Shown piece by piece: positions 1 through 64,000 of a DNA stretch of 64,000 nucleotides. This DNA comes from an uncultured virus (IMG/VR IMGVR_UViG_3300005290_000006) (taxonomy: Duplodnaviria > Heunggongvirae > Uroviricota > Caudoviricetes): the IMG/VR virus record IMGVR_UViG_3300005290_000006, positions 1 through 64,000 of that record. One strand, written 5' to 3'. The translations under genes were made by a program, and so were the position numbers. Position 1 is the stretch's first letter, and each line of letters begins with the position of its first letter. The notes beneath the pieces were generated by a model, which searched no databases, had not been told where the DNA came from, and saw only the letters and a list, made by a program, of their open reading frames with translations.

Positions 1-3000
1 CGGCAGCAGCCGGATCAGCTGGAGCTTGTTGTCCACCTGCTGCCGCTGCAAACTTCGCGGCCGCCTCAGGAGACTTGAACCCAGCATGAACGTGACCACC
101 CGTACCAAGGGCTGTCTTGCTCCGATACTCGTTGATAACCAAGAAGTCAGTGCGGGGTTGTAACCCAGCTTGCTGCAAGATCTGTGTAACGATCGCAGCC
201 GCTTGATCACTTCCTTGAACACCGTTGGTCAACGTGAAGTCTGCCGCCAGACCTTTAGGGTGAGCACCCTTGGATCCCTTGTTGACGTGGTAAGCATCAT
301 TCAAAGCAGTGAACACCTTGAAACCTGGTACTCGCTCTTGAATGATCCGGCACAGAGCCATCAGACCCGGATGAGCCTGACCACCTGCTACCGATTCAGC
401 AGACTTCAGACGAAGCCCACCTGCACCCGAGGCATTGGAGTTAACCAAGCCACCGCCCGCTTGCATCTCTGGTTGACTACCCCAGCCACCGCCACCTGCC
501 GGAGCAGGAGTGCCGTAACTGCCAGACGAACCACCCGCAGGGGATGGAACCAGAGAAGGCAGACTACCACCGCCACCCATCATTGGACCCGGTGCTGCAC
601 CGCCGCCACTTGGAGCCGATGCCGGAGCACCCGTACCCGCGGCACCACCAGAAGATCCACCGCCGTACATGCTACCGGCAGTTTGGCCCTCAGGAGCGGC
701 CGCTTCTTCAGCAGTACCCGTTGTGGTCGACAGCTCACCCTTTTGCAGTTGCTCCAAGTATTGCAGGTACAGCTGATACCGTTTCGGCATCCCTGGCAAC
801 TCGTTACCACCGTTCAGGCCTTTTGCTGCTTCACCAAAGTTACCGGTTTGGCTGATACTCCTCATCAGCTTACTGTTCTTGAAGAAGTTAACCGCAACCG
901 CTGCCATCACGTTAGGGTCTGTGGAAGCGAGTTCTGGATGGTTAACCAGGTCGATCCCCAATTCCTGCCCGATCTTGGCGTAGTTCGCTTTACCCGTCAG
1001 TTGAATGAAGCCACGTCCGCGGTACTTCCAACCGTCTCCTGGTTCACGGTTACCGATCGACGCGCCTTTACCCCCACCGTAAACAGTGTTAGCAATGGCC
1101 ACTTCACCCTGTTCAATCAGTTGACGGGCTTGGTTAACGTTCTTCACTTCCTTGAACATCGAAACCAAACGATTCGGGTCGGAGTACTTCAGGCTCTCAG
1201 TGGTGTTCTGATAACCACCCGACTCGTAGTTGGTCAACGCCAGTACTTCCGCAATCTCCCGTGGATCTGTAAAGCCTTGCTTAAGCATTTCCCGAATCAG
1301 GATCTGCTCAGCCAGTTTCCGTGGAACCTTAACCCCTTTCTCGTTCCCTTCCTGTGCCTTAACACCCGACATGTCCAAGTGGCTGGTATCAGTATCCCCA
1401 CCCAACGGCGTGAACCCGTACTTGTTGGAAGGCGTGGTGTAAACACCGTTCGCTCCGTACGTGTTACCGGTTGGACCACCACTTGTACTGAACTGCCCAC
1501 CGCCTGCAACATCACGACGGGTTTTGGCTTTCGACACATCGTCGATGTTAGCCGCTTCCTTCTGGTAGTCACCACCAACCTTGTGCGGGGATACAGTCTT
1601 CGCCCAAGTTTGTGCGTTGGTCTTACCGGCTTCCCCTTCAGGATCTTTCAAGCGGGCTTGTGTACTGGCTTCGCCCAACAGCTTCAGCATCCGGTCTACC
1701 TTGTCAGGCTTCTCCGACGATCGGCTATCTTTGAATGGCGAAGCACGTACAGTCCAGATCGAGAAGTCAAACCAGAGGGTTCCTTTACCTTTGGTTTCAG
1801 TCAGTGCTTTGGCGATCTCATACCGAGCCGTTGCCGACAAGGTTTTCCACACCACCGCAGGACGACCGCGACGATACTGCTTCATGGTGTTCATGTAGTT
1901 CGTCAGAACCGGCAAGAACCGGTCACGGAACCACAGACACCAATCGTCGGCTTGACCCTTATCTACACGGAAGGAATCTTTGAACAGGCCAAACAGATCA
2001 CCAATTTGCCCGGTGAACTCCATGGTCTCCCCACGGTCAGCAAACAACGGCTCACAGTAGCGCTCGAGTTTCAGCACCGCTTCGACACGCCAAGGAATAT
2101 CCTCGCTGTTACCGTAGCAGGCCACACGAACGGCGGTCATGAGATCCATTGCTTTGTTATCGGGCATCATGTCCTTGATGTAAATATCCCCGACAACCTT
2201 ACCAACCTTGTACGACGAGTTAAGCTGGGCGATGTCCTTATCGATCTGGCTAAGGCGAGTTGTAGCTTTGTCGATCTTGGCGATCTTGTCAGAGCTCTCG
2301 AAGAAACTCCGAGGGGCATCCACCTCTTTCTGGAGAGCAGCCTTTTCACGCTCCAGGGAGTCCTTCGTGCGGTTGACAGGAACATCAACAGCTTTCAGGT
2401 CCGCCGAATCAGTGTGACGATCAACGTACTCCTTCAGCTCCTTCAACAGGTTGTTAACACGGATGATCGTTTGCTTCTCAGGCAAGATCGGAGTGTCAGC
2501 GTCAATCTTCGCGACGACAGAGTACGGATACGGCTGTACACTGCCCAATGCTTGGTGGGCTTGTTTCGCCACCTTGTAAACGTCCTGCGACTTACCTTCG
2601 TCATACTCCTTCAAGGTTTTAATCTTGACGGCATCGAGGCAAGCCATGTACGTCAACAGCACTGGTTTGAAACGACCGTTGAACCAAGTAAATACGTCGC
2701 CGATTTCCTTGTTGTTCTTCGGATCCGTGACAAACATCTGGATCACTTCGTTAATCGGGCTTTCTTTCGAGAACGAGGCTCGAGCATTCCCAATGACGAC
2801 GTGATTCGTCAGCATCTCTTCCGCTTTCAGTACCTTCTTCGCCAAGTCGCCTTCCGGATCAGAGATACCGTATTGCGCCATACGAATTTCAAGCTGCTTA
2901 CCACCGCCGCGATTGATGTAACGATAGATACCATAACCGGCAGCACCCACCGCAATCGCCGCCAACACGTAAGGGTTCAACAGCAATGGAGCAGCCGCAA

Positions 3001-6000
3001 TCCCCGCATTGGCAATCCAACCTGCCGCAGCAGTCCCCGCCAACCAAGTACCCGCGCCCGCCACAGCAGTACCAGCCCCTGCGGCCAAAGCGCCAGCGCT
3101 TACGTCGACACCTACAGCACCCGCGACACCGGTAGCCAACTGATACGTACCCACGACGTTCGCCGCAGTACCAGCCGCACCCAAGACGCTTTCGGTTGCA
3201 GAACCTTCATCAACGATACCGGAGTCCATCAGGTAGTCGGTCGCCATCCCAACGGCCAGACCCGCGCCGATCGCTTTGCCACCGAACGCCATCTTCCCAC
3301 CGTTGGTGCGCGGAGGACGACCACCACGACGACCACGTCGACCGCCAGCGCCGCCGCCACTGAGGGTATCCATCAGACTACCACCAGCCTCAGTCAGGCT
3401 ACGCGTCTTGATCAGGGTGAAGATGCCCTTAGCCACTGCCGCAATACCAGTCGCCAGCATCGGCAACACCCGTAAGCCCAGCCCAGCAAACTTGAAGAGA
3501 GTCGTGAATCCACCCAGGAGAGTTCTGGTGAAGAACTTGCTAATCCCACCCATGATTCCCATGATCCCGCCGAAACCCATCTTCAGCAGGCCAAACAGAC
3601 CCATCGATTCTTTCTTCTTCTTGTCGCCTGGCTTCTCACCAAAGCCAAAGTTCTCAGCGATATGGATAATCGCATCTTTGACCATGCCTTCCTTTTTGTT
3701 TTTGGCTTGGACTTTCTTATCAGCCAGAGAGTTCAAGCGCCCCGCAGGTCCGTTGCTGGTGAGTTCCTCTTTCTTAGCCGCGATGGCTTCTTCCAGAGGG
3801 GACTTCTGTTTAACCGTGGCATTCTTCGGAACAGGCTTGTCGTCATCGACCGCAGCGACAGGCTCCTCGGAAGGTTGCTTAACCGGCACTGCCGCCTCAG
3901 TGGCTTCAGGAACTTCCGGTTCTCCCGATGGAATGTCGTAACCCCAGTGCTTCAACAGCAAGTGGTAGATACGATCTACAGCATTCACGATTGGTGTATA
4001 GTTGACACTGACCAGGTCTTTCGACTTGTCCACCACACCTCGCATGAACGGGTTAGCCTTGTCCTTGATCTTGCCAAGGAAGTCCAGACCCAAACGTCCC
4101 AGCTTCTTCGAACCTTCCTGAAGCTTGTTGACGCTCACACCCATCGAGGTGCGCAACCCACGGTCGTACTCTTCCTGAGTAATGATGATGTCGCCCTCAG
4201 GCGTGTACACCGGACCGTCGATCTCGTTCCAACCGTTGATGACTTCCAACTCACCCGATTCGTTGCGCTTGCAATAAGCACCCGATGCAAATCGTTTCCC
4301 AACGAGCACCGGAGAATCTTCCCCTTCTCTGTACACATCCATTTGGTAGAAACGGGTTTTCAAGGCTTCGCCCCAACGCTTAACCCGAGCAAACGGATCC
4401 AACGTCTTGTAGGCTTTCAACATCATGTCCCGCAGCTTGCTCAAACCAGAGATGAACACTTCCTTGTTCTCTTGGTTAAACAGCTTGCCCGCCAGACGAC
4501 GAGCACCGATGATGGTGTTGTTGGAGATGTCCTTAACGCTGCCTGTGATCTTGTCCCAGCTGTCGATGATGAACCCGGTCGTCATGTCCAGATAATCACC
4601 GCGAGTCAGCTTGTTCGCTTCCAGGATCGGTACATCAGACCCTTCTTCGTACAAGTCTTCATCAGCCTTGGCCGAACGCGCGGTAGTCAGGCTCTTCATT
4701 TTCATGTAGGCCGTTGCGACTGCCGCGCCACCCGCTAACAGTGCCGCCCCTTTCGGGTTGTACACCGCCAAGCCAGCCAGACCACCCAACAACCCACCCA
4801 GGATCAGCGGCTGGTTATCGAGGATCTTGTCCACGCCCCCATTAAACATGTCACGGAAAGAGGTAGCCTTCAGTTTATCAAGGATACTTTTCTTTTCCCG
4901 GGAGACTTCCTTCTCGTCACTGTCAGAAAGAGGCTTCTGTTCAGGGGGTTGACGCATCAGGATATCGGTCAGGATCTGATTACGGGTCCCAGCCAGCGTG
5001 AGAAGCGATTCAAGGCGCTCTGTCATCTTGTCCATGGCAGAGGTTACCGGGAGCAGATCAACCGCAGGACCAGCCTCTGGTGGACGATAGCCCGAGAAGT
5101 TCTTGCCCAACTGATCCATGCTGTCTTTCAAGCCGGTCATGCCGTTCAACGACTTGGTCAGCTCTTCCAGTCCATTCAGGTTCAATGGTTCTGGTGTTGG
5201 GATTTCAGGCCACTTAAACTCAGGATACGCTGGCCATTTGAACTCTGGGTAATCCGGCCACGCGAACGTAGGCGGAACCCCACCCGGAGGTGTACCCGGT
5301 CCACCAAATGCACGACTCGGCAACAACGGAGAATCCGGAGCATGTGGAACTGCCGTGGATTGATCGGGATTGTCGATGAACGAGCGCAGGGTTTTATCCG
5401 TCAACGATTTGTTCAGGTAATCTTGACCGTTCTCCGTGATGATCAGACCGGCCTCTTTCATGGAGTCGTAGTAACCGGCTGCCTTGAGGAGGTCGACCTT
5501 ATTCGTCAGGTCAGGTACAAAGGCTCCCAGAGACCGTGCAGACGACGCTACTTCGTTAGCCTTAGCACGACCAGCCTCGGTCGGTAGATAAGCCAGCATC
5601 TTGCCACGGTCAACGTCTGTCCCGGTATTGAACTGCTTGATGTGCTCATCGGTAATGCCGAACTGCGCTTGGATCATTTTCTTGATCTCAGCAGCAATCG
5701 CCGGTGGCACGTCGTGTTCTTTATCGGTGTGCAGGTAGTTGTAAGGACTGAAGCCCAATTGAGCATCGGTGTCTTGTGCCAAGCGATAGGCCAGCTCTTT
5801 CTTAGCCGCTGGGGTCAACGCGTTGTCACTGTCCAGTTGTTCAGCCAACCGAGTCGCCATGTCAGCCTGAGTACCGAACTGACGTTTGTCCAGCACTGTG
5901 TTAAGCGCAGTACTGATCTTCTGGTTGTGGTTGACGAACTTACCCTTGACGTAGTCGTAGGTGATTTCCCGCAGGTCATCATTACCAGTCCGGAATTTCT

Positions 6001-7537
6001 CCAGCGACAGGTGAATCTGACCGAGCAACCCTGGTAATACTTCATTCAACGTACGGTCCGAACGTTTGTTCCACAGCTGAGCATCGAAGCTATCTTCCAG
6101 CGTACGGCGCGCCATGCTGTAGCGAGTACCACCAGGACGGGACATGTTGTCAAACACACCCGCGATGGCTTTGTTACCCATCTTTTTCGCGTTGTGCAGA
6201 ATCGTCCACTCGAACTTCTTGAGAGGGGTTTGATCCGCAGGCAGCGTGTCGATGTACTCCTCGTAAGACTCCGCTTCATTAAAGGAGTGGCCGCCCTGGT
6301 AATACTTCGACATGGTGTTGGTCAGTTCTTCGGCGTTGCTCAAGCCGTAGGACGCGACGTTACCCAGGTCAGTGATACGGGCGTAGGCATCTTCAGCCCA
6401 CTTAGCCTGCGCAGGAAACTTCTTCTTGAAGCTCTGGAGGTATTGTTGAGCTTTGCCGGACTTGGCCATGCGAGGCAGGTTGTTGATGAAGATCCCCGCT
6501 GCCGCATTACCCAGCATGTTCCCCAGGTTGATGTCCATCCCTTCGGTCATCTCGGCTGCCATGCGCAGGCCACCGGTGACTTCGCTTACGTCACGACCAA
6601 AAGCCGAACGCGCATCCTTACCAAAGCGCTCATCGAGGAAACCAGCAATACCGCCGATCTTGTCCTTGACGGTGTTGAACACGGATTCCCGCACACTCTT
6701 GCGAACCGCCTGGGAGTGGGTGGTCTTCTCGTAGTCCGACTTTGCCGAGCTGACGTTAAGGTTCTTCAGTTCCGTGATGATGCGATGGTTAGCCGCTTCA
6801 GAGAACTTGTAGTACTTTGCCGACGTCAGGTAAGACCGCGTCATGATGTTCAGTTTCAAAGCATCATTACGAGCCTGCACACGACGTTGGTAGTCAACGA
6901 TTTGTTCCAACAGTTGGTTGGTGCGAACACCACTGTTGTTCATGGCGCCCAGGCGAGCCATGGTACGACCACCTACAGTCGCCATCATGTCGGTGATATT
7001 GCTACCGACACCCATCATGGTTTCACGTTCCAAGATGGAGTTGGCATCAGCGTGGGCTAAGGCTTCCTTCACATCTTCGTCAGTGGTATCCGCAATGCCT
7101 TCTTGGCTGTCACTGGAAGAACTTTCGGAACGTTCCCAATCGCTGAAATCCTTCTTGCTGAATTCAGAGAAAGCGTCGCCGATTCTATTAGGGGTTCCTT
7201 TGCTGAGCTTAGCCCCGGCCCGTCCTGCGAGGTATTGCAGATCCTTGACCGCCTCGTAAGAGTCGCCCTGGATCTCTTGCAACAATGCAGCTTTGCGACG
7301 GCTCAGGTCGGCCATCGTGGTGAAGGCCCCAAGGTAAGTGCGTGGCAACACCATCTTCAAGGTGTCGATTCGGGCGTCGGTGTCACCGACGGTCTTGTCA
7401 ACGAGGCCTTTCAGAAAACCAGAAGTGAACGAATTCAGGAAGCCTCGTTTGTCAGGAGCATCAAAATCACTGTCAAAATCCATGCTCCCTTCAAAGGGAT
7501 CGTCGCCCCATGAATCAAAATCATCATTAGCAGCCAT
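1..7537 (-). CDS. Giant virion tail-associated lytic / tape-measure-like protein (phiKZ gp181-like), >2512 aa, 3' end outside the window; GH19 and M15-type peptidase domains near the window edge
   Basis: ATG at 7537-7535 with a GGAG SD (MAANDDFDSWGDDPFEGSMDFD...). The track lists no stop-terminated ORF in this frame, and all long + strand shadow ORFs share its register. Manual translation shows GH19 motifs (LALTNYESGG..TESLKYS; GDGWKYRGRGFIQLTGKANY, about 880-1310), M15/LAS motifs (HPKGLAADF; GHVH, about 70-330) and a Gly/Ala hydrophobic tract (about 2920-3300). Divergent from the virion RNAP gene. Confidence 0.9.
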   Translation of the reverse strand, partial: MAANDDFDSWGDDPFEGSMDFDSDFDAPDKRGFLNSFTSGFLKGLVDKTVGDTDARIDTLKMVLPRTYLGAFTTMADLSRRKAALLQEIQGDSYEAVKDLQYLAGRAGAKLSKGTPNRIGDAFSEFSKKDFSDWERSESSSSDSQEGIADTTDEDVKEALAHADANSILERETMMGVGSNITDMMATVGGRTMARLGAMNNSGVRTNQLLEQIVDYQRRVQARNDALKLNIMTRSYLTSAKYYKFSEAANHRIITELKNLNVSSAKSDYEKTTHSQAVRKSVRESVFNTVKDKIGGIAGFLDERFGKDARSAFGRDVSEVTGGLRMAAEMTEGMDINLGNMLGNAAAGIFINNLPRMAKSGKAQQYLQSFKKKFPAQAKWAEDAYARITDLGNVASYGLSNAEELTNTMSKYYQGGHSFNEAESYEEYIDTLPADQTPLKKFEWTILHNAKKMGNKAIAGVFDNMSRPGGTRYSMARRTLEDSFDAQLWNKRSDRTLNEVLPGLLGQIHLSLEKFRTGNDDLREITYDYVKGKFVNHNQKISTALNTVLDKRQFGTQADMATRLAEQLDSDNALTPAAKKELAYRLAQDTDAQLGFSPYNYLHTDKEHDVPPAIAAEIKKMIQAQFGITDEHIKQFNTGTDVDRGKMLAYLPTEAGRAKANEVASSARSLGAFVPDLTNKVDLLKAAGYYDSMKEAGLIITENGQDYLNKSLTDKTLRSFIDNPDQSTAVPHAPDSPLLPSRAFGGPGTPPGGVPPTFAWPDYPEFKWPAYPEFKWPEIPTPEPLNLNGLEELTKSLNGMTGLKDSMDQLGKNFSGYRPPEAGPAVDLLPVTSAMDKMTERLESLLTLAGTRNQILTDILMRQPPEQKPLSDSDEKEVSREKKSILDKLKATSFRDMFNGGVDKILDNQPLILGGLLGGLAGLAVYNPKGAALLAGGAAVATAYMKMKSLTTARSAKADEDLYEEGSDVPILEANKLTRGDYLDMTTGFIIDSWDKITGSVKDISNNTIIGARRLAGKLFNQENKEVFISGLSKLRDMMLKAYKTLDPFARVKRWGEALKTRFYQMDVYREGEDSPVLVGKRFASGAYCKRNESGELEVINGWNEIDGPVYTPEGDIIITQEEYDRGLRTSMGVSVNKLQEGSKKLGRLGLDFLGKIKDKANPFMRGVVDKSKDLVSVNYTPIVNAVDRIYHLLLKHWGYDIPSGEPEVPEATEAAVPVKQPSEEPVAAVDDDKPVPKNATVKQKSPLEEAIAAKKEELTSNGPAGRLNSLADKKVQAKNKKEGMVKDAIIHIAENFGFGEKPGDKKKKESMGLFGLLKMGFGGIMGIMGGISKFFTRTLLGGFTTLFKFAGLGLRVLPMLATGIAAVAKGIFTLIKTRSLTEAGGSLMDTLSGGGAGGRRGRRGGRPPRTNGGKMAFGGKAIGAGLAVGMATDYLMDSGIVDEGSATESVLGAAGTAANVVGTYQLATGVAGAVGVDVSAGALAAGAGTAVAGAGTWLAGTAAAGWIANAGIAAAPLLLNPYVLAAIAVGAAGYGIYRYINRGGGKQLEIRMAQYGISDPEGDLAKKVLKAEEMLTNHVVIGNARASFSKESPINEVIQMFVTDPKNNKEIGDVFTWFNGRFKPVLLTYMACLDAVKIKTLKEYDEGKSQDVYKVAKQAHQALGSVQPYPYSVVAKIDADTPILPEKQTIIRVNNLLKELKEYVDRHTDSADLKAVDVPVNRTKDSLEREKAALQKEVDAPRSFFESSDKIAKIDKATTRLSQIDKDIAQLNSSYKVGKVVGDIYIKDMMPDNKAMDLMTAVRVACYGNSEDIPWRVEAVLKLERYCEPLFADRGETMEFTGQIGDLFGLFKDSFRVDKGQADDWCLWFRDRFLPVLTNYMNTMKQYRRGRPAVVWKTLSATARYEIAKALTETKGKGTLWFDFSIWTVRASPFKDSRSSEKPDKVDRMLKLLGEASTQARLKDPEGEAGKTNAQTWAKTVSPHKVGGDYQKEAANIDDVSKAKTRRDVAGGGQFSTSGGPTGNTYGANGVYTTPSNKYGFTPLGGDTDTSHLDMSGVKAQEGNEKGVKVPRKLAEQILIREMLKQGFTDPREIAEVLALTNYESGGYQNTTESLKYSDPNRLVSMFKEVKNVNQARQLIEQGEVAIANTVYGGGKGASIGNREPGDGWKYRGRGFIQLTGKANYAKIGQELGIDLVNHPELASTDPNVMAAVAVNFFKNSKLMRSISQTGNFGEAAKGLNGGNELPGMPKRYQLYLQYLEQLQKGELSTTTGTAEEAAAPEGQTAGSMYGGGSSGGAAGTGAPASAPSGGGAAPGPMMGGGGSLPSLVPSPAGGSSGSYGTPAPAGGGGWGSQPEMQAGGGLVNSNASGAGGLRLKSAESVAGGQAHPGLMALCRIIQERVPGFKVFTALNDAYHVNKGSKGAHPKGLAADFTLTNGVQGSDQAAAIVTQILQQAGLQPRTDFLVINEYRSKTALGTGGHVHAGFKSPEAAAKFAAAAGGQQAPADPAAA

Positions 7538-7564
7538 GCTAACTCCTACTAAAGGGAAATTTGA

Positions 7565-9181
7565 ATGAAACCCACAAACCTTAAGCTGTTAGACCCCAAG
7601 TCTATCACGCCGGGTATCTTCAAAGAGGTTACGTCCACAGACGCCTTTGAAGGCATGACCCAGAATTTGAATGACGAGGGTCTTTACTCCTTAGAGATCT
7701 TCGGTAAGTTGGGCAGTAAAGAGCGCGATAAAACAGAAGCGTTCATTGACACAAAGCTCGGGCTCTTCAACCCAACCTACTTCAAAGCACTGACACAAAT
7801 AAAATCTCTGTACCTGGGCATTCTCAAAGGAACGGAATACGCGGTGTGGGATTCGGAGGCTAAAGATTTCATAAAATCCAACATCCTCGATGGGGAAACG
7901 GGTTTTGCTTTCTTTATGCGTCACTTCCACGAAATCGTTCCGGCCAGCACCGATTCTTACAAACGTAAGCAACGGGTGAAAATGGTCAGCCAGTTCAAGG
8001 ACGTTGCGGTCAGTAATAAGGTGTTGGTGATCCCAGCGGGTTTGCGGGATATCCAGTTCCAACCGAACGGCGCACCGACTGAGCCAGAAATCACTGAGTT
8101 GTATCGCAAGCTGATCTTTAAGACTCGGGTGATTAGCCTGGGTAGTGCTCGTGATGCCGAGAACCCGCTGTACGACAACGTGCGCTGGGGCTTGCAGAAT
8201 GCGTTCAACGATATCGATGCTTACCTCTTCGGCCTGACTGAAGGTAAAGGTGGTCTGTTTCAGCGTCGTCTGTCCACTCGGGGTGTGGTGTCGGGTACGC
8301 GTAACGTTATTACTGCGCGTAAGGTTTCCCGGGCTGACTTGTTCAAGACCAACGGGGTTAACCCTAACTCGACGGACATCGGTCTGTACCAAGCGCTGTT
8401 GAACAACCAGTACGTCTGTGTCCATGCGCTGCTCAGCAAGTACCTGCAAAACATCTTCACCTCAGGCTCGCTGACCATCAAGCTGGTGAACACCAAGACC
8501 CTCGAATACGAGTACGTCGAAGTGGCACCAAGCACCGTGGAGAAGTGGTCGACCTTTACCGGGTTGAATAAACTCTTCAACGGCTTCTCGAACATCCACC
8601 TGCGCAACAAAGAGATCATCATCGACAAACACTACCTCGCTCTCGTTTATGACGACGGTGAAGACGTGTGTGTGTTGCATGACATCAACGATCTCCCAGA
8701 AGGCAAGGATCGGAAGTTCGTTAAACCCATCACGTACATGGAACTGTTCTACCTGTCGTGTCAATCGACCATCATGGAGCAAATCACCCAGCAGACACGT
8801 TATCCGATCATTGGTATCGGCTCTATCGTTCCGGCGAAGGTGAACCTGGTGACGATTGCGGGGGCTAAGCCTCGGACCATTCGCACCACGGAATGGGAAG
8901 TCATGGAAACCTGTATGCGGTATCCGCATCGGACTGAGCGGCCGGATTATTTCGACGCCATGTCGGTTGACCCTTCCCGTGAAGCAGGCTACGACTCCGA
9001 CCACGACGGTGACCAGCTGAACAGCAACAGCGTAAACGCCGAGGACAGTAAGAACGAAGTTCATGCCCTCTTTGGCAAGCGCGAGTACTACATCAGTGGC
9101 AGTGGTCGTTTCCTTTATGACCCTGTTAACGAACCGATTCTGTTTATGTTGAAGGCTGCTACGAGTGGCCTTGAGGAGTAA
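7565..9181 (+). CDS. Virion RNA polymerase beta' subunit with catalytic DxDGD (phiKZ gp180-like)
   Basis: N-terminal EGLYSLEIFG, VIPAGLRD, TRNVITA, RYP and YDSDHDGD (8990-9013) motifs; synteny with the gp181-like and gp178-like genes. Confidence 0.9.
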   Translation: MKPTNLKLLDPKSITPGIFKEVTSTDAFEGMTQNLNDEGLYSLEIFGKLGSKERDKTEAFIDTKLGLFNPTYFKALTQIKSLYLGILKGTEYAVWDSEAKDFIKSNILDGETGFAFFMRHFHEIVPASTDSYKRKQRVKMVSQFKDVAVSNKVLVIPAGLRDIQFQPNGAPTEPEITELYRKLIFKTRVISLGSARDAENPLYDNVRWGLQNAFNDIDAYLFGLTEGKGGLFQRRLSTRGVVSGTRNVITARKVSRADLFKTNGVNPNSTDIGLYQALLNNQYVCVHALLSKYLQNIFTSGSLTIKLVNTKTLEYEYVEVAPSTVEKWSTFTGLNKLFNGFSNIHLRNKEIIIDKHYLALVYDDGEDVCVLHDINDLPEGKDRKFVKPITYMELFYLSCQSTIMEQITQQTRYPIIGIGSIVPAKVNLVTIAGAKPRTIRTTEWEVMETCMRYPHRTERPDYFDAMSVDPSREAGYDSDHDGDQLNSNSVNAEDSKNEVHALFGKREYYISGSGRFLYDPVNEPILFMLKAATSGLEE

Positions 9182-9183
9182 CA

Positions 9184-12100
9184 ATGCGGCTTCTTACGTA
9201 CAGTGAGTTCTTCAAGCTGTTTGTGCAGCGGAAGAAACAAGAGCTGATCGACCCTAACTTCATCGGGGTGAGCGAGATTGTCATGCCGAAGATGGCTGTG
9301 GTGCACTACGTACCTAAGCTGGCTACGGAGTACGGTCCTTCGGTGTCGGAAGCCTTCATCTCCAACTTCCCCGAAAATGTCTTCATCGAGTTCGTTCCAC
9401 GTTTCACCCCGGTCATGGGTCATGGTCGTGTGCTGGCTTTCGACGTCAAGAAAGCTATCCAGTCCTATCGGGCTAGCCATTACACCTACAACTGGACCAA
9501 GGACATCAACACGGTTTACCGCCGGGCTGATGCGCTGATTGTTAAGAACTACGGGATCGCAGACAAGACCTGGGCGCAGCGTGCCGCTACCTTCGTTAAC
9601 TTCGAGGTTCACTACAACCGTCTGAACATGCTGATGGAAGGTGTGAACACGGAAGCAGAGAAGGCGACACGGAAGCAGTTCTTGCGGCTGGAACTGCCGA
9701 TCAACATTCCACCTTACAAAGAGTTGATGGTCGACTATGAAAAGTATATCGGAAGCTTTAAAGAAGGCCTTCCAGTTCCTTCTAACCAATCTCTTCGGGT
9801 AACCAAGGGTGAGGGTTCGTACTGGCTGCTGGATTTGCTGGCGTTCCTGTTGGGTGATTACGAGTACAGTCAGTTCAACAAGCTGACCGCTCAGGCGCAG
9901 GAAGACCTTCACTGGATCTTCACCGCCAACAGCAAAGCGTTGATCATCAACGTCAAGACGATCAAGGAATGGCTCGATGAGCTAAACCCGAAAGTCAAGG
10001 ATGGCGAGGACAAGCCACACGTCGTCTCGCCTAAGCGCCTTAACGTCACCAAGCGTTTCTACTTGGCACTGATGGGCTTGGTCCGCGGGGTTGCGGCCGA
10101 GAAGGATTTGATTGACGAGGAGAAGAGCGATGGAACAGGAGGAGCAGGAAACTCCGCCAAAGAAGACGACTCTTCAGTGGTTGAAGGAAAGGCGGGAACT
10201 GCGAAAGGGCAAGGACGAGCATCCGGTAACGGAAAAGCAACCTCGGCTACTGGCAAAGATGAGCTTGTGGATGATTATTCTGATGATCGCAGCCTCGTTG
10301 ATGTTTTCAGCAGTAACAAGGGAAACAACGACCCACTGGTGGAGGGGGCACGAGACGAGGGAGAACATACTCCTGATGAAGTTGCTGGGGACTGGACATC
10401 CGCGGTAGACGACTCGTTGCTGGAGGTTGAAACCACCACGGTTGAAATCAGCACCAAGAAGGATGCTTTCCCTACTCCTGAAAGCGGCATCCTGGCAGCA
10501 CTGGAAGAACGTGCAGCGGAAGGTCGCCTGAGTGTCGCAGAACAGAACTTGTTCATGCGCAAAGGCATGCGTTATCAGAGCATTGAAATGCCTAACGGTC
10601 AATCGTTGGGTGAGTTCATGCAGATCTCTCCTGAGGAGATCAACAGTCTGGATGGCAAGATCGAAGCAAACTTCATCACAGTCCTTGATGAGAGTATGTT
10701 GCGTAGCCGTTCGGCTGTTCTGAAGCAAGATTACGCCCAGCGCTTCCTGCACAAAGATATCGCCAAGATGGTGGTCGGTATCCAGAACGCGGGTATCGCG
10801 GTATCAGATTATCGCCCGGACATCATCTCGGGTGTGGAAGGTTCGTACGACGTTCTCAACATCCAGCTCCATCCGGTTGATGGTAGCCAGAGCACGCACC
10901 AGATTCGTCTGCCGCGGGTTCAGAAGGATGCGACGTTTACTGTGGACGGCGTTAAGCAACACATGCAGCTGCAACGCATGGAACTGCCGATCCGCAAGAT
11001 CAACGCTTTCAAGGTTGCTTTGACCAGCTACTATGACCGCAAGCTCATGGTGCTGCGCAGTCAGAAGGTGGTGGACGATTACGGTCTGTGGCTGGTTAAA
11101 CAGATTCGTAACCGGGGTGAACGAAGAGAGGGTGTGATTCCTCCTTTGGTCTACAGCCTGGGTACAGGGTACAACCCTGAATACGTTTCTCCGCGTATCT
11201 ACAGCATTCTGGCGAAGAAGTTCAAGCACATTACCGTGACGGGCTTTGGGCAGCTGAATTTCCAGATTGACGAGTTGCTCGACAAGTACCCTGAGTACAA
11301 GCGCTACACCAAGAAAGATGCATTCCTGGTGGGCGTTAAAGATGGTCAGCCTCTGACGATCGATGGGTTCGGTAACCTCTTCCAAGGGGACACCGAAGTC
11401 GGTACGGTAGAAAGCCTGATGGGGATTAACCTGTCACGCGCACCTATCGAGTATGCGGTGATCAACATCAGCGGGTATTACTTCCCGATTGGTGTGGTGC
11501 TCTGCTACTACTTCGGTATCGACAAACTGATCCAGGTCACCAAGGCTACCACTCGCACCGTTCCAATGGGCACTAAGCCTAAGCTCGGTGAAGATGAGTA
11601 CGCCATTGCGTTCAACGACGAGTACCTGATCTTCAACCGTCGTGAGAAGTTGGCCAGCCTGATCTTCGGTGGTATGCCTAAGCTGAACAACATCGGTAAC
11701 TTCAGCCGTGTCGATCTCAACGAGAAAGGCATCTGGGTTCCGTTGATGGGCGACCCTAAGGTTAAGCCTCAGCAGTTCAAAGAAATGAAGAACCTGTTCG
11801 ACCTCTTCATTGACCCGGTCACCAAGGAAGAACTGGCGAAGATGGGTCACGCTACATCGTTCCACTACCTGTTGATCGATGCGGTGAAAATGCTGGAAAC
11901 GGATTACACCCGGCATGAAGTGGAGTTGGAAGAACAGCGTATCGTGGGCTACGAACGTTTTGCTGGTCACGTGTACCGGGAGCTGGTGAAAGCCATCCGT
12001 CAATACCGGAACAAAGGCAAAGAGCGTAAGCACACGATCGACATCAACCCTGAAGCGGTGATCCTCAACATCATTACCGATACCTCGGTGAACTTGGTGG

Positions 12101-13512
12101 AGGAGGTTAACCCAATCCACCAGTTGAAGGATCAGGAGGAAGTAACCTTCGGCGGTGTGGGTGGTCGTAGCGAAATCACGATGGTCAAGCGGGCACGTCA
12201 GCAGTTGGAAAGCTACCGGGGCAAGATCTCGGAAGCGAACAAGGACAGCGGTAAGGTAGGCTTCGTAACCTATCTGACTTCTGACCCTGGTATCAAAGAC
12301 TTCCGTGGCAACATCGCGGTGGGCGAGAAACCAACCAACGCTGGTCTGGTGTCGGTAACGGGTAACCTGCAATACGGTGTGGGTCACGATGACTCGAAAC
12401 GCTCTGTCTTTACCTCGACTCAAGCGAGTCAGGCAGTCAGTGCAATGAACTACACCCCAAACATCCTCCGTACAGGCTATGAGAACGTCGTAGCGCACCG
12501 TACGTCCGAACTGTACAGCAAGGTAGCCGCTGAAGCAGGCAAGGTCACTGAAGTGTCTGACGACGCTCTGCGGGTGACTTATAAGGACGGCACCACTGAC
12601 GTCTACCCTCTGGGGTTGGCAATCGGTGAGGCCAGCGGTGAGTACCATCGGCACACACGCGTTACCGACTTGAAACCCGGTGACACCTTTAATAAGGGTG
12701 ATGTGATCGGTTGGGATGTACAGTGGTTTGCTCGTGATCCGTTCTGCCCAGGTCAGGTGGCGTGGAAGGCAGGTCGCATGGTGCGGATTGCCTTGGTAGA
12801 AGATCAGGACGTGTACGAGGATAGCTTGGCTATCGCGCATTCATTGGCGATGGAAGGGGTTACTCCGTACATCAAGCCGAAGCGTTTTGCGATCGATGTG
12901 AATCAGAACATCGAGATGATGGTGAAAGAGGGTGATTCCGTTGACTACGACTCGATTTTATGCAACGTTGAAGACGACCATTTGGTCGCGGATACTGCTG
13001 AAAGCGCAATCGCAGCCGAGGTGAACAAACTGGGCATCCGTCAGGTTCGCTCCAGCCACCATGGCAAGGTCATCAAAATCGAAGTGGTGTACAACTCGCC
13101 GCTCGAGGAAATGTCGGACAGCGTTCGGAAGTTTATCAACGCTCAAGACAAAACCCGCAAGAAGAAAGCCGACATCGAAGGGTCCGATGTAACCAAGGGG
13201 GCTGTGTCCAACAGCCTGAACGTGAACAAGCCGATTCTGTCGCCTGGTAAAGCGTTCGTCACCATCCTGGTTGAATCGATGGACCCAAGCACCAACGCTG
13301 ACAAATATGTTCTCGCTAACCAGATGAAGGGCACAGTGGGTCGCATCATGCACAAACCCCTGATGACCGAAGATGGTCGAGAAGTCCTGATCAAGTCCAG
13401 CCTTAAAGGTATGTTTAACCGCATGGTACTGAGCTTCCGTAACAAGCTGGTAAGTTGTGAGCTCACTATCGCGGTGTCTAAACAGGCCATCGCCATTTAT
13501 CGAGGTAAGTAA
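9184..13512 (+). CDS. Virion RNA polymerase beta subunit (phiKZ gp178-like), 1442 aa
   Basis: beta-like motifs: ISEANKDSGKVG, HDDSKRSVFTSTQASQA, YEDS, DKYVLANQMKGTV; synteny. Confidence 0.9.
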   Translation: MRLLTYSEFFKLFVQRKKQELIDPNFIGVSEIVMPKMAVVHYVPKLATEYGPSVSEAFISNFPENVFIEFVPRFTPVMGHGRVLAFDVKKAIQSYRASHYTYNWTKDINTVYRRADALIVKNYGIADKTWAQRAATFVNFEVHYNRLNMLMEGVNTEAEKATRKQFLRLELPINIPPYKELMVDYEKYIGSFKEGLPVPSNQSLRVTKGEGSYWLLDLLAFLLGDYEYSQFNKLTAQAQEDLHWIFTANSKALIINVKTIKEWLDELNPKVKDGEDKPHVVSPKRLNVTKRFYLALMGLVRGVAAEKDLIDEEKSDGTGGAGNSAKEDDSSVVEGKAGTAKGQGRASGNGKATSATGKDELVDDYSDDRSLVDVFSSNKGNNDPLVEGARDEGEHTPDEVAGDWTSAVDDSLLEVETTTVEISTKKDAFPTPESGILAALEERAAEGRLSVAEQNLFMRKGMRYQSIEMPNGQSLGEFMQISPEEINSLDGKIEANFITVLDESMLRSRSAVLKQDYAQRFLHKDIAKMVVGIQNAGIAVSDYRPDIISGVEGSYDVLNIQLHPVDGSQSTHQIRLPRVQKDATFTVDGVKQHMQLQRMELPIRKINAFKVALTSYYDRKLMVLRSQKVVDDYGLWLVKQIRNRGERREGVIPPLVYSLGTGYNPEYVSPRIYSILAKKFKHITVTGFGQLNFQIDELLDKYPEYKRYTKKDAFLVGVKDGQPLTIDGFGNLFQGDTEVGTVESLMGINLSRAPIEYAVINISGYYFPIGVVLCYYFGIDKLIQVTKATTRTVPMGTKPKLGEDEYAIAFNDEYLIFNRREKLASLIFGGMPKLNNIGNFSRVDLNEKGIWVPLMGDPKVKPQQFKEMKNLFDLFIDPVTKEELAKMGHATSFHYLLIDAVKMLETDYTRHEVELEEQRIVGYERFAGHVYRELVKAIRQYRNKGKERKHTIDINPEAVILNIITDTSVNLVEEVNPIHQLKDQEEVTFGGVGGRSEITMVKRARQQLESYRGKISEANKDSGKVGFVTYLTSDPGIKDFRGNIAVGEKPTNAGLVSVTGNLQYGVGHDDSKRSVFTSTQASQAVSAMNYTPNILRTGYENVVAHRTSELYSKVAAEAGKVTEVSDDALRVTYKDGTTDVYPLGLAIGEASGEYHRHTRVTDLKPGDTFNKGDVIGWDVQWFARDPFCPGQVAWKAGRMVRIALVEDQDVYEDSLAIAHSLAMEGVTPYIKPKRFAIDVNQNIEMMVKEGDSVDYDSILCNVEDDHLVADTAESAIAAEVNKLGIRQVRSSHHGKVIKIEVVYNSPLEEMSDSVRKFINAQDKTRKKKADIEGSDVTKGAVSNSLNVNKPILSPGKAFVTILVESMDPSTNADKYVLANQMKGTVGRIMHKPLMTEDGREVLIKSSLKGMFNRMVLSFRNKLVSCELTIAVSKQAIAIYRGK
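10130..10408 (+). CDS. Candidate overprinted (+1 frame) 92-aa single-pass membrane protein nested in the RNAP beta gene
   Basis: GAGGAG SD 7 nt before ATG; 19-aa hydrophobic segment MSLWMIILMIAASLMFSAV after a basic N-terminus; the host frame here is a low-complexity linker with atypical codons. Confidence 0.55.
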   Translation: MEQEEQETPPKKTTLQWLKERRELRKGKDEHPVTEKQPRLLAKMSLWMIILMIAASLMFSAVTRETTTHWWRGHETRENILLMKLLGTGHPR

Positions 13513-13514
13513 CC

Positions 13515-14408
13515 ATGAACTACAGAAACTTCAACGGCATTCGCGATGTCCAAGTGATGTTGAAAGAAACCGGTCTTTACACTTCGTCCATTGATGGTAA
13601 GTGGGGAAGCGGCAGTTTGAACGCATCCATCTCTCTGGTGTCTGCGTATTTCCGCCAAGCGACCGGTCAGCCTCTGCCCAACATCCCGGCTTCGACTGTA
13701 CCGGGGGACGAGATGGCGCAAGTCATCGTTAAGCTCCAGGACCTGTTGAAAGCCGCCGGTCTGTATGACGGTAAAGTGGACGCTACCTACGGCATCGGTA
13801 CCAAGTCTGGTTTCCGTAAAGCCGCAGATGCCTACATCTTGGCTAACCGCCTGCCTCGTTATAAGGCTGCGTGGAGTGTCGTGGTGTCGAAGGAGTTTCT
13901 GGATGCGGTCATCGCGGGTTGCAAAGCCCGCAACTGGCCTGCTGAAGCGGTTGATTGGCTGATGTCCTGCATGCACTTCGAAAGCGGCGGGACGTTTAGC
14001 CCAACCAAACAGAACATGGCAGGCGCCAAGTACTTCGGGCTGATTCAGTTCGGTGACATGGCTGCTGCGGATCTCGGTACGACCACTGCTGAGCTGATCA
14101 AGTTGTCGCAGCTGGAGCAACTCAAGTGGGTCTTCAAGTACTTCGACATGTGGGCGAAGCGCGGCAAGACTTACACCCAGCTGGAAGACTTCTACCTCAC
14201 GATCTTTTACCCGAAAGCGGTGGGTGCGAAAGCCGACACTGTTATCTTCCGTAAGGACGTTGAAGCCGAGAAGAAGGGTTACGCCCAGAACAACGGCTTC
14301 GACTACAACAAGGACGGGGCGATCACCGTGGGCGAGATCAACTCCCGCCTGTACGACGTTTACTACAAAGGCATGGACACTGTGAATCGTGTTCTTGCTG
14401 CGGCTTAA
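13515..14408 (+). CDS. Modular endolysin: two N-terminal peptidoglycan-binding repeats plus a lysozyme-like/SLT catalytic domain (EL188-like)
   Basis: VQVMLKETGLY..IDGKWG and LQDLLKAAGLY.GKVDATYG..T repeats; catalytic MHFESGGTFSP...GLIQF; DYNKDGAIT motif. Confidence 0.88.
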   Translation: MNYRNFNGIRDVQVMLKETGLYTSSIDGKWGSGSLNASISLVSAYFRQATGQPLPNIPASTVPGDEMAQVIVKLQDLLKAAGLYDGKVDATYGIGTKSGFRKAADAYILANRLPRYKAAWSVVVSKEFLDAVIAGCKARNWPAEAVDWLMSCMHFESGGTFSPTKQNMAGAKYFGLIQFGDMAAADLGTTTAELIKLSQLEQLKWVFKYFDMWAKRGKTYTQLEDFYLTIFYPKAVGAKADTVIFRKDVEAEKKGYAQNNGFDYNKDGAITVGEINSRLYDVYYKGMDTVNRVLAAA

Positions 14409-14438
14409 CTTCATTCTTCTGTCAAGGGTACGTTCATC

Positions 14439-14612
14439 ATGAACCAACAGACTTTCATTCAAGACACGGTGACTATCGCTAACACGGTAGAACTGGTGAA
14501 AAGCACTATCGACAAGGTTGGGTTGGAGTTCATCGCTCCGTTGGACCCGGCTATCCAGGACGAACACATCAGCAAGGCCATCACCGCTGCTGTGAAAGGG
14601 GAAGCGCAATGA
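14439..14612 (+). CDS. Small hypothetical protein, 57 aa (not in ORF track)
   Basis: MNQQTFIQDTVTIANTVELVKSTIDKVGLEFIAPLDPAIQDEHISKAITAAVKGEAQ; typical codon usage; TGA overlaps the next ATG (ATGA). Confidence 0.7.
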   Translation: MNQQTFIQDTVTIANTVELVKSTIDKVGLEFIAPLDPAIQDEHISKAITAAVKGEAQ

Positions 14613-16156
14613 TTCGAGCATCCAGTGTTGCCATCGCTGAAGCCATCGCTGTAGCGGTCAACAGCGACACCCCTGTCAAGGCCAAAGACTTGGTGGCGGG
14701 TCTGAACGAACAGAGCTACGGTTCTGCTGCTTACGGCGCTGATTTCCGTGACGAGATCGTTCGCGTTACCACCCACACCACCGCGCACTCCGCTGTTAAG
14801 GAAGCCACCAGTGATGCACTGGCTGCGACCATCCGCGGTGCGTTCGACACCATCAAGAACTACGGCGTGCCTTTCGCGAAAGCACTGAGCGCCGAGATCG
14901 GTATGTTGTATACCTCCGATCGTCTGCAACAGCTGGCCTTCAGTCAGCTGCGCTACAACTACGTCAACGTCGATGATCCTTTCTTCGACTCGCCGATCTA
15001 CCCGACTGATGTGAAGAACACTTCGCTCGAGTTCACCAGCATTTCGCTGGATGCGCTGAAGCGTTTGGAATTCAACTACGTCTCGGAAGATGACGTGAAA
15101 GAGTTCGTCAACACTCAGCATCCTGATGTTGTCGAGATCATGGAGAACAGTGACTACGACGCCTCGCGCGCCGCCAACAGCATCACTGACTGGTACGACC
15201 TGTGCCAGCTCTTCGCGAACAAGAACGACGTGTTCAACTTCGGCGTGATCAAGAGCCTGGAAATCAACCGTCTGCTCAAGATGTATGTTGTGCTGACCAA
15301 GATGTATGCCCAGGAAGATCCGGTCAAGTGGCTGACCAAAGGTACGCTGGCTGACTACCGTCAGTTCGTGAACCTGCTGTGGAACGGCATGACCCGTTAC
15401 CTGCTGGTGCTCAAGCAAGTGGCTAACGCTTATAAACAGCGTGTGGTGGCCTACGCCGAGCTCGAGCCTGTGACCCTGGCTGATCATCAGCACTCCGACT
15501 ACTCGGGCGCTCGCTTCATCTCCGGCAACGTGCAGGTGTTCTACACCAACCAGGCGCTGGCCACTCTGGAATCCAGCGGCGTCAGCTTCAACGAATGGCT
15601 GGTCGCGATCCAGTACGCTCGTTTCAACAAGGTGCAGCTGGAACAAGTGGCTACCTTGGGCGATGCGGCAACCGTCAAGCGTTGGGCCGGTGAGTACTAC
15701 CAGTCCATCGACACCGCACTGAGCGCCAAAGCCAAAGTCATGTTCGTCAAGACCGCTGCTGCTCGCGCTCTGAAGTTCCTGGGCGAGACCCCGCTGTTGA
15801 ACGAACGCATCCGTGCTGTGTGCCCACAAGGCGTGCTGGTTCAGGATTGGTTCGAACAGAGCATGGGTCTGGAATACGAGAAAGCGTATTACGCTGTATC
15901 GAAAGCCCTGGCCGCTCACAGCGACAACGGCGCGACCCTGGACTCCGGTGTGGGTGACGGCGTGGTGATCCATGCGCTGATGGGTGGTTCTTTGGTTCCT
16001 GTGTTCCTGCGGGCTCTGAAGTGCAACCTGGCGGCCGAGATCGTTGAAGCCACCTACGTGTCGGTAGAACTGAACGACGACATCGTGGCGAAGCGTCAGC
16101 GCCTCCACAAGTCCCTGATCAAGCTGATCGTCAAAAACTCCATCGGCGGGAAGTAA
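14609..16156 (+). CDS. Conserved phiKZ-like protein, probably virion-associated (gp177-like by synteny), 515 aa
   Basis: Long ORF with strong codon bias, lying between RNAP beta and the protease. Confidence 0.6.
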   Translation: MIRASSVAIAEAIAVAVNSDTPVKAKDLVAGLNEQSYGSAAYGADFRDEIVRVTTHTTAHSAVKEATSDALAATIRGAFDTIKNYGVPFAKALSAEIGMLYTSDRLQQLAFSQLRYNYVNVDDPFFDSPIYPTDVKNTSLEFTSISLDALKRLEFNYVSEDDVKEFVNTQHPDVVEIMENSDYDASRAANSITDWYDLCQLFANKNDVFNFGVIKSLEINRLLKMYVVLTKMYAQEDPVKWLTKGTLADYRQFVNLLWNGMTRYLLVLKQVANAYKQRVVAYAELEPVTLADHQHSDYSGARFISGNVQVFYTNQALATLESSGVSFNEWLVAIQYARFNKVQLEQVATLGDAATVKRWAGEYYQSIDTALSAKAKVMFVKTAAARALKFLGETPLLNERIRAVCPQGVLVQDWFEQSMGLEYEKAYYAVSKALAAHSDNGATLDSGVGDGVVIHALMGGSLVPVFLRALKCNLAAEIVEATYVSVELNDDIVAKRQRLHKSLIKLIVKNSIGGK

Positions 16157-16162
16157 TAAGCC

Positions 16163-16888
16163 ATGGATATCAGCCACCTGGTCAGAAACGATACCAAAAT
16201 TCACAACGCCTACACCGTTCTTGAAGATGGTTCTGTTGTAGCGAACCGTCCGATGGAAATTCACCTGCCTAAACGGTTTGTGGAAAACGGGATGGCTGTT
16301 GTGAGTGAGACGGTTTGGACTTCGGCTGTGCTGGGGCTGGTCATTCCGGGGGAGTGTTACGCTCCCCTGTTGGCTTTGGTTGACATCACCTTGGTGCCTC
16401 TCAGCATCCGTGAAGCAGCTATTGACGGGGTTCAGTACCTCATCCTCGAGTTCGGTAAGGGCGATACCCTGATCGAGAACCTGGACGTGTTGCAGGACCC
16501 CAACAAGCCTCACCAGTATTACCTGGAGTTCAACCTGTACTCCAAAAAGCCTTGGTACATGAACAAGGATGACCTGACTTCCCTTTATGACTACGCCGAG
16601 TACGAGTGTGGCGGTAAGGTGGGTAGCAGCCCTCAAGTAATGCGCGTATTCAACTCGTTGCAGTTTCGGGATCCTGATAACCTGGATGTCGCTTACCGGC
16701 ACAGCAAAGCCATGCTGGAAGGTCGGCCTCCGGTGATCGTGGGTCTCAACAACTCGGCGATGTTGATTGACGGTACCATCCCTAAACTGTTGGGCGGGTA
16801 TCTTCAGGACAACACCCTGGCAGCTATCGTTAACCCTGATACCAAAGTCACCGATCTGGAAGAGATCATCAAAGGGGTTCCAAAATGA
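16163..16888 (+). CDS. Conserved phiKZ-like virion protein (gp176-like by synteny; possibly virion-RNAP associated), 241 aa
   Basis: Directly upstream of and translationally coupled to the prohead protease. Confidence 0.55.
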   Translation: MDISHLVRNDTKIHNAYTVLEDGSVVANRPMEIHLPKRFVENGMAVVSETVWTSAVLGLVIPGECYAPLLALVDITLVPLSIREAAIDGVQYLILEFGKGDTLIENLDVLQDPNKPHQYYLEFNLYSKKPWYMNKDDLTSLYDYAEYECGGKVGSSPQVMRVFNSLQFRDPDNLDVAYRHSKAMLEGRPPVIVGLNNSAMLIDGTIPKLLGGYLQDNTLAAIVNPDTKVTDLEEIIKGVPK

Positions 16889-17733
16889 GTCAGATCGTTA
16901 CCTTCGGGAACGTCATCCTCGCCGACACTGGCAAGCGTGGCATTCTCAAACCCATGTCCGATAACTCGGGCTACTGGCGAATGAACGCAGGCGGTTTCAA
17001 CATTCCGAACCGCAGCGGCATCGTTTACCGGATGAACGAGTACTTGAAGGAGTGTATGTCTCCTGAGAGTGACCTGAACCGTCGCGTTAGCGAAGGCCAG
17101 GTGTTTTGTGAGCTGGGGCACCCTCCTCAGTATTTCCTCGAACGCATCAACGGTCAAGTTGTTCGTACGCAGATCACGGAGGTCTTTCAATGGATCAACC
17201 GTCTGCGTACCATCGAGATGGCCAACGTGTGCGCTCACATCCGGAAGATCCACTGGGTCCTCACCGGGCGTGATACCGATCCGATCTACAACGAAGTCGA
17301 GCTGAAGCCATTCGGTCCTTACAAGGATTGGACGGATGACGCTCTGACCAACCCGGACATCAACTTTGCCATCAGTCTGCGTTCGGTTACCAAACCGCAG
17401 AAAATGGGTGACATGATTCGTGAAGTGGAATACCACAGCACTTATGACGTCGTGGTTGAGCAAGGTGTTCTGCGTGCTTGCAAGCACCTGACTGCCGGTC
17501 TGGAAAGCTACCTCCAGGAAGTGCAAGGCGCTCCTTTCACCGAGATGTCGACCAGTGTGGATGAAATGATCCACGCTTGCCAAGTCAAGATGAAGGACCC
17601 TGGCGTGATGGCGAAGTACGAAGGCTCGGAAAGCTTCAAGCACGTCAACGAAGTCCTGGCTGTTCTGAGCAAGATGCAAACCAAGCGTCCTGTTCAGCTG
17701 ATCCAGGCAAACTCGCTGGGTGTGTTCGGTTGA
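16885..17733 (+). CDS. Prohead (head maturation) serine protease (phiKZ gp175 / T4 gp21-like)
   Basis: ELGHP, AHIR, KPFGP, ISLRS and TYDVV motifs of prohead core proteases. Confidence 0.88.
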   Translation: MSQIVTFGNVILADTGKRGILKPMSDNSGYWRMNAGGFNIPNRSGIVYRMNEYLKECMSPESDLNRRVSEGQVFCELGHPPQYFLERINGQVVRTQITEVFQWINRLRTIEMANVCAHIRKIHWVLTGRDTDPIYNEVELKPFGPYKDWTDDALTNPDINFAISLRSVTKPQKMGDMIREVEYHSTYDVVVEQGVLRACKHLTAGLESYLQEVQGAPFTEMSTSVDEMIHACQVKMKDPGVMAKYEGSESFKHVNEVLAVLSKMQTKRPVQLIQANSLGVFG

Positions 17734-17745
17734 TACGCCATTAAA

Positions 17746-17786
17746 CTAAGGCCGGTGGGGTGACCCATCGGTCTTAGCTATTTTTA
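17746..17786 (+). terminator. Intrinsic terminator
   Basis: CTAAGGCCGGTGG / CCATCGGTCTTAG stem followed by TATTTTT. Confidence 0.75.
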
Positions 17787-17844
17787 TGTACCGCAGTGTC
17801 TTTTATATTGCCCGACGGGGTAAGACCATTCCTAGGAGAAAAAC

Positions 17845-18849
17845 ATGACCGCAGTTCCACAAGCAAATCTGAACGAGTATCTGGACTACCAGACTTTCAT
17901 CCTTCACATGCGTGATATCGTTTCTAACGCGAAGGTGGTCAAGTCTTTGTTCACTACTTCGGAAGAAGAGTGGGATCGTTCGCGTGACATCGGCACAGGG
18001 AACCACTTTATCCGTGGCGTGTTCCACAGCCCGCAGAAGACCGAGGCGGTAAAGACCTACATCGCCAAGCTGGTCAAGATGCACATGATTTCGCTGGGCA
18101 GTCGTTTGACCGCCTGGACCAAAGACACCGTGGCCGGCGAGAACCCAACCAACATCGCCATCAGCAACCGTATCGCAGCCATCGAGTTCAAGAACAACCG
18201 TGATCTGTTCAAGATCGTGGCCACGCGTCTGATCGGCTTCGACGACATGCTGGTTTCTTTCGCTCTGGAAGAAGACGTCGACGCCAAGGCCAAGCTGTTG
18301 ATGGACTACCTGTCGGCTCGTTTCGACATGTCGGTTAACGGTGAGAAGTCTCACCTGATGTACATCGACCAAACGGTTGACCTGGCCACCCTGCTGAAGA
18401 CCGACGGCTTCACGCCTGAATTCTTCGCTGACCATCTGTACCAAGCGACCAAGTACTTCGAAGCCTTCGGTGGCGGTGTGGTGAACTACTGGGACGTCTT
18501 CGACCTGATGGACGTGGTTGCGCAGGTGAACGCCGAACACGCCAGCAACGCGCTCTACGAAGAGCTGAGCACGGCCAAGGTTGTCATCGACGGCGGTGTA
18601 TCGTCTGCATTCGAGATCGAAATCGACCAGGACGACTCCGACGTGGTTCTCACGCTGGAAATCTGTGTTCAGCATCACGGCGATGTGAACGCAACCTTGC
18701 CGAAGGACATCGAGTACACCAAGGAGATCAAGGACAACATCGAAGAGTTGATCCAGAAATCCAAGTCGCTCGGTAAAACCCTGAAGGTGACCCAGCCGGG
18801 TTCGGACTACTCCTTCGCTGCTCCAATCGAAGTTGAAATGCCGAAGTAA
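17845..18849 (+). CDS. Hypothetical protein, 334 aa
   Basis: AGGAG SD; strong codon bias. Confidence 0.8.
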   Translation: MTAVPQANLNEYLDYQTFILHMRDIVSNAKVVKSLFTTSEEEWDRSRDIGTGNHFIRGVFHSPQKTEAVKTYIAKLVKMHMISLGSRLTAWTKDTVAGENPTNIAISNRIAAIEFKNNRDLFKIVATRLIGFDDMLVSFALEEDVDAKAKLLMDYLSARFDMSVNGEKSHLMYIDQTVDLATLLKTDGFTPEFFADHLYQATKYFEAFGGGVVNYWDVFDLMDVVAQVNAEHASNALYEELSTAKVVIDGGVSSAFEIEIDQDDSDVVLTLEICVQHHGDVNATLPKDIEYTKEIKDNIEELIQKSKSLGKTLKVTQPGSDYSFAAPIEVEMPK

Positions 18850-18857
18850 CACCCGCC

Positions 18858-18890
18858 CCAGCCTGAGTGATTTAACGTTGCTCAGGCTGG
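18858..18890 (+). terminator. Hairpin / probable terminator
   Basis: CCAGCCTGAG / CTCAGGCTGG inverted repeat just after the stop codon. Confidence 0.65.
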
Positions 18891-18894
18891 AATA

Positions 18895-18911
18895 TTTCAA
18901 GCCTATATTAC
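18895..18911 (+). promoter_or_regulatory. phiKZ-type early (virion RNAP) promoter
   Basis: TTTCAAGCCTATATTAC; TATATTAC is the known phiKZ early consensus, and the extended motif recurs at other intergenic sites. Confidence 0.8.
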
Positions 18912-19013
18912 TTTTAGGACAACGCAGGTTAATACCTGGGGAGGAGTGAACACATTCCTTTGTTTGTATCCATTCTTGTATCCTTTCAATGAAAACAAAG
19001 AGGTTAGTTATTT

Positions 19014-19454
19014 ATGTCCGTTAACAAAACTTATGGCGAAACCATGGACCTGGGCGTTAAGGGTCTGATCGAACACAGCAACTACGACAAGGTAACCAAT
19101 CACGCTACGTTCGATGCCAGCAAAGTTGAGTTTCCTGAAGGTGTGACTCCGGAATCCCTGGGTACCCACGTAACCTTCATCAACGACCTCACCGCGCAGG
19201 CTGAAGAAGCCACTGCACAGATCGCACGCGAACAGTTCGGCAACAACGACAAGCTGACCACCATCGACAGCACGTTGGCGTTCGACATGTTCTCCATCAA
19301 CTCCCAGCATCACCTTCGCCAGCAAATCGGCGACGACTTCATCTACGGCGGCGCTACCACGATCGTCGACTACGTTCACACCGACGAACAGGCGACCTGG
19401 CTCAACACCCAGCGCACCGCCAACCAAGAACTTGCTGAAAAGCTGTTCGGTTAA
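19014..19454 (+). CDS. Early, probably highly expressed hypothetical protein, 146 aa
   Basis: Sits alone between an early promoter and a terminator; GAGG SD; strong codon bias. Confidence 0.8.
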   Translation: MSVNKTYGETMDLGVKGLIEHSNYDKVTNHATFDASKVEFPEGVTPESLGTHVTFINDLTAQAEEATAQIAREQFGNNDKLTTIDSTLAFDMFSINSQHHLRQQIGDDFIYGGATTIVDYVHTDEQATWLNTQRTANQELAEKLFG

Positions 19455-19466
19455 TTTGATCTGAAA

Positions 19467-19514
19467 ATATGGCCAGGGTTAACGCCCTGGCCATATGTCC
19501 GCATCTTTATTTTT
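19467..19514 (+). terminator. Intrinsic terminator
   Basis: ATATGGCCAGGG / CCCTGGCCATAT perfect 12-bp stem with a downstream T-tract. Confidence 0.8.
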
Positions 19515-19528
19515 CGTAGGGGATTTCC

Positions 19529-19972
19529 ATGAGTGGTTCCGACTCATCTATTATTTCAAGCCTTCCCGTTTCTCCTCGGGTTAGCGAGTTGTACAAGCAG
19601 GTGATGGATCTCTACGCTAACGCTCATATTTCCGAAGTGTTCGGCATGGGTGCTTCGGAAAACACCATCGTGTTTATCAGGGATTCTGTCTCGACCAATC
19701 ACGCACTGTGGTTCTATCGTTTCTCCCACTCTAAACTGCCTTTAATCGAAATCATCGACCAGGGCAGAACGTTAGTACGGCGTGTTGACGAAACTGTATT
19801 GAGCGAGGACAGATTGGTGATGGAGTTGCAAGTGCTGCTCCCAGCAATTATCTTCAGGCGAGATCAGGCGTCGATCGCCGAAACCGGGCTGCCTTACGAA
19901 ATCGCGATGGGTCTCAAAGATCCTCCCGAAGCGACCAACCGTCGTAAACCCTATACACGCACTCAAAGGTAA
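19529..19972 (+). CDS. Hypothetical protein, 147 aa
   Basis: ORF with AGGGGA SD, in an operon with downstream genes. Confidence 0.7.
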   Translation: MSGSDSSIISSLPVSPRVSELYKQVMDLYANAHISEVFGMGASENTIVFIRDSVSTNHALWFYRFSHSKLPLIEIIDQGRTLVRRVDETVLSEDRLVMELQVLLPAIIFRRDQASIAETGLPYEIAMGLKDPPEATNRRKPYTRTQR

Positions 19973-19977
19973 GAATT

Positions 19978-22206
19978 ATGGAAAGCATGGTAATGAAGTT
20001 GTTCCGTCAATTGATCGAACTGGGCGTCTTCGGTAAGTCGTGGGTTCCCATCCTCAGCAAGAAGTACCTGATTGGCGTCCAGCGGTTTGAGTTGACCGTG
20101 AGTCGTAATGACGGTCCCGGCGTGATTGGTGTTCACAAGTCTTTCGATTGCACCCACCTGGTCACCCTCAACACAGACGGCAGCACTGTGTGGGGTAATG
20201 TTGAAACGTTCGGTGAACACGAGCTGGAACAAGTTCTTCAAGCTTTGATCGACGTCTACCCTCCAGAACTGAACGAACTGGGTCAGCTGGGCTTCTCCTC
20301 CATGCAGTGGCCTAACCTGCCTAAGCTGTTGGAGAAACTGGACACCCTGAGCGCCCGTGAGGCGTTTACCGCGTTGGCCGAGAAAGGGTTGTTCTTAGTT
20401 AATCAGTTCCCGATGATTACCGATGACAAACAGTTCGCTGTTTTCTTCAATAAGACTCCCCAGATGATTTCGATCTGCAAGAATGACGGGGACATCAGTC
20501 AGCACACTGTCCCTGGGTTGCTGGGGGAAATTGGCAAATTCACCCGCGTCTGCCACCTACGCAGTGGGACCATTGTCTGGTCGCATGAAGGCTACGGAAT
20601 CAAGCACGTCGAAGATGTCCTCAACGAGTTGCATACCAAGTTCGTCGCGTCTCAGCAGGTCGATCCTCTGAAATTCGGAATGGGTGAGGAAGACCACGAG
20701 AACGACAAGGGGTACGTGCACTACGAAAAAGGCACTGCCATCTTCGGACTCATGCACAACCTGAAGGCCAACGGCGTGTTTGAGAAGACTCGAGATCCTG
20801 TCTTCATCAATGATCTAGGGTCTCTGACTAACGCTGTCGCTTTCTTTTGTGCGGAAATCGATTACGTCCTCTTCTGTAATTCGTGGCCACATCACGAGTA
20901 CGCAGACGGACGTGTGGAAATCGTACAGAAAGAAGGCCCAAGTCTGTTCTACGATAAACTCTTGCAAGCCCGTCTGGCTCAAGGACCTATTGTTGTAGCC
21001 CGTTACTTCAACGAGGACAAGTATGGCGAAGATACCCTCCAACGCGTCCTACAAGTGCTTGTGAACTCTTCCGCCGGCATTATGAACCCAGTGTACCCTT
21101 TGGGTCGTGGTCTCAGTCAGAAGTCCATTGAGCAGCTCTTTAAAGAACAAAGCTCTGCCTCGAAACTGGATAACCTGGGTCGTGGTTTGACTCCTGAGGC
21201 CACTCGGAAACTCTTCCGGGAACAGAACCCACACATGTTCAACCAGGAGGGTGTCGTGAAAGAGATTCCTTTCATTTCTCCCGATGAGCTGGCCAGAGAT
21301 ATCATGGCGGGCGCCAACATGGGGCTGAATGGTATCGGGTACTTGTTCATGATGGACGCTGAGGGTAACCCCGTTCACAGCGATGGTAGCCCGCTGTCAG
21401 TCAACGACGGTAAAGGTAATCTGTTGATGGGTGCTGACGCCATGGCTTTCATGCAGAAACGTATTCAAAAGGGCCTGAGTCCGGAACCGGATAACGATAC
21501 GGTAAACGAAGGGCAACGAGCCGAATACATCGCCAAGCTCCGCAAAGACCTACCTGACCTGGTGAACGAAGATGGGTCATGGGATTTAATGGCGATAGCG
21601 TCTAAAGCACACATGAAAACCCGGGAAAACCGTGAAGGGTACATCAACGTTCTGGAAAGTGCGTTGCGTGAGTCTTTCAAGGACGACACGAAGTACATTG
21701 CTTTCCTCAAGCGAATGATCAAGCTACAAGTTATGTCGCCGGAGGAATTCATGGAGGACTCCAAGCGTTCTGCTGAAGAACTGACGCAGATGTATCCCAC
21801 TACGACTCAGGTGTTTGAACCCGGCGCTACGATCTTCTCCTCTATCACCCCAGGGGTAAAACCACCTTTGTACGTTCCACACCCTGACGAACCAAGTCCC
21901 TTTGGTCCTGATCAGGAGAACTACGTGGATAACCCATGGGTCGTTTGGAAGAATGACCAGGAGGGTTACGATGCACAGCATCAAGGCTCGAGTGTCCTCC
22001 TGCGTAAAGCGTTAATCGAACAACTGAAGGCGGAGCGCTATCGCTCTCAGGTTGATCGAGAAAGTGCTCCCTTCGAAATGCTAACCGGTTCTGGTAAGCT
22101 CTCACTGGGGTATGTAATCCATATACGTTACAGCCGTCGGATGGAGTGGGAAGAAGCCCACCGTTTCGGTTTGCAGAAGATCGAACAATTTAATCAATCC
22201 CGTTAA
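19978..22206 (+). CDS. Hypothetical multidomain protein with three diverged N-terminal repeats, 742 aa
   Basis: Long ORF with recurring F..L...G(V/L)F and (F/Y)G...(L/V)..VL..L motifs. Confidence 0.8.
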   Translation: MESMVMKLFRQLIELGVFGKSWVPILSKKYLIGVQRFELTVSRNDGPGVIGVHKSFDCTHLVTLNTDGSTVWGNVETFGEHELEQVLQALIDVYPPELNELGQLGFSSMQWPNLPKLLEKLDTLSAREAFTALAEKGLFLVNQFPMITDDKQFAVFFNKTPQMISICKNDGDISQHTVPGLLGEIGKFTRVCHLRSGTIVWSHEGYGIKHVEDVLNELHTKFVASQQVDPLKFGMGEEDHENDKGYVHYEKGTAIFGLMHNLKANGVFEKTRDPVFINDLGSLTNAVAFFCAEIDYVLFCNSWPHHEYADGRVEIVQKEGPSLFYDKLLQARLAQGPIVVARYFNEDKYGEDTLQRVLQVLVNSSAGIMNPVYPLGRGLSQKSIEQLFKEQSSASKLDNLGRGLTPEATRKLFREQNPHMFNQEGVVKEIPFISPDELARDIMAGANMGLNGIGYLFMMDAEGNPVHSDGSPLSVNDGKGNLLMGADAMAFMQKRIQKGLSPEPDNDTVNEGQRAEYIAKLRKDLPDLVNEDGSWDLMAIASKAHMKTRENREGYINVLESALRESFKDDTKYIAFLKRMIKLQVMSPEEFMEDSKRSAEELTQMYPTTTQVFEPGATIFSSITPGVKPPLYVPHPDEPSPFGPDQENYVDNPWVVWKNDQEGYDAQHQGSSVLLRKALIEQLKAERYRSQVDRESAPFEMLTGSGKLSLGYVIHIRYSRRMEWEEAHRFGLQKIEQFNQSR

Positions 22207-22218
22207 TAAGGATAACCC

Positions 22219-23421
22219 ATGCTACTCAAGACCATTGCCAAAAACTCCGAGTTCACCTACGGCGTTCACAAGGACGTATTGGCTGAAGTCGTCGCCGACA
22301 ACGCGTTCACCTTGTTGCCGCAGGACAAGTTGCTGCATGCCTTGAAACACCTCGACACCGGCGTCATGGGTTCGGTCCGCGCGCTGAACCATCTGAAAGA
22401 ACTGCTGCGCCAAGCAATCGCCTACGGCCTGACCTACAAGGTTGAAGTTGTTGAAGGCGGTCGTATCCGTCTGGTGTTCGCGGTCTACAAGCGTAACAAG
22501 ACCAACAACGAAGGTCGCCTGTCGTCCAAACTGTCCCTGGGTGCTGGTGGTCATATCGAAGGCGATGACGTCTCGTACCACAGCCTGCAAGACAACGACG
22601 AAATCATGGTCACCAGCGCGATCGACATGCTGGAAACCATCGACGACTCGTACATCCGCGAATACGTGGAAGAAGTCCTGCTGGCAACCCGTGACGGCCT
22701 CGACCTGACTGCCGGTATCGTGGGCGCCGCTAACGCGACCGGCTTCCAGAAAGTCGGCTTCGTTATGGACAGCAAAGAAGAGCACGGTTACGTGGGTAAC
22801 ATCCACTTCGGCGTGGTCTACGCACTCGACGCAGGCGCAGACACCGCTGCATTCGAAATGCGTGAACCGCAAAACGAAGCGATCGCCTGGGCCAGCGCCG
22901 AAGAACTGCAAACCGACGCGATGTTCCACGATCCTGAAGTTCCGTTCGAACCGTGGTCGGCAATGATCGTTGCGCAGATCAAAGAACTGGAGGTGTACCT
23001 CCTGGACACCTTCCACAACATCGACCGCAATACCCTGACTGTCGAAGTTGATCCGGCCGATCCAGAACCAGAGCGTACTGTTGCCCTGGCTCGACAAGCG
23101 TTCAATGAAGCCCAAGCGATTGACATTCGTCAACAACTCGAAACCATCGCCAAAGAAGCATGGGCGACTGTCACCGCCGATACTTCCCTGGACGTGGCGG
23201 GTGCCGCAAAGGCTGTTGAGAAACTGACCAACGATGTCATCCTGGAAAAGTTGGGGCAGTACATCGATAGCGGTTTCCGCGTGGACGTAACCCCGCTGGC
23301 CGGTCAGGATCAAGACGGTCACTTCTTCACGATCGACATTACCGCGACCAAGTTGTCCGGCGAAGTGGTTGAAGTGCCAACCAAGCAATACCTGGTAACT
23401 GTTGAAGCCAGCGAAGCGTAA
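22219..23421 (+). CDS. NUDIX-family phosphoesterase (COG4112-like) with C-terminal extension, 400 aa
   Basis: YKR...EGRL..KLSLGAGGHIE, REYVEEV, VGNIHFGVV and FEPWS motifs. Confidence 0.75.
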   Translation: MLLKTIAKNSEFTYGVHKDVLAEVVADNAFTLLPQDKLLHALKHLDTGVMGSVRALNHLKELLRQAIAYGLTYKVEVVEGGRIRLVFAVYKRNKTNNEGRLSSKLSLGAGGHIEGDDVSYHSLQDNDEIMVTSAIDMLETIDDSYIREYVEEVLLATRDGLDLTAGIVGAANATGFQKVGFVMDSKEEHGYVGNIHFGVVYALDAGADTAAFEMREPQNEAIAWASAEELQTDAMFHDPEVPFEPWSAMIVAQIKELEVYLLDTFHNIDRNTLTVEVDPADPEPERTVALARQAFNEAQAIDIRQQLETIAKEAWATVTADTSLDVAGAAKAVEKLTNDVILEKLGQYIDSGFRVDVTPLAGQDQDGHFFTIDITATKLSGEVVEVPTKQYLVTVEASEA

Positions 23422-23432
23422 TTGCCGTTCAG

Positions 23433-23476
23433 TTCTCTCCCTGCTTCGGTGGGGAGGGGATTGTTCTTTATTTTTG
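23433..23476 (+). terminator. Intrinsic terminator
   Basis: TTCTCTCCCTGC-TTCG-GTGGGGAGGGGA hairpin followed by a T-rich tail. Confidence 0.7.
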
Positions 23477-23490
23477 CAAGAGGGAAAAGG

Positions 23491-24507
23491 ATGACAACGG
23501 TAAACATCGCATTCAGTGGTGGTGTGGAGTCGGTTTATTTGTTGCAGCTTGCTTTAGAACGTGGGTTTAACGTTAACCTGTGTTTGATCAACGTACACAA
23601 TGCGTTGAATAACCGGTTGGCNGAGCTCATTGCTTGCGAGAAGATTATNAAGTATTTCGAGACTCGTATTCGNGAGGATCAGGAATACCTTCCTAANACT
23701 TCGTGGAAATACGCGGGTCAGATCAAGGACATCATCCACGTGGCGGTGTGCCCTTGGGTGCCTAGTCAAAACGACAATCGTTCTCCCGCTACATTTGAGG
23801 TCACTCAGCAGTTTTCAACCATCCTGGGGATGATGTACTGTCGCCGCGAATATCTCGACCGTTTCATTGCCACCTGCTGGATCGGTTGGATCAAACAGGA
23901 CGCTTCGGAATTCAGTTGTGATGAACACGATCACTCTGAAGAAGATTATGGCGCTCTGCTACGGCTTCCACAGGTAATTGGTCCTCTGAGCAACGCAGAC
24001 AATATCGGCGTACAGTTCCGCGCTCCGCTCTGGGAAATGGACAAGCTCGACATTTACAACTCCCTGGAGGAAGGACTAAAGGAACTGTTGATCCCTAACG
24101 GTTCTGGCTGTGTTAACTCTAAAGAGGGGACCGTTACTCACACTCCTTATTCAGGGAAGATGGATGAGTGGAGAAGGGCCGGGATTCCCACTGATAAGGA
24201 GTACGTCTACGATTACACACAAGCTAGCTGGATGACACGTTACGTATGCGGGTCGTTACTGCCGGCTGATGTTGAGATTGAAGACACCCCAGCCACCCGC
24301 GAAATGCTTTGCACTCTTTCTCCTTTCTTCAGTAAAGGTCGCACCGTTATTCGACCCAACGACCATTATTCGATCAAGCGAGAAATCAAAAATCTGGTGC
24401 ATGATCTTATTAGAACCTGTCAGGCGATGACTCATATGCCGACAAAAGAAGAACTCGACAAAGCTAAAAGGAAAGAACGTGAAGAAGGGTCTACTGTTAG
24501 TAGTTGA
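23491..24507 (+). CDS. PP-loop (QueC-like adenine nucleotide alpha-hydrolase) protein, 338 aa
   Basis: N-terminal VNIAFSGGVESVYLL (SGGxDS-like) and APLWEMDKLDIY; start moved to ATG 23491; contains 4 N bases. Confidence 0.65.
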   Translation: MTTVNIAFSGGVESVYLLQLALERGFNVNLCLINVHNALNNRLXELIACEKIXKYFETRIXEDQEYLPXTSWKYAGQIKDIIHVAVCPWVPSQNDNRSPATFEVTQQFSTILGMMYCRREYLDRFIATCWIGWIKQDASEFSCDEHDHSEEDYGALLRLPQVIGPLSNADNIGVQFRAPLWEMDKLDIYNSLEEGLKELLIPNGSGCVNSKEGTVTHTPYSGKMDEWRRAGIPTDKEYVYDYTQASWMTRYVCGSLLPADVEIEDTPATREMLCTLSPFFSKGRTVIRPNDHYSIKREIKNLVHDLIRTCQAMTHMPTKEELDKAKRKEREEGSTVSS

Positions 24508-25138
24508 TGGTCTTGATGGGGCAGGTAAGACAGGCGCGGTTACTCGTGTCAGTCATTGGTTTACACAATCTAAAGTCCCCCACATTGTTACGCGTGAACC
24601 CGGCGGCACAGAGTTTGCTGAATTCATTCGCCTGGGTTTGCGTCACGGCTTTGAAGGCGTCAACGAGGATATTGATCCCGTCGCTGCTATGCTCCTGTTT
24701 AACGTGGCTCGTGTTCAACATGTTGCCAAGGTTATCCGTCCCGCACTTGAAGCAGGCAAGGTTGTTCTGTGTGATCGCTTCTTCGACACCACTCTCGCTT
24801 ATCAAGGCGGTGGTTTCGGTATGGACCTCGCTATGTTGCAGGGTGTCCACCAGTTGGCGATCGGGATGTACCCTGACATCACGCTGCTAATGGACGGCCC
24901 TCCTGAGGTCTTCCTGGGGCGCATGCAGCACGAAGAGCGTGATGAGGTGAACAAGTACGACAAGCTCGGGCTACCGTTCTATGAGCGAGCTCGTGAGGTC
25001 TACCTGGACCAGGCTAAGACATATCCCGAGGCGTACGTTGTTGTAGACGCTAACCAACCGCGTGAGCAAGTGTTCGCGCAAATGCTCCCTACTCTGATGA
25101 AGATCAAGAACCTCATGATCCCACGACCGACAACCTAA
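24479..25138 (+). CDS. tmk: Thymidylate (dTMP) kinase
   Basis: DGLDGAGKT P-loop, REPGGT, IRPALEAGKVVLCDRF, AYQG, PDITL motifs. Confidence 0.93.
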   Translation: MKKGLLLVVDGLDGAGKTGAVTRVSHWFTQSKVPHIVTREPGGTEFAEFIRLGLRHGFEGVNEDIDPVAAMLLFNVARVQHVAKVIRPALEAGKVVLCDRFFDTTLAYQGGGFGMDLAMLQGVHQLAIGMYPDITLLMDGPPEVFLGRMQHEERDEVNKYDKLGLPFYERAREVYLDQAKTYPEAYVVVDANQPREQVFAQMLPTLMKIKNLMIPRPTT

Positions 25139-25153
25139 TTCGAGTTACCGCAC

Positions 25154-25759
25154 ATGAAACTGTACCATTATTCCGATTCCCAGTATGACGTTCTTCTCAC
25201 TCGACGCGCATCTGGGGCTCCACCTTTGGAGGGTGTTAAAGTATCCGAAGATTACATGGACCACATTTCTTTCTTCTTTGACCCGATTCCGTCAAAGCTC
25301 ATGCCGGAGGTGTTCAGTAAGGGCCATCCCTTCTGGTACTCCGGCCATCGCATTTACGAACACATTATCGAAGTCAACGAGTTGGACGACCTCATCCGTT
25401 TCGAGGTGGTGGAAAGTCTGAAGAAGACTGCGTTGCTCGATAAGTTCTCAGAAGACAACGACTGGACGTCTGACGATCCTAAGTTGTTGAAGGAATGGAA
25501 CATCCTCATTGCCCGTGAAAGCGAACGATGGGGTGAAGTGGGTGATACCCGGACCCGTCTTAAAGCACAGATCCGTAAAAACACCGGGATCACCGCCGCC
25601 TGCTATGTTGCCGCCAGTGCACGTGAGGACTTCCAGGATGGCTACAACAAGTATGCTGCTAATGTTCCTCATCTCATGCTGTATCCTAAAGACGGCAAAG
25701 TCGTGGTTAGGGAAGTTAATGAGCTGAAGATCGGCAGCGACTACCGCAAGAAAGTTTAA
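25154..25759 (+). CDS. Hypothetical protein, 201 aa
   Basis: Clean ORF in the operon; begins LYHYS. Confidence 0.75.
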   Translation: MKLYHYSDSQYDVLLTRRASGAPPLEGVKVSEDYMDHISFFFDPIPSKLMPEVFSKGHPFWYSGHRIYEHIIEVNELDDLIRFEVVESLKKTALLDKFSEDNDWTSDDPKLLKEWNILIARESERWGEVGDTRTRLKAQIRKNTGITAACYVAASAREDFQDGYNKYAANVPHLMLYPKDGKVVVREVNELKIGSDYRKKV

Positions 25760-25770
25760 GGAGATTCGTT

Positions 25771-25944
25771 ATGAGCAATGATGTTGTGATTGATCCGAAG
25801 GTGTTGGAAGGATTGGGTCGTCGTCATGAGACTGTTCCTCCTGAGCGTCCGTCTTACCTGACCAAGTCTCAGGGCATCATCAAGCCGAACGAACCGCCTA
25901 AGCATTTCGAATTCGGCGTTGATTTGAAAGTACCCAAGAACTAA
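25771..25944 (+). CDS. Small hypothetical protein, 57 aa (not in ORF track)
   Basis: TAAGGAG SD; MSNDVVIDPKVLEGLGRRHETVPPERPSYLTK...; ends just before a terminator. Confidence 0.7.
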   Translation: MSNDVVIDPKVLEGLGRRHETVPPERPSYLTKSQGIIKPNEPPKHFEFGVDLKVPKN

Positions 25945-25995
25945 CCCGTACTACTCCCCGGTGGCTTCGGCTGCTGGGGAGTAGGGTTATGTTTG
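25942..25995 (+). terminator. Intrinsic terminator
   Basis: CTACTCCCC..GC-TTCG-GC..GGGGAGTAG stem followed by GGTTATGTTTG. Confidence 0.8.
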
Positions 25996-26012
25996 ATTTA
26001 ACTTACATTAAG

Positions 26013-26029
26013 TTTCAGGTCTATATTAC
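26013..26029 (+). promoter_or_regulatory. phiKZ-type early promoter
   Basis: TTTCAGGTCTATATTAC, preceded by TTAACTTACATT, which is shared with the 27674 promoter. Confidence 0.8.
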
Positions 26030-26071
26030 CAGTACAGTTAGTAATACAAATAACTTTTAGGAGTAGTCCAA

Positions 26072-26203
26072 ATGAAAGCACTCACTCTCGTCGGTCTCGC
26101 TTTGGTTATCGTTGGGGTTTGTGTGGTCTGCTCCGGTAACAACTCCGGCACCAGTTCGCAATACATCTCTAACGGTATCGGTAACGCACTGACCGTTCGC
26201 TAA
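26072..26203 (+). CDS. 43-aa membrane / lipoprotein-like peptide (not in ORF track)
   Basis: AGGAG SD; MKALTLVGLALVIVGVCVVCSGNNSGTSSQYISNGIGNALTVR; first gene after an early promoter. Confidence 0.7.
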   Translation: MKALTLVGLALVIVGVCVVCSGNNSGTSSQYISNGIGNALTVR

Positions 26204-26239
26204 TAAACTTCCTGCCCCTGATGAACAAGGACTTGAATC

Positions 26240-26935
26240 ATGACTACTGAAAACAATCTGACCGCTGAACAAGAAGTTGCTGCTTGGGCTGCAATGTCTC
26301 CCGAAGAAAAGGCCGCCGCTTCCAAAGAACTGTTGTGCAGGATCCTGCGCGCTAGCCCGCCTGAAAATGTTGAGGCTATTCTGAAAGATGTCCCTCTGGA
26401 AACCAGTAAGGAAATCCTGAAGGGTATGTGCGAGGAACTGACTGGAAAGCCATTTCCTTCTTCTCCGTTTCCAACAGTCAGCGGCGATCTGGTGATGGAC
26501 CTGGTAAAGAACGTCGGCGGTCCTGGTTTCAATAAGGCCTTCACTGCTTACCACGGCGCTTTCACCGAAGCCGCTGAAGAAACCACCCAGTACCCAATGA
26601 CCCAACGGTCCAAAGACACCTACGCCAAGTGCATTGCCGAGAAGGGTCTGATCTTCAATGACCACGGCGCTACCGGCACCCGCATCCAACTCTGGGGTCT
26701 GGCGACTCTGGACAAGGGTGAGAAGCAACTGGTGGTAGCCCTGATCGATAGCCGTGCTTTCTCGATCAACCCAGTTGCCCTGCATCGCGGCGAACCACAT
26801 CTTCTCAGTGGATCAGCCGGCGGCGTGATTGAGCTGGAAGGTCGTCCAATGATGGACGCTGTGGCTCAGTACAACAAAGAGCAAGAAGCGTGCTCGTGGT
26901 CTAACGGCACGCTGAACAACGTTGTTCAGTTCTAA
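26240..26935 (+). CDS. Early hypothetical protein, 231 aa
   Basis: AAGGA SD; codon bias. Confidence 0.8.
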   Translation: MTTENNLTAEQEVAAWAAMSPEEKAAASKELLCRILRASPPENVEAILKDVPLETSKEILKGMCEELTGKPFPSSPFPTVSGDLVMDLVKNVGGPGFNKAFTAYHGAFTEAAEETTQYPMTQRSKDTYAKCIAEKGLIFNDHGATGTRIQLWGLATLDKGEKQLVVALIDSRAFSINPVALHRGEPHLLSGSAGGVIELEGRPMMDAVAQYNKEQEACSWSNGTLNNVVQF

Positions 26936-26969
26936 CCTAACCTTACACTCTTACACAGGAACGAATGCA

Positions 26970-27593
26970 ATGATCTCTGATAAAACCATGCAACAACTGC
27001 TGGATGATGCACAAGAGCTGCACGCCAACTTCACCACGATCCTGACCAAGATCCTGGACTTCACACCGGTTCAAGACAACTGGTTCGACATGTTCGGGCA
27101 ACCAACTCACGTCACCAGTCATCCACTGGAGGTCGGCACCGTCGCCAAGGCTGAACTGTCCAGCGGTTCCCGCATGGTTATTGTCGGTACGCCGGTGGGC
27201 TGCGTGGCTGTTCTGGAACATCCGCCTGTTGAAGGCGGGTTGTTCGCTCTGGAAGTAATCGCCCCGAACTCGGTTGCTTTCATGGTGGAACCACACCGTT
27301 CCACGACGTTCGAAGTACTGGAGCGTATCGTTGACTGGAACAACCTCGACCGCAACATCGGCGCGCGTCTGGCGCACCTGGAAAAGGTCATGCAAGTTCA
27401 CCGTCGCGTGAAGACCCGGGTCGAGGAGCGTTTGGAAGAAGCCGAATTCCTGCCAAGCACCAACACCAACGGCGGCCAAGGCCTGCTCAACGATCTACCT
27501 GCGATCCTGCAAGCACAGCGTGGGCGCTATTCAGTAGTTGAAGAACACGAACACCGTCTGTATGCACACCTGACCGGCTATCAACCTAAGTAA
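26970..27593 (+). CDS. Early hypothetical protein, 207 aa
   Basis: ATG at 26970 after AGGA; codon bias. Confidence 0.75.
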   Translation: MISDKTMQQLLDDAQELHANFTTILTKILDFTPVQDNWFDMFGQPTHVTSHPLEVGTVAKAELSSGSRMVIVGTPVGCVAVLEHPPVEGGLFALEVIAPNSVAFMVEPHRSTTFEVLERIVDWNNLDRNIGARLAHLEKVMQVHRRVKTRVEERLEEAEFLPSTNTNGGQGLLNDLPAILQAQRGRYSVVEEHEHRLYAHLTGYQPK

Positions 27594-27596
27594 ATG

Positions 27597-27650
27597 AATA
27601 ACCTCCGTACCCACTGCGGGTACGGAGGTTATTACTCGTTTATTTGTTTC
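27597..27650 (+). terminator. Intrinsic terminator
   Basis: AATAACCTCCGTACCC / GGGTACGGAGGTTATT perfect 16-bp stem. Confidence 0.85.
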
Positions 27651-27673
27651 GTCTAAAATTAACTTACATTCGA

Positions 27674-27690
27674 TCTCAGACCTATATCAC
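27674..27690 (+). promoter_or_regulatory. phiKZ-type early promoter
   Basis: TCTCAGACCTATATCAC, preceded by TTAACTTACATT. Confidence 0.75.
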
Positions 27691-27737
27691 TGGGGTAGTT
27701 AAGCAATAACAAATCTTTCTAATCAGGAGATAAGAAA

Positions 27738-28070
27738 ATGGAATACAAGACTGAAGTTGGCTTCATTAGGCGTGGCGAAGAAGCTGACCAGTGGCTGATC
27801 GACGAGTCCAAAAAGGACCGTTGGTTGGGCGACGTCAGTTCTTGGATTCGTCACTTCCACGAGCTGTATGTGTTCGTAAAAGGTGGCAAGGCCGTTGGCT
27901 TTGTTATCCCGCGTCAAGACCCCGATGGCTTCTGGCGGACTGGTGCTGTTTACATCACCCCGTCGGAACGTACCTTTGGTTCGGTTAAGAAACTGACTGG
28001 TGATTTCTTCCAGCACAAGAAAGCTTTCAACTTTGGCATTGAGTTTGCACAACAAGGAGTGGCAGCATGA
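27738..28070 (+). CDS. GNAT-like acetyltransferase fold, apparently short or degenerate, 110 aa
   Basis: GKAVGFV...GAVYITPSERTFGSVKKL resembles GNAT motif A; AGGAG SD. Confidence 0.5.
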   Translation: MEYKTEVGFIRRGEEADQWLIDESKKDRWLGDVSSWIRHFHELYVFVKGGKAVGFVIPRQDPDGFWRTGAVYITPSERTFGSVKKLTGDFFQHKKAFNFGIEFAQQGVAA

Positions 28071-28516
28071 AGTATGTAACAGGTCTGTTCGTATTGATGT
28101 CGTTGGTACTGGGTAGCGTCACCGCGCAAGCAGCCAGTAATGAAGTGATCTTCATCTGTGATCTCCCAAGTGGTAATCACGTGATGCTTGAGCGTAACCC
28201 AGTAACCGACGTGTTCACCTTGAGTTACGGTCAAGACCTGGATATCCCCACTATCACCATAATGAAGCGGGGTAATAACTTGGGCACTTCCCTACAGCAG
28301 TCAGGTGAGGAAGGCATTCTCAATCGTGAAGTTTATGTTACGGATGGGAAGAAGTTCTACAACATCGGGTACACCGATCAACGCGGTATCAAGAAAGGTA
28401 TCTTCCAGATCATGGAAGACGGGACTGAAGTGTCGTATGAAGCATGCGAACCCAAGTCCCTGCGCACCAAGTTTGACGATTACGAGTTGTTCACCAATCT
28501 GACTGTTGTGGATTAA
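28067..28516 (+). CDS. Secreted / periplasmic protein, 149 aa
   Basis: Sec signal peptide MKYVTGLFVLMSLVLGSVTAQAA; two Cys in the mature part; AAGGAG SD. Confidence 0.75.
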   Translation: MKYVTGLFVLMSLVLGSVTAQAASNEVIFICDLPSGNHVMLERNPVTDVFTLSYGQDLDIPTITIMKRGNNLGTSLQQSGEEGILNREVYVTDGKKFYNIGYTDQRGIKKGIFQIMEDGTEVSYEACEPKSLRTKFDDYELFTNLTVVD

Positions 28517-28582
28517 GTGGTTGGGGCGGTTTCGCCCCACACCCTTTTCCTTGTTTATTTTTTTTGTGCCAGGAGATTCACC

Positions 28583-29323
28583 ATGCCCCTTACCAGTAGC
28601 GATCGGAAGGATTTCGATGCGTTCTCGGAGCTGTTGTCTATCGTCGGGCCTTACCTTCCGATGAACTTCATCATCGCGGTGTTTCAACAACTGCGTAAAG
28701 CCCAGCAGAGTGATTATGACCACCATTTCCTAGTCAATGCTATAAGGCTTGCCCGCCGTTTATCAGCGCAGCAAGAATTGACCATGGATGAGTTGGCGAT
28801 CACCTATGCGATTATTCTCCTGATGGAAACCGGTCATGAGTACTCTGACGACTTCCCTTACGAGGTATCGCCTGGGCTGGCTTATCCTTTATTGAAGGAT
28901 CATGCTCCCGGTTTCTTTAACCGAGTGGACATCCGCTTTATCAGTCGTAGCTGCCGACCGGTGTATCCACACAGCATTCGGCCTTCAGAACGCACCCGCA
29001 TTCAAATCCTGGTGCATAACGTTCGGAACTTAACCGACGTGGTGTACCCAAATCCAGCCAAGCTGGTAACGATCTTTGTCAAAGCGAACAAAGACCCAAG
29101 TGCTGCTGACCGTGACGAGGGCATCGATATCGAAGCCTGGGTTGATAGTCTGGCGGTTAAATTCACTGAGCGGTACGGTTACAACGGCACTATCTGGAAT
29201 GCTGTCTCCCAGAGTGCCAAGGAGGTGTACGGGGAAGAGATACATCGCTTCCATGTGATTGCTGAAAACAAGGAACTAATAAAAAACCTAATCCATCAAA
29301 ACGCTAAGCACATATTCGCTTAG
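28583..29323 (+). CDS. Hypothetical protein with a degenerate HD-domain-like pattern, 246 aa
   Basis: AGGAG SD; DHHFLVNAIRLARRL...IILLMETGH. Confidence 0.6.
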   Translation: MPLTSSDRKDFDAFSELLSIVGPYLPMNFIIAVFQQLRKAQQSDYDHHFLVNAIRLARRLSAQQELTMDELAITYAIILLMETGHEYSDDFPYEVSPGLAYPLLKDHAPGFFNRVDIRFISRSCRPVYPHSIRPSERTRIQILVHNVRNLTDVVYPNPAKLVTIFVKANKDPSAADRDEGIDIEAWVDSLAVKFTERYGYNGTIWNAVSQSAKEVYGEEIHRFHVIAENKELIKNLIHQNAKHIFA

Positions 29324-29332
29324 GAGGCCCAT

Positions 29333-29770
29333 ATGTCCAAAACAACGTACGATATCGCAATGAACCTGGCACTGTTGATCATTTATGCGGTGCTTATCAT
29401 TCTGGTCATCCAACGTGTTATGGAAGGTCGAGGGTTCTCTTACCTCGTCGAAAGGACTCCAACCGGTATGGTCTTCACCTACAAGCTGGGTATCTATGCC
29501 GGTTGTGTAAGGATCACACGTGACAATGCTCTGGAGTATCCCAATGTCGTGCGCAAGGCCGATGGTTGGGAAATCGTATTTCCAGGGTGGTACACTGACA
29601 AACAGGTGTACCGATTCATCATGAAGACTGAGCCCCGCCACGGCAAGAATCAGTCCCACGCAAAAGACCTGGAGATATTCAGGCAGGTGGTGTTGATGAA
29701 TAATTACTCTCTTACTTGTATTCGGGGTGTCTTGTTTACGGAGGACCGTAGAAAGTCTTCTAGAACCTGA
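29333..29770 (+). CDS. Membrane-anchored hypothetical protein, 145 aa
   Basis: AGGAGG SD; N-terminal TM segment IAMNLALLIIYAVLIILVI. Confidence 0.7.
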   Translation: MSKTTYDIAMNLALLIIYAVLIILVIQRVMEGRGFSYLVERTPTGMVFTYKLGIYAGCVRITRDNALEYPNVVRKADGWEIVFPGWYTDKQVYRFIMKTEPRHGKNQSHAKDLEIFRQVVLMNNYSLTCIRGVLFTEDRRKSSRT

Positions 29771-29795
29771 CGGCTTTTGCAGAGCAAACAGAAAT

Positions 29796-29837
29796 ACCCC
29801 CTACCCCATGCCTCCATAAGGGGCATGGGGTAGGGGT
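29796..29837. terminator. Bidirectional terminator between convergent operons
   Basis: CCCCTACCCCATGCC / GGCATGGGGTAGGGG stem. Confidence 0.8.
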
Positions 29838-29855
29838 CTATTCCGATCTTGCTAC

Positions 29856-30758
29856 TTAACCGAGGTACGGAGTAGTGCTGGTCACGGTAGCTTTCTGAGT
29901 CGTCATACGCTCGATGGTACCAGCGTTGGTGAGCGACTCCAGCTTCGAAGTACGAGACTTGAAGCCTTCGGGTGCGTCGATAGCATCCGGGTTGTACATC
30001 GGCAGCAGCGCCAGCAGGGAACGAGCAATCTGCTTAACAGCCAGAGTGTCGAACTCGATGACACCAGTGAACTCCATCTGAATGGTGCGGATGGTGTTCT
30101 CTTCTGCCTTGTTGCGCTTCAGTTCGATTGGCACGGTACCGTTAGGCATCATACCAACGTTGATCGCGGCGTGAGCCACGTCGCGCATGTTGCGGGTTGG
30201 TTCGAAGTAGCATGCCGCAGCCGATACTTCGTCCAACAGCATGTCACCCGGATCGTCGAGGATCACCAACTTGGCGTTCATGATCTCAGGGTCCATGACA
30301 CCCCACTGACCCCAGATCTTCAGCATCTTGGTGAACGACTCACCTTCGACGTCGATGACGGTGTGGGTCACGCTACCCAAGCTGCGGGTGGCGCCGGTCG
30401 GGATGGACATGACGTGGCCAGTCCATTCCATACGCCCGAAGGCGTGTTCGGTGCGGTCCTGGATACCTTCGAAGGACTGCGAACGGTTCTCGAAGAACGC
30501 CTTGCACAGAGCATGCAGACGGTCACCACCTGGAAGGCGGGAGAACATCGCCGGCGTGCTGAGCATGATGCACCAGCTTTGCTGCGACACGTGAGGCTGA
30601 GCACTGATGTACTCGAAGACGTTACCGGCCCAGCCATACATGCCGCCAGATTCGGCGTTGATGACGGGGCGCTTGCTGGTATCCATCGCTTGTACGAAGG
30701 CATCGCTCTGGGAAAGCAGCGTGTTCGCATCGCGATGTGGGTAGTTACTCGTTGCCAT
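29856..30758 (-). CDS. Tail tube protein (phiKZ gp30-like), 300 aa
   Basis: Immediately downstream of the sheath gene; size, strong codon bias and synteny. Confidence 0.75.
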   Translation of the reverse strand: MATSNYPHRDANTLLSQSDAFVQAMDTSKRPVINAESGGMYGWAGNVFEYISAQPHVSQQSWCIMLSTPAMFSRLPGGDRLHALCKAFFENRSQSFEGIQDRTEHAFGRMEWTGHVMSIPTGATRSLGSVTHTVIDVEGESFTKMLKIWGQWGVMDPEIMNAKLVILDDPGDMLLDEVSAAACYFEPTRNMRDVAHAAINVGMMPNGTVPIELKRNKAEENTIRTIQMEFTGVIEFDTLAVKQIARSLLALLPMYNPDAIDAPEGFKSRTSKLESLTNAGTIERMTTQKATVTSTTPYLG

Positions 30759-30768
30759 AGATCACCTC

Positions 30769-32940
30769 TTAGGAAGCAACTGCATCTTGTTCGTTGTAGG
30801 CGTACAGATCCAGGTTCATCATGTACTTGCCCTTGTTGAAGTACGCGTTAACAACCGCGTTCATCACCGCACGACCACCAGGAGCAGTTTCGTCGTAGGA
30901 GGTTACAACAGTGATGTTCTTCACCAGGCCGCCCAGGCGATCACGCAGTTTGCGTTCGCCACCGTCTTTCACCAGCGCCGCGTAGTTCGCCGCCGAGATC
31001 GAGGTGTCACCGCAAACGGTGTTCCACTCGTCCTGCATGATCTTTTCAGCGCAGACGCACAGGAACGCAGTAACCGCATCTTTCAACACGGAGTCCGCGT
31101 TGTTGTAGACGGTGACCAGCGCAGGACGGAACAACTGCTCGACGTCGTACGGACGCAGAGTGATGGAACCGTTCTCGAAGTTATCGTTGCCAACTTCGTC
31201 TTCTTCGAACTCGATGTTCGGAGAGTGCATGGTGCGCAGGATACGGTTGTCGCCGTGGTCAGGCGAGGCCGACGCAACGATGATGCCGCTGTTGTTACCG
31301 GCGAAGAGCGCGAACGCGTACGCCAGGTCGAGGTTACCGGAGAAGTAATCGCCAGTGACTTCGTTGATCAGCTTGGCTTCGATCAGGTTGATCGACGCGC
31401 GAACGGTCGGAGTACCCCACTGTTCCGATTCCGGAGTCAGGCGCAGAGAAGCCACCAGAGCTGCCGCACGGGAGTAGATGGTGCCGAGGTCGTTCACCTG
31501 ACCAGGAGTCCAGACAGTGGCGTCTTCGAAAACGAACACGTCTTTGCGCTGACCCAACAGCTGAGCAGCGATGTCCTTCACTTCCTTGCTGTAACCCACG
31601 TCCCAGAAAACCGACTGGCGGTTACGGGTATAGTTCTTGATCTCGGACCCATTGACATAAGTCTGGAGGTCGTCGGCCATCAGCTTGTTGGTGATCTCCC
31701 ACGCCTGACCATTGGTCAGAGGGAACTTGACGTTGGCCAGCAGGCCAAACGGATCGTTCGGCACCACTTCGGTGACGTAGTCCGGGATCGAACCGTCAGC
31801 CAAGTAGAACGGGTTCACGCCGTATTGCGCCTTCACCGCGCCGCTCAGATCCCAGAGGGTAGCGTCGTCGGTTTGGATCGCGAAGTACGGAGCACCAACG
31901 TGGTTGGTAGCGGTGAACGGGTTCATCTGCTGGTACGGACGCTGACCCACTTCCACCAGGCTATCGTTGACGTCTTTCTCAACGATGTACATCAGCTGGC
32001 AAACAGTGTCGATTTCTTCAGCGTAGACGAAAACGTCTTTGAACGGTGCCGGAGTCGGCACGACCTTGCGGTTGGCGTTGGTCTTGGTGAAAGCACCAAC
32101 AGCACGCTTCAGGCTGTACTGCACGCCGTCGGCTTCAGCCGGGAACAAGGTGAACTGTGCGGTTTCTTTCTTGGCATCGGTCTTCGCGTAGGTACGCGCG
32201 CCGTTGGCCGAGTCGGAGAACATGCGCATGTCGAACGGGAACACGCCGGTCGAACGAACGAAAGCCGAGATCGACTTCCAGCTCAGCGGGGTGTTGCTTA
32301 CGCCGAGGTTCACGCCACCGTTGTTATAAGCATCGCCCACGCCAGCAGGCAGCTCGAACATCGGATAAACTTGTGTTTCAGGAACAGCTGGAGTTTCGCC
32401 GTCAGCCGGGGTACCCGGAATGGTGCGGTGCTCGAGCTTGCCGAATGCTTTGGTAGCGGCGGCCGGATCGGGACGCAGAACTACTTTCAGACCCTGGTAG
32501 GTCTTGCCCACTACAGGGATTTTCAGGCCGGTAGCAGGATCACGTTTGAACTGACCCGACAGGTCACGCTCGTAGTCCTGAACTTCTACCTGCTGAACGA
32601 AAGCGGAGATCGCGACGCGAGACACCACGTTGTTGGCAGACAGACGACGAACGCCGATCACGGACTGTGCACCACGGCCCAACTGTTGGATCAACAGCGA
32701 CGTTGGGTTGTAGTAAGGAGTCTTGTGGTCAAGCACATCGCCGAACATCTGGACGAAATCTTTGGTGCTGATCCACTGCGTGCCTTTCTCAGCTGCCAGT
32801 TCACCTTTCGGTGTGACAATCGAGATGACCGGCGCATGCAGCGGGTATACAGGATAGGCAACAGCGTAGTCGGGGATGGAGTTATCCTTGATCCCCCGGT
32901 TGTTGACTTTCCCCGGAACAATTTGGTTAAAGATGGTCAT
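30769..32940 (-). CDS. Contractile tail sheath protein (phiKZ gp29-like), 723 aa
   Basis: GIKDNS and FGD...YYN N-terminal motifs, SVFWDVGY, TVYNNADSVL; size and synteny. Confidence 0.85.
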   Translation of the reverse strand: MTIFNQIVPGKVNNRGIKDNSIPDYAVAYPVYPLHAPVISIVTPKGELAAEKGTQWISTKDFVQMFGDVLDHKTPYYNPTSLLIQQLGRGAQSVIGVRRLSANNVVSRVAISAFVQQVEVQDYERDLSGQFKRDPATGLKIPVVGKTYQGLKVVLRPDPAAATKAFGKLEHRTIPGTPADGETPAVPETQVYPMFELPAGVGDAYNNGGVNLGVSNTPLSWKSISAFVRSTGVFPFDMRMFSDSANGARTYAKTDAKKETAQFTLFPAEADGVQYSLKRAVGAFTKTNANRKVVPTPAPFKDVFVYAEEIDTVCQLMYIVEKDVNDSLVEVGQRPYQQMNPFTATNHVGAPYFAIQTDDATLWDLSGAVKAQYGVNPFYLADGSIPDYVTEVVPNDPFGLLANVKFPLTNGQAWEITNKLMADDLQTYVNGSEIKNYTRNRQSVFWDVGYSKEVKDIAAQLLGQRKDVFVFEDATVWTPGQVNDLGTIYSRAAALVASLRLTPESEQWGTPTVRASINLIEAKLINEVTGDYFSGNLDLAYAFALFAGNNSGIIVASASPDHGDNRILRTMHSPNIEFEEDEVGNDNFENGSITLRPYDVEQLFRPALVTVYNNADSVLKDAVTAFLCVCAEKIMQDEWNTVCGDTSISAANYAALVKDGGERKLRDRLGGLVKNITVVTSYDETAPGGRAVMNAVVNAYFNKGKYMMNLDLYAYNEQDAVAS

Positions 32941-33043
32941 GGAGAACCTCGTAAGTGTACTGGAGCAATCGTATGCAACCCACTATAGGGCCGTACAGTG
33001 CGTATACATCTGGCACATAACATGTTATTTTCGAGGACACCCT

Positions 33044-33922
33044 ATGCTTATCAATGCTTACGACACTACGGTCGGTCAACCATTTCGCGTTAAGGACGAT
33101 GTAGCGGGCATCATTAAGACCCTGCACATGTCGCGCAACCTGACCCAGACCAAAAAGAAAGGTGTCTTCTGCTTGACCCAAGAGACTGAGTTGAAGATCC
33201 CTATCTTCGCCTTTCCGATCACCATGCAAAGCCACACCCGCGAGATGATCACTGTCTATGACGAGCGTTCGTACCGCAACAAAAGCAACCAGGTAACTCA
33301 CCCCAACGAGATCACCATCAGCCGTCTGGCGGCCTTCCTTCAACAAGACGTCGCGGAAGGTGTTCTGACCCCGCTGAAGAATGGACGTCTGTTGGCCACC
33401 AAAGGTTTCTCTGAGTCGGTCTCCACTCTGTTGGTGCGTAACGGCGGACTGGACAAGAACGAGGCGCTTACCCTCAAGGTGTTGCTGGCGTACTACTTCC
33501 TGTCGCTTCAGGAAAGCAATACTGATGACGTGGTGTTCATCGGTGTTAACGTTATCCGCAGTCTCTACGGTACCGAGAAAGACTACATCCTCGGTGTTGT
33601 GGAAGAGCTGCCGCAGATGGCGAACCTGACGGACCTGCTCAAAGCTATCCACAGTAATCCAATCCTCTTCAAGTTGAAGTACCTGACACTGAAGGAACTG
33701 ATTGCTAACGTGGGTTCGATTTCGTTCGCTGCGTTGGGTCCGAAGATTGTTTCGGCTGCGGCTGAAGCTCCTTGCCTGTTTACCGCTTTGGTTTACGGTG
33801 TAGTGAAGTTCTCGGTGTACAACCGTCTTCCTCTGGGCGTCGCGTTGGACCCAAAAGCTGTCAAGGAGACGGTTAACGCCTTCCGCAACAACATCGAATA
33901 CACTTACGACCTCAATGGGTAA
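33044..33922 (+). CDS. Virion structural protein (gp28-like by synteny), 292 aa
   Basis: GAGGA SD; MLINAYDTTVG; divergent from the sheath gene. Confidence 0.65.
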   Translation: MLINAYDTTVGQPFRVKDDVAGIIKTLHMSRNLTQTKKKGVFCLTQETELKIPIFAFPITMQSHTREMITVYDERSYRNKSNQVTHPNEITISRLAAFLQQDVAEGVLTPLKNGRLLATKGFSESVSTLLVRNGGLDKNEALTLKVLLAYYFLSLQESNTDDVVFIGVNVIRSLYGTEKDYILGVVEELPQMANLTDLLKAIHSNPILFKLKYLTLKELIANVGSISFAALGPKIVSAAAEAPCLFTALVYGVVKFSVYNRLPLGVALDPKAVKETVNAFRNNIEYTYDLNG

Positions 33923-33927
33923 GGATT

Positions 33928-36585
33928 ATGACGACGACCGTTTACGACAGTAATAACCCGGTTGTTCAGTACGTTGAAAACAACCTGTGGGGTAACCCCG
34001 AAGAGAACAGCCAGTATCAGGTGAAGCTGGTTCGTGTTACAGACGATTACGGCGTCGCCATGAACTACAACTACATGGGGAAGTGGCGGGCATTGCCTAA
34101 GCCGAATACTTTCTACCATGTGTTTACCGCTGGTGGTCTGCATCCGGGGTTCTGGAACTTCCGCAACAACGTGCTGTACCGCAACCCGTTGGACCGTTGG
34201 GTGAACTTGGGTGCGCTGTGTAAAGTTCGGGGCATGCAGCTCGACTTGTACAACACCCGGGGTTTCCAATACAGCCGTTCGCATTGCTGGGTGATGATTA
34301 CCTACGACGGCTTGGTATTGATCGCGTTGCAGAAGCTGAAGTCATACCCTGTTCCTAAGGTGGATGATTTCTACTTCCGTTGCTTCACGCCAAGTATCCC
34401 GGTGGACTACGGTGACCTGGCGTTGTCGGACGAGCACAACCCGTACACCTACGAAACCATGACGTACGAGTCATCCCAGGAGATGGCGGTCTTCACAGCG
34501 CGCTACAGCCTCTTTAAAGGCAAGCCTGGGTTCACTGGCACCTACCACAACGGTGCGTACTTCGATGGGGCTCCTAACGCCATTCCCGGGCTTCAGATCG
34601 GGGACACGGTGGAGATCTGGCACGACCCAACAGTTATCCGGGTTGAACGCTACAACTACAAGGATCTGAAGGACTTCTACTCCGAACTGGACGCGAAGCG
34701 CAAACTGATCCTCCACCCACCGAAGATCAAAGACGACTTCACCATTCGTTACTTCGATGACAACGACTACTACTTGCTGGGTCCAAAGAAGAAGGGGTTG
34801 TACGTTCATCGGAACAGCGAGACCACGATCCGTCAGTTGACCCACGTTGATGTGGCAATCGCTGATGATGTCATTCAGAACGCAAGCACCTACTTACCTG
34901 ATCTGGCAGTTGTCCAGGACATCCGGGTGATGGTGCTGGTTCGCAAGACCGGCTGGGAATACCAGTGGCCGAATGAGCATCAACGCATCAAGTACCTCTA
35001 TCGTTTCGACGACCTGGGGATTGTGCGGGCGATGACGGGTGATCGGGCTACCGTTCCTGAGTGGTCGGCGAATGGTCTGGAAAGCGGCACGGTGATGAGC
35101 CTGACCCGCAGTCAGTATCCAGCGGTGAAACGTGAGAACGCTTCTCTGGCTTTGGGTTACAACGCGGCGACCCGTGTGGTCAGCGAAACCCCAGTGCGGG
35201 TCGAGTTTGTGGAAGGTGGTCGGGGTGTGATTGTCCCGAATACTTATCGCAAGTCTTTCTCGGCGTGGGAATACGACGCTAACGGCCAATTGCTGGAAGT
35301 GCATAACCGGCAGAACCAGATCTACTACAGTCCGTTCAATCCGCTGTGCACCATGGTGGAGTTCGTACTGGGTCAGGCTAAGCGCTCGCTGGACTACACA
35401 GTGACGAAGGACGATTACGTTCTGGATCCTGAGTACGACTTCCGGGTGTATAAACAAGCCTGGAACGTGGACCTGGAAGAGTTGGTGGGTCCAATCGTGG
35501 ACATCACTGGCGACGACACGTTCTACACGCTGGTGGACGGGACGATTCATTGGACGGGTCTGGACAAAGTGAACTATCGGGGCATTGTCCTGCGGAACAC
35601 GGCGTGCTTGGCGTACACCTTTGAACTCGACCACATCGACCACAGTCTGTCGTTTGCGTTGACTGAAATCTACGAAGACGGCGGTTTGATCTTCCCGATT
35701 GCGTTTGCCCAGGTAGACGTGTGGGTTAACAAGCACCCGCTGGTCGATCATGTCGATTGGTTGTACAAGGACGGTTACTGCTACATCATCAACAAGGAAT
35801 TCCTGGTTGAGGGTCCGCAGGAGATCACGGTGCGAGCCCATGGGTTCCACAGCGACATGGAGAACCCCAAGTTTGAAACCGAATTGGGATTTGTGGAAGG
35901 TGGTGTCATTGGTCGCTTTGGTCGTTATAACCTGCGCAGTGATCGAGTCACTCGTACGGTTATCAATGGAGCCCTATATCCCACCGATGAGGTTCCTCGT
36001 GCCGAAAGAGAAGTACCAGACGATCTCTGGGACCACCTCAACGGCAAGCCCTACATGGTGAAACACGTGTACTGCCCGATTAAGTTCGTCGAGCCGTATT
36101 ACAACTTCCCCCTGTACGACCGTAGCCGAGCGACCGATCAACGGGTCAGTGACTACATGACCGAATGGTTGCCGAAGCCACACACCAATGCTGAGGAGAT
36201 CGATCCTGTTCAGCCGCCTGGTCCTGGTGTTCCGGTTATCCCCAATCTGCAAGACAAGTACCGACTGTTCAGTCCGTTGATGAACGTCTTGGTAAACGGT
36301 CTGTTGAATGGGTTGATCTTTTTGCCGCCTAAGGCAGAGGGTGACACGGTGTACACGGAACAGTCCATCCGGGAAACGGTTAACCCGTACCTGTGGTGGT
36401 TGGATACCGACCCGATTCATCTGGGCTTTGATCGTCGCTACTTCGCCATCATGCCGTACGCTAACGTAGGGAAGCTGACGGTTACTGCTAACGAGCTCTT
36501 GTTCCTGAACCAGGTTAACGAAAGCTATCTCGATTCCGTTTGTGTAATTGAAGGTCACTTCGAGGTTAACAACTATGTTCGATAA
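33928..36585 (+). CDS. Virion structural / baseplate protein (gp27-like), 885 aa
   Basis: NNLWGNPE and IRQLTHVD motifs; synteny between sheath and terminase. Confidence 0.7.
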   Translation: MTTTVYDSNNPVVQYVENNLWGNPEENSQYQVKLVRVTDDYGVAMNYNYMGKWRALPKPNTFYHVFTAGGLHPGFWNFRNNVLYRNPLDRWVNLGALCKVRGMQLDLYNTRGFQYSRSHCWVMITYDGLVLIALQKLKSYPVPKVDDFYFRCFTPSIPVDYGDLALSDEHNPYTYETMTYESSQEMAVFTARYSLFKGKPGFTGTYHNGAYFDGAPNAIPGLQIGDTVEIWHDPTVIRVERYNYKDLKDFYSELDAKRKLILHPPKIKDDFTIRYFDDNDYYLLGPKKKGLYVHRNSETTIRQLTHVDVAIADDVIQNASTYLPDLAVVQDIRVMVLVRKTGWEYQWPNEHQRIKYLYRFDDLGIVRAMTGDRATVPEWSANGLESGTVMSLTRSQYPAVKRENASLALGYNAATRVVSETPVRVEFVEGGRGVIVPNTYRKSFSAWEYDANGQLLEVHNRQNQIYYSPFNPLCTMVEFVLGQAKRSLDYTVTKDDYVLDPEYDFRVYKQAWNVDLEELVGPIVDITGDDTFYTLVDGTIHWTGLDKVNYRGIVLRNTACLAYTFELDHIDHSLSFALTEIYEDGGLIFPIAFAQVDVWVNKHPLVDHVDWLYKDGYCYIINKEFLVEGPQEITVRAHGFHSDMENPKFETELGFVEGGVIGRFGRYNLRSDRVTRTVINGALYPTDEVPRAEREVPDDLWDHLNGKPYMVKHVYCPIKFVEPYYNFPLYDRSRATDQRVSDYMTEWLPKPHTNAEEIDPVQPPGPGVPVIPNLQDKYRLFSPLMNVLVNGLLNGLIFLPPKAEGDTVYTEQSIRETVNPYLWWLDTDPIHLGFDRRYFAIMPYANVGKLTVTANELLFLNQVNESYLDSVCVIEGHFEVNNYVR

Positions 36586-38296
36586 AGTGCCGAACTCTGT
36601 GGCATCCGGGGCGGTGCCGGCAACGGCCATTACCCCGCACAACACAGGGGAACGTAAAAACTTTCACTACATCGGTAACATCTTCGATCCGGACAAGCAC
36701 CCGATCGACGATTTGAATAAGTACGTGGTCCCTCAGGAAAACGAACTTATCTTCGATGTGGATCAGGGGATGATTTATCGTGCGTCCCATGTGGATTGGC
36801 AAGCAACGCTGAAGACCACCCTGGTGCCTTGGCGTCTGACCAACGTGGACGAAGGTAACACCACCGAGCAAGACTGGATCTTTGGTCTGCGTGGCGGTCC
36901 TCTGCTGGGCGAGGCGCTGTTGAGCGTTGACTTCAGTGTGCGTCCTAACGCCGCTCGGGTGGATGCCACCATCATGCGTCCAGGCGCTGCGTACGCCAAA
37001 CTGTGGTTGGGTAACGATACCAGTGACAACGGCAAGATCATCAGTGCGCAATACGACCAGTCCCTCAACATGCTCAACAACAAGGTTCCGGTGAAGTTGG
37101 CCGAAATCATTGACCGCACCAACGTGTCGATCATGACCACGGGTGCGTTCTCTGTGACCGAGAATGCTGAAGGTCTGCCGGACGGTACGCGTTGCTTCCT
37201 GGTGTTCTACGACGTGGGCGGTGAATTCATTCCACCCGCTCAGCCTGTGATGGTTCAGCATTGCGCTTACATGCGCGATCACCAGATCGGCACCAAGTAC
37301 GTCACCGAGGTCAAACTCATCTCGCCGTGGTTCACCAACAACAGCGATCCAGATCGTCTGTTCATCCCGATCAACATTCAGTTGCTTACAGTCGAACTGC
37401 GTGCGGCGGTGTTCTACTCGGACGGTTCTTCGCAGATCTGGCCGGTCAACGGGACGAAGTTCAACTTGTGGGGTCTCGACACTCACCGTCCTACCTGGCC
37501 GGGTCAAGCCACCGAGATCACGTTGGTGTACAAGCTGGGTCCTGATGAGCAGCATTACATCGCCGACCCAGGCAGTCCGAACCACAAGAACCACACGTAC
37601 TGGTTGCAAGCCAGCGACGCGATTGGGGCTTACTCGCCGAAGATCTACAGCTACCCTGCATGGGACGCTGCTTCGTTGGGTTACGTGCTGAAGCATTGGT
37701 TGTTCGACCTGGATCGCAAGACCCGGATCGACGTGACCGACCTGGTGACTCTGAACGATCAAAGCCCGCCATTCCGTCCGACTTCGTACGGCGTGACTCA
37801 GTCGATGATCTTCAACCTCAACCTCCGCGATGTGTCGACCATCTACGAGAGCGTGGTGTTCATCCAGCACACCGACATCACGTTGTACAAAGATGTCAAC
37901 GGCCCAGGCAAGCGTTGGGACGTCAGCTTCTCCAACGACATGCCGTCTGTGGGTGGGAAAACCATCGTTGCCAAGAACAACGGCGCGCTCACCACCTTCA
38001 ACATCTCGCAAGGTCAGCGTGACCTGGTGGATTGGATTGCCGAGCTGTACACGGCGATCAAACCAAGCTTTGACCCTCGCAATGAGGACAAGGCTCCAAT
38101 CCCGACACACTTCGATCTCATGCACGTGGACGGTCGTAAATGGCGCTTCTCGGTCAACGACTACAACAAGGAGAACCCTATCAACATCGCGTTGCAGAAA
38201 GGTTCGACTTGGTTCATCAGCTGGATTCACAAAGAAGCCTCTGGTGCTGAGTTGCAGTTGGGTATGACGGGTGTTCAGGTGGAATTGGCTCCTTGA
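36575..38296 (+). CDS. Virion structural / baseplate protein (gp26-like), 573 aa
   Basis: GAGG SD before ATG 36575; beta-rich sequence; synteny. Confidence 0.7.
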   Translation: MFDKVPNSVASGAVPATAITPHNTGERKNFHYIGNIFDPDKHPIDDLNKYVVPQENELIFDVDQGMIYRASHVDWQATLKTTLVPWRLTNVDEGNTTEQDWIFGLRGGPLLGEALLSVDFSVRPNAARVDATIMRPGAAYAKLWLGNDTSDNGKIISAQYDQSLNMLNNKVPVKLAEIIDRTNVSIMTTGAFSVTENAEGLPDGTRCFLVFYDVGGEFIPPAQPVMVQHCAYMRDHQIGTKYVTEVKLISPWFTNNSDPDRLFIPINIQLLTVELRAAVFYSDGSSQIWPVNGTKFNLWGLDTHRPTWPGQATEITLVYKLGPDEQHYIADPGSPNHKNHTYWLQASDAIGAYSPKIYSYPAWDAASLGYVLKHWLFDLDRKTRIDVTDLVTLNDQSPPFRPTSYGVTQSMIFNLNLRDVSTIYESVVFIQHTDITLYKDVNGPGKRWDVSFSNDMPSVGGKTIVAKNNGALTTFNISQGQRDLVDWIAELYTAIKPSFDPRNEDKAPIPTHFDLMHVDGRKWRFSVNDYNKENPINIALQKGSTWFISWIHKEASGAELQLGMTGVQVELAP

Positions 38297-38324
38297 TGTT
38301 ATACATCAAACCAGGAGAAGTCCC

Positions 38325-38567
38325 ATGACCTCTAGTGTTAAAGTCGCGGCCCACTGCGCAAGCAACAAAGAAGTAGTTGTGACCGTGACCAATGGCGATG
38401 CCGTTGTCGAAACTCAGATCCTGCAAGACGGTGAATCCACCGAGATCATGATCTACGACAACCGCGCTGTATCGTCGTGCGAGCGTTTGAAAGAAGAAGC
38501 AGCGAAAGTTGCTCAAGACGAGCCGGTGGATCCTGAGGTCGGGGTTCCTGCCAGTCTGCTGAAGTAA
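38325..38567 (+). CDS. Small hypothetical protein, 80 aa
   Basis: AGGAG SD; MTSSVKVAAHCASNKEVVV... Confidence 0.75.
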   Translation: MTSSVKVAAHCASNKEVVVTVTNGDAVVETQILQDGESTEIMIYDNRAVSSCERLKEEAAKVAQDEPVDPEVGVPASLLK

Positions 38568-38582
38568 CACCATCGTTCCAAA

Positions 38583-38622
38583 CAGGCCAGGGGGTAACAC
38601 CTCTGGCCTGCTTTCTTTTCTT
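38583..38622 (+). terminator. Intrinsic terminator
   Basis: CAGGCCAGGGG / CCTCTGGCCTG stem followed by CTTTCTTTTC. Confidence 0.75.
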
Positions 38623-38652
38623 ACCGGTACCCCTATTTTTAACGAGGTGTTT

Positions 38653-41600
38653 ATGGCTGATTTTGTCAAGGCGGAGGAACCCAATGCTGAAGGGTACGCC
38701 AAGATACTTGAGTTTGCCAAGAAATTGCAGGTTTATCTGGGAGCTCAAAACCTCCCTAAGCGGTTGACCGACGACCGACTTAACCGTGTTGATTACGAAG
38801 CCCGTACCGAAGACGAGACCTTAATGGCTCACTTCGAGGAAGACAGTCTGTTCAGTATCAAGACCGTGCGGTTCCTCAAAGACTTCTACCGTTACAAAGC
38901 CGCCCCCGATTTGAAGACTCAGAACACCAGTTTCATTCGTACCGCTGAGATCTTCCGGCAGCAAGGGATTAAGAACTACTACTTCCTGCTGCAATTGAAC
39001 AACAAGCTTTTGCAAGGTGTGGATCCGTACGCGGAGGACCTCACCAACGAACAGAGGCTGATGATTGCCGAAGAGTGTCGTACAAACTTCTGGTACTTCC
39101 TCCGGGAGGTCTGCCGGTTAAAGCCTGATCAGAACTTCATGGCCAACCGGGGTAACATCAGCTTCATCTGGAATTACCTGAATCATGTGACGACTTACAT
39201 GATCATGCCGAGGCAGCAGGGCAAGATGCAGCGTAACTCGAGCAAAGTCCGAGTACTTGTCAGTAAGGATGGGAACCTTACTCCGAAAGATTGTTGGAAG
39301 CGAATTGGAGATCTACGTACCGGTGACACACTGATCGACCGGTTTGGTAATACCACGAATGTGATTGGCGTGCATCCTCAGGGTGTACTGCGTCTGTACC
39401 GGGTGACCATGAGCGACGGTCGTTCGACAGACGTGGGCGCCGAGCACTTGTGGACAGTGAAGGACATGAAACGCGGCACGGCGTCGACCGAAGGGATTTG
39501 GGACGACTACACGACTGCGGATCTTCTGCCTTTACTGAAGAAGAAAGGTAAGTTCCAGATTCCACTGATCGAGGCTGAAGACTGCAAGGCTAACAAGTTT
39601 AGTCTTGATCCGTACCTGATTGGCTGGATGGTTAGTGCCAGTTTGGTGGACGGTGTGCTCGAGGGCACATCCCGTGGTGTGGACCAGGACCTGTACCTGA
39701 AAGCAGTTCTGCCGAATACCCTGGTGTTTGAGGCCGACAAGAAGGTTCGGCGTATTAAACGTCGTGACGGAAAGCCTTTCGAGTTCGATCTGTCTCTAGG
39801 ACTTCCACAGCACTACCTGGAAGGGTCGATAGAAGACCGCTCAAAGCTCTTACAAGCGTTTTTCGATACACACCTAGCCGTAGGGAAGGTTTTGCGTTAC
39901 AAGGCGCCTAACGCGATCATGGCGGGCCAAGTGGCTTACCTGGTGCGTGGCCTGGGTGGTACGGCACGGATTGATCTGCAAGACGTGGAGGTTACCCTCC
40001 CTGACGAGATCAAGTACTTCCGTTTCCGTGAAGAGGCTCGGGTCATTAACGTGAAGAATGAACTCTTCATCGAGAAGATCGAATTCTGCGGGGATGATGA
40101 AGCCACCTGTATCGAAGTGGACAACGAGGAGCACCTGTACATCACGGATGACTTCATCGTGACTCACAACACGGTGTCGGTGCAGGTGATTAACTTCTGG
40201 TTGACCTACATCAACGGACGAGGGTACAAGTCTCACCTCATTACGTTGAAGTCGGATAACCGGGCTCAGTTCATTGACGCCATCAAGAAGATCCGTACAT
40301 GTATGCCTCCCTACTTGGTTAACCCCACGTGGCGAGATAAGGACTCGGGTAACTACCTCAACTACAAGGCCTTTGGTGATGAGTATGTCAACACACTCAA
40401 CATTAACGTTCCTCAGATGGGTCGTGACGCAGCAGGTGACTTGGGACGGGGTCTTACCGTTGAGACCACCACCTACGACGAACCGGCGTACATCAGCTTC
40501 ATCGAAGAGATCATCAACGGCTGTGCTCCGTCTGCACTGACCGCGATGGCCAACGCCAGGAAACAGGGTAAGCCGTACGGGATCAGTTTCATTACGACCC
40601 CTAACACGACGTTGCACCCAAGTGGCGAGTTCATGTTCGAGAAGTTGATGTCCTCGACTGAATGGCGTGAGAAGTTCTTCGACTCGTACAGCGAGAGCCA
40701 TCTGCGTGAACGTCTGCTTCGTGCGTCTCCGAAGACCACCACCAGCCCCTCGATTGCCATGGTCTACAACTACATGCAATTGGGCAAGGACAAGGACTGG
40801 GTCAAGGAAACGATCGACTTGCTCAACCTCAGCCTTGCTAAGGCCAAGATCGACTTGCTTCTCATGTGGGTGGAGGATGGTGAGAACCGTCTCTTCGATG
40901 ACATCACGCGGGAAGCGATCAACGGCTGTAAGCGGGAAGTGATCTGGAGCAAGGAGTACAAGGACAGTGGTCTCTTCATGGACTTCTTCTGCACCCAGCA
41001 AGAACTCATTGCCATGGGCAAGAAGGAATACAACGACTACTTCCTGATCGGTGTGGATACGTCCTCGGCTATCAACAAGGACGCCTGTACCATCATCATT
41101 CGAAGCATGCGTACCGGTAAGGTGGTTGGGGTGGGTCGTTATCCATTGGCGTTCCTGGATGACGTGACGGCGATTATCGTGGACTTGTTGCAGGTACTGA
41201 ACAACAGTCTGTTGGTGATTGAACGGAACTACGCTCACCACATGATCGACAACCTGCTGATCATGCTGCCAGCCAAAGGCATGGATCCATTCACTCGTAT
41301 CTTCAACCAGGTCTACCAGGACACGGTTCAGTACGAGAAAGAGTACAAGGAAGTACAAGCCACGAAGTTTGCGTATCGTTACAAAGACTTCTACCTGAAA
41401 TACAAACAGTACTTCGGGTTCAACACCACCTCCAGATCGCGTGAGATCCTTTACGGGCTGATTCAGGAAGCGGTGGGCATGACGGCCTATGGTCTGAACT
41501 ACGACAAGCTAGCGGACGAGCTGATCAACCTGCGGACTAAGGGCGATCGGATTGACCACGATGCGAAGCGTCACGATGACTTGGTAATTGGTTGGCTGTT

Positions 41601-41955
41601 GACGTACTGGTTCATCAAGTTGGGGGCGAACAAGTCTCTGTACGGTATCCAAGCGGGCATTGCCTTAACGGACACCAAGAACTTGCTGAACGAGGGCGGG
41701 TCACGGAAAGGTCCAGAGATGGAGCCTCATGTGGTTCAGTTCATGGACAAGATCAAGTCGAAAGTAGAAGGGTTGACGAAAGAACTCCTGGACACCAACG
41801 ACAACATCCTGGCCATGCGTCTGGAAGCCGAGATTCGGAAGCTCAGCAAAGTGTTGCCGCCTGAACAGTCTCGTCTGATGACCGTCGATAGCTTGTTGGA
41901 GCAAGCGAAGTTCGAACGCAGTAAACGCATCCTGCAATTGAAACGCGCAGCCTAA
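38653..41955 (+). CDS. terL: Terminase large subunit (phiKZ gp25-like) interrupted by an intein; about 785 aa after splicing
   Basis: Walker A PRQQGK/T split by the intein; Walker B TTYDEP; ITTPN; nuclease motifs IGVDTS and HDDLVIGWLL. Confidence 0.92.
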   Translation: MADFVKAEEPNAEGYAKILEFAKKLQVYLGAQNLPKRLTDDRLNRVDYEARTEDETLMAHFEEDSLFSIKTVRFLKDFYRYKAAPDLKTQNTSFIRTAEIFRQQGIKNYYFLLQLNNKLLQGVDPYAEDLTNEQRLMIAEECRTNFWYFLREVCRLKPDQNFMANRGNISFIWNYLNHVTTYMIMPRQQGKMQRNSSKVRVLVSKDGNLTPKDCWKRIGDLRTGDTLIDRFGNTTNVIGVHPQGVLRLYRVTMSDGRSTDVGAEHLWTVKDMKRGTASTEGIWDDYTTADLLPLLKKKGKFQIPLIEAEDCKANKFSLDPYLIGWMVSASLVDGVLEGTSRGVDQDLYLKAVLPNTLVFEADKKVRRIKRRDGKPFEFDLSLGLPQHYLEGSIEDRSKLLQAFFDTHLAVGKVLRYKAPNAIMAGQVAYLVRGLGGTARIDLQDVEVTLPDEIKYFRFREEARVINVKNELFIEKIEFCGDDEATCIEVDNEEHLYITDDFIVTHNTVSVQVINFWLTYINGRGYKSHLITLKSDNRAQFIDAIKKIRTCMPPYLVNPTWRDKDSGNYLNYKAFGDEYVNTLNINVPQMGRDAAGDLGRGLTVETTTYDEPAYISFIEEIINGCAPSALTAMANARKQGKPYGISFITTPNTTLHPSGEFMFEKLMSSTEWREKFFDSYSESHLRERLLRASPKTTTSPSIAMVYNYMQLGKDKDWVKETIDLLNLSLAKAKIDLLLMWVEDGENRLFDDITREAINGCKREVIWSKEYKDSGLFMDFFCTQQELIAMGKKEYNDYFLIGVDTSSAINKDACTIIIRSMRTGKVVGVGRYPLAFLDDVTAIIVDLLQVLNNSLLVIERNYAHHMIDNLLIMLPAKGMDPFTRIFNQVYQDTVQYEKEYKEVQATKFAYRYKDFYLKYKQYFGFNTTSRSREILYGLIQEAVGMTAYGLNYDKLADELINLRTKGDRIDHDAKRHDDLVIGWLLTYWFIKLGANKSLYGIQAGIALTDTKNLLNEGGSRKGPEMEPHVVQFMDKIKSKVEGLTKELLDTNDNILAMRLEAEIRKLSKVLPPEQSRLMTVDSLLEQAKFERSKRILQLKRAA
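39226..40170 (+). mobile_element. Intein (class-3-type, 315 aa) with a degenerate LAGLIDADG homing endonuclease
   Basis: Inserted between K and T of the P-loop; starts with Met; block B AEHLWTV, block F ATCIEVD, block G FIVTHN/T. Confidence 0.9.
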
Positions 41956-41959
41956 GCGG

Positions 41960-42013
41960 ACATAACCCCCTTACCCTGTCCCCGTAATGGAGGCAGGGTA
42001 AGGGGTATGTTTG
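41960..42013. terminator. Bidirectional terminator
   Basis: ACATAACCCCCTTACCCTGTC / GGCAGGGTAAGGGGTATGT between convergent genes. Confidence 0.8.
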
Positions 42014-42015
42014 CA

Positions 42016-42291
42016 TCAATGCGAAACCAAGAACGGAACCATGTCAGACCAACGAGAGCCTTTCCACTTCCCGACCAACTCACCCCCATTACGCGCTTTA
42101 TCAAAAGCACCACGCGCAATGTTTGGATCGAGATAGAAGCGATAGTTCTCATTGCTGAAATCAATCACATCGGGATGGGGAACCTGACTGGTAAGCGGAA
42201 CAATCAACCAGGCGGGTGTAGGGTTCATCGGTACTTCTAGCAATGCAAGGCCGTTGTCACGCTCGATAGTTTTAAGAGTGGTTAGGCTCAT
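42016..42291 (-). CDS. Hypothetical protein, 91 aa
   Basis: AAGGA SD; last gene of a minus-strand operon. Confidence 0.65.
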   Translation of the reverse strand: MSLTTLKTIERDNGLALLEVPMNPTPAWLIVPLTSQVPHPDVIDFSNENYRFYLDPNIARGAFDKARNGGELVGKWKGSRWSDMVPFLVSH

Positions 42292-42300
42292 ACGGATTCC

Positions 42301-42843
42301 TTAAGGGAACATTGCGCTGATCTTGCTCATGCAACCGTGGCTTGGGTCGTAGTTAACCAACTTCAAGCCTGCCATGCTGGCCGCCAAACGACCGACTCGC
42401 TTGTAGTACCCGCGGCTGGTGTTCGGAGAAGCCATGCGATCCTTCACGTAGATCGAACCCAGAGGGTAGGCGTGTCCGCCGATGCTTTGCAGCAACTCCT
42501 GGTTCTCTTTGAGGATGTCATGGAACTCCATGGTCCGACAGTAACGCACGTCGTCCAATACCCCACCGATGTAGATCACCTTCTCCCCACGATCAACTGC
42601 CGGAAGGATAACCTGTTTAATCAAAGCCTTGCGTTGTTCCAGGATAATAGACAGCGCCCGTACAGAACGGATGTTGGTTTTCTGGATCTCCGCAAACATC
42701 GCCTGACCACGCTCAGTCTCCGACATGAAGTCCTTAACGATCAGGACTCGACGATCAAAGTTGATGTGGAGCTTGGCTTTGATGTCGTAGGCTGCCGAAG
42801 TAGCGCAATCCAGACTTGAACCGTTGATTAAAACGTACGACAT
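42301..42843 (-). CDS. Thymidylate-kinase-fold protein with degenerate P-loop, 180 aa
   Basis: YVLINGSSLDCATSA and RKALIKQVILPAVDRGEKVIYIG echo the Tmk layout. Confidence 0.55.
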   Translation of the reverse strand: MSYVLINGSSLDCATSAAYDIKAKLHINFDRRVLIVKDFMSETERGQAMFAEIQKTNIRSVRALSIILEQRKALIKQVILPAVDRGEKVIYIGGVLDDVRYCRTMEFHDILKENQELLQSIGGHAYPLGSIYVKDRMASPNTSRGYYKRVGRLAASMAGLKLVNYDPSHGCMSKISAMFP

Positions 42844-42859
42844 GCAGCATTCCTTTTGC

Positions 42860-43531
42860 TCAATGGGTGATGGTCAACTCACTGATGATGCATTCGGACC
42901 CGTCATACGGCAACGTGTTCTCGGTGTAGTCGACCTGGTTGTACACACCGCCGTGGAACTGCAACAACTGATCACGCCAAGACGTGTCCATCCACAGGCT
43001 TTTGCTGATGGTCTCGGTCCCCGGCACCAGAACGTTCACCGAGATGTAACCGGTGTGGGTGACGCCAATGCTGAGCTTGAACCTGGTGCCCAGCGGAACG
43101 TTCGGGTGAAGAACCGAATTAACGATCTCCGGGTTATCGAAGCTGGTGCGGAATCCCAGGGTGATCTTACCCTTGTTCCAGAACACCTTCAGCGGAGGGG
43201 TGGTCGCATCCTTGACGTGGATCTGGCCAATCACCACTTTAAGCGCGGAGTTGACCTTGTTCACCACCATCTCCTGACGACTCCAGTGCTTGGCCGCACT
43301 CGTCATGTACCAGTAATCGTCTTCCTTCCATTCGCAACGGGTGCGCTTGGTGGACTTACTGGAGGCGCCTTTAGTCGGGGCGCTGAGCCACAGCCCGCCG
43401 TCAAGCAACTGACGGATAACCTCGGGGCAACGGACCAAGGCCTCAGGACCAGGAAGTTCCAGGGCTACCGGGTTCGTGTCAGAAACCGGTAGCGGTGTAG
43501 CAATGCGGAGAGAGCTGATATCGACTGTCAT
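42860..43531 (-). CDS. Polysaccharide lyase family 7 (alginate lyase-like), 223 aa
   Basis: RTRCEWKE, VVIGQIH and FHGGVYNQ match the three PL7 conserved regions. Confidence 0.88.
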   Translation of the reverse strand: MTVDISSLRIATPLPVSDTNPVALELPGPEALVRCPEVIRQLLDGGLWLSAPTKGASSKSTKRTRCEWKEDDYWYMTSAAKHWSRQEMVVNKVNSALKVVIGQIHVKDATTPPLKVFWNKGKITLGFRTSFDNPEIVNSVLHPNVPLGTRFKLSIGVTHTGYISVNVLVPGTETISKSLWMDTSWRDQLLQFHGGVYNQVDYTENTLPYDGSECIISELTITH

Positions 43532-43533
43532 GG

Positions 43534-43863
43534 TTAGGCAGCTTGTTCGATGGCTGGTGCAACAACTTTCGGCGCAATGTAGTTCTTCGCCAGGAAGATC
43601 TTCATGTCACCTTCATCACGGCCGTTGAAGTTGGTGGTCAACGTTTCCATGGTGGCGTTGTTCTCGGTCAGCTCACGGAATGCCGAACGGGAGATCACCG
43701 AACTCAGGTAGTAGCGACGCTTGTTGTCAGCCTTACGGATCAGGACATAAGTCATGGTTTCCGAGGCTTCTTTGCCGCTGCCGTGTTGAAGGGCAGTTTT
43801 ACCTGCAACGTACGTCTCGGTCTGAGAAAGTACGACCAAGCCTTCTTCGATAAAACGTTCCAT
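43534..43863 (-). CDS. Hypothetical protein, 109 aa
   Basis: AGGAG SD; operon context. Confidence 0.75.
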   Translation of the reverse strand: MERFIEEGLVVLSQTETYVAGKTALQHGSGKEASETMTYVLIRKADNKRRYYLSSVISRSAFRELTENNATMETLTTNFNGRDEGDMKIFLAKNYIAPKVVAPAIEQAA

Positions 43864-43876
43864 CTACTGCTCCTAT

Positions 43877-45319
43877 CTATTCGTAATGTTCTTTGGAAAG
43901 AATGCGTAACACGAAGTACAGACTCAAGGCGGTCCGCAATACACGGATGTCTTGTGGTGTACGAACCCCTGTCTGTTCTACAACGATCTGATCACCCACG
44001 GAGCGAATGACTTTGACCATGTCGTTCTTACTGCGGGGAGCGCCGTATGCACCACGCAGTTTAACCAGAACGTCGTACACGTTGGTCTTCTTGATACCAT
44101 TGGTGTGGAGGTACTCGAACAAATGCAGGAGTACAGCGTCCACGAATTCCTTGTACTGCGGTTTCTTTGGATTCTTGTACATCAGGGGGAACTGCTGGAT
44201 GATGAAAGCCAGCTTACCCCGTTGCACGTTCTCCAGCACACTGGCGGCGAAGCCAGCCAACTCTTCTTTGTAGAAGCTGGTCTCTTCCGTCAACACACGG
44301 TCGATGTAGAGGCTGTACTGGGTCACTTCCTTGTTCACCGATTTGATGGTCAACTCATCTCCCAAGTTGATCTTGGAACTGTCCACCTTCACGATGTTGG
44401 TTTGGGTCTTGACTTCATGGAACACTTTGTTGATGTCGTTAATCGCCCGACGCAACCGGTTCTGGATATCACCCACCATGTAGACGATAGCTTTGTCGTC
44501 GTCCATGCGCGTGATCGCACCGTTCTTGAAGTGGATCCCTACGGTAGGGCTCAGAATGAACTCAGCCCGAGCCTCGATCAGCGCACGCCAGCTACCGTAC
44601 TGCTTGATGTCGTATTTCAGACTCAAGCGGTTGTAGGTTTCCAGCACCACTTCACGGCGCGCTTGGAACGGGTAGTCGTTGTGGATGATCGACGTCAAGC
44701 ACTTGTAGTGATACATGCACAGGATATCGACCATTGCCTGGTGTTTGGTCTTGGCGTCCAGCTTGCTGTGGTAACAACGGTACAGCAGGTAAGGAACGGT
44801 CAGGTTAAACACGTCGCCCACAACGGACCACTCGGAGTTGATCGCTTTACAAGCGTGCAGGTTCTCCTTGAGTTCCTCTTCGTCCACGTCGAAGATCTCG
44901 CTGAACCATTCATTCCGGTCAGCCGTGGTAAAGGTGATCTTCTGCAACCCCAGGTAAGGGCTACCGAAGAAGTCCATGTAGTCCACCATCCCCACTTTGC
45001 GGGTGATGAAGTTGTACACGTAGCGACGCAGCTTGCCCGCCCACTTCGGGTTGCAGTCCAGATAACCACCGAACTTGTTGCAGACTTCCAGGATGGCGTG
45101 GTTGGATTCAAAATCCACACCAGTAACCAAAGCTTCGGTACCGGTGATTGCTTGAATCTCAGCGGAGTGCAGGGGTTCGAGATAAAGACCTTGTTGAGCC
45201 AGGTAACTGTGCTGGTCCATCCCTTCAAACAAACTGAAGATATTGCTCTCAGCGTTGAACTGAGCTTCTTCACTTTCGTCGTAATGAAAGTCAGAAGGGG
45301 CGTACTGTTCTTTTAACAT
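43877..45319 (-). CDS. Conserved-looking jumbo-phage hypothetical protein, 480 aa
   Basis: Long ORF with typical codon usage; SD present. Confidence 0.75.
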   Translation of the reverse strand: MLKEQYAPSDFHYDESEEAQFNAESNIFSLFEGMDQHSYLAQQGLYLEPLHSAEIQAITGTEALVTGVDFESNHAILEVCNKFGGYLDCNPKWAGKLRRYVYNFITRKVGMVDYMDFFGSPYLGLQKITFTTADRNEWFSEIFDVDEEELKENLHACKAINSEWSVVGDVFNLTVPYLLYRCYHSKLDAKTKHQAMVDILCMYHYKCLTSIIHNDYPFQARREVVLETYNRLSLKYDIKQYGSWRALIEARAEFILSPTVGIHFKNGAITRMDDDKAIVYMVGDIQNRLRRAINDINKVFHEVKTQTNIVKVDSSKINLGDELTIKSVNKEVTQYSLYIDRVLTEETSFYKEELAGFAASVLENVQRGKLAFIIQQFPLMYKNPKKPQYKEFVDAVLLHLFEYLHTNGIKKTNVYDVLVKLRGAYGAPRSKNDMVKVIRSVGDQIVVEQTGVRTPQDIRVLRTALSLYFVLRILSKEHYE

Positions 45320-45329
45320 ACAGGCTTCC

Positions 45330-46175
45330 TTACATGCGGCGAGGCACGCTCATCCGAGTCATGTCTTGAACCAACTGGTTGTCACTCCAGGCCATGCAAC
45401 GAGTCCATTCGTTATCGAAGTACTCTTTGTACTGGGTCCAGGCATCACGGTATTCCATGATGTCGTCTTGGATACCTTGCAGTGGGACACCAGCGCGGAT
45501 AACCGCTTCCTGGGTAGGACGCTTGCACTTACGGTAGACGTAGGCTTTAACAGCCCGCTCAACCAGTTCGGCAAACGTGTTGTAGTGACGTGGGTGAATA
45601 CTGCTCAACCCTTGGTCGTATTCGAGGATGCACTTCGCCGTCATGGAGAAGGTACCCGAGTTCAAACCAAAGATCACAAAGCTGTTGTTACCCGACATGT
45701 GTACGTTGGTGTACGTGTGCGGCATGGAGCGGCTTGGGGTCATGCCATCGATCAAGCCTTGCATCATGTCGCTGATAGCACCTTGCCCACAGTCGGTACC
45801 GTCGTTCATGCCCATGCCGAGCATGCCGGTGGCCGAGGTCATGCTACCGAGGTAGACTTCGTTCACGGAGATAATCTTCCGCCCACCTGTAGCAATGTCC
45901 GGTACGTTAACTTCTACACAACCGTTGCCCTTGTCCATCATCTTCGACCCAGACAGGTCGATGTGTTCAGTCTTACCACCGTTCACGCTACTGGCAGGCA
46001 AGATCTGACGGAAGATGATTTGCTCACGAATACCTTGTTGAATGGTGGTCTGGCCCTGAATGTTGTACCAGTTACCGTTGTAGTTGGCGTTGGGGTTTTC
46101 GAATGCGAGCTTGAGGAGGTAGTCGTCAATATCGCACCCCATCACTCGGTTAATGGCAAAATCTACACAGTTCAT
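45330..46175 (-). CDS. Probable virion structural protein, 281 aa
   Basis: First gene of the minus-strand operon; GGAG SD; function is inferred only. Confidence 0.65.
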   Translation of the reverse strand: MNCVDFAINRVMGCDIDDYLLKLAFENPNANYNGNWYNIQGQTTIQQGIREQIIFRQILPASSVNGGKTEHIDLSGSKMMDKGNGCVEVNVPDIATGGRKIISVNEVYLGSMTSATGMLGMGMNDGTDCGQGAISDMMQGLIDGMTPSRSMPHTYTNVHMSGNNSFVIFGLNSGTFSMTAKCILEYDQGLSSIHPRHYNTFAELVERAVKAYVYRKCKRPTQEAVIRAGVPLQGIQDDIMEYRDAWTQYKEYFDNEWTRCMAWSDNQLVQDMTRMSVPRRM

Positions 46176-46228
46176 TTAGTGATGCTCCCTTCGGGATCTG
46201 AGTGATGCTGTTCATAGCATTTGAGTGT

Positions 46229-46447
46229 TTTCCGATCGAGGGTGTATTGTATACCGAAATGGAAAGCTCTTCACGCAAGTGAGGGGGAGAGTGTGGGTTA
46301 ATTTTGATAGGGTGCGTAATTGTGTCTATGCTCTTGACCTTGTAGCTTAGCTTAAGCTAAGCGTCTTCCTTGTTCCGCTCTTACTCCGCCTCGGAGTAAT
46401 CACTAGGGAAAGAGAAGAGAGCTATACCGTAATCCTGCAAGACAAGA
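46229..46447 (+). ncRNA. Candidate structured intergenic RNA / regulatory element
   Basis: Nested stems with G-U pairs, a GCAA-tetraloop hairpin and an 18-bp perfect palindrome at 46345-46362. Confidence 0.35.
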
Positions 46448-46450
46448 AAG

Positions 46451-46467
46451 ATACAAACCTATATTAC
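46451..46467 (+). promoter_or_regulatory. phiKZ-type early promoter
   Basis: ATACAAACCTATATTAC. Confidence 0.75.
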
Positions 46468-46544
46468 TTGATTGATAACTGGATTCGGTATAGTACTGTT
46501 TCTGACAGTGCTTTGTTTTTATCTGAACAAAAGGGTAATAGGGT

Positions 46545-47285
46545 ATGACAACAATTGTTTACGACGGCAAAACGCTGGCAACCGATTCGCAGGCAACTCA
46601 AGAGTCCGTCGTCATGCTGGCTCAGGCTAAAAAGATTTATGAGCCGGGGCCGGACGAGTACTGGGAGATCATGGGCGTAAAGGTTTTGGCGATGGCGATT
46701 GCTGGCGACCCGGACATGTTGCCCTGGGCCATTGAAGAACTGAACAAAGGGGTAACCCACAAAACTGACTTCGGTACGGCCGAGGTTAACTTCATCAGCA
46801 TCCTGGTGGATGAAACCGGTCTGGGCTGGTTGTGGGGTTGCAGTCGTATGCCAAAGCGTGGGTTGGACAACTACATCATGTCCCCTATCACGGGCGTATT
46901 GTCGGCGGGCAGTGGGCAGACTCTCGCCAACGCACTGCTCAGTGTCGGACTGACTGCGCCTGACGTTATCGAGAAGGTTTCTAAGCTGGACATCTTTACC
47001 GGGGGCGATGTACAGACCTGGGAGTTTCCTGGTAAGCCGGCTGTTCCGAGCAAGCGACCTGCCGCGTTGCCGACAACCTTGGGTCCAAAACCCCTGAGCC
47101 CCGAGCAATTAGACCAAGTGGTCAGCGCTATTCAGAAGAAGGACCGGGAACAGAATCCTCCTCCGACTGATGAACAGCGGGCTGAGATCGTTGCCAAGGC
47201 AACGGAAAAGGTGCTGGGTGAAATGGGTAAAGCTCTTGTCGAACCCACCACTAAACCTACCAAGAAGAAGGCTGCCAATGCTTAA
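46545..47285 (+). CDS. HslV / proteasome-beta-like Ntn-hydrolase with Pro-rich C-terminal extension
   Basis: MTTIVYDGKTLATDSQAT (N-terminal Thr), KKI, SAGSG and DIFTGG motifs. Confidence 0.8.
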   Translation: MTTIVYDGKTLATDSQATQESVVMLAQAKKIYEPGPDEYWEIMGVKVLAMAIAGDPDMLPWAIEELNKGVTHKTDFGTAEVNFISILVDETGLGWLWGCSRMPKRGLDNYIMSPITGVLSAGSGQTLANALLSVGLTAPDVIEKVSKLDIFTGGDVQTWEFPGKPAVPSKRPAALPTTLGPKPLSPEQLDQVVSAIQKKDREQNPPPTDEQRAEIVAKATEKVLGEMGKALVEPTTKPTKKKAANA

Positions 47286-47553
47286 TCGGCTCAGTCGTAA
47301 ACGTATGACCATTGTTGTGGGTAAACGTAAGCCTACTATCGCTGAAGAAGTTGACAGCATGGTGGTGATCAGTGTGGAGAAGACTGACAATCCGATCTAC
47401 ACCGAAGTACGCATGCCCAAACCTCGAACAACTGAGGGCAATCACTTTCAGTACGAGCTCATGCGTGGGCAGACTCTCCCGGTGTATACCTTCGAAGAGT
47501 CTCCTATCCAACCCGTACCTGATCCCAATACTGATTGGTCAGATCTCGACTAA
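47278..47553 (+). CDS. Hypothetical protein, 91 aa
   Basis: ATG overlaps the stop region of the previous gene. Confidence 0.65.
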   Translation: MLNRLSRKRMTIVVGKRKPTIAEEVDSMVVISVEKTDNPIYTEVRMPKPRTTEGNHFQYELMRGQTLPVYTFEESPIQPVPDPNTDWSDLD

Positions 47554-47735
47554 ATAGGCATTCAGTACTATGTTATGTTTCACTCGTAACGTTGCCCTGA
47601 AGAAGCCCGTTAGTCGTACTGTGCTGTGTGCGCAAGTTCCGCGGTAAGGTTTGGGGTGCTACCTGCCGTAATAGTCGAGGTGTTCCCCCAGTTTGTCGCC
47701 CTCGATTAGTTGTTGATAACCCCACCTGCTCATCG

Positions 47736-47780
47736 CCCTTATCCTCCTGGCTTCGGTTGGGCGGATAAGGGTTATGTTTG
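47736..47780 (+). terminator. Intrinsic terminator
   Basis: CCCTTATCC..TTCG..GGATAAGGG followed by TTATGTTTG. Confidence 0.8.
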
Positions 47781-47995
47781 CCTCGAGTTGTTTTCCAACT
47801 GAAGGAGACTAATCATATACCGGTAATTTGCGTCTTGGTTCTTTGGCTAGTACCAAGGGGTTTTGTACCCGGTAGCCCTTCAAGGCAATTAGTTCTTTTA
47901 ATTGAGAACAACCCTCTGGTGTGTCGCTCTGAAGAGCACCAGGGGGACCTTTCTTTAAAGGTTAGCTAATCCTCTGTACGGGGATAAAGGGGCAA
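47778..47995 (+). ncRNA. Candidate multi-branched structured RNA upstream of the phuZ promoter
   Basis: Closing stem TTGCCTC/GGGGCAA enclosing at least seven further helices. Confidence 0.4.
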
Positions 47996-48000
47996 GAGAA

Positions 48001-48017
48001 TCTCACGCCTATATTAC
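48001..48017 (+). promoter_or_regulatory. phiKZ-type early promoter for phuZ
   Basis: TCTCACGCCTATATTAC. Confidence 0.8.
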
Positions 48018-48077
48018 TAGTGGGATAACTGATTAAGGTTATTCCAAATTCTTTCCAACATCGAAGAGATAGAACAC

Positions 48078-49088
48078 ATGAAAGCTTCTGATATCACCTA
48101 TTACCTCTGCGGTGGCACCGGCATCAACATCGGTCTCGCTTTGAAGGCCGGTTCTCGCACCCCACAAAACAAAGAAGCAACTTTCATCGGCCTGGATACT
48201 TCTGACGCCAACAGCTCCAGCGACCTCTTCGAAATCGAACGCCTGAAAGTACCAGGTTCCGATAACTCGGACGTTGTCAACACTGTTCGCGGTAGCGGTA
48301 AGAAACGGGATGCTCACTACGAGATCTCCATCCCGTTCGTTGCCCAGGTCATGGCCCGTCGCAAACCAGGTTCCTACGCCGTGGTCGTCACCAGTGACGC
48401 TGGCGGTACCGGCCCAACTCTGGCCACCCAGGTTCTGCGCCACCTGATCAAGCAAGACATCCCGGCCATCCTGGTCGTTGTGTCCGATCACACCTCCACC
48501 ATCGAAATGTCCAACTCCACCGGCGTTCTGCGCGGCTTTGCCAACCAGACCAAGGCTGAGCTGTTGAACGCGCCGATCGCCTTCATCCAGGCCAAGAACA
48601 CCCCGGACCAAACCCGCGGCGAAGTCAACCAACACCTGGTTGAGCGTCTGGATCTGCTGAGCCTGTTCCTCACCGAAAACAACGGTGAAATGGACTACGC
48701 TGACTTCCGTAACTTCGTCTTCTACTCCCGCGTCTCCAAGATCCCACCGGCGTTCTCGGAAATCCGTTTCTACGACCAGGACAGCTACAAACTGCACGAA
48801 GGCAAAATCCCGGTTGCCGTGGCCAGCCTGTTCGACTCCAGCGACAACGTGATCCCGGTCTTCGAAGGCACCACCTACCGCACCACCGGCGTGTTCGCTG
48901 AAGGTGTGACCAAGCCAAAAGGCATGACTCAACTGCACATGGTCCTGGACCACGGTGAAGCTCTGATGAAGCTGGAAAAGCAGATCACCAAGCTGGACGA
49001 CCACAAAGCCGAACAGGCCAACGTGTTCGTGAAGCAGAAAGATCTGGGCGGTGATTCCAACGCTGACGGCATGTGCTTCGATTCGTAA
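48078..49088 (+). CDS. phuZ: Phage tubulin PhuZ
   Basis: CGGTGINIG, RGSGKKR, signature AGGTGP, MDYADFRN motifs and an acidic C-terminal tail. Confidence 0.93.
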   Translation: MKASDITYYLCGGTGINIGLALKAGSRTPQNKEATFIGLDTSDANSSSDLFEIERLKVPGSDNSDVVNTVRGSGKKRDAHYEISIPFVAQVMARRKPGSYAVVVTSDAGGTGPTLATQVLRHLIKQDIPAILVVVSDHTSTIEMSNSTGVLRGFANQTKAELLNAPIAFIQAKNTPDQTRGEVNQHLVERLDLLSLFLTENNGEMDYADFRNFVFYSRVSKIPPAFSEIRFYDQDSYKLHEGKIPVAVASLFDSSDNVIPVFEGTTYRTTGVFAEGVTKPKGMTQLHMVLDHGEALMKLEKQITKLDDHKAEQANVFVKQKDLGGDSNADGMCFDS

Positions 49089-49104
49089 TAACACGGCCTG
49101 AACC

Positions 49105-49150
49105 TAAAGCAGGGAGAGCAGATGCTCTCCCTGCTTTATTAACCTTATGT
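49105..49150 (+). terminator. Intrinsic terminator
   Basis: TAAAGCAGGGAGAGC / GCTCTCCCTGCTTTA perfect stem. Confidence 0.85.
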
Positions 49151-49227
49151 CTGTCTTTATTTGTAGCTTGCTTTATCACTGCCAACACAATAAGTATAGA
49201 CATTGCCGATTCGAAGAGGGCTAGAAC

Positions 49228-49524
49228 GTGTCTAAGAGCTTCGCTATCGACTTAACTCCTTTTGCCCTATGCCGTACCATTGCTGACGGACAAAAGATCT
49301 TACAGAGGGCAATAGGACCTTACGAGGTTTCTCAGGAGTTACTCAGCTTGGGGTATAACAACCTTGATGAGTACGCTGATATATTGCCAACACGTTTTGG
49401 GATCATCCCAGAGCTTCACGAAACATTGGCTAATGCCACGCTGGGTATTCCCACTAGCGCACGCGTCAACATGAAACGCATGGGCGGGAAGTCACAGCGG
49501 TTGTTGTTAATGTTTACCTATTAA
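49228..49524 (+). CDS. Hypothetical protein, 98 aa
   Basis: GTG start after GAGGG; operon context. Confidence 0.65.
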   Translation: MSKSFAIDLTPFALCRTIADGQKILQRAIGPYEVSQELLSLGYNNLDEYADILPTRFGIIPELHETLANATLGIPTSARVNMKRMGGKSQRLLLMFTY

Positions 49525-49539
49525 AGCAAGGGAGCGGAT

Positions 49540-50091
49540 ATGTCAGTGTTTGACGTTAAACAAATGGCCAGAGACTTAGTGTTCGTTGGTGACCATCATG
49601 TTAGCGCCAGGGAAGTCGTAGCCGAACGTTTAATCGAAGCTGCTGTCCAGGTTATCAATTTCCCCAAAGCTCCTCTCAGTGAACTGTTTGAGGGGATGGC
49701 GGAAGTTTACGAACTGGACATGGGGTTGCCGTGCGTCGACCAGATGGTGATGATGGTGGTAGCTCAGATTAAGCAAGGCATGGTGAAAGATGGTTGGGAT
49801 CCACGCATGCGGATCAAGATGGAGCAAAAGAAACTCTCCAGCACCTACAATCGTATTACCATCCAAATGGATCTCGACGCCACCATCCAGGCCGAAGTGA
49901 AAAAGGTACGGAAGGTCCATACTAGAGCAAGACGTCAGGAGATCACAGACGTCGTTTCAGAGAATCCCGATCCGGAGCTGATCAATGAATTCGATCGAAA
50001 GCTTTCTGCTGAATCTCAGCCCCGAACTCCGTTATTATCAGATCGAAGCCCAGGATTTATTAAAGAAGATAAGGGCGGATGTAAGTGGTAG
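49540..50091 (+). CDS. Hypothetical protein, 183 aa
   Basis: GGGAG SD. Confidence 0.7.
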   Translation: MSVFDVKQMARDLVFVGDHHVSAREVVAERLIEAAVQVINFPKAPLSELFEGMAEVYELDMGLPCVDQMVMMVVAQIKQGMVKDGWDPRMRIKMEQKKLSSTYNRITIQMDLDATIQAEVKKVRKVHTRARRQEITDVVSENPDPELINEFDRKLSAESQPRTPLLSDRSPGFIKEDKGGCKW

Positions 50092-50461
50092 CAGTACAGC
50101 GCTGAAAGCTACACCAAAGCAGTACAGTGAAATGGCGGTTGGGTTGCTACAAATGGGGGTGGATTGGTTTGCCGGTACTCAGGGTGTTCACCTTGGGGAA
50201 GCCAAGTTCGCAACAGGACTGGCACGCAAACACATCTTGTACGCAGATCAACTTGAGATACTTCAGGACACTGCCTCGGCGATTTACAGTAAAGTGTATC
50301 CGATCTTGCCGGTCAATGACCTGCGTCACAAGTTTGCCTACCGCTTGCTGCCTTCCATGAATATACTGGTTGGGTTGGACCCACGGGAGTTTGACCATGA
50401 GCCGGATTGTAACAATACCTTTGGGGAAACTCCCGAAGAGCTTTTTGAGGATGGATATTGA
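49985..50461 (+). CDS. Hypothetical protein, 158 aa
   Basis: GGAG SD; overlaps the previous gene by 107 nt. Confidence 0.65.
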   Translation: MNSIESFLLNLSPELRYYQIEAQDLLKKIRADVSGSSTALKATPKQYSEMAVGLLQMGVDWFAGTQGVHLGEAKFATGLARKHILYADQLEILQDTASAIYSKVYPILPVNDLRHKFAYRLLPSMNILVGLDPREFDHEPDCNNTFGETPEELFEDGY

Positions 50462-50798
50462 TCAGAATCAAATGATCGCCATCCTCTCGGGGTTACTCTG
50501 GGTTTGGAAGCTCAACGAGTTTCATGCAGACCTAACCATCGAGTACATCTTTACCGAGTTGGATCTGGATCCCTTGGCGGCCCAGATGTTAATCCTTGAG
50601 GCCGGTCCTTATATGACCGAGCTGGGTAATGTAGTAAGGGCGTACGCGTTGTCCGGTCGATTGATTCGCTGGAACGTAAACCCGTACGTCATTTTACTGG
50701 AGTTAGATGATGACAGCAAAGATGTTTACCCACACAGTGAGGGTGCCGCCGCTGACGGATGTCCAGGAATTAATGGGCCAGTACCACTCCCTTTTTGA
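50451..50798 (+). CDS. Hypothetical protein, 115 aa
   Basis: ATG at 50451 overlaps the end of the previous gene. Confidence 0.6.
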   Translation: MDIDQNQMIAILSGLLWVWKLNEFHADLTIEYIFTELDLDPLAAQMLILEAGPYMTELGNVVRAYALSGRLIRWNVNPYVILLELDDDSKDVYPHSEGAAADGCPGINGPVPLPF

Positions 50799-51006
50799 AG
50801 CACTGGGGGTAACCGTAAACAGCGCTTTCCGTGGCACCCAGGGGTTCACTCATCCGATCCCTGAAGAACAACAAAAGCTTCAGCGGGAATTCTTTGGGAC
50901 AATGCAAATCGTGAAAAGCACTCTGATGCAATTCAAGAAGCTGACGTTGATCAACTCCCGCGCCCAAAACACAACGGTGACCTTCGTCTTCGAATGCAAC
51001 GAGTAG
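50707..51006 (+). CDS. Hypothetical protein, 99 aa
   Basis: GGAG SD; overlaps the previous gene by 92 nt. Confidence 0.6.
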   Translation: MMTAKMFTHTVRVPPLTDVQELMGQYHSLFEALGVTVNSAFRGTQGFTHPIPEEQQKLQREFFGTMQIVKSTLMQFKKLTLINSRAQNTTVTFVFECNE

Positions 51007-51010
51007 TCCT

Positions 51011-51331
51011 ATGAAACTCAAACTTATTGTGCCCGTGGATTACAAAGAACTGGCTGTGCATTTGAATACGTATTACTGTCACGAAGACCATGATAATCCA
51101 CTCCCCACAGCGAAGTTTGAGTTTCATCGGGGGGTGATTGATCGGCATGTCGACGACCTGATGGATGCGGATGCATTTGCTGAAGACACTAAGCTTACTG
51201 AAATCCTGTTGCGAAACCACACCTACGGGATTGTGACCGACATCCTTGTGACCCGCTCTCCAGGTCATGTGGTCAACAGTAGTGGGCATTGTCTCGTTCT
51301 GCCTTTGGTCCTTCTCGAAATTGATTATTAG
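51011..51331 (+). CDS. Hypothetical protein, 106 aa
   Basis: Operon context. Confidence 0.65.
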   Translation: MKLKLIVPVDYKELAVHLNTYYCHEDHDNPLPTAKFEFHRGVIDRHVDDLMDADAFAEDTKLTEILLRNHTYGIVTDILVTRSPGHVVNSSGHCLVLPLVLLEIDY

Positions 51332-51342
51332 GAGTTACCCGC

Positions 51343-51759
51343 ATGCCAGTGATTACCCCCAAGACGGGCGATGTCGTTAGCTTTCAGCTGATGGTCAACG
51401 GCGTCAACGGTGACGAGCGGGTTCAGGTTAAAGTAGTGGTAGGCGACATGAGCTACCAGGCTGCTTTGTCCATGGAACCCCAGCTGAGTCTGAAACACAC
51501 CGCTTTGTTCCCGTACTTCAGCAGCAAGGTTGGTAACGTCGATAACCCCGACGCGTACAACTACATGGCCGTACAGCTGCTCAGCGGCAAGATCGAGGTC
51601 ATTGGTCTCCCATGGATCCAGGAGTCCTCGTATCGCATCGTAGACGGTCGTGTTGCGGATTTGGCTATCACCAACTTCCGTGAAGACTTCCGGGCACCCC
51701 TTATCACCTTCCTGGCGAACCTCGGGGCCACGTACACGCTCACCGTTAAAGATCGGTAA
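51343..51759 (+). CDS. Conserved phiKZ-like hypothetical protein, 138 aa
   Basis: AGGAG SD; IGLPWI motif; directly upstream of the DNA polymerase. Confidence 0.75.
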   Translation: MPVITPKTGDVVSFQLMVNGVNGDERVQVKVVVGDMSYQAALSMEPQLSLKHTALFPYFSSKVGNVDNPDAYNYMAVQLLSGKIEVIGLPWIQESSYRIVDGRVADLAITNFREDFRAPLITFLANLGATYTLTVKDR

Positions 51760-51768
51760 CCAAACAAA

Positions 51769-51816
51769 TACTACGCGTCCTATTACTAGGGCGCGTAGTA
51801 GTCACCTTTTCTTTTT
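51769..51816 (+). terminator. Intrinsic terminator
   Basis: TACTACGCGTCCTA / TAGGGCGCGTAGTA stem followed by T-tracts. Confidence 0.75.
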
Positions 51817-51862
51817 GTCGCGTCTTTATTTTTATAACGGTTAACGGATTAAGTGAGTCGAT

Positions 51863-53941
51863 ATGGGCGCTCAAGCTCTCCACCTTTCACCCTTTACCGA
51901 AGTCAATTATTCGGCAGATCGTAACGTCGTCAGGCATTACCACGAACAAGCGGCGATGTATTTGGCCCTTGTGTACAAGTACGATTACGACTATATCCTG
52001 AACCTGATCAAAACAGTCTTCGTTCCAAATGAGAACGGCTTTAAAGAAGCCAAGTTCAAGGTTTTCCAAAAGAACAAGCATGGAGATCGGGTTCCGATCA
52101 TCCAGCCAGCGCGTGAGTTCTTCCAGACAGTGGAGGACAACAACTGGCATTTGTCCCCATCGTTTGTTGCTTACAAGAACACGATGGAAGAGCAATCGGT
52201 CAACGCCTCAGGTACGGAGATCTTCATTGAGTTCCGTCGTCTGTATAAAGGCAAACGTGGCGAAGTACCGAAAGGCTCTGAAGCTTGGAAAGCGTTTAAC
52301 GAAATCCAGAACGCCCTGAAGATCTTCAACAACGCCCAATCGGGTGGTATGTCGTCTTCGGGTACGCCGTTGTTCAACAAGTCGGGCCACACCTCACTGA
52401 CCAGTACCTGCCGTGCGGTAACCTCGACAGCGAACCTGACCAACGAACGACTGATCACCGGCAACCGTCTCTTGTTGACCTACAACAAGACGATGGAGTA
52501 CTTCATTGCACAGCTGCGGTACGCGGACCGTGACCTGATCCAATCGGTCATCACCGAATACAACATGAGCTATGCAACCATCCCGCAAGTGATGGACATG
52601 GTAATCCGCTGCACGTCCTATTACTGGAACAGCCCGGGTAACCTGCGCGCGATTGAAATGTTCTTGGCGGACTTGGATCCGTTGGAACTGACGATCCTGT
52701 TGTGCTCGATGGACTTGCGTGGTCTGTACACCACCAACAAAGACCTGATGAAACGGTACTTTGCTGAATGGTGCCTGATCCCGGAGATCCCAGAAGGCGC
52801 AGTGGCTGAGGACTTCCCTAAGCCCGCTAACGGCGACTACAAGATTCTCTGCATCACCAAGCTGGGCAAGAAGGCAACACCGCTCCAGATCAACCACCTT
52901 AACCAGTACCACATCAGCCTGGAGAAGAAGTGGGACAGCTTTATTCGTGCATTCCTCAAATCGAAGATTCCGCCGACTGGTTTGTTCGATGTGAAAGAGA
53001 TGGTGCGTGAGTCGGTACTGACTTCCGACACTGACTCCTCGATTTACAGTGTTGACTTGATCATTGACGATTATGCCAGTGATGTCGATACGGGCTTGAT
53101 GTTCAACGGGGTACTGACCTACTTCATTCGTTCGATCGCCGTAGACCAGCATGCACGTCTCAGCAAGAACATGAACGTGGCGCACAAGTACCTGCACCGC
53201 CTGAACATGAAGAACGAATACCTGTTTGGCTCGTATGTAACGACGTCCATGTCGAAGCACTACTTTGCCTTGCAGCTCATGGTGGAAGGTATCCTCAACG
53301 ACCATGCCGACCTGGAACTGAAGGGTGTGCATTTACGTGGCGTGAAGATTGCGCTGCTGGTACGGGACTTCACCACGAAACTCATGCGGAAGATCTTGGA
53401 TGCCCTGTACGGTCGTTCTAAGCTCGATGCGCCTGAGCTGCTGCACGAAGTGGCCAACATCGAACGTGATCTGATCAAGGACATCGAAGAAGGTGGCTGG
53501 GGCTGGTTGACGAAGAACGGGATTAAGGAAGAAGAAAGCTACACCAACCCTGAATCATCGATCTTCTATTACCACGAAATGTGGGAGAAGGTGTTTGCCG
53601 ATAAATACGGTAAAGCACCGGTCCTACCGTACAAGGCCTACAAAGTGAACTTGGCATTGAACAACAAGACCAAGATCAAAGCGTTCTTCGACGAACACCG
53701 GGAGAACCACATTGTGGCTAACCTGGAACAGTACATCAGTGCGCGCAGCAACCTGACCTCGGTTTACATTCCGGTGGACATGATCACTGCGATGGGCGGG
53801 ATCCCGAAAGAGATCATGCCGATTGTGGACGTGCGGTTGCTGATCTCCCAAAACTTGAAGTCGGTGTATGCCATCTTGGAAACCTTGGGTCTGTTCATTA
53901 TGAACTCCAAGACATCCCGTCTGGTGTCTGACGAACATTGA
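51863..53941 (+). CDS. Family-B DNA polymerase, polymerase subunit of the split phiKZ-type enzyme (gp50-like)
   Basis: QNALKIFNNAQSG (motif B-like), TSDTDS (motif C), KHYF and LKGVHL; no exonuclease domain seen. Confidence 0.88.
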   Translation: MGAQALHLSPFTEVNYSADRNVVRHYHEQAAMYLALVYKYDYDYILNLIKTVFVPNENGFKEAKFKVFQKNKHGDRVPIIQPAREFFQTVEDNNWHLSPSFVAYKNTMEEQSVNASGTEIFIEFRRLYKGKRGEVPKGSEAWKAFNEIQNALKIFNNAQSGGMSSSGTPLFNKSGHTSLTSTCRAVTSTANLTNERLITGNRLLLTYNKTMEYFIAQLRYADRDLIQSVITEYNMSYATIPQVMDMVIRCTSYYWNSPGNLRAIEMFLADLDPLELTILLCSMDLRGLYTTNKDLMKRYFAEWCLIPEIPEGAVAEDFPKPANGDYKILCITKLGKKATPLQINHLNQYHISLEKKWDSFIRAFLKSKIPPTGLFDVKEMVRESVLTSDTDSSIYSVDLIIDDYASDVDTGLMFNGVLTYFIRSIAVDQHARLSKNMNVAHKYLHRLNMKNEYLFGSYVTTSMSKHYFALQLMVEGILNDHADLELKGVHLRGVKIALLVRDFTTKLMRKILDALYGRSKLDAPELLHEVANIERDLIKDIEEGGWGWLTKNGIKEEESYTNPESSIFYYHEMWEKVFADKYGKAPVLPYKAYKVNLALNNKTKIKAFFDEHRENHIVANLEQYISARSNLTSVYIPVDMITAMGGIPKEIMPIVDVRLLISQNLKSVYAILETLGLFIMNSKTSRLVSDEH

Positions 53942-53949
53942 GGTTGAGC

Positions 53950-54312
53950 ATGAGAAACAACAAAGTAACTATGCTTCATAACCCCAGAAATGGGGACCAT
54001 CTGTTTCTCCATAAACCGAGTGGATTGCAGTTTGGTGTTGAAGGTAACTCCCCGGATGCTTACTTGGTGGACTGCGTAGCGTTCCCCAACCGCGAAGGCT
54101 TCGATCCGCTCCACCAGCCGGGGCATCTGGACGTACTGGAAGATTTTAAAGTTATCACCCGCTTCAACTTCAGCGAGTTTGTCTTCCACCCATGTTGTCC
54201 CAACCAAATGAACCAGTTACTTGCGTTCATTAAGTCGTGCCCGTGCCTTGAAGAGCCAGAGATTGTTGTGTCCGAATCCTTCTTCAATCACGTGTACGGC
54301 CTCACTAAGTAG
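53950..54312 (+). CDS. Hypothetical protein, 120 aa
   Basis: GAGG SD before ATG 53950. Confidence 0.65.
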   Translation: MRNNKVTMLHNPRNGDHLFLHKPSGLQFGVEGNSPDAYLVDCVAFPNREGFDPLHQPGHLDVLEDFKVITRFNFSEFVFHPCCPNQMNQLLAFIKSCPCLEEPEIVVSESFFNHVYGLTK

Positions 54313-54322
54313 GAGGTGCATC

Positions 54323-54649
54323 GTGTCGACTATTACTGTTGCAAAGTGTGACCGTGGCTACTACGTCAAAGGCAACCAGTCTCCGACCGCTCCAATCCCG
54401 GGTCCTGAGGAGTCCTGGCTGTTACAGGTCACCCCGGCCATCGAAGGAGCCACCGTGCGGTTCGACAACACCGTACCCATGGTGGTGGAAGACGCCCAAG
54501 GCCGGAAGCTGAATGTTCACTACCGCAATGCCGACAACCTGATTACCCTGATCGAAGATATGGCCGAGCCTGGTAAGCAGTTGGACGAGATCGAGATCGA
54601 CGTAGAAAGCGGTTTCTGGTTCCTCACCGCCGGTAACAACCGGGTGTAA
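54323..54649 (+). CDS. Hypothetical protein, 108 aa
   Basis: AGGAGG SD before GTG 54323. Confidence 0.75.
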   Translation: MSTITVAKCDRGYYVKGNQSPTAPIPGPEESWLLQVTPAIEGATVRFDNTVPMVVEDAQGRKLNVHYRNADNLITLIEDMAEPGKQLDEIEIDVESGFWFLTAGNNRV

Positions 54650-54654
54650 TCATG

Positions 54655-54833
54655 CATAACCCATCTCCCAGAGGAGACCCAAGGTCTGCCTCTAGGGAGT
54701 GGGTTTGTTTGGTTATCTCATCTAGAATGGACCGATCCGTCCGCATGAGCGGAGGGAATCTTTCCCACAGAATGGTTAGTAAATAAATAACTACTTCCAA
54801 GCGCCCCTTGTGAGGGCGCCCGGAGGGGTTATG
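54655..54833. ncRNA. Candidate structured element filling a convergent intergenic gap
   Basis: CATAACCC/GGGTTATG closing stem about 170 nt apart, with internal hairpins. Confidence 0.35.
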
Positions 54834-54835
54834 TT

Positions 54836-55927
54836 TCACACGTTGATTTTGTTCAACTCGAAGACCGTATTGGCCAAGTCGGTGAAGTGTTTCCGGGTAA
54901 ACACATCCGGGATACGCTGGTAGTTGTTGACCCGCGTTGGATGGGTTCTGTTGATCACGGTGTTGATGTCTGCGGCTTTGTATCCCTTCTGATTAGCAAT
55001 CGTCAGGTACAGAGCGTACAGCTTCATGATCGCCGGTTCCCAAACCCAGGCAGTCTGTGAGAACAACGCAGCCTTGCCAGCCCGCACGTAGTTGAAGTAC
55101 GGCTGCTTATAGATGCTGAGCAGCTGTGCCATCAAGTGGTTGAGGTCCATGAGGCGGTTATGCGTAAAGCAATGCACCAGGAACTCCACGTACTCGCGCA
55201 GCAGCTTGGTCTCGCTCACGGTAATGAACGTCACTGTGTCGGTCTGGATCAGCTCTGCTAAGGGCTTTCCGTTGACCAGGTGTTCGTATAGCACGTTGAG
55301 TACTGCCAGTTGGTTTTGAATCAGCTGAGCATTTACCAACGGGAAGTGACATACATAAGCGGAGATACCACCGTCGTACTGAGGATCCCGCATGTACTTC
55401 CACCAACCCACCGCCAGCTCCACCAGGTTCAGTCCCATGACGGCAAAGCCGCTCTGGTTCATCGGTTCCATTTGGCGGATTGCATTGTGCTTGTAGCTAT
55501 GCCGGGTGCTGGTGCTGTATAAAGGAACGATGGGGTGCAGGGTGGAGAAGTCAAGTGCCTTCTCCTTGTACACCTTGTCGTTCTCGATCAGACACCAGTG
55601 TTCAATGGTGCCCTCGCGGAAGAAACCCCGCAAGATGGGCGACCCCACGTGATTCAGTGAGGTAATGTTAAACAGCGTGCACAATGAATTAGCACGGAAC
55701 CGTGTGTACTCGACGACGTAATCCAGATCCCACTCAGGGTCAATACTTAACTGTTGGAGCAATCCTACCAGCAAGTGTTCGTTTTCGAGATTGAAGATGT
55801 TCACAGCGACATAGTCGCGAAAGGCCTTGCGGTTATATTCGGTTTGGCGTTGCAGGTTTCCCAAGCTTCCGTAGTTGACTTTAGGGTACACAAAGGAAGA
55901 AGGATTCGGATAAGACAAAGTGAGCAT
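54836..55927 (-). CDS. Conserved phiKZ-like protein divergent from chimallin (gp52-like by synteny), 363 aa
   Basis: Position and orientation in the DNA pol - chimallin - RNAP block. Confidence 0.7.
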   Translation of the reverse strand: MLTLSYPNPSSFVYPKVNYGSLGNLQRQTEYNRKAFRDYVAVNIFNLENEHLLVGLLQQLSIDPEWDLDYVVEYTRFRANSLCTLFNITSLNHVGSPILRGFFREGTIEHWCLIENDKVYKEKALDFSTLHPIVPLYSTSTRHSYKHNAIRQMEPMNQSGFAVMGLNLVELAVGWWKYMRDPQYDGGISAYVCHFPLVNAQLIQNQLAVLNVLYEHLVNGKPLAELIQTDTVTFITVSETKLLREYVEFLVHCFTHNRLMDLNHLMAQLLSIYKQPYFNYVRAGKAALFSQTAWVWEPAIMKLYALYLTIANQKGYKAADINTVINRTHPTRVNNYQRIPDVFTRKHFTDLANTVFELNKINV

Positions 55928-56033
55928 ATATTAAATCCTAATTATGTTCCTATCTTATACACCGTAAAGACTCCTGGAGAAATCCGGGAGGATCGATAGC
56001 GCATTTTGGCGATTTTGAGAAGGGTCTAGAATA

Positions 56034-56050
56034 TTTGAGACCCATATCAT
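56034..56050 (+). promoter_or_regulatory. Probable variant early promoter for chimallin
   Basis: TTTGAGACCCATATCAT, three mismatches from TYTCARRCCTATATYAC. Confidence 0.5.
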
Positions 56051-56144
56051 TAGTTTGTGAATCGCTAGAAGATCTATTAAGAAGTACTGTACCAAAGCGA
56101 TTTAGCAATACCCCACTAATTCTTCAGAGCAACGGAGTAACACC

Positions 56145-58151
56145 ATGAGCGTTAACACTGGATCCTCTTCCTGGGAAAATGACGACAAGACCAACAAGGC
56201 CGAGGACGATGCGTCCATCCAGACCACCACTTCCGGTCTGGCTAAAGGTGGCCTCGGTGGCTTGTTCCAACTGGTCTCGATGACCTCCGACAACCGCAAC
56301 CTCAAAGAAGTTGCTGATACCACCGAGCAGATCATCGAGCTGTACAAGCGCATCAAGAACTCGACTACTGCCGAGCTGCAACTGAGCATCATCCCGGAAG
56401 TCGAAAACATGACTCCGTCGATCTCGCCAGTTCTGCCGGGCATCTGCTTCTACCGCGAAATCGGCGGCGTGCTGTACGTCATGGGCGCTCTGTTCTCCAA
56501 CAAGCACCTGACCATCAGCTCCGAATACATCCGCATGAACTCCCAGATGGGCTTCGGCGGTGTATCGCAATCCGTATCGGCTCCACTGACTCCGGCCAGC
56601 TACGCCGACAAGAACGTGGTCGACAACCTGCGTGCCCACTACACTCGCGTCGGCGAGAGCAAAGGCATCAAGGCCGTCACCATCATCAACATGGTCGTGG
56701 TCGACCTGGAAATGCTGGAACACCCAGAAGCTGGCGACGTTAAAGATCGTCCGCACGCTCTCGCTCAGTACCTCACCGGTGCCTGGGAAGAAGCCCTGCT
56801 GGTCAAGGTTCCGCAAGAAATGGCAATCGCCGGCGCCAAGATTCCTTCGCCGTTCGCCAACAAAACCAGTCCTTATGGCAAGGACGGTCACGCTGAAGCC
56901 CGTGTATCGGCAATCAGCGGCCGTGTAACCGCAGGCAAGACTCTGTCCGCGGCCAACATGGAAGTGATCGCTTCCACCATGAACAACATCAACAACCCGA
57001 ACGCGTACGCAGCGAACTCCAAGGAAATCGCTCGCGTTACCGCAACCGTCGCGCTGAACGCTCAGTCGTTCCAGGCCTACACCGCTCAACTGGCAGCGGC
57101 CTCCGGTCGTCAGCAGCAGGAAGCTCTGCAACGCATGATGAACCTGGGTGGCGGTATCTACCCACAAGGCTACCGCCCACTCGCCCCGGTGATCACCATC
57201 GAGGAAGCGCAAGCCGGCGAAATGATGTCGTACAACCAAGGTCTGGCGCCGTACTTCTTCGGCCTGTACCTGTTGATGGCAACCAACAACAACTTCGTGT
57301 TCGCTGAAGCTCTGCGTAAGCACAGCGTCGGCGCTCGCGGCAACCTGGCTTCTCTGGAAGTGCGTATCGAGGAAATGCTGGCACAAGTGGCCCAGTTCCC
57401 GAACCGCATCATCCTGACCGAGAAGACCGTTACCGACACCGATCTGGTCAATGGCTGGATCCGTCAGAACGTTTCTCCTCACGCCACGTTCCAGGTCAAC
57501 ATCAACCCATGCGGTCCGCACGCCTCGATCCAGAACTATCTGGTACGCCTGGCCAGCCCGAAACGCAAGGAAGAAGTGCAGACCATGATCGCCGTACTCG
57601 ACGCGCTGTCCAACGACGCGTTCTCCGGCCTCATCGAGCGCAACATGAAAGCCAACAGCGGTTGGGTTCCGACCATGCCTGTGCTGCACCGTACCCCGGT
57701 CATCACTGTCAACGGTCTGGCTGAAATCGGCGGCAAGAAGCTGAACACCCAAGAGCTGGACGAGATGATGCTCGGTCACCTCAAGGGCAAAGGCGGCACC
57801 GCGTCGATCCAGCAGTACCTGGCCACCCAGTACGGCATGACCAACGAAGACTTCAAGGCTCGTTGCCAGAAGCTGCGTCTGGAACTGAACCAGTCGATCT
57901 TCGACGGCGCAGTCCACATCAACAGCTTCGCTCAGACTCACATCTGGGATCCACAGCTGATGGCAATCATCGGCGAAGCGCTGGACGGCATCGGTACCCT
58001 GAACGTCGCCAACAACCTGGGCAGCTTCCGCACCAACACCCTGGTCTTCGCACCGGGCGCTGGTCTGGCAACCTTCCAGTCCGTTGGTTCCAACAACCCA
58101 AGCGGCGCCGGCCTGGGCGCTGGCTACGGCATGAACCAGGCTTTCGGTTGA
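56145..58151 (+). CDS. chmA: Chimallin, major phage nuclear shell protein (phiKZ gp54-like), 668 aa
   Basis: Size, extreme codon bias, own promoter and terminator, Gly-rich aromatic C-terminal tail, and conserved position upstream of nvRNAP beta' in a PhuZ-encoding phage. Call rests mostly on synteny. Confidence 0.82.
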   Translation: MSVNTGSSSWENDDKTNKAEDDASIQTTTSGLAKGGLGGLFQLVSMTSDNRNLKEVADTTEQIIELYKRIKNSTTAELQLSIIPEVENMTPSISPVLPGICFYREIGGVLYVMGALFSNKHLTISSEYIRMNSQMGFGGVSQSVSAPLTPASYADKNVVDNLRAHYTRVGESKGIKAVTIINMVVVDLEMLEHPEAGDVKDRPHALAQYLTGAWEEALLVKVPQEMAIAGAKIPSPFANKTSPYGKDGHAEARVSAISGRVTAGKTLSAANMEVIASTMNNINNPNAYAANSKEIARVTATVALNAQSFQAYTAQLAAASGRQQQEALQRMMNLGGGIYPQGYRPLAPVITIEEAQAGEMMSYNQGLAPYFFGLYLLMATNNNFVFAEALRKHSVGARGNLASLEVRIEEMLAQVAQFPNRIILTEKTVTDTDLVNGWIRQNVSPHATFQVNINPCGPHASIQNYLVRLASPKRKEEVQTMIAVLDALSNDAFSGLIERNMKANSGWVPTMPVLHRTPVITVNGLAEIGGKKLNTQELDEMMLGHLKGKGGTASIQQYLATQYGMTNEDFKARCQKLRLELNQSIFDGAVHINSFAQTHIWDPQLMAIIGEALDGIGTLNVANNLGSFRTNTLVFAPGAGLATFQSVGSNNPSGAGLGAGYGMNQAFG

Positions 58152-58177
58152 TTCTAACCGAAGTTAAATAAACATGG

Positions 58178-58230
58178 ATGGGTTAGGGAGGCTTCGGTCT
58201 TCCTAACCTTATCTTTGCTTTTATAATTTT
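58178..58230 (+). terminator. Intrinsic terminator
   Basis: GGTTAGGGAGGC-TTCG-GTCTTCCTAACC followed by a T-rich tail. Confidence 0.8.
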
Positions 58231-58243
58231 GGAGTTATCGTAA

Positions 58244-59881
<1,638 letters not shown>

Positions 59882-59883
59882 TA

Positions 59884-60522
59884 ATGAAAAGCGCTAACGC
59901 ATTTAGTTACGCAATCTCCGGCAGCTTTACGGAAAACCAGATTGATCGCTACAGCGATTACCTGAACCAAAGTACTGCCGCTCTCCAAGGAGTAGGTGGA
60001 TGGCTCGCAGACCAAGCCGCGAAGACAATGGAACAATTCAACGTCTTCAAGAATTCCCGTGCTTGGGAAATGGGTAAGCGGTTGCTGGGTACTTCCGACG
60101 GCGATTATGTCCCACGTTATGAGATCGGTTATCTCGGCAGCATCAGTGCACAACAGGCGGCTCAAGGGCACATGCGCGACATCATCATGTGCCACCCGAT
60201 GCTACAGCAAATGTACATCGACGAAGAGATCTCCGGCTACGGGGGCGACTTCAGTGCGTGGAACACCGGTATCGGCGTGGACAACTTGTTCTACCGTCGT
60301 ATGTGGAACGGTGTGCTTCATCTGGAAGTGGTAGACGATAAACCTAAGCTGACCCATGCTCACTACTTTGATACAGTCGGTGGGCAACTGTCGTTCCGTG
60401 AACGTGTGGACTCTCACAAGACTCACGCAGCGATCGATCACAACATGGCGAAGAAGATGTTCGACGTCACGAGTGAAATGGGCGACAAGCTGAAGTCGTA
60501 CGTTGAGCCGACCGAAGAGTAA
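59884..60522 (+). CDS. Conserved phiKZ-like hypothetical protein, 212 aa
   Basis: ORF coupled to the RNAP gene; core-block synteny. Confidence 0.75.
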   Translation: MKSANAFSYAISGSFTENQIDRYSDYLNQSTAALQGVGGWLADQAAKTMEQFNVFKNSRAWEMGKRLLGTSDGDYVPRYEIGYLGSISAQQAAQGHMRDIIMCHPMLQQMYIDEEISGYGGDFSAWNTGIGVDNLFYRRMWNGVLHLEVVDDKPKLTHAHYFDTVGGQLSFRERVDSHKTHAAIDHNMAKKMFDVTSEMGDKLKSYVEPTEE

Positions 60523-60530
60523 CTGACTAT

Positions 60531-60575
60531 AGACCGACAGGAGGGCAACCCCTTCCTGTTGGTTTATTTTTTTTT
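60531..60575 (+). terminator. Intrinsic terminator
   Basis: ACCGACAGGAGGG / CCTTCCTGTTGGT stem followed by a long T-tract. Confidence 0.85.
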
Positions 60576-60635
60576 GTCTCTTTAGATATTACGTTGGGGA
60601 CAAAGTGGTCTTTATTTCAACGGAAGGGCTTATCT

Positions 60636-61037
60636 ATGGGAACATTTTTGGTTGGAACGCTGTCGACGTCTCACGGATGGGAAACCAAGTCTGTGCCGGA
60701 CGCGTTGGCGAAACATATTACATATTGGTTCCAAAGCCGTAGGAACCAAGGCAAGGTCATCGGGAATGTCCCTAGCTTCTATTACCTGATCAAGCAATTC
60801 GGTCAGGATCCAGATAAGCTGGTGGAACAAACCCGGAACGAACTGGAGCGGTACATCAAGGAATTGTTTCCGGTTTGCTCCGTGACTGTGACCAAGGAAA
60901 ATCTTACTGGCAAGCTCAATCAATACACACTCATCATCGCTGTCCGGGTCATTAACGACGATGTCGCTTACGACTTGGCAGAAGCGGTGCTGATTACCGG
61001 CGAACAATACAAACTAATAGATGCAGCGAGGCTCTAA
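60636..61037 (+). CDS. Conserved phiKZ-like hypothetical protein, 133 aa
   Basis: ATG at 60636 after AAGGG; core-block position. Confidence 0.7.
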   Translation: MGTFLVGTLSTSHGWETKSVPDALAKHITYWFQSRRNQGKVIGNVPSFYYLIKQFGQDPDKLVEQTRNELERYIKELFPVCSVTVTKENLTGKLNQYTLIIAVRVINDDVAYDLAEAVLITGEQYKLIDAARL

Positions 61038-61793
61038 ATGGAAAAGCACGAACGGCAGGCGATCATTGATAACGACTTCGGTTGGCTGAACGAGATCCAG
61101 GTTCTGGAGATCGACGGCAAGCTCATGCTGGGCGATGGCGACATGCCTTTCAACGTGTCTCTGGTCATGCGTGAGGACGAGTTCGTTCGCAAGTGGCTCA
61201 TGGGCTTTGCAATCGGCAACAGCCTGGGTACGAACTACTTCAACGCCCAGGAATGGCACGCCCGCACCAACCGCGGTACTCAGTCGGCACTGATCGTCGA
61301 CAATGAGAACAACCCGGTCGCTTTGATTCGTCCGCTGATCTCGCACAACCTGAACGCTCACGACTTCGAACTGCTGCGCGCTGCTAGCCGCCATATCCAG
61401 CAGGTTCAAGCCGACACCGTTCGCAGTAACGATCCGAACGCCAGCATGGGCGTGGCCAACCTGGTGAAGAACCACCTGCAAGCCAAGCGCCTGACCATCA
61501 CCGATCTGGTGGCGCCTGAGTTCTACACCAAGCACGGCATCATCCCTGAAGTAGAGCAGAAGATCTACTACATCAAGGACGTCATCCGTCGCGGTCAAGC
61601 GCCGATCGAAGACATCAACAAGTCTCGCGACATCCTCTACCGTGATCACCGCAAAGAAGTGGTAACGGCTGAGGAGTACAGGTTCCTGGCTGAACTGAGC
61701 TTGGGCGAGTTCATCGTCGACGAGAAGCTCGAAGAAGCACCGACCACGGCTGCCGGCGAGCGTGAGAAACCAAGCAACCCACTGGAATGCTAA
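61038..61793 (+). CDS. Conserved phiKZ-like hypothetical protein, 251 aa
   Basis: GAGG SD; codon bias. Confidence 0.75.
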   Translation: MEKHERQAIIDNDFGWLNEIQVLEIDGKLMLGDGDMPFNVSLVMREDEFVRKWLMGFAIGNSLGTNYFNAQEWHARTNRGTQSALIVDNENNPVALIRPLISHNLNAHDFELLRAASRHIQQVQADTVRSNDPNASMGVANLVKNHLQAKRLTITDLVAPEFYTKHGIIPEVEQKIYYIKDVIRRGQAPIEDINKSRDILYRDHRKEVVTAEEYRFLAELSLGEFIVDEKLEEAPTTAAGEREKPSNPLEC

Positions 61794-61802
61794 GGAAGCA
61801 AC

Positions 61803-61955
61803 ATGACAGCTCAACCGTTGGTTTTAATCGGCACCAATTATTACACCTTCGATAAGCTGGCTACGGGGAAACAAGCGATCGCCGCGTATCGGCTGATGGC
61901 TCGACTCAGTAAGTCGAACACTCTGGTAACTGTCGCGGTATCGCTTAAAGGGTAA
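61803..61955 (+). CDS. Small hypothetical protein, 50 aa (not in ORF track)
   Basis: TAAGGA SD; MTAQPLVLIGTNYYTFDKL...; exactly fills the intergenic gap. Confidence 0.6.
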   Translation: MTAQPLVLIGTNYYTFDKLATGKQAIAAYRLMARLSKSNTLVTVAVSLKG

Positions 61956-61969
61956 GGGGAAGTTCCACT

Positions 61970-63094
61970 ATGCGGGCGCTCTGGAGTTCAGATCACCACA
62001 CGCTACACAACAACACTCCCACGCGTCACATCCTGGGGAACCTGGATACCTTCTTGTTGAAGGACCACGACCTGGCCAAGGTAGACATTGTTTTCTTTGG
62101 GGGTGATTTCTTTGAAGGCATGGTGGAACGTCCAAACCCTGACATGTATCGGGTAGAGGAGTGGGCCACCAGGACATTCCGAGAATTCGATAAGCACAAT
62201 GTAATAACGGTCTTTCTGGCGGGTACTCAGTCTCACGACATGGGGCAACCGGCGCACTTCAAGTTCAATGCTCCGCCAAGTCTAGACTTCCGGTACATTG
62301 ACACCCTCTGCATTGAAACATACGACAAGCTTGACGGCTTAACTGTCATGTACGTCCCGGACAACATGGGTGCATTGACTCCAGACGATATCTGGGAGAA
62401 GGCCCTCAAGGTCCTTGCAGCTGCGAACCTCACTCAGGTTGACCTGATTGCCTTTCACGGGGCTTTCGAGTTCCAGCTGCATCCCAAGGCCCGACACAAG
62501 GCACATAACCTTGAGCGTTGGGAATCCATTGCAAAGTACGCCATCTTTGCCGGCCATATCCACAAACCGGTACAGACGGGGAAGCTGTATACCTCGGGTA
62601 GTTTCGATCGTGACAAACACGGCGAAGAATATCCAAAGGGCGGTTACTGCATTGACTTGGATTTGAAGACGGGTAAGTTTAATCCTGTCTTCTGGGAAAA
62701 CAAGAACGCGTTGCCTTATCTCACGATGAATGTAACGCAGGACATCACACCGGAACAATTGGTGTCGGATGTTCATGCCTTTATACGGGATCACCGACTG
62801 CCGAAAGGCGCTCATGTTCGCATCATGGGTGGAGCGGCGGAGATTGTGAACCCGGTGGTGACAGTGTTGGGGTACGAGTATCCTGACCTGCACATCAAAG
62901 CGGAAAACGAGCTCAGCAAAGAAATCCTGCTGGACGAAGAGTTGTTTGACAGTACCGTGTACGAAGGTGTGACAATCGGTTGCGAGAACATTGCATCTTC
63001 GCTGAAAGCAGAAATGACCAAGTCGTTGGAAGAGTTGGAAAGAGCTGGCATTTCTGAAGATGAAGCATTCAACGTGTTGAAGGAGTTCCTATGA
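61970..63094 (+). CDS. SbcD/Mre11-like metallophosphoesterase nuclease
   Basis: SDHH, GGDFFE, GTQSHD, FHG, GHIH and SGSFDR motifs. Confidence 0.9.
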   Translation: MRALWSSDHHTLHNNTPTRHILGNLDTFLLKDHDLAKVDIVFFGGDFFEGMVERPNPDMYRVEEWATRTFREFDKHNVITVFLAGTQSHDMGQPAHFKFNAPPSLDFRYIDTLCIETYDKLDGLTVMYVPDNMGALTPDDIWEKALKVLAAANLTQVDLIAFHGAFEFQLHPKARHKAHNLERWESIAKYAIFAGHIHKPVQTGKLYTSGSFDRDKHGEEYPKGGYCIDLDLKTGKFNPVFWENKNALPYLTMNVTQDITPEQLVSDVHAFIRDHRLPKGAHVRIMGGAAEIVNPVVTVLGYEYPDLHIKAENELSKEILLDEELFDSTVYEGVTIGCENIASSLKAEMTKSLEELERAGISEDEAFNVLKEFL

Positions 63095-63897
63095 GATCTA
63101 CCGGTACATTGGGGATGTCCGTAGGGACTTCTCTTGCTTTCGAGGGTGAGGCGGCTAACAGCATACGCAGTGCGGACACAGTCATGTTCAATCTGCTGAC
63201 GCTGATCCGTAACGCTCACCAGTCTTACGAAACATCGGACACCGAACGGTTCGATGCCAAACAGATTGCTGAGGATGTTTCCAGTGATCTGCGGTTGCTG
63301 GGTGAGTGGATGGAAAAAGCCCGGCAGAACAAACCGATCCAGATGGTGGTGTATTACCCGGATTACAGTGCGTTAAAATCAGACTTCCCAAAAGCTGATC
63401 TGGTGGACCATTCGGAAACCTCCAAGGACGCTACCCCCAAGCAGAAGGCTTACTACAAGCTGGCGAAGGACGTCGCGAAGAAACTGGTGACCCAGTACGG
63501 GAAGTTGATTGTCGAGACCAAAGCAAAGTTACCGTCCTTCAATGGTAAAGGGATTGTATTGACGCACCATGTTGTCGATCTAACCACTGCCAGTGGGATT
63601 GGGAGACTCTGGCTACTGGAATCCCACACGGGGTCCTTGAAGCCTTTCACGCTTTGGTACACCAAACTTACCGGCGGCAATGAACTGCATTACATCCCGT
63701 TCAATCGCCTGACAATTCAGATCTTCGGCGACAAGTCGACCAACTTCAAAGCCTCCTCGCATGGCATCCGGGAGTTGGTGAAGAAGCTTGCCCAGGATAA
63801 TCACTGGACATCTGCTACGACCCTGGGTCGTATAAGGGGCACCATCAACAGTCTTCCGCAAGGTGTGGATAAAGCTGGCCTATTGCTCATGCTTTAA
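63091..63897 (+). CDS. Conserved phiKZ-like protein, possibly PIN / 5'-3' exonuclease-like fold, 268 aa
   Basis: SVGTSLAFE, FNLLTLIRN, LLESHTG and QIFGD motifs; coupled to the nuclease gene. Fold guess is weak. Confidence 0.6.
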   Translation: MRSTGTLGMSVGTSLAFEGEAANSIRSADTVMFNLLTLIRNAHQSYETSDTERFDAKQIAEDVSSDLRLLGEWMEKARQNKPIQMVVYYPDYSALKSDFPKADLVDHSETSKDATPKQKAYYKLAKDVAKKLVTQYGKLIVETKAKLPSFNGKGIVLTHHVVDLTTASGIGRLWLLESHTGSLKPFTLWYTKLTGGNELHYIPFNRLTIQIFGDKSTNFKASSHGIRELVKKLAQDNHWTSATTLGRIRGTINSLPQGVDKAGLLLML

Positions 63898-63967
63898 TCC
63901 CACTGCAACCCAATGTATATAGACGAAAACTTCTTCATTTTCTAAATTCTTATTTAAGGTCATCACC

Positions 63968-64000
63968 ATGAACGGTAACAACAACGGTCAACGTCCTGCT
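63968..64000 (+). CDS. Start of a gene running off the window (MNGNNNGQRPA...)
   Basis: TAAGG SD and ATG after an AT-rich intergenic region. Confidence 0.6.
   Translation, partial: MNGNNNGQRPA

Follow-up and report, generated by a model that had tools for sequence, protein, structure and literature searches.

The gene for the virion RNA polymerase (RNAP) beta-type subunit in the analysed window, which comprises positions 1 to 64,000 (64,000 nt) of the IMG/VR virus record IMGVR_UViG_3300005290_000006, very probably harbours a second, overprinted protein-coding gene in its +1 frame. The embedded gene is located at positions 10130..10408 of the plus strand, consists of 92 codons and a TAG stop codon (10406-10408, as read from the sequence), and falls into the part of the RNAP gene corresponding to a linker of the phiKZ-gp178-like protein. 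It was delimited by its translation, by the start and stop columns in alignments, and by profile, substitution-class and codon-position tests. The reading frame is conserved in relatives, selection in this region is frame-specific, and the encoded sequence has a hydrophobic architecture. With the same high probability, comparison of the related sequences suggests that purifying selection within the overlap acts mainly on the +1 frame and that the RNAP linker is nearly free to vary.

The host gene (9184..13512, plus strand) encodes a protein of 1442 aa, which aligns end to end with phrog_3148 (residues 4-1442, E=0; labelled 'RNA polymerase beta subunit') and in tblastn is 58.5% identical to its counterpart in phage EL and 57.1% to that in RisingSun. 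It is preceded in the same operon direction by a gene for a phiKZ-gp180-like RNAP subunit of 538 aa (7565..9181, plus strand; phrog_2986, E=1.7e-206). This order parallels the phiKZ gene order gp180 ... gp178, in which gp178 is a 4356-nt gene with the record annotation 'RNA polymerase beta subunit, structural head protein'. At host codons ~313-408 (10120..10408, plus strand) the RNAP frame runs through a low-complexity linker dominated by Gly, Asp, Ala and Ser (15, 14, 10 and 10 of 94 codons, respectively), which can be aligned among relatives and is poorly conserved. Its codon usage is aberrant: GGA accounts for 10 of the 15 Gly codons vs 1% of 91 in the remainder of the host gene, CGA for two of three Arg codons vs 4%, and third-position A is found in 32% of the codons vs 11%. 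The initial annotation of this DNA had described a Gly/Asp/Ser linker with odd codons at this position and had suggested a comparison of codon usage; the counts given here agree with its description. The sequence of the linker in the host frame thus appears to be set by the +1 frame.

A Shine-Dalgarno (SD)-like sequence GAGGAG (10117..10122, plus strand; read from the sequence) is separated by 7 nt from the ATG at 10130. In the ORF list of the window the same frame is entered as 10112..10408, starting at an upstream TTG. The SD-like sequence, the ATG and the 92-codon frame were thus found at the positions originally reported, and the 92-aa translation is identical to the original one. SD-like motifs at -5 to -16 are present in 22 of 24 loci at the embedded ATG, as compared to 3 of 36 out-of-frame ATGs of the host gene, and the embedded ATG itself was retained in all loci examined (n=24 for the SD scan). 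Since the SD-like sequence and the ATG are made of host Glu-Glu and Asp/Asn-Gly/Glu codons, constraint on the host protein contributes to their conservation.

No match to the host gene was obtained in the phage collection by megablast, and relatives were reached via protein searches. Tblastn with the window peptide resulted in weak matches only (20 records with a best E of 0.1, 15 of them in jumbo-phage RNAP genes), so that a profile was needed. In the alignment of the window with 15 full-length IMG/VR relatives (host identity 59-100%), all 16 full-length metagenomic rows have an identical ATG column, an open +1 frame and an identical stop column. Among 19 named jumbo phages examined, a positional homologue of the embedded ORF was found in 12, namely EL, RisingSun, Miami, KPN8, pTD1, Yubaba, FishSpeaker, OBP, SXP01, ZPAH34, AH04 and D6. 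It is absent from phiKZ at the gp178 site and from AH06, which retains an endolysin after the RNAP gene. None of the 12 phage records annotates the ORF, as foreseen in the initial annotation, according to which standard annotation would miss it. The comparison of relatives proposed there was also performed: the SD-like sequence, the ATG, the stop-free +1 frame and the transmembrane (TM) segment are kept, and the host-frame linker diverges. The peptide profile detected 13 loci in viral contigs, 12 of them on contigs already reached via the RNAP protein.

The open frame by itself is unsurprising given the host protein sequence. In 2000 synonymous shuffles for each of 16 lineages, with the host protein and the codon pool fixed, the +1 span stayed open in 3.7-89.5% of the shuffles (41% for the window). 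Shuffles that kept the frame open and equalled or exceeded the observed hydrophobic segment in strength were rare, with P <= 0.0035 in 11 of the 16 lineages and P of 0.01-0.10 in the other five. In addition, the window contains many long spurious ORFs in alternative frames, which are without family matches. The case for a gene is made by conservation, not by the openness of the frame.

Divergence at host codon positions 1, 2 and 3 is 0.445, 0.419 and 0.304 in the overlap vs 0.241, 0.178 and 0.479 in the remainder of the gene. This inversion at the wobble position maps to ~10120-10400 and ends at the +1 stop. When positional variability was scanned along the host gene in windows of 24 codons, host position 3, which is +1 position 2, was the least variable one only in scanning windows starting at codons 313-361, and the usual positional pattern resumed from codon 409. 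Substitutions that are synonymous in the +1 frame and nonsynonymous in the host frame outnumber those of the opposite class, with 26 vs 3 in the close pair of relatives L004 and L006, 27 vs 7 in the close pair L011 and L012, 25 vs 13 between the window and L004, and 1816 vs 1103 in all 55 pairs; the mutational opportunities for the two classes are 170 vs 190. Population variants derived from the contigs fall at two sites within the ORF, too few for testing.

Two profiles (HMMs) were compared, one derived from 11 close +1 peptides and the other from the identical nucleotides read in the host frame. The bit scores of the +1 HMM vs the host-frame HMM were 72.3 vs 23.3 for EL, 50.8 vs 15.3 for RisingSun, 28.3 vs 9.1 for Miami, 21.2 vs 14.1 for Yubaba, 19.6 vs 15.0 for OBP, and 17.4 vs none for pTD1; D6 was not detected by the +1 profile. 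A six-frame profile search of five whole phage genomes gave one match in each, at the RNAP site, with E values from 1.8e-22 to 1.7e-5. At large distance (Miami, pTD1, OBP, D6), pairwise identity is equally low in both frames. The most conserved +1 motif, LMFS, overlies the conserved host motif L-x-D-V-F, and therefore conservation at this place can be assigned to neither frame alone. Selection on the shifted frame, already postulated in the initial annotation, is supported by the wobble shift, the substitution classes and the +1 profile scores.

It could be argued that the +1 frame is untranslated and that its conserved openness follows from the composition or codon bias demanded of the RNAP linker, from constraint on the mRNA, or from an antisense ORF. 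The frame is indeed open in 4-90% of synonymous shuffles, long spurious ORFs without family matches are common in the genome, and the ORF list of the window contains an antisense ORF (10174..10752) overlapping the embedded region. However, constraint on the host protein fails to explain an excess of host-nonsynonymous over host-synonymous changes of 26 to 3. The restriction of the least variable host position 3 to the region between the +1 ATG and its stop, the bit scores of the +1 profile, which are up to threefold those of its host-frame counterpart, and the dependence of the hydrophobic segment on specific synonymous choices also argue against this explanation, which we regard as very unlikely. 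The antisense ORF was rejected as the source of the signal, since the anomaly ends at 10408 and not at 10752, and the order of variability (host 3 < 2 < 1) fits the +1 sense frame instead. Still less credible is a programmed frameshift from the RNAP frame, by which a truncated RNAP N-terminal domain (~315 aa) would be fused to a membrane anchor. The same-strand +1 overlap would be in line with it, as would the relatives L006 and L007, where the open +1 stretch reaches far beyond the ATG on its 5' side. In the window, L004/5 and L011-L016/L018, by contrast, +1-frame stops are located 6-12 codons upstream of the ATG. Moreover, the ATG is kept in all loci, the SD-like motif is kept in 22 of 24, and the positional anomaly starts at the ATG, not upstream of it.

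An overprinted gene in the +1 frame would be translated from its own SD sequence and ATG on a long late mRNA. Its product of ~90 aa (92 aa in the window) is predicted to begin with a basic domain that probably stays in the cytoplasm, to cross the membrane with one TM helix, and to end in a short tail whose conserved helix is probably periplasmic. The alignments A1 and A2 and the AlphaFold2 (AF2) model point to a basic N-terminal helix at residues 14-28 (LQWLKERRELRKGK; 10169..10213, plus strand), in which Trp17 and Arg21 are family-invariant and which was modelled with low confidence (block pLDDT 55-60). The predicted TM helix comprises residues 44-62 (MSLWMIILMIAASLMFSAV; 10259..10315, plus strand), the best 19-residue window with a Kyte-Doolittle value of 2.19. 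The AF2 model, in which one long helix (37-86) spans this segment, has its highest confidence here (block pLDDT 76-87). The segment ends in the conserved motif S-x-M-x-S / L(M/I)F(S/T), of which Ser56, Met58 and Ser60 are invariant in A1. In the family, the strongest 19-residue window, the only one scored per protein, has a value of 1.58-2.76, which is of TM strength in 22 of 22 members. The C-terminal tail (residues 63-92; 10316..10405, plus strand) carries the helix motif E-x-R-E-x-x-x-L ... G with Arg77 and Gly89 invariant in A1 and A2, and this motif recurs in EL, RisingSun, Miami, Yubaba, OBP and FishSpeaker. The TM segment starts at residue 12-47 across the family, with an N-terminal domain of 11-46 aa and a tail of 25-64 aa (30 aa in the window).

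The architecture is thus the one that had been proposed from the window alone, with a basic N-terminus, one 19-aa TM helix and a short tail. As for the N-in/C-out topology proposed at the same time, it is likely for the family, because the net charge of the N-terminal domain is positive in 22 of 22 members (+2 to +15, compared to -2 to +7 for the C-terminal domain), but weakly indicated for the protein of the window, which has a net charge of +2 on both sides of the TM segment. Two spanin types were considered and rejected. An Rz1-like o-spanin is excluded, as there is no Cys anywhere in the 92-aa product of the window and hence no lipobox Cys, and the o-spanin of the clade is encoded elsewhere. 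An Rz-like i-spanin would have an N-terminal TM domain (TMD) and a long periplasmic coiled coil, which does not agree with the TM start and the short tail given above.

Searches of Pfam, NCBIfam and PHROGs assigned the embedded protein to no known family and to no holin family; the lone marginal match was that of one of 16 A2 members to phrog_13924, which is of unknown function (E=0.0053). A search of 5.8 billion proteins gave one match, a 60-aa fragment annotated as 'hypothetical protein'. The profile search of 1.84 billion representatives retrieved six unnamed ORFs of 60-90 aa belonging to the same family, and a 682-aa repetitive protein, which was judged spurious. The best score in the Atlas search was 0.86, below its own reliability mark. 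No free-standing homologue was found in protein databases or viral contigs, and no description of an overlapping gene in a jumbo-phage RNAP gene was found in the open-access literature searched. One run recorded as RNA contained a small share of the sampled words, none of which was placed on the window, and is uninformative on expression.

The gene downstream of the RNAP gene (13515..14408, plus strand) encodes an EL188-type modular endolysin / transglycosylase of 297 aa (phrog_4928, phrog_196 and phrog_17001, endolysin; Pfam PG_binding_1 at the cut-off). It is located ~3.1 kb from the embedded ORF on the same strand, in agreement with the distance of 3 kb originally noted, and it is 47% identical to the EL-group gene directly following the RNAP gene and 50.8% identical to RisingSun gp231. 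Muralytic activity was measured for EL188 and OBPgp279, according to PMC3352856. The embedded ORF and the endolysin gene stand among virion and late genes. The initial annotation had stated that there is no holin or spanin beside the endolysin. This is true locally, but complete relatives have an i-spanin/o-spanin pair with an adjoining conserved 2-TM protein at a separate locus (EL gp109-111, Miami gp050-052). The i-spanin-like protein of the clade is EL gp111 / Miami gp052, and the o-spanin lipobox is LSGC / ILVTG|C. The 2-TM protein, which is also present in AH06, is an alternative holin candidate, and thus the embedded protein need not be the holin. In addition, AH06 keeps the RNAP-endolysin layout without the ORF, which means that the embedded gene is dispensable for this layout. 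No homologues of EL gp108-gp112, which make up the spanin / 2-TM cluster, were found in the 133-kb source record of the window, an uninformative absence given that the record is 58% complete.

Because the ORF is on the same strand as the EL188-type endolysin gene, in the gene directly upstream of it and among virion and late genes, we tentatively propose that the single most likely specific role of the embedded protein is that of a late inner-membrane component of lysis control. It could be a holin-like protein of class III topology, or the partner or antiholin of another holin, and would act with the endolysin encoded by the next gene. The lacking relation to the phiKZ holin gp142 and to holin families, the spanin pair and 2-TM protein elsewhere, the layout in AH06 and the weak charge bias of the window protein (+2/+2) count against it. 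About as probable is that the gene is real and its overprinted membrane protein acts outside lysis, for example in superinfection exclusion or the blocking of incoming DNA, as a membrane factor in virion assembly or the early infection vesicle, or in the modulation of a host membrane process. The conservation, substitution and profile tests support the reality of the gene, the searches gave no lysis-family signature, spanins and a 2-TM holin candidate are already present in the clade, and AH06 has the same layout without the ORF. The basic amphipathic N-terminal helix with its invariant Trp and Arg could serve to bind nucleic acid, the membrane or a protein partner. Yet nothing points to any single one of these roles; for an exclusion or early-vesicle factor, one would expect an early gene or a virion protein, whereas the ORF is on a late virion-gene message, and the protein is far too small for a packaged role to be inferred from its sequence.

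We consider it unlikely that the embedded protein is the holin proper, i.e. the sole hole-former releasing the downstream endolysin and a counterpart, with a short N-terminus, of the class IIIb holin of phiKZ. This would be in line with one TMD in a probable N-in/C-out orientation, a C-terminal tail of ~30 aa as in gp142, and a transcription unit running in the direction of the endolysin gene. At the sensitivity of tblastn or a first look, the genomes with the ORF yielded no gp142 homologues. The regions inspected in EL, RisingSun and Miami carry no holin annotation, and a term search of the Miami genome announcement (PMC7844079) for holin, spanin and lysis gave no occurrence. On the other hand, the embedded protein has no sequence relation to gp142 (phrog_14484; hhalign probability 0.15%), and the conserved 2-TM protein beside the spanin genes is the more conventional candidate, with a range that includes AH06, which is without the embedded ORF. 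The lysis-control reading in its most comprehensive form holds that the gene was born by overprinting in the disordered RNAP linker at the base of the EL/RisingSun/Miami/pTD1/OBP branch of the nucleus-forming jumbo phages, now dominates selection there, and founded a new lysis-timing family (holin or antiholin). As a whole we regard this scenario as speculative and rather doubtful.

Out-of-frame embedded genes are a textbook feature of tiny phages, where they are attributed to genome compression. Here, genomes of more than 200 kb have conserved such a gene without compression pressure, inside an essential RNAP subunit and under purifying selection that is stronger on the embedded than on the host frame, and it is called by no annotation examined. 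It adds a probable conserved protein family to phages studied for their nucleus-like compartment, their endolysins (EL188, OBPgp279) and phage therapy. With outgroups devoid of the gene, it could serve as a clear example from nature of a gene that arose de novo within a disordered linker, and it is a specific candidate for lysis control in EL/OBP-type phages, which has yet to be described. In practical terms, a mutation or engineered change of the RNAP linker can affect a second gene even where the RNAP frame seems unharmed. If the lysis reading is true, no lysis component encoded as a 'gene within a gene' would have been reported before in a jumbo phage, spanins aside, and the message ahead of the endolysin would carry, embedded at the level of translation, a member of a new family of lysis-timing membrane proteins.

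Among known systems, phiKZ gp142 was experimentally shown, by complementation of a holin-defective lambda lysogen and dinitrophenol triggering, to be a 'class IIIb' holin with a single TMD, N-in/C-out topology and a periplasmic tail of ~30 aa; it has 131 aa, of which a cytoplasmic helical domain of ~80 aa binds the regulator gp143 (PMC12894885). The embedded protein resembles it as a small protein with one predicted TMD and a short C-terminal tail of ~30 aa, encoded in a phiKZ-like jumbo phage with an endolysin alongside. In contrast to gp142, its N-terminal domain has 11-46 aa and is strongly basic, and no sequence relation is detectable. Further, gp142 is encoded by a free-standing gene in a spanin-holin-regulator-endolysin cassette, while the gene in the window is an embedded ORF. 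A further system is that of T4 gp t, a single-TMD holin of class III with N-in/C-out orientation, and the T4-type antiholins, in which lysis timing is set by small membrane or periplasmic partners. Homology to T4 T is restricted to T4/T5-like phages (PMC12894885). T4 T differs from the embedded protein by its large periplasmic domain, and no similarity was found in the family libraries.

Regarding gene arrangement, two comparisons come from embedded lysis genes. The spanin pairs phiKZ gp141/gp141.1 and Miami gp052/gp051 are encoded by overlapped or embedded i-spanin/o-spanin genes. The o-spanin gene Rz1 of lambda is likewise embedded or overlapped in the +1 frame of Rz. The gene in the window shares with Rz/Rz1 that it is a same-strand +1 gene within a gene of a dsDNA phage with a predicted membrane-associated product. 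An o-spanin has a signal peptide and a lipobox Cys and is a lipoprotein of the outer membrane; in contrast, the protein of the window is Cys-free with a central TM segment, and its overlapped host gene encodes an RNAP subunit and not a functional partner. The phiX174 gene E inside D and the MS2 gene L across coat and replicase are out-of-frame lysis genes over essential genes; their products are membrane proteins of ~75-91 aa with one hydrophobic domain, in L together with a basic N-terminal domain. By description, the embedded gene is similar to both in its out-of-frame overlay on an essential gene, its size and its one hydrophobic domain, and to L also in its basic N-terminal domain. The small phages with E or L are under extreme genome-size pressure, and E and L are single-gene lysis proteins that need no endolysin; in contrast, the gene described here resides in genomes of more than 200 kb with an endolysin and spanins.

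The gene overlapped by the 92-codon frame lies at 9184..13512 and encodes a virion RNA polymerase (RNAP) protein of 1442 aa. A match to phrog_3148 ('RNA polymerase beta subunit') spans the entire protein, which is 58.5% and 57.1% identical to the proteins of phage EL and Erwinia phage RisingSun, respectively. The initial annotation had called it gp178-like, and this label is correct: the phiKZ counterpart is gp178, annotated as 'RNA polymerase beta subunit, structural head protein'. The gene is directly preceded by a gp180-like gene (7565-9181) and directly followed by an endolysin-type gene (13515-14408, 297 aa), beyond which gp177-, gp176- and gp175-like virion and protease genes are found in that order. 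The phiKZ synteny (gp180, gp178, gp177, gp176, gp175 protease) is preserved. In this clade the endolysin gene separates the gp178-like gene from the gp177-like gene; at this position phiKZ has only the small gp177.1 (locus L084, 181621-181818), its endolysin being encoded in the gp141-144 cassette. Two further small proteins of the window recur at the start of the EL genome: a protein of 149 aa with a signal-peptide-like N-terminus (28067-28516) and another of 145 aa with an N-terminal TM anchor (29333-29770), the latter 38% identical to the EL ORF 1894-2298. The parent viral metagenome record of 133 kb is 58% complete with a GC content of approximately 52%, and ambiguous bases outside the window (G000:C1 127279-127989; X in the translated ORF) indicate that parts of it are of lower quality. 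Near-identical DNA (0.84-0.89 of sampled words) is present in nine food, plant or soil metagenome runs from two named studies and one other, and the source sample may be among these runs.

The proposed signals of the embedded ORF were all read in the sequence: GAGGAG at 10117-10122, seven bases, ATG at 10130, and 92 codons in the +1 frame ending with TAG at 10406-10408. Viral contigs were searched with the RNAP sequence as query, which yielded 17 loci. L003 (residues 598-1442 only) was excluded and L009 (phage EL) was handled via its annotated record, leaving 15 loci, which together with the window gave 16 rows covering 59-100% host-protein identity ("host" denoting the overlapped gene). When the gp178-like genes of relatives were aligned in this way, as had been proposed, the ATG was in a common column, the +1 frame was free of stops and the stop was in a common column in 16 of 16 rows. 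Since L002, L005, L007, L016 and L018 are duplicates or near-duplicates, the statistics are based on 11 distinct sequences. Among 19 named phages whose gp178-like gene was fetched, 12 have an ORF of the same architecture at the corresponding place (EL, RisingSun, Miami, KPN8, pTD1, Yubaba, FishSpeaker, OBP, SXP01, ZPAH34, AH04 and D6). Such an ORF was not seen in AH06, RTH11, RSL2, the phiKZ-type OMKO1, Proteus phage 10 and SPFM16, and KpZh_1 gave no match in a search with the +1 profile alone. Where RNAP identities to the window are listed (AH04 is not), they amount to 36-58% for the carriers and 28-33% for phages without the ORF, a pattern which suggests that the ORF may have originated once within the family.

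With the Yubaba-type peptide, tblastn detected 12 records at E <= 1e-3, all 12 inside RNAP genes, adding Sureiya, N1M2, Kc263 and Survivor. A six-frame search of five whole genomes with the +1 profile hit one place per genome, always the RNAP site. The ORF is annotated in none of the phage records inspected. In EL (L019, 199961-200419) and FishSpeaker (L025, 188990-189395) an insertion of approximately 400-460 nt near residue 1065 divides the gp178-like gene into two annotated CDSs; it resembles an intron or a mobile insertion and has no relation to the embedded ORF.

Taken alone, the openness of the frame is not more than chance. The window contains numerous long alternative-frame ORFs without family match, and on the minus strand ORFs of 374, 747 and 388 aa (13497-14621, 14459-16702 and 22222-23388) lie opposite real genes. 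On scanning, the first two had no PHROG match while their sense genes did; these antisense ORFs seem to have arisen by chance from the codon pattern, and ORF length alone therefore means little in this genome. When synonymous codons were permuted with the RNAP protein and its codon pool held fixed, the +1 span was open in 41% of shuffles for the window (3.7-89.5% across 16 lineages); there are few opportunities for +1 stops in the hydrophilic Gly/Asp/Ser linker. Shuffled sequences rarely combined an open frame with a hydrophobic segment of at least the observed strength (P <= 0.0035 in 11 of the 16 lineages and P = 0.01-0.10 in L006, pTD1, D6, Yubaba and OBP). The impression that RNAP-frame codons are atypical here was borne out, with GGA used for 10 of 15 Gly codons in the overlap vs 1% of 91 elsewhere in the gene, and A at 32% vs 11% of third positions.

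Four independent measures agree that the +1 frame is the selected frame in the overlap. At host codon positions 1/2/3, pairwise divergence is 0.445/0.419/0.304 within the overlap, compared with 0.241/0.178/0.479 for the remaining gene. Scanned over its entire length in 92-codon windows, the gene has a position-1/position-3 ratio above 1 only at host codons 277-437, and in 24-codon windows host position 3, which is +1 position 2, is least variable only for starts at codons 313-361. At codons 385-408, which include the beginning of the conserved host motif G-D-W-T-S-x-V-D-D, the three positions are about equally variable, and from codon 409, immediately past the +1 stop, the normal pattern is back. 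The anomaly thus fits 10130-10408. An antisense ORF at 10174..10752 was also considered as its source; this predicts host position 2 to be least variable and an anomaly extending to 10752, and neither fits.

Single-base differences were then sorted by their effect in both frames. Those silent in the +1 frame and changing the RNAP outnumbered the reverse by 26 to 3 (L004/L006), 27 to 7 (L011/L012), 27 to 5 (L012/L014) and 25 to 13 (window/L004), and over all 55 pairs by 1816 to 1103, while the mutations available in the window sequence are 170 vs 190. This excess indicates a nearly neutral RNAP linker and a constrained +1 frame. Of two variants inside the ORF in contigs from other metagenome runs, 10343 A>C preserves Arg72 of the +1 product and replaces Glu with Ala in the RNAP, and 10325 A>G alters both frames.

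One HMM per frame was constructed from an identical set of nucleotides, those of the 11 distinct sequences, and both were scored on distant phages. The +1 and host-frame models gave 72.3 vs 23.3 bits for EL, 50.8 vs 15.3 for RisingSun, 28.3 vs 9.1 for Miami, 21.2 vs 14.1 for Yubaba, 19.6 vs 15.0 for OBP, 17.4 bits vs nothing for pTD1, 6.6 (15.1 for the matched stretch alone) vs 8.1 for FishSpeaker, and nothing with either model for D6. Several observations weaken the case. Only 71 of all 120 pairs are more similar in the +1 frame than in the host frame (mean identities 0.301 vs 0.280), and in comparison to the window the +1 identity is not higher for Miami, pTD1, Yubaba, OBP and D6. The best-conserved +1 motif, L-M-F-S, overlaps the conserved host motif L-x-D-V-F and so is not creditable to one frame, and the SD and ATG are formed by host Glu-Glu and Asp/Asn-Gly/Glu codons. 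That the ORF is not a gene, or gives a frameshift product, is even jointly quite improbable.

The predicted protein has a common three-part layout in all 22 distinct family members: a basic N-terminal domain (11-46 residues, net charge +2 to +15), a single hydrophobic stretch (best 19-residue window KD 1.58-2.76) usually ending L-(M/I)-F-(S/T), and a tail of 25-64 residues with an E-x-R-E...L...G helix motif. The 16-sequence alignment shows no variation at Trp17, Arg21, Ser60, Arg77 and Gly89. The charge distribution favours an N-in/C-out orientation for the family but does not settle that of the protein encoded in the window. AlphaFold2 with an 11-row alignment predicted helices at 14-28 and 37-86 (mean pLDDT 65.7, pTM 0.28; best over the TM segment), a modest model which is unfit for fold searching and agrees with a bitopic helical protein. 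No family match was obtained in Pfam, NCBIfam and PHROGs, save a marginal one of a single member to a function-unknown PHROG (E=0.0053).

The neighbouring gene at 13515-14408 encodes an EL188-type modular endolysin with PG_binding_1 at the Pfam cut-off, 47% identical to the product of the EL-group gene directly behind the RNAP gene and 50.8% to RisingSun gp231. In OBP, the RNAP gene is followed by gp279, annotated as endolysin, and muralytic activity has been measured for EL188 and OBPgp279 (PMC3352856). We tentatively consider that the embedded protein could take part in lysis control, holin-like or as a holin partner; it is also quite possible that it has some other membrane role, if all such roles are taken together. 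That it is the holin itself is rather unlikely. According to a recent study, the phiKZ lysis cassette includes the holin gp142, which has one TMD, N-in/C-out topology, an N-domain in the cytoplasm and a small tail in the periplasm, and whose holin function was demonstrated by lambda complementation and dinitrophenol triggering (PMC12894885). The embedded protein resembles gp142 in its predicted gross topology but has no sequence similarity to it (hhalign probability 0.15%). By tblastn, gp142 relatives were found only in 65 Pseudomonas records of the phiKZ/PhiPA3/201phi2-1 type. A separate search of EL, RisingSun, Miami, pTD1 and OBP found none, an empty search of this kind being of low weight.

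Also against the holin reading, complete relatives have a separate cluster of spanin-type genes and a 2-TM protein away from the RNAP site (EL 115514-116631, L062; Miami 53713-54959, L074; L068 630-1887). EL gp111 has an N-terminal TM and a coiled coil; Miami gp052/gp051, the homologues of EL gp111 and its neighbours, are annotated as i-spanin/o-spanin, in Miami only, and in the relative G001 the product of an overlapping ORF in the cluster has a signal peptide and the lipobox LSGC. The neighbouring 2-TM protein, whose C-terminal tail is charged (EL gp109, Miami gp050, phrog_14084), is conserved, convergent to the spanin pair, and is an unannotated holin candidate of the conventional kind for the clade. 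It was not found in phiKZ. It is present in AH06, which has the endolysin behind the RNAP gene and no embedded ORF; the embedded gene is thus a clade-specific addition, not indispensable to this layout.

Late expression of the embedded ORF would be expected, since the surrounding genes are virion genes, from whose role the timing is deduced. Late transcription by the phage's own polymerase would probably give a long message extending from the gp180-like gene through the gp178-like gene to the endolysin gene. If ribosomes occasionally initiate internally, at the SD and the ATG at 10130, small amounts of the 92-aa protein would be made and would insert into the inner membrane. The host frame would tolerate overprinting because the overlapped segment is a flexible linker; phiKZ-type gp178, without the ORF, also has an acidic low-complexity linker at this place.

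In the open-access literature searched, no description of an overlapping gene in a jumbo-phage RNAP gene was found, and the embedded protein is represented in public protein sets only by a few unnamed metagenomic fragments. Small membrane proteins that arise by overprinting have well-known precedents in phiX174 E, MS2 L and Rz1. New in comparison to these are the protein family and the setting, an essential RNAP subunit of a jumbo phage in which the +1 frame dominates selection.
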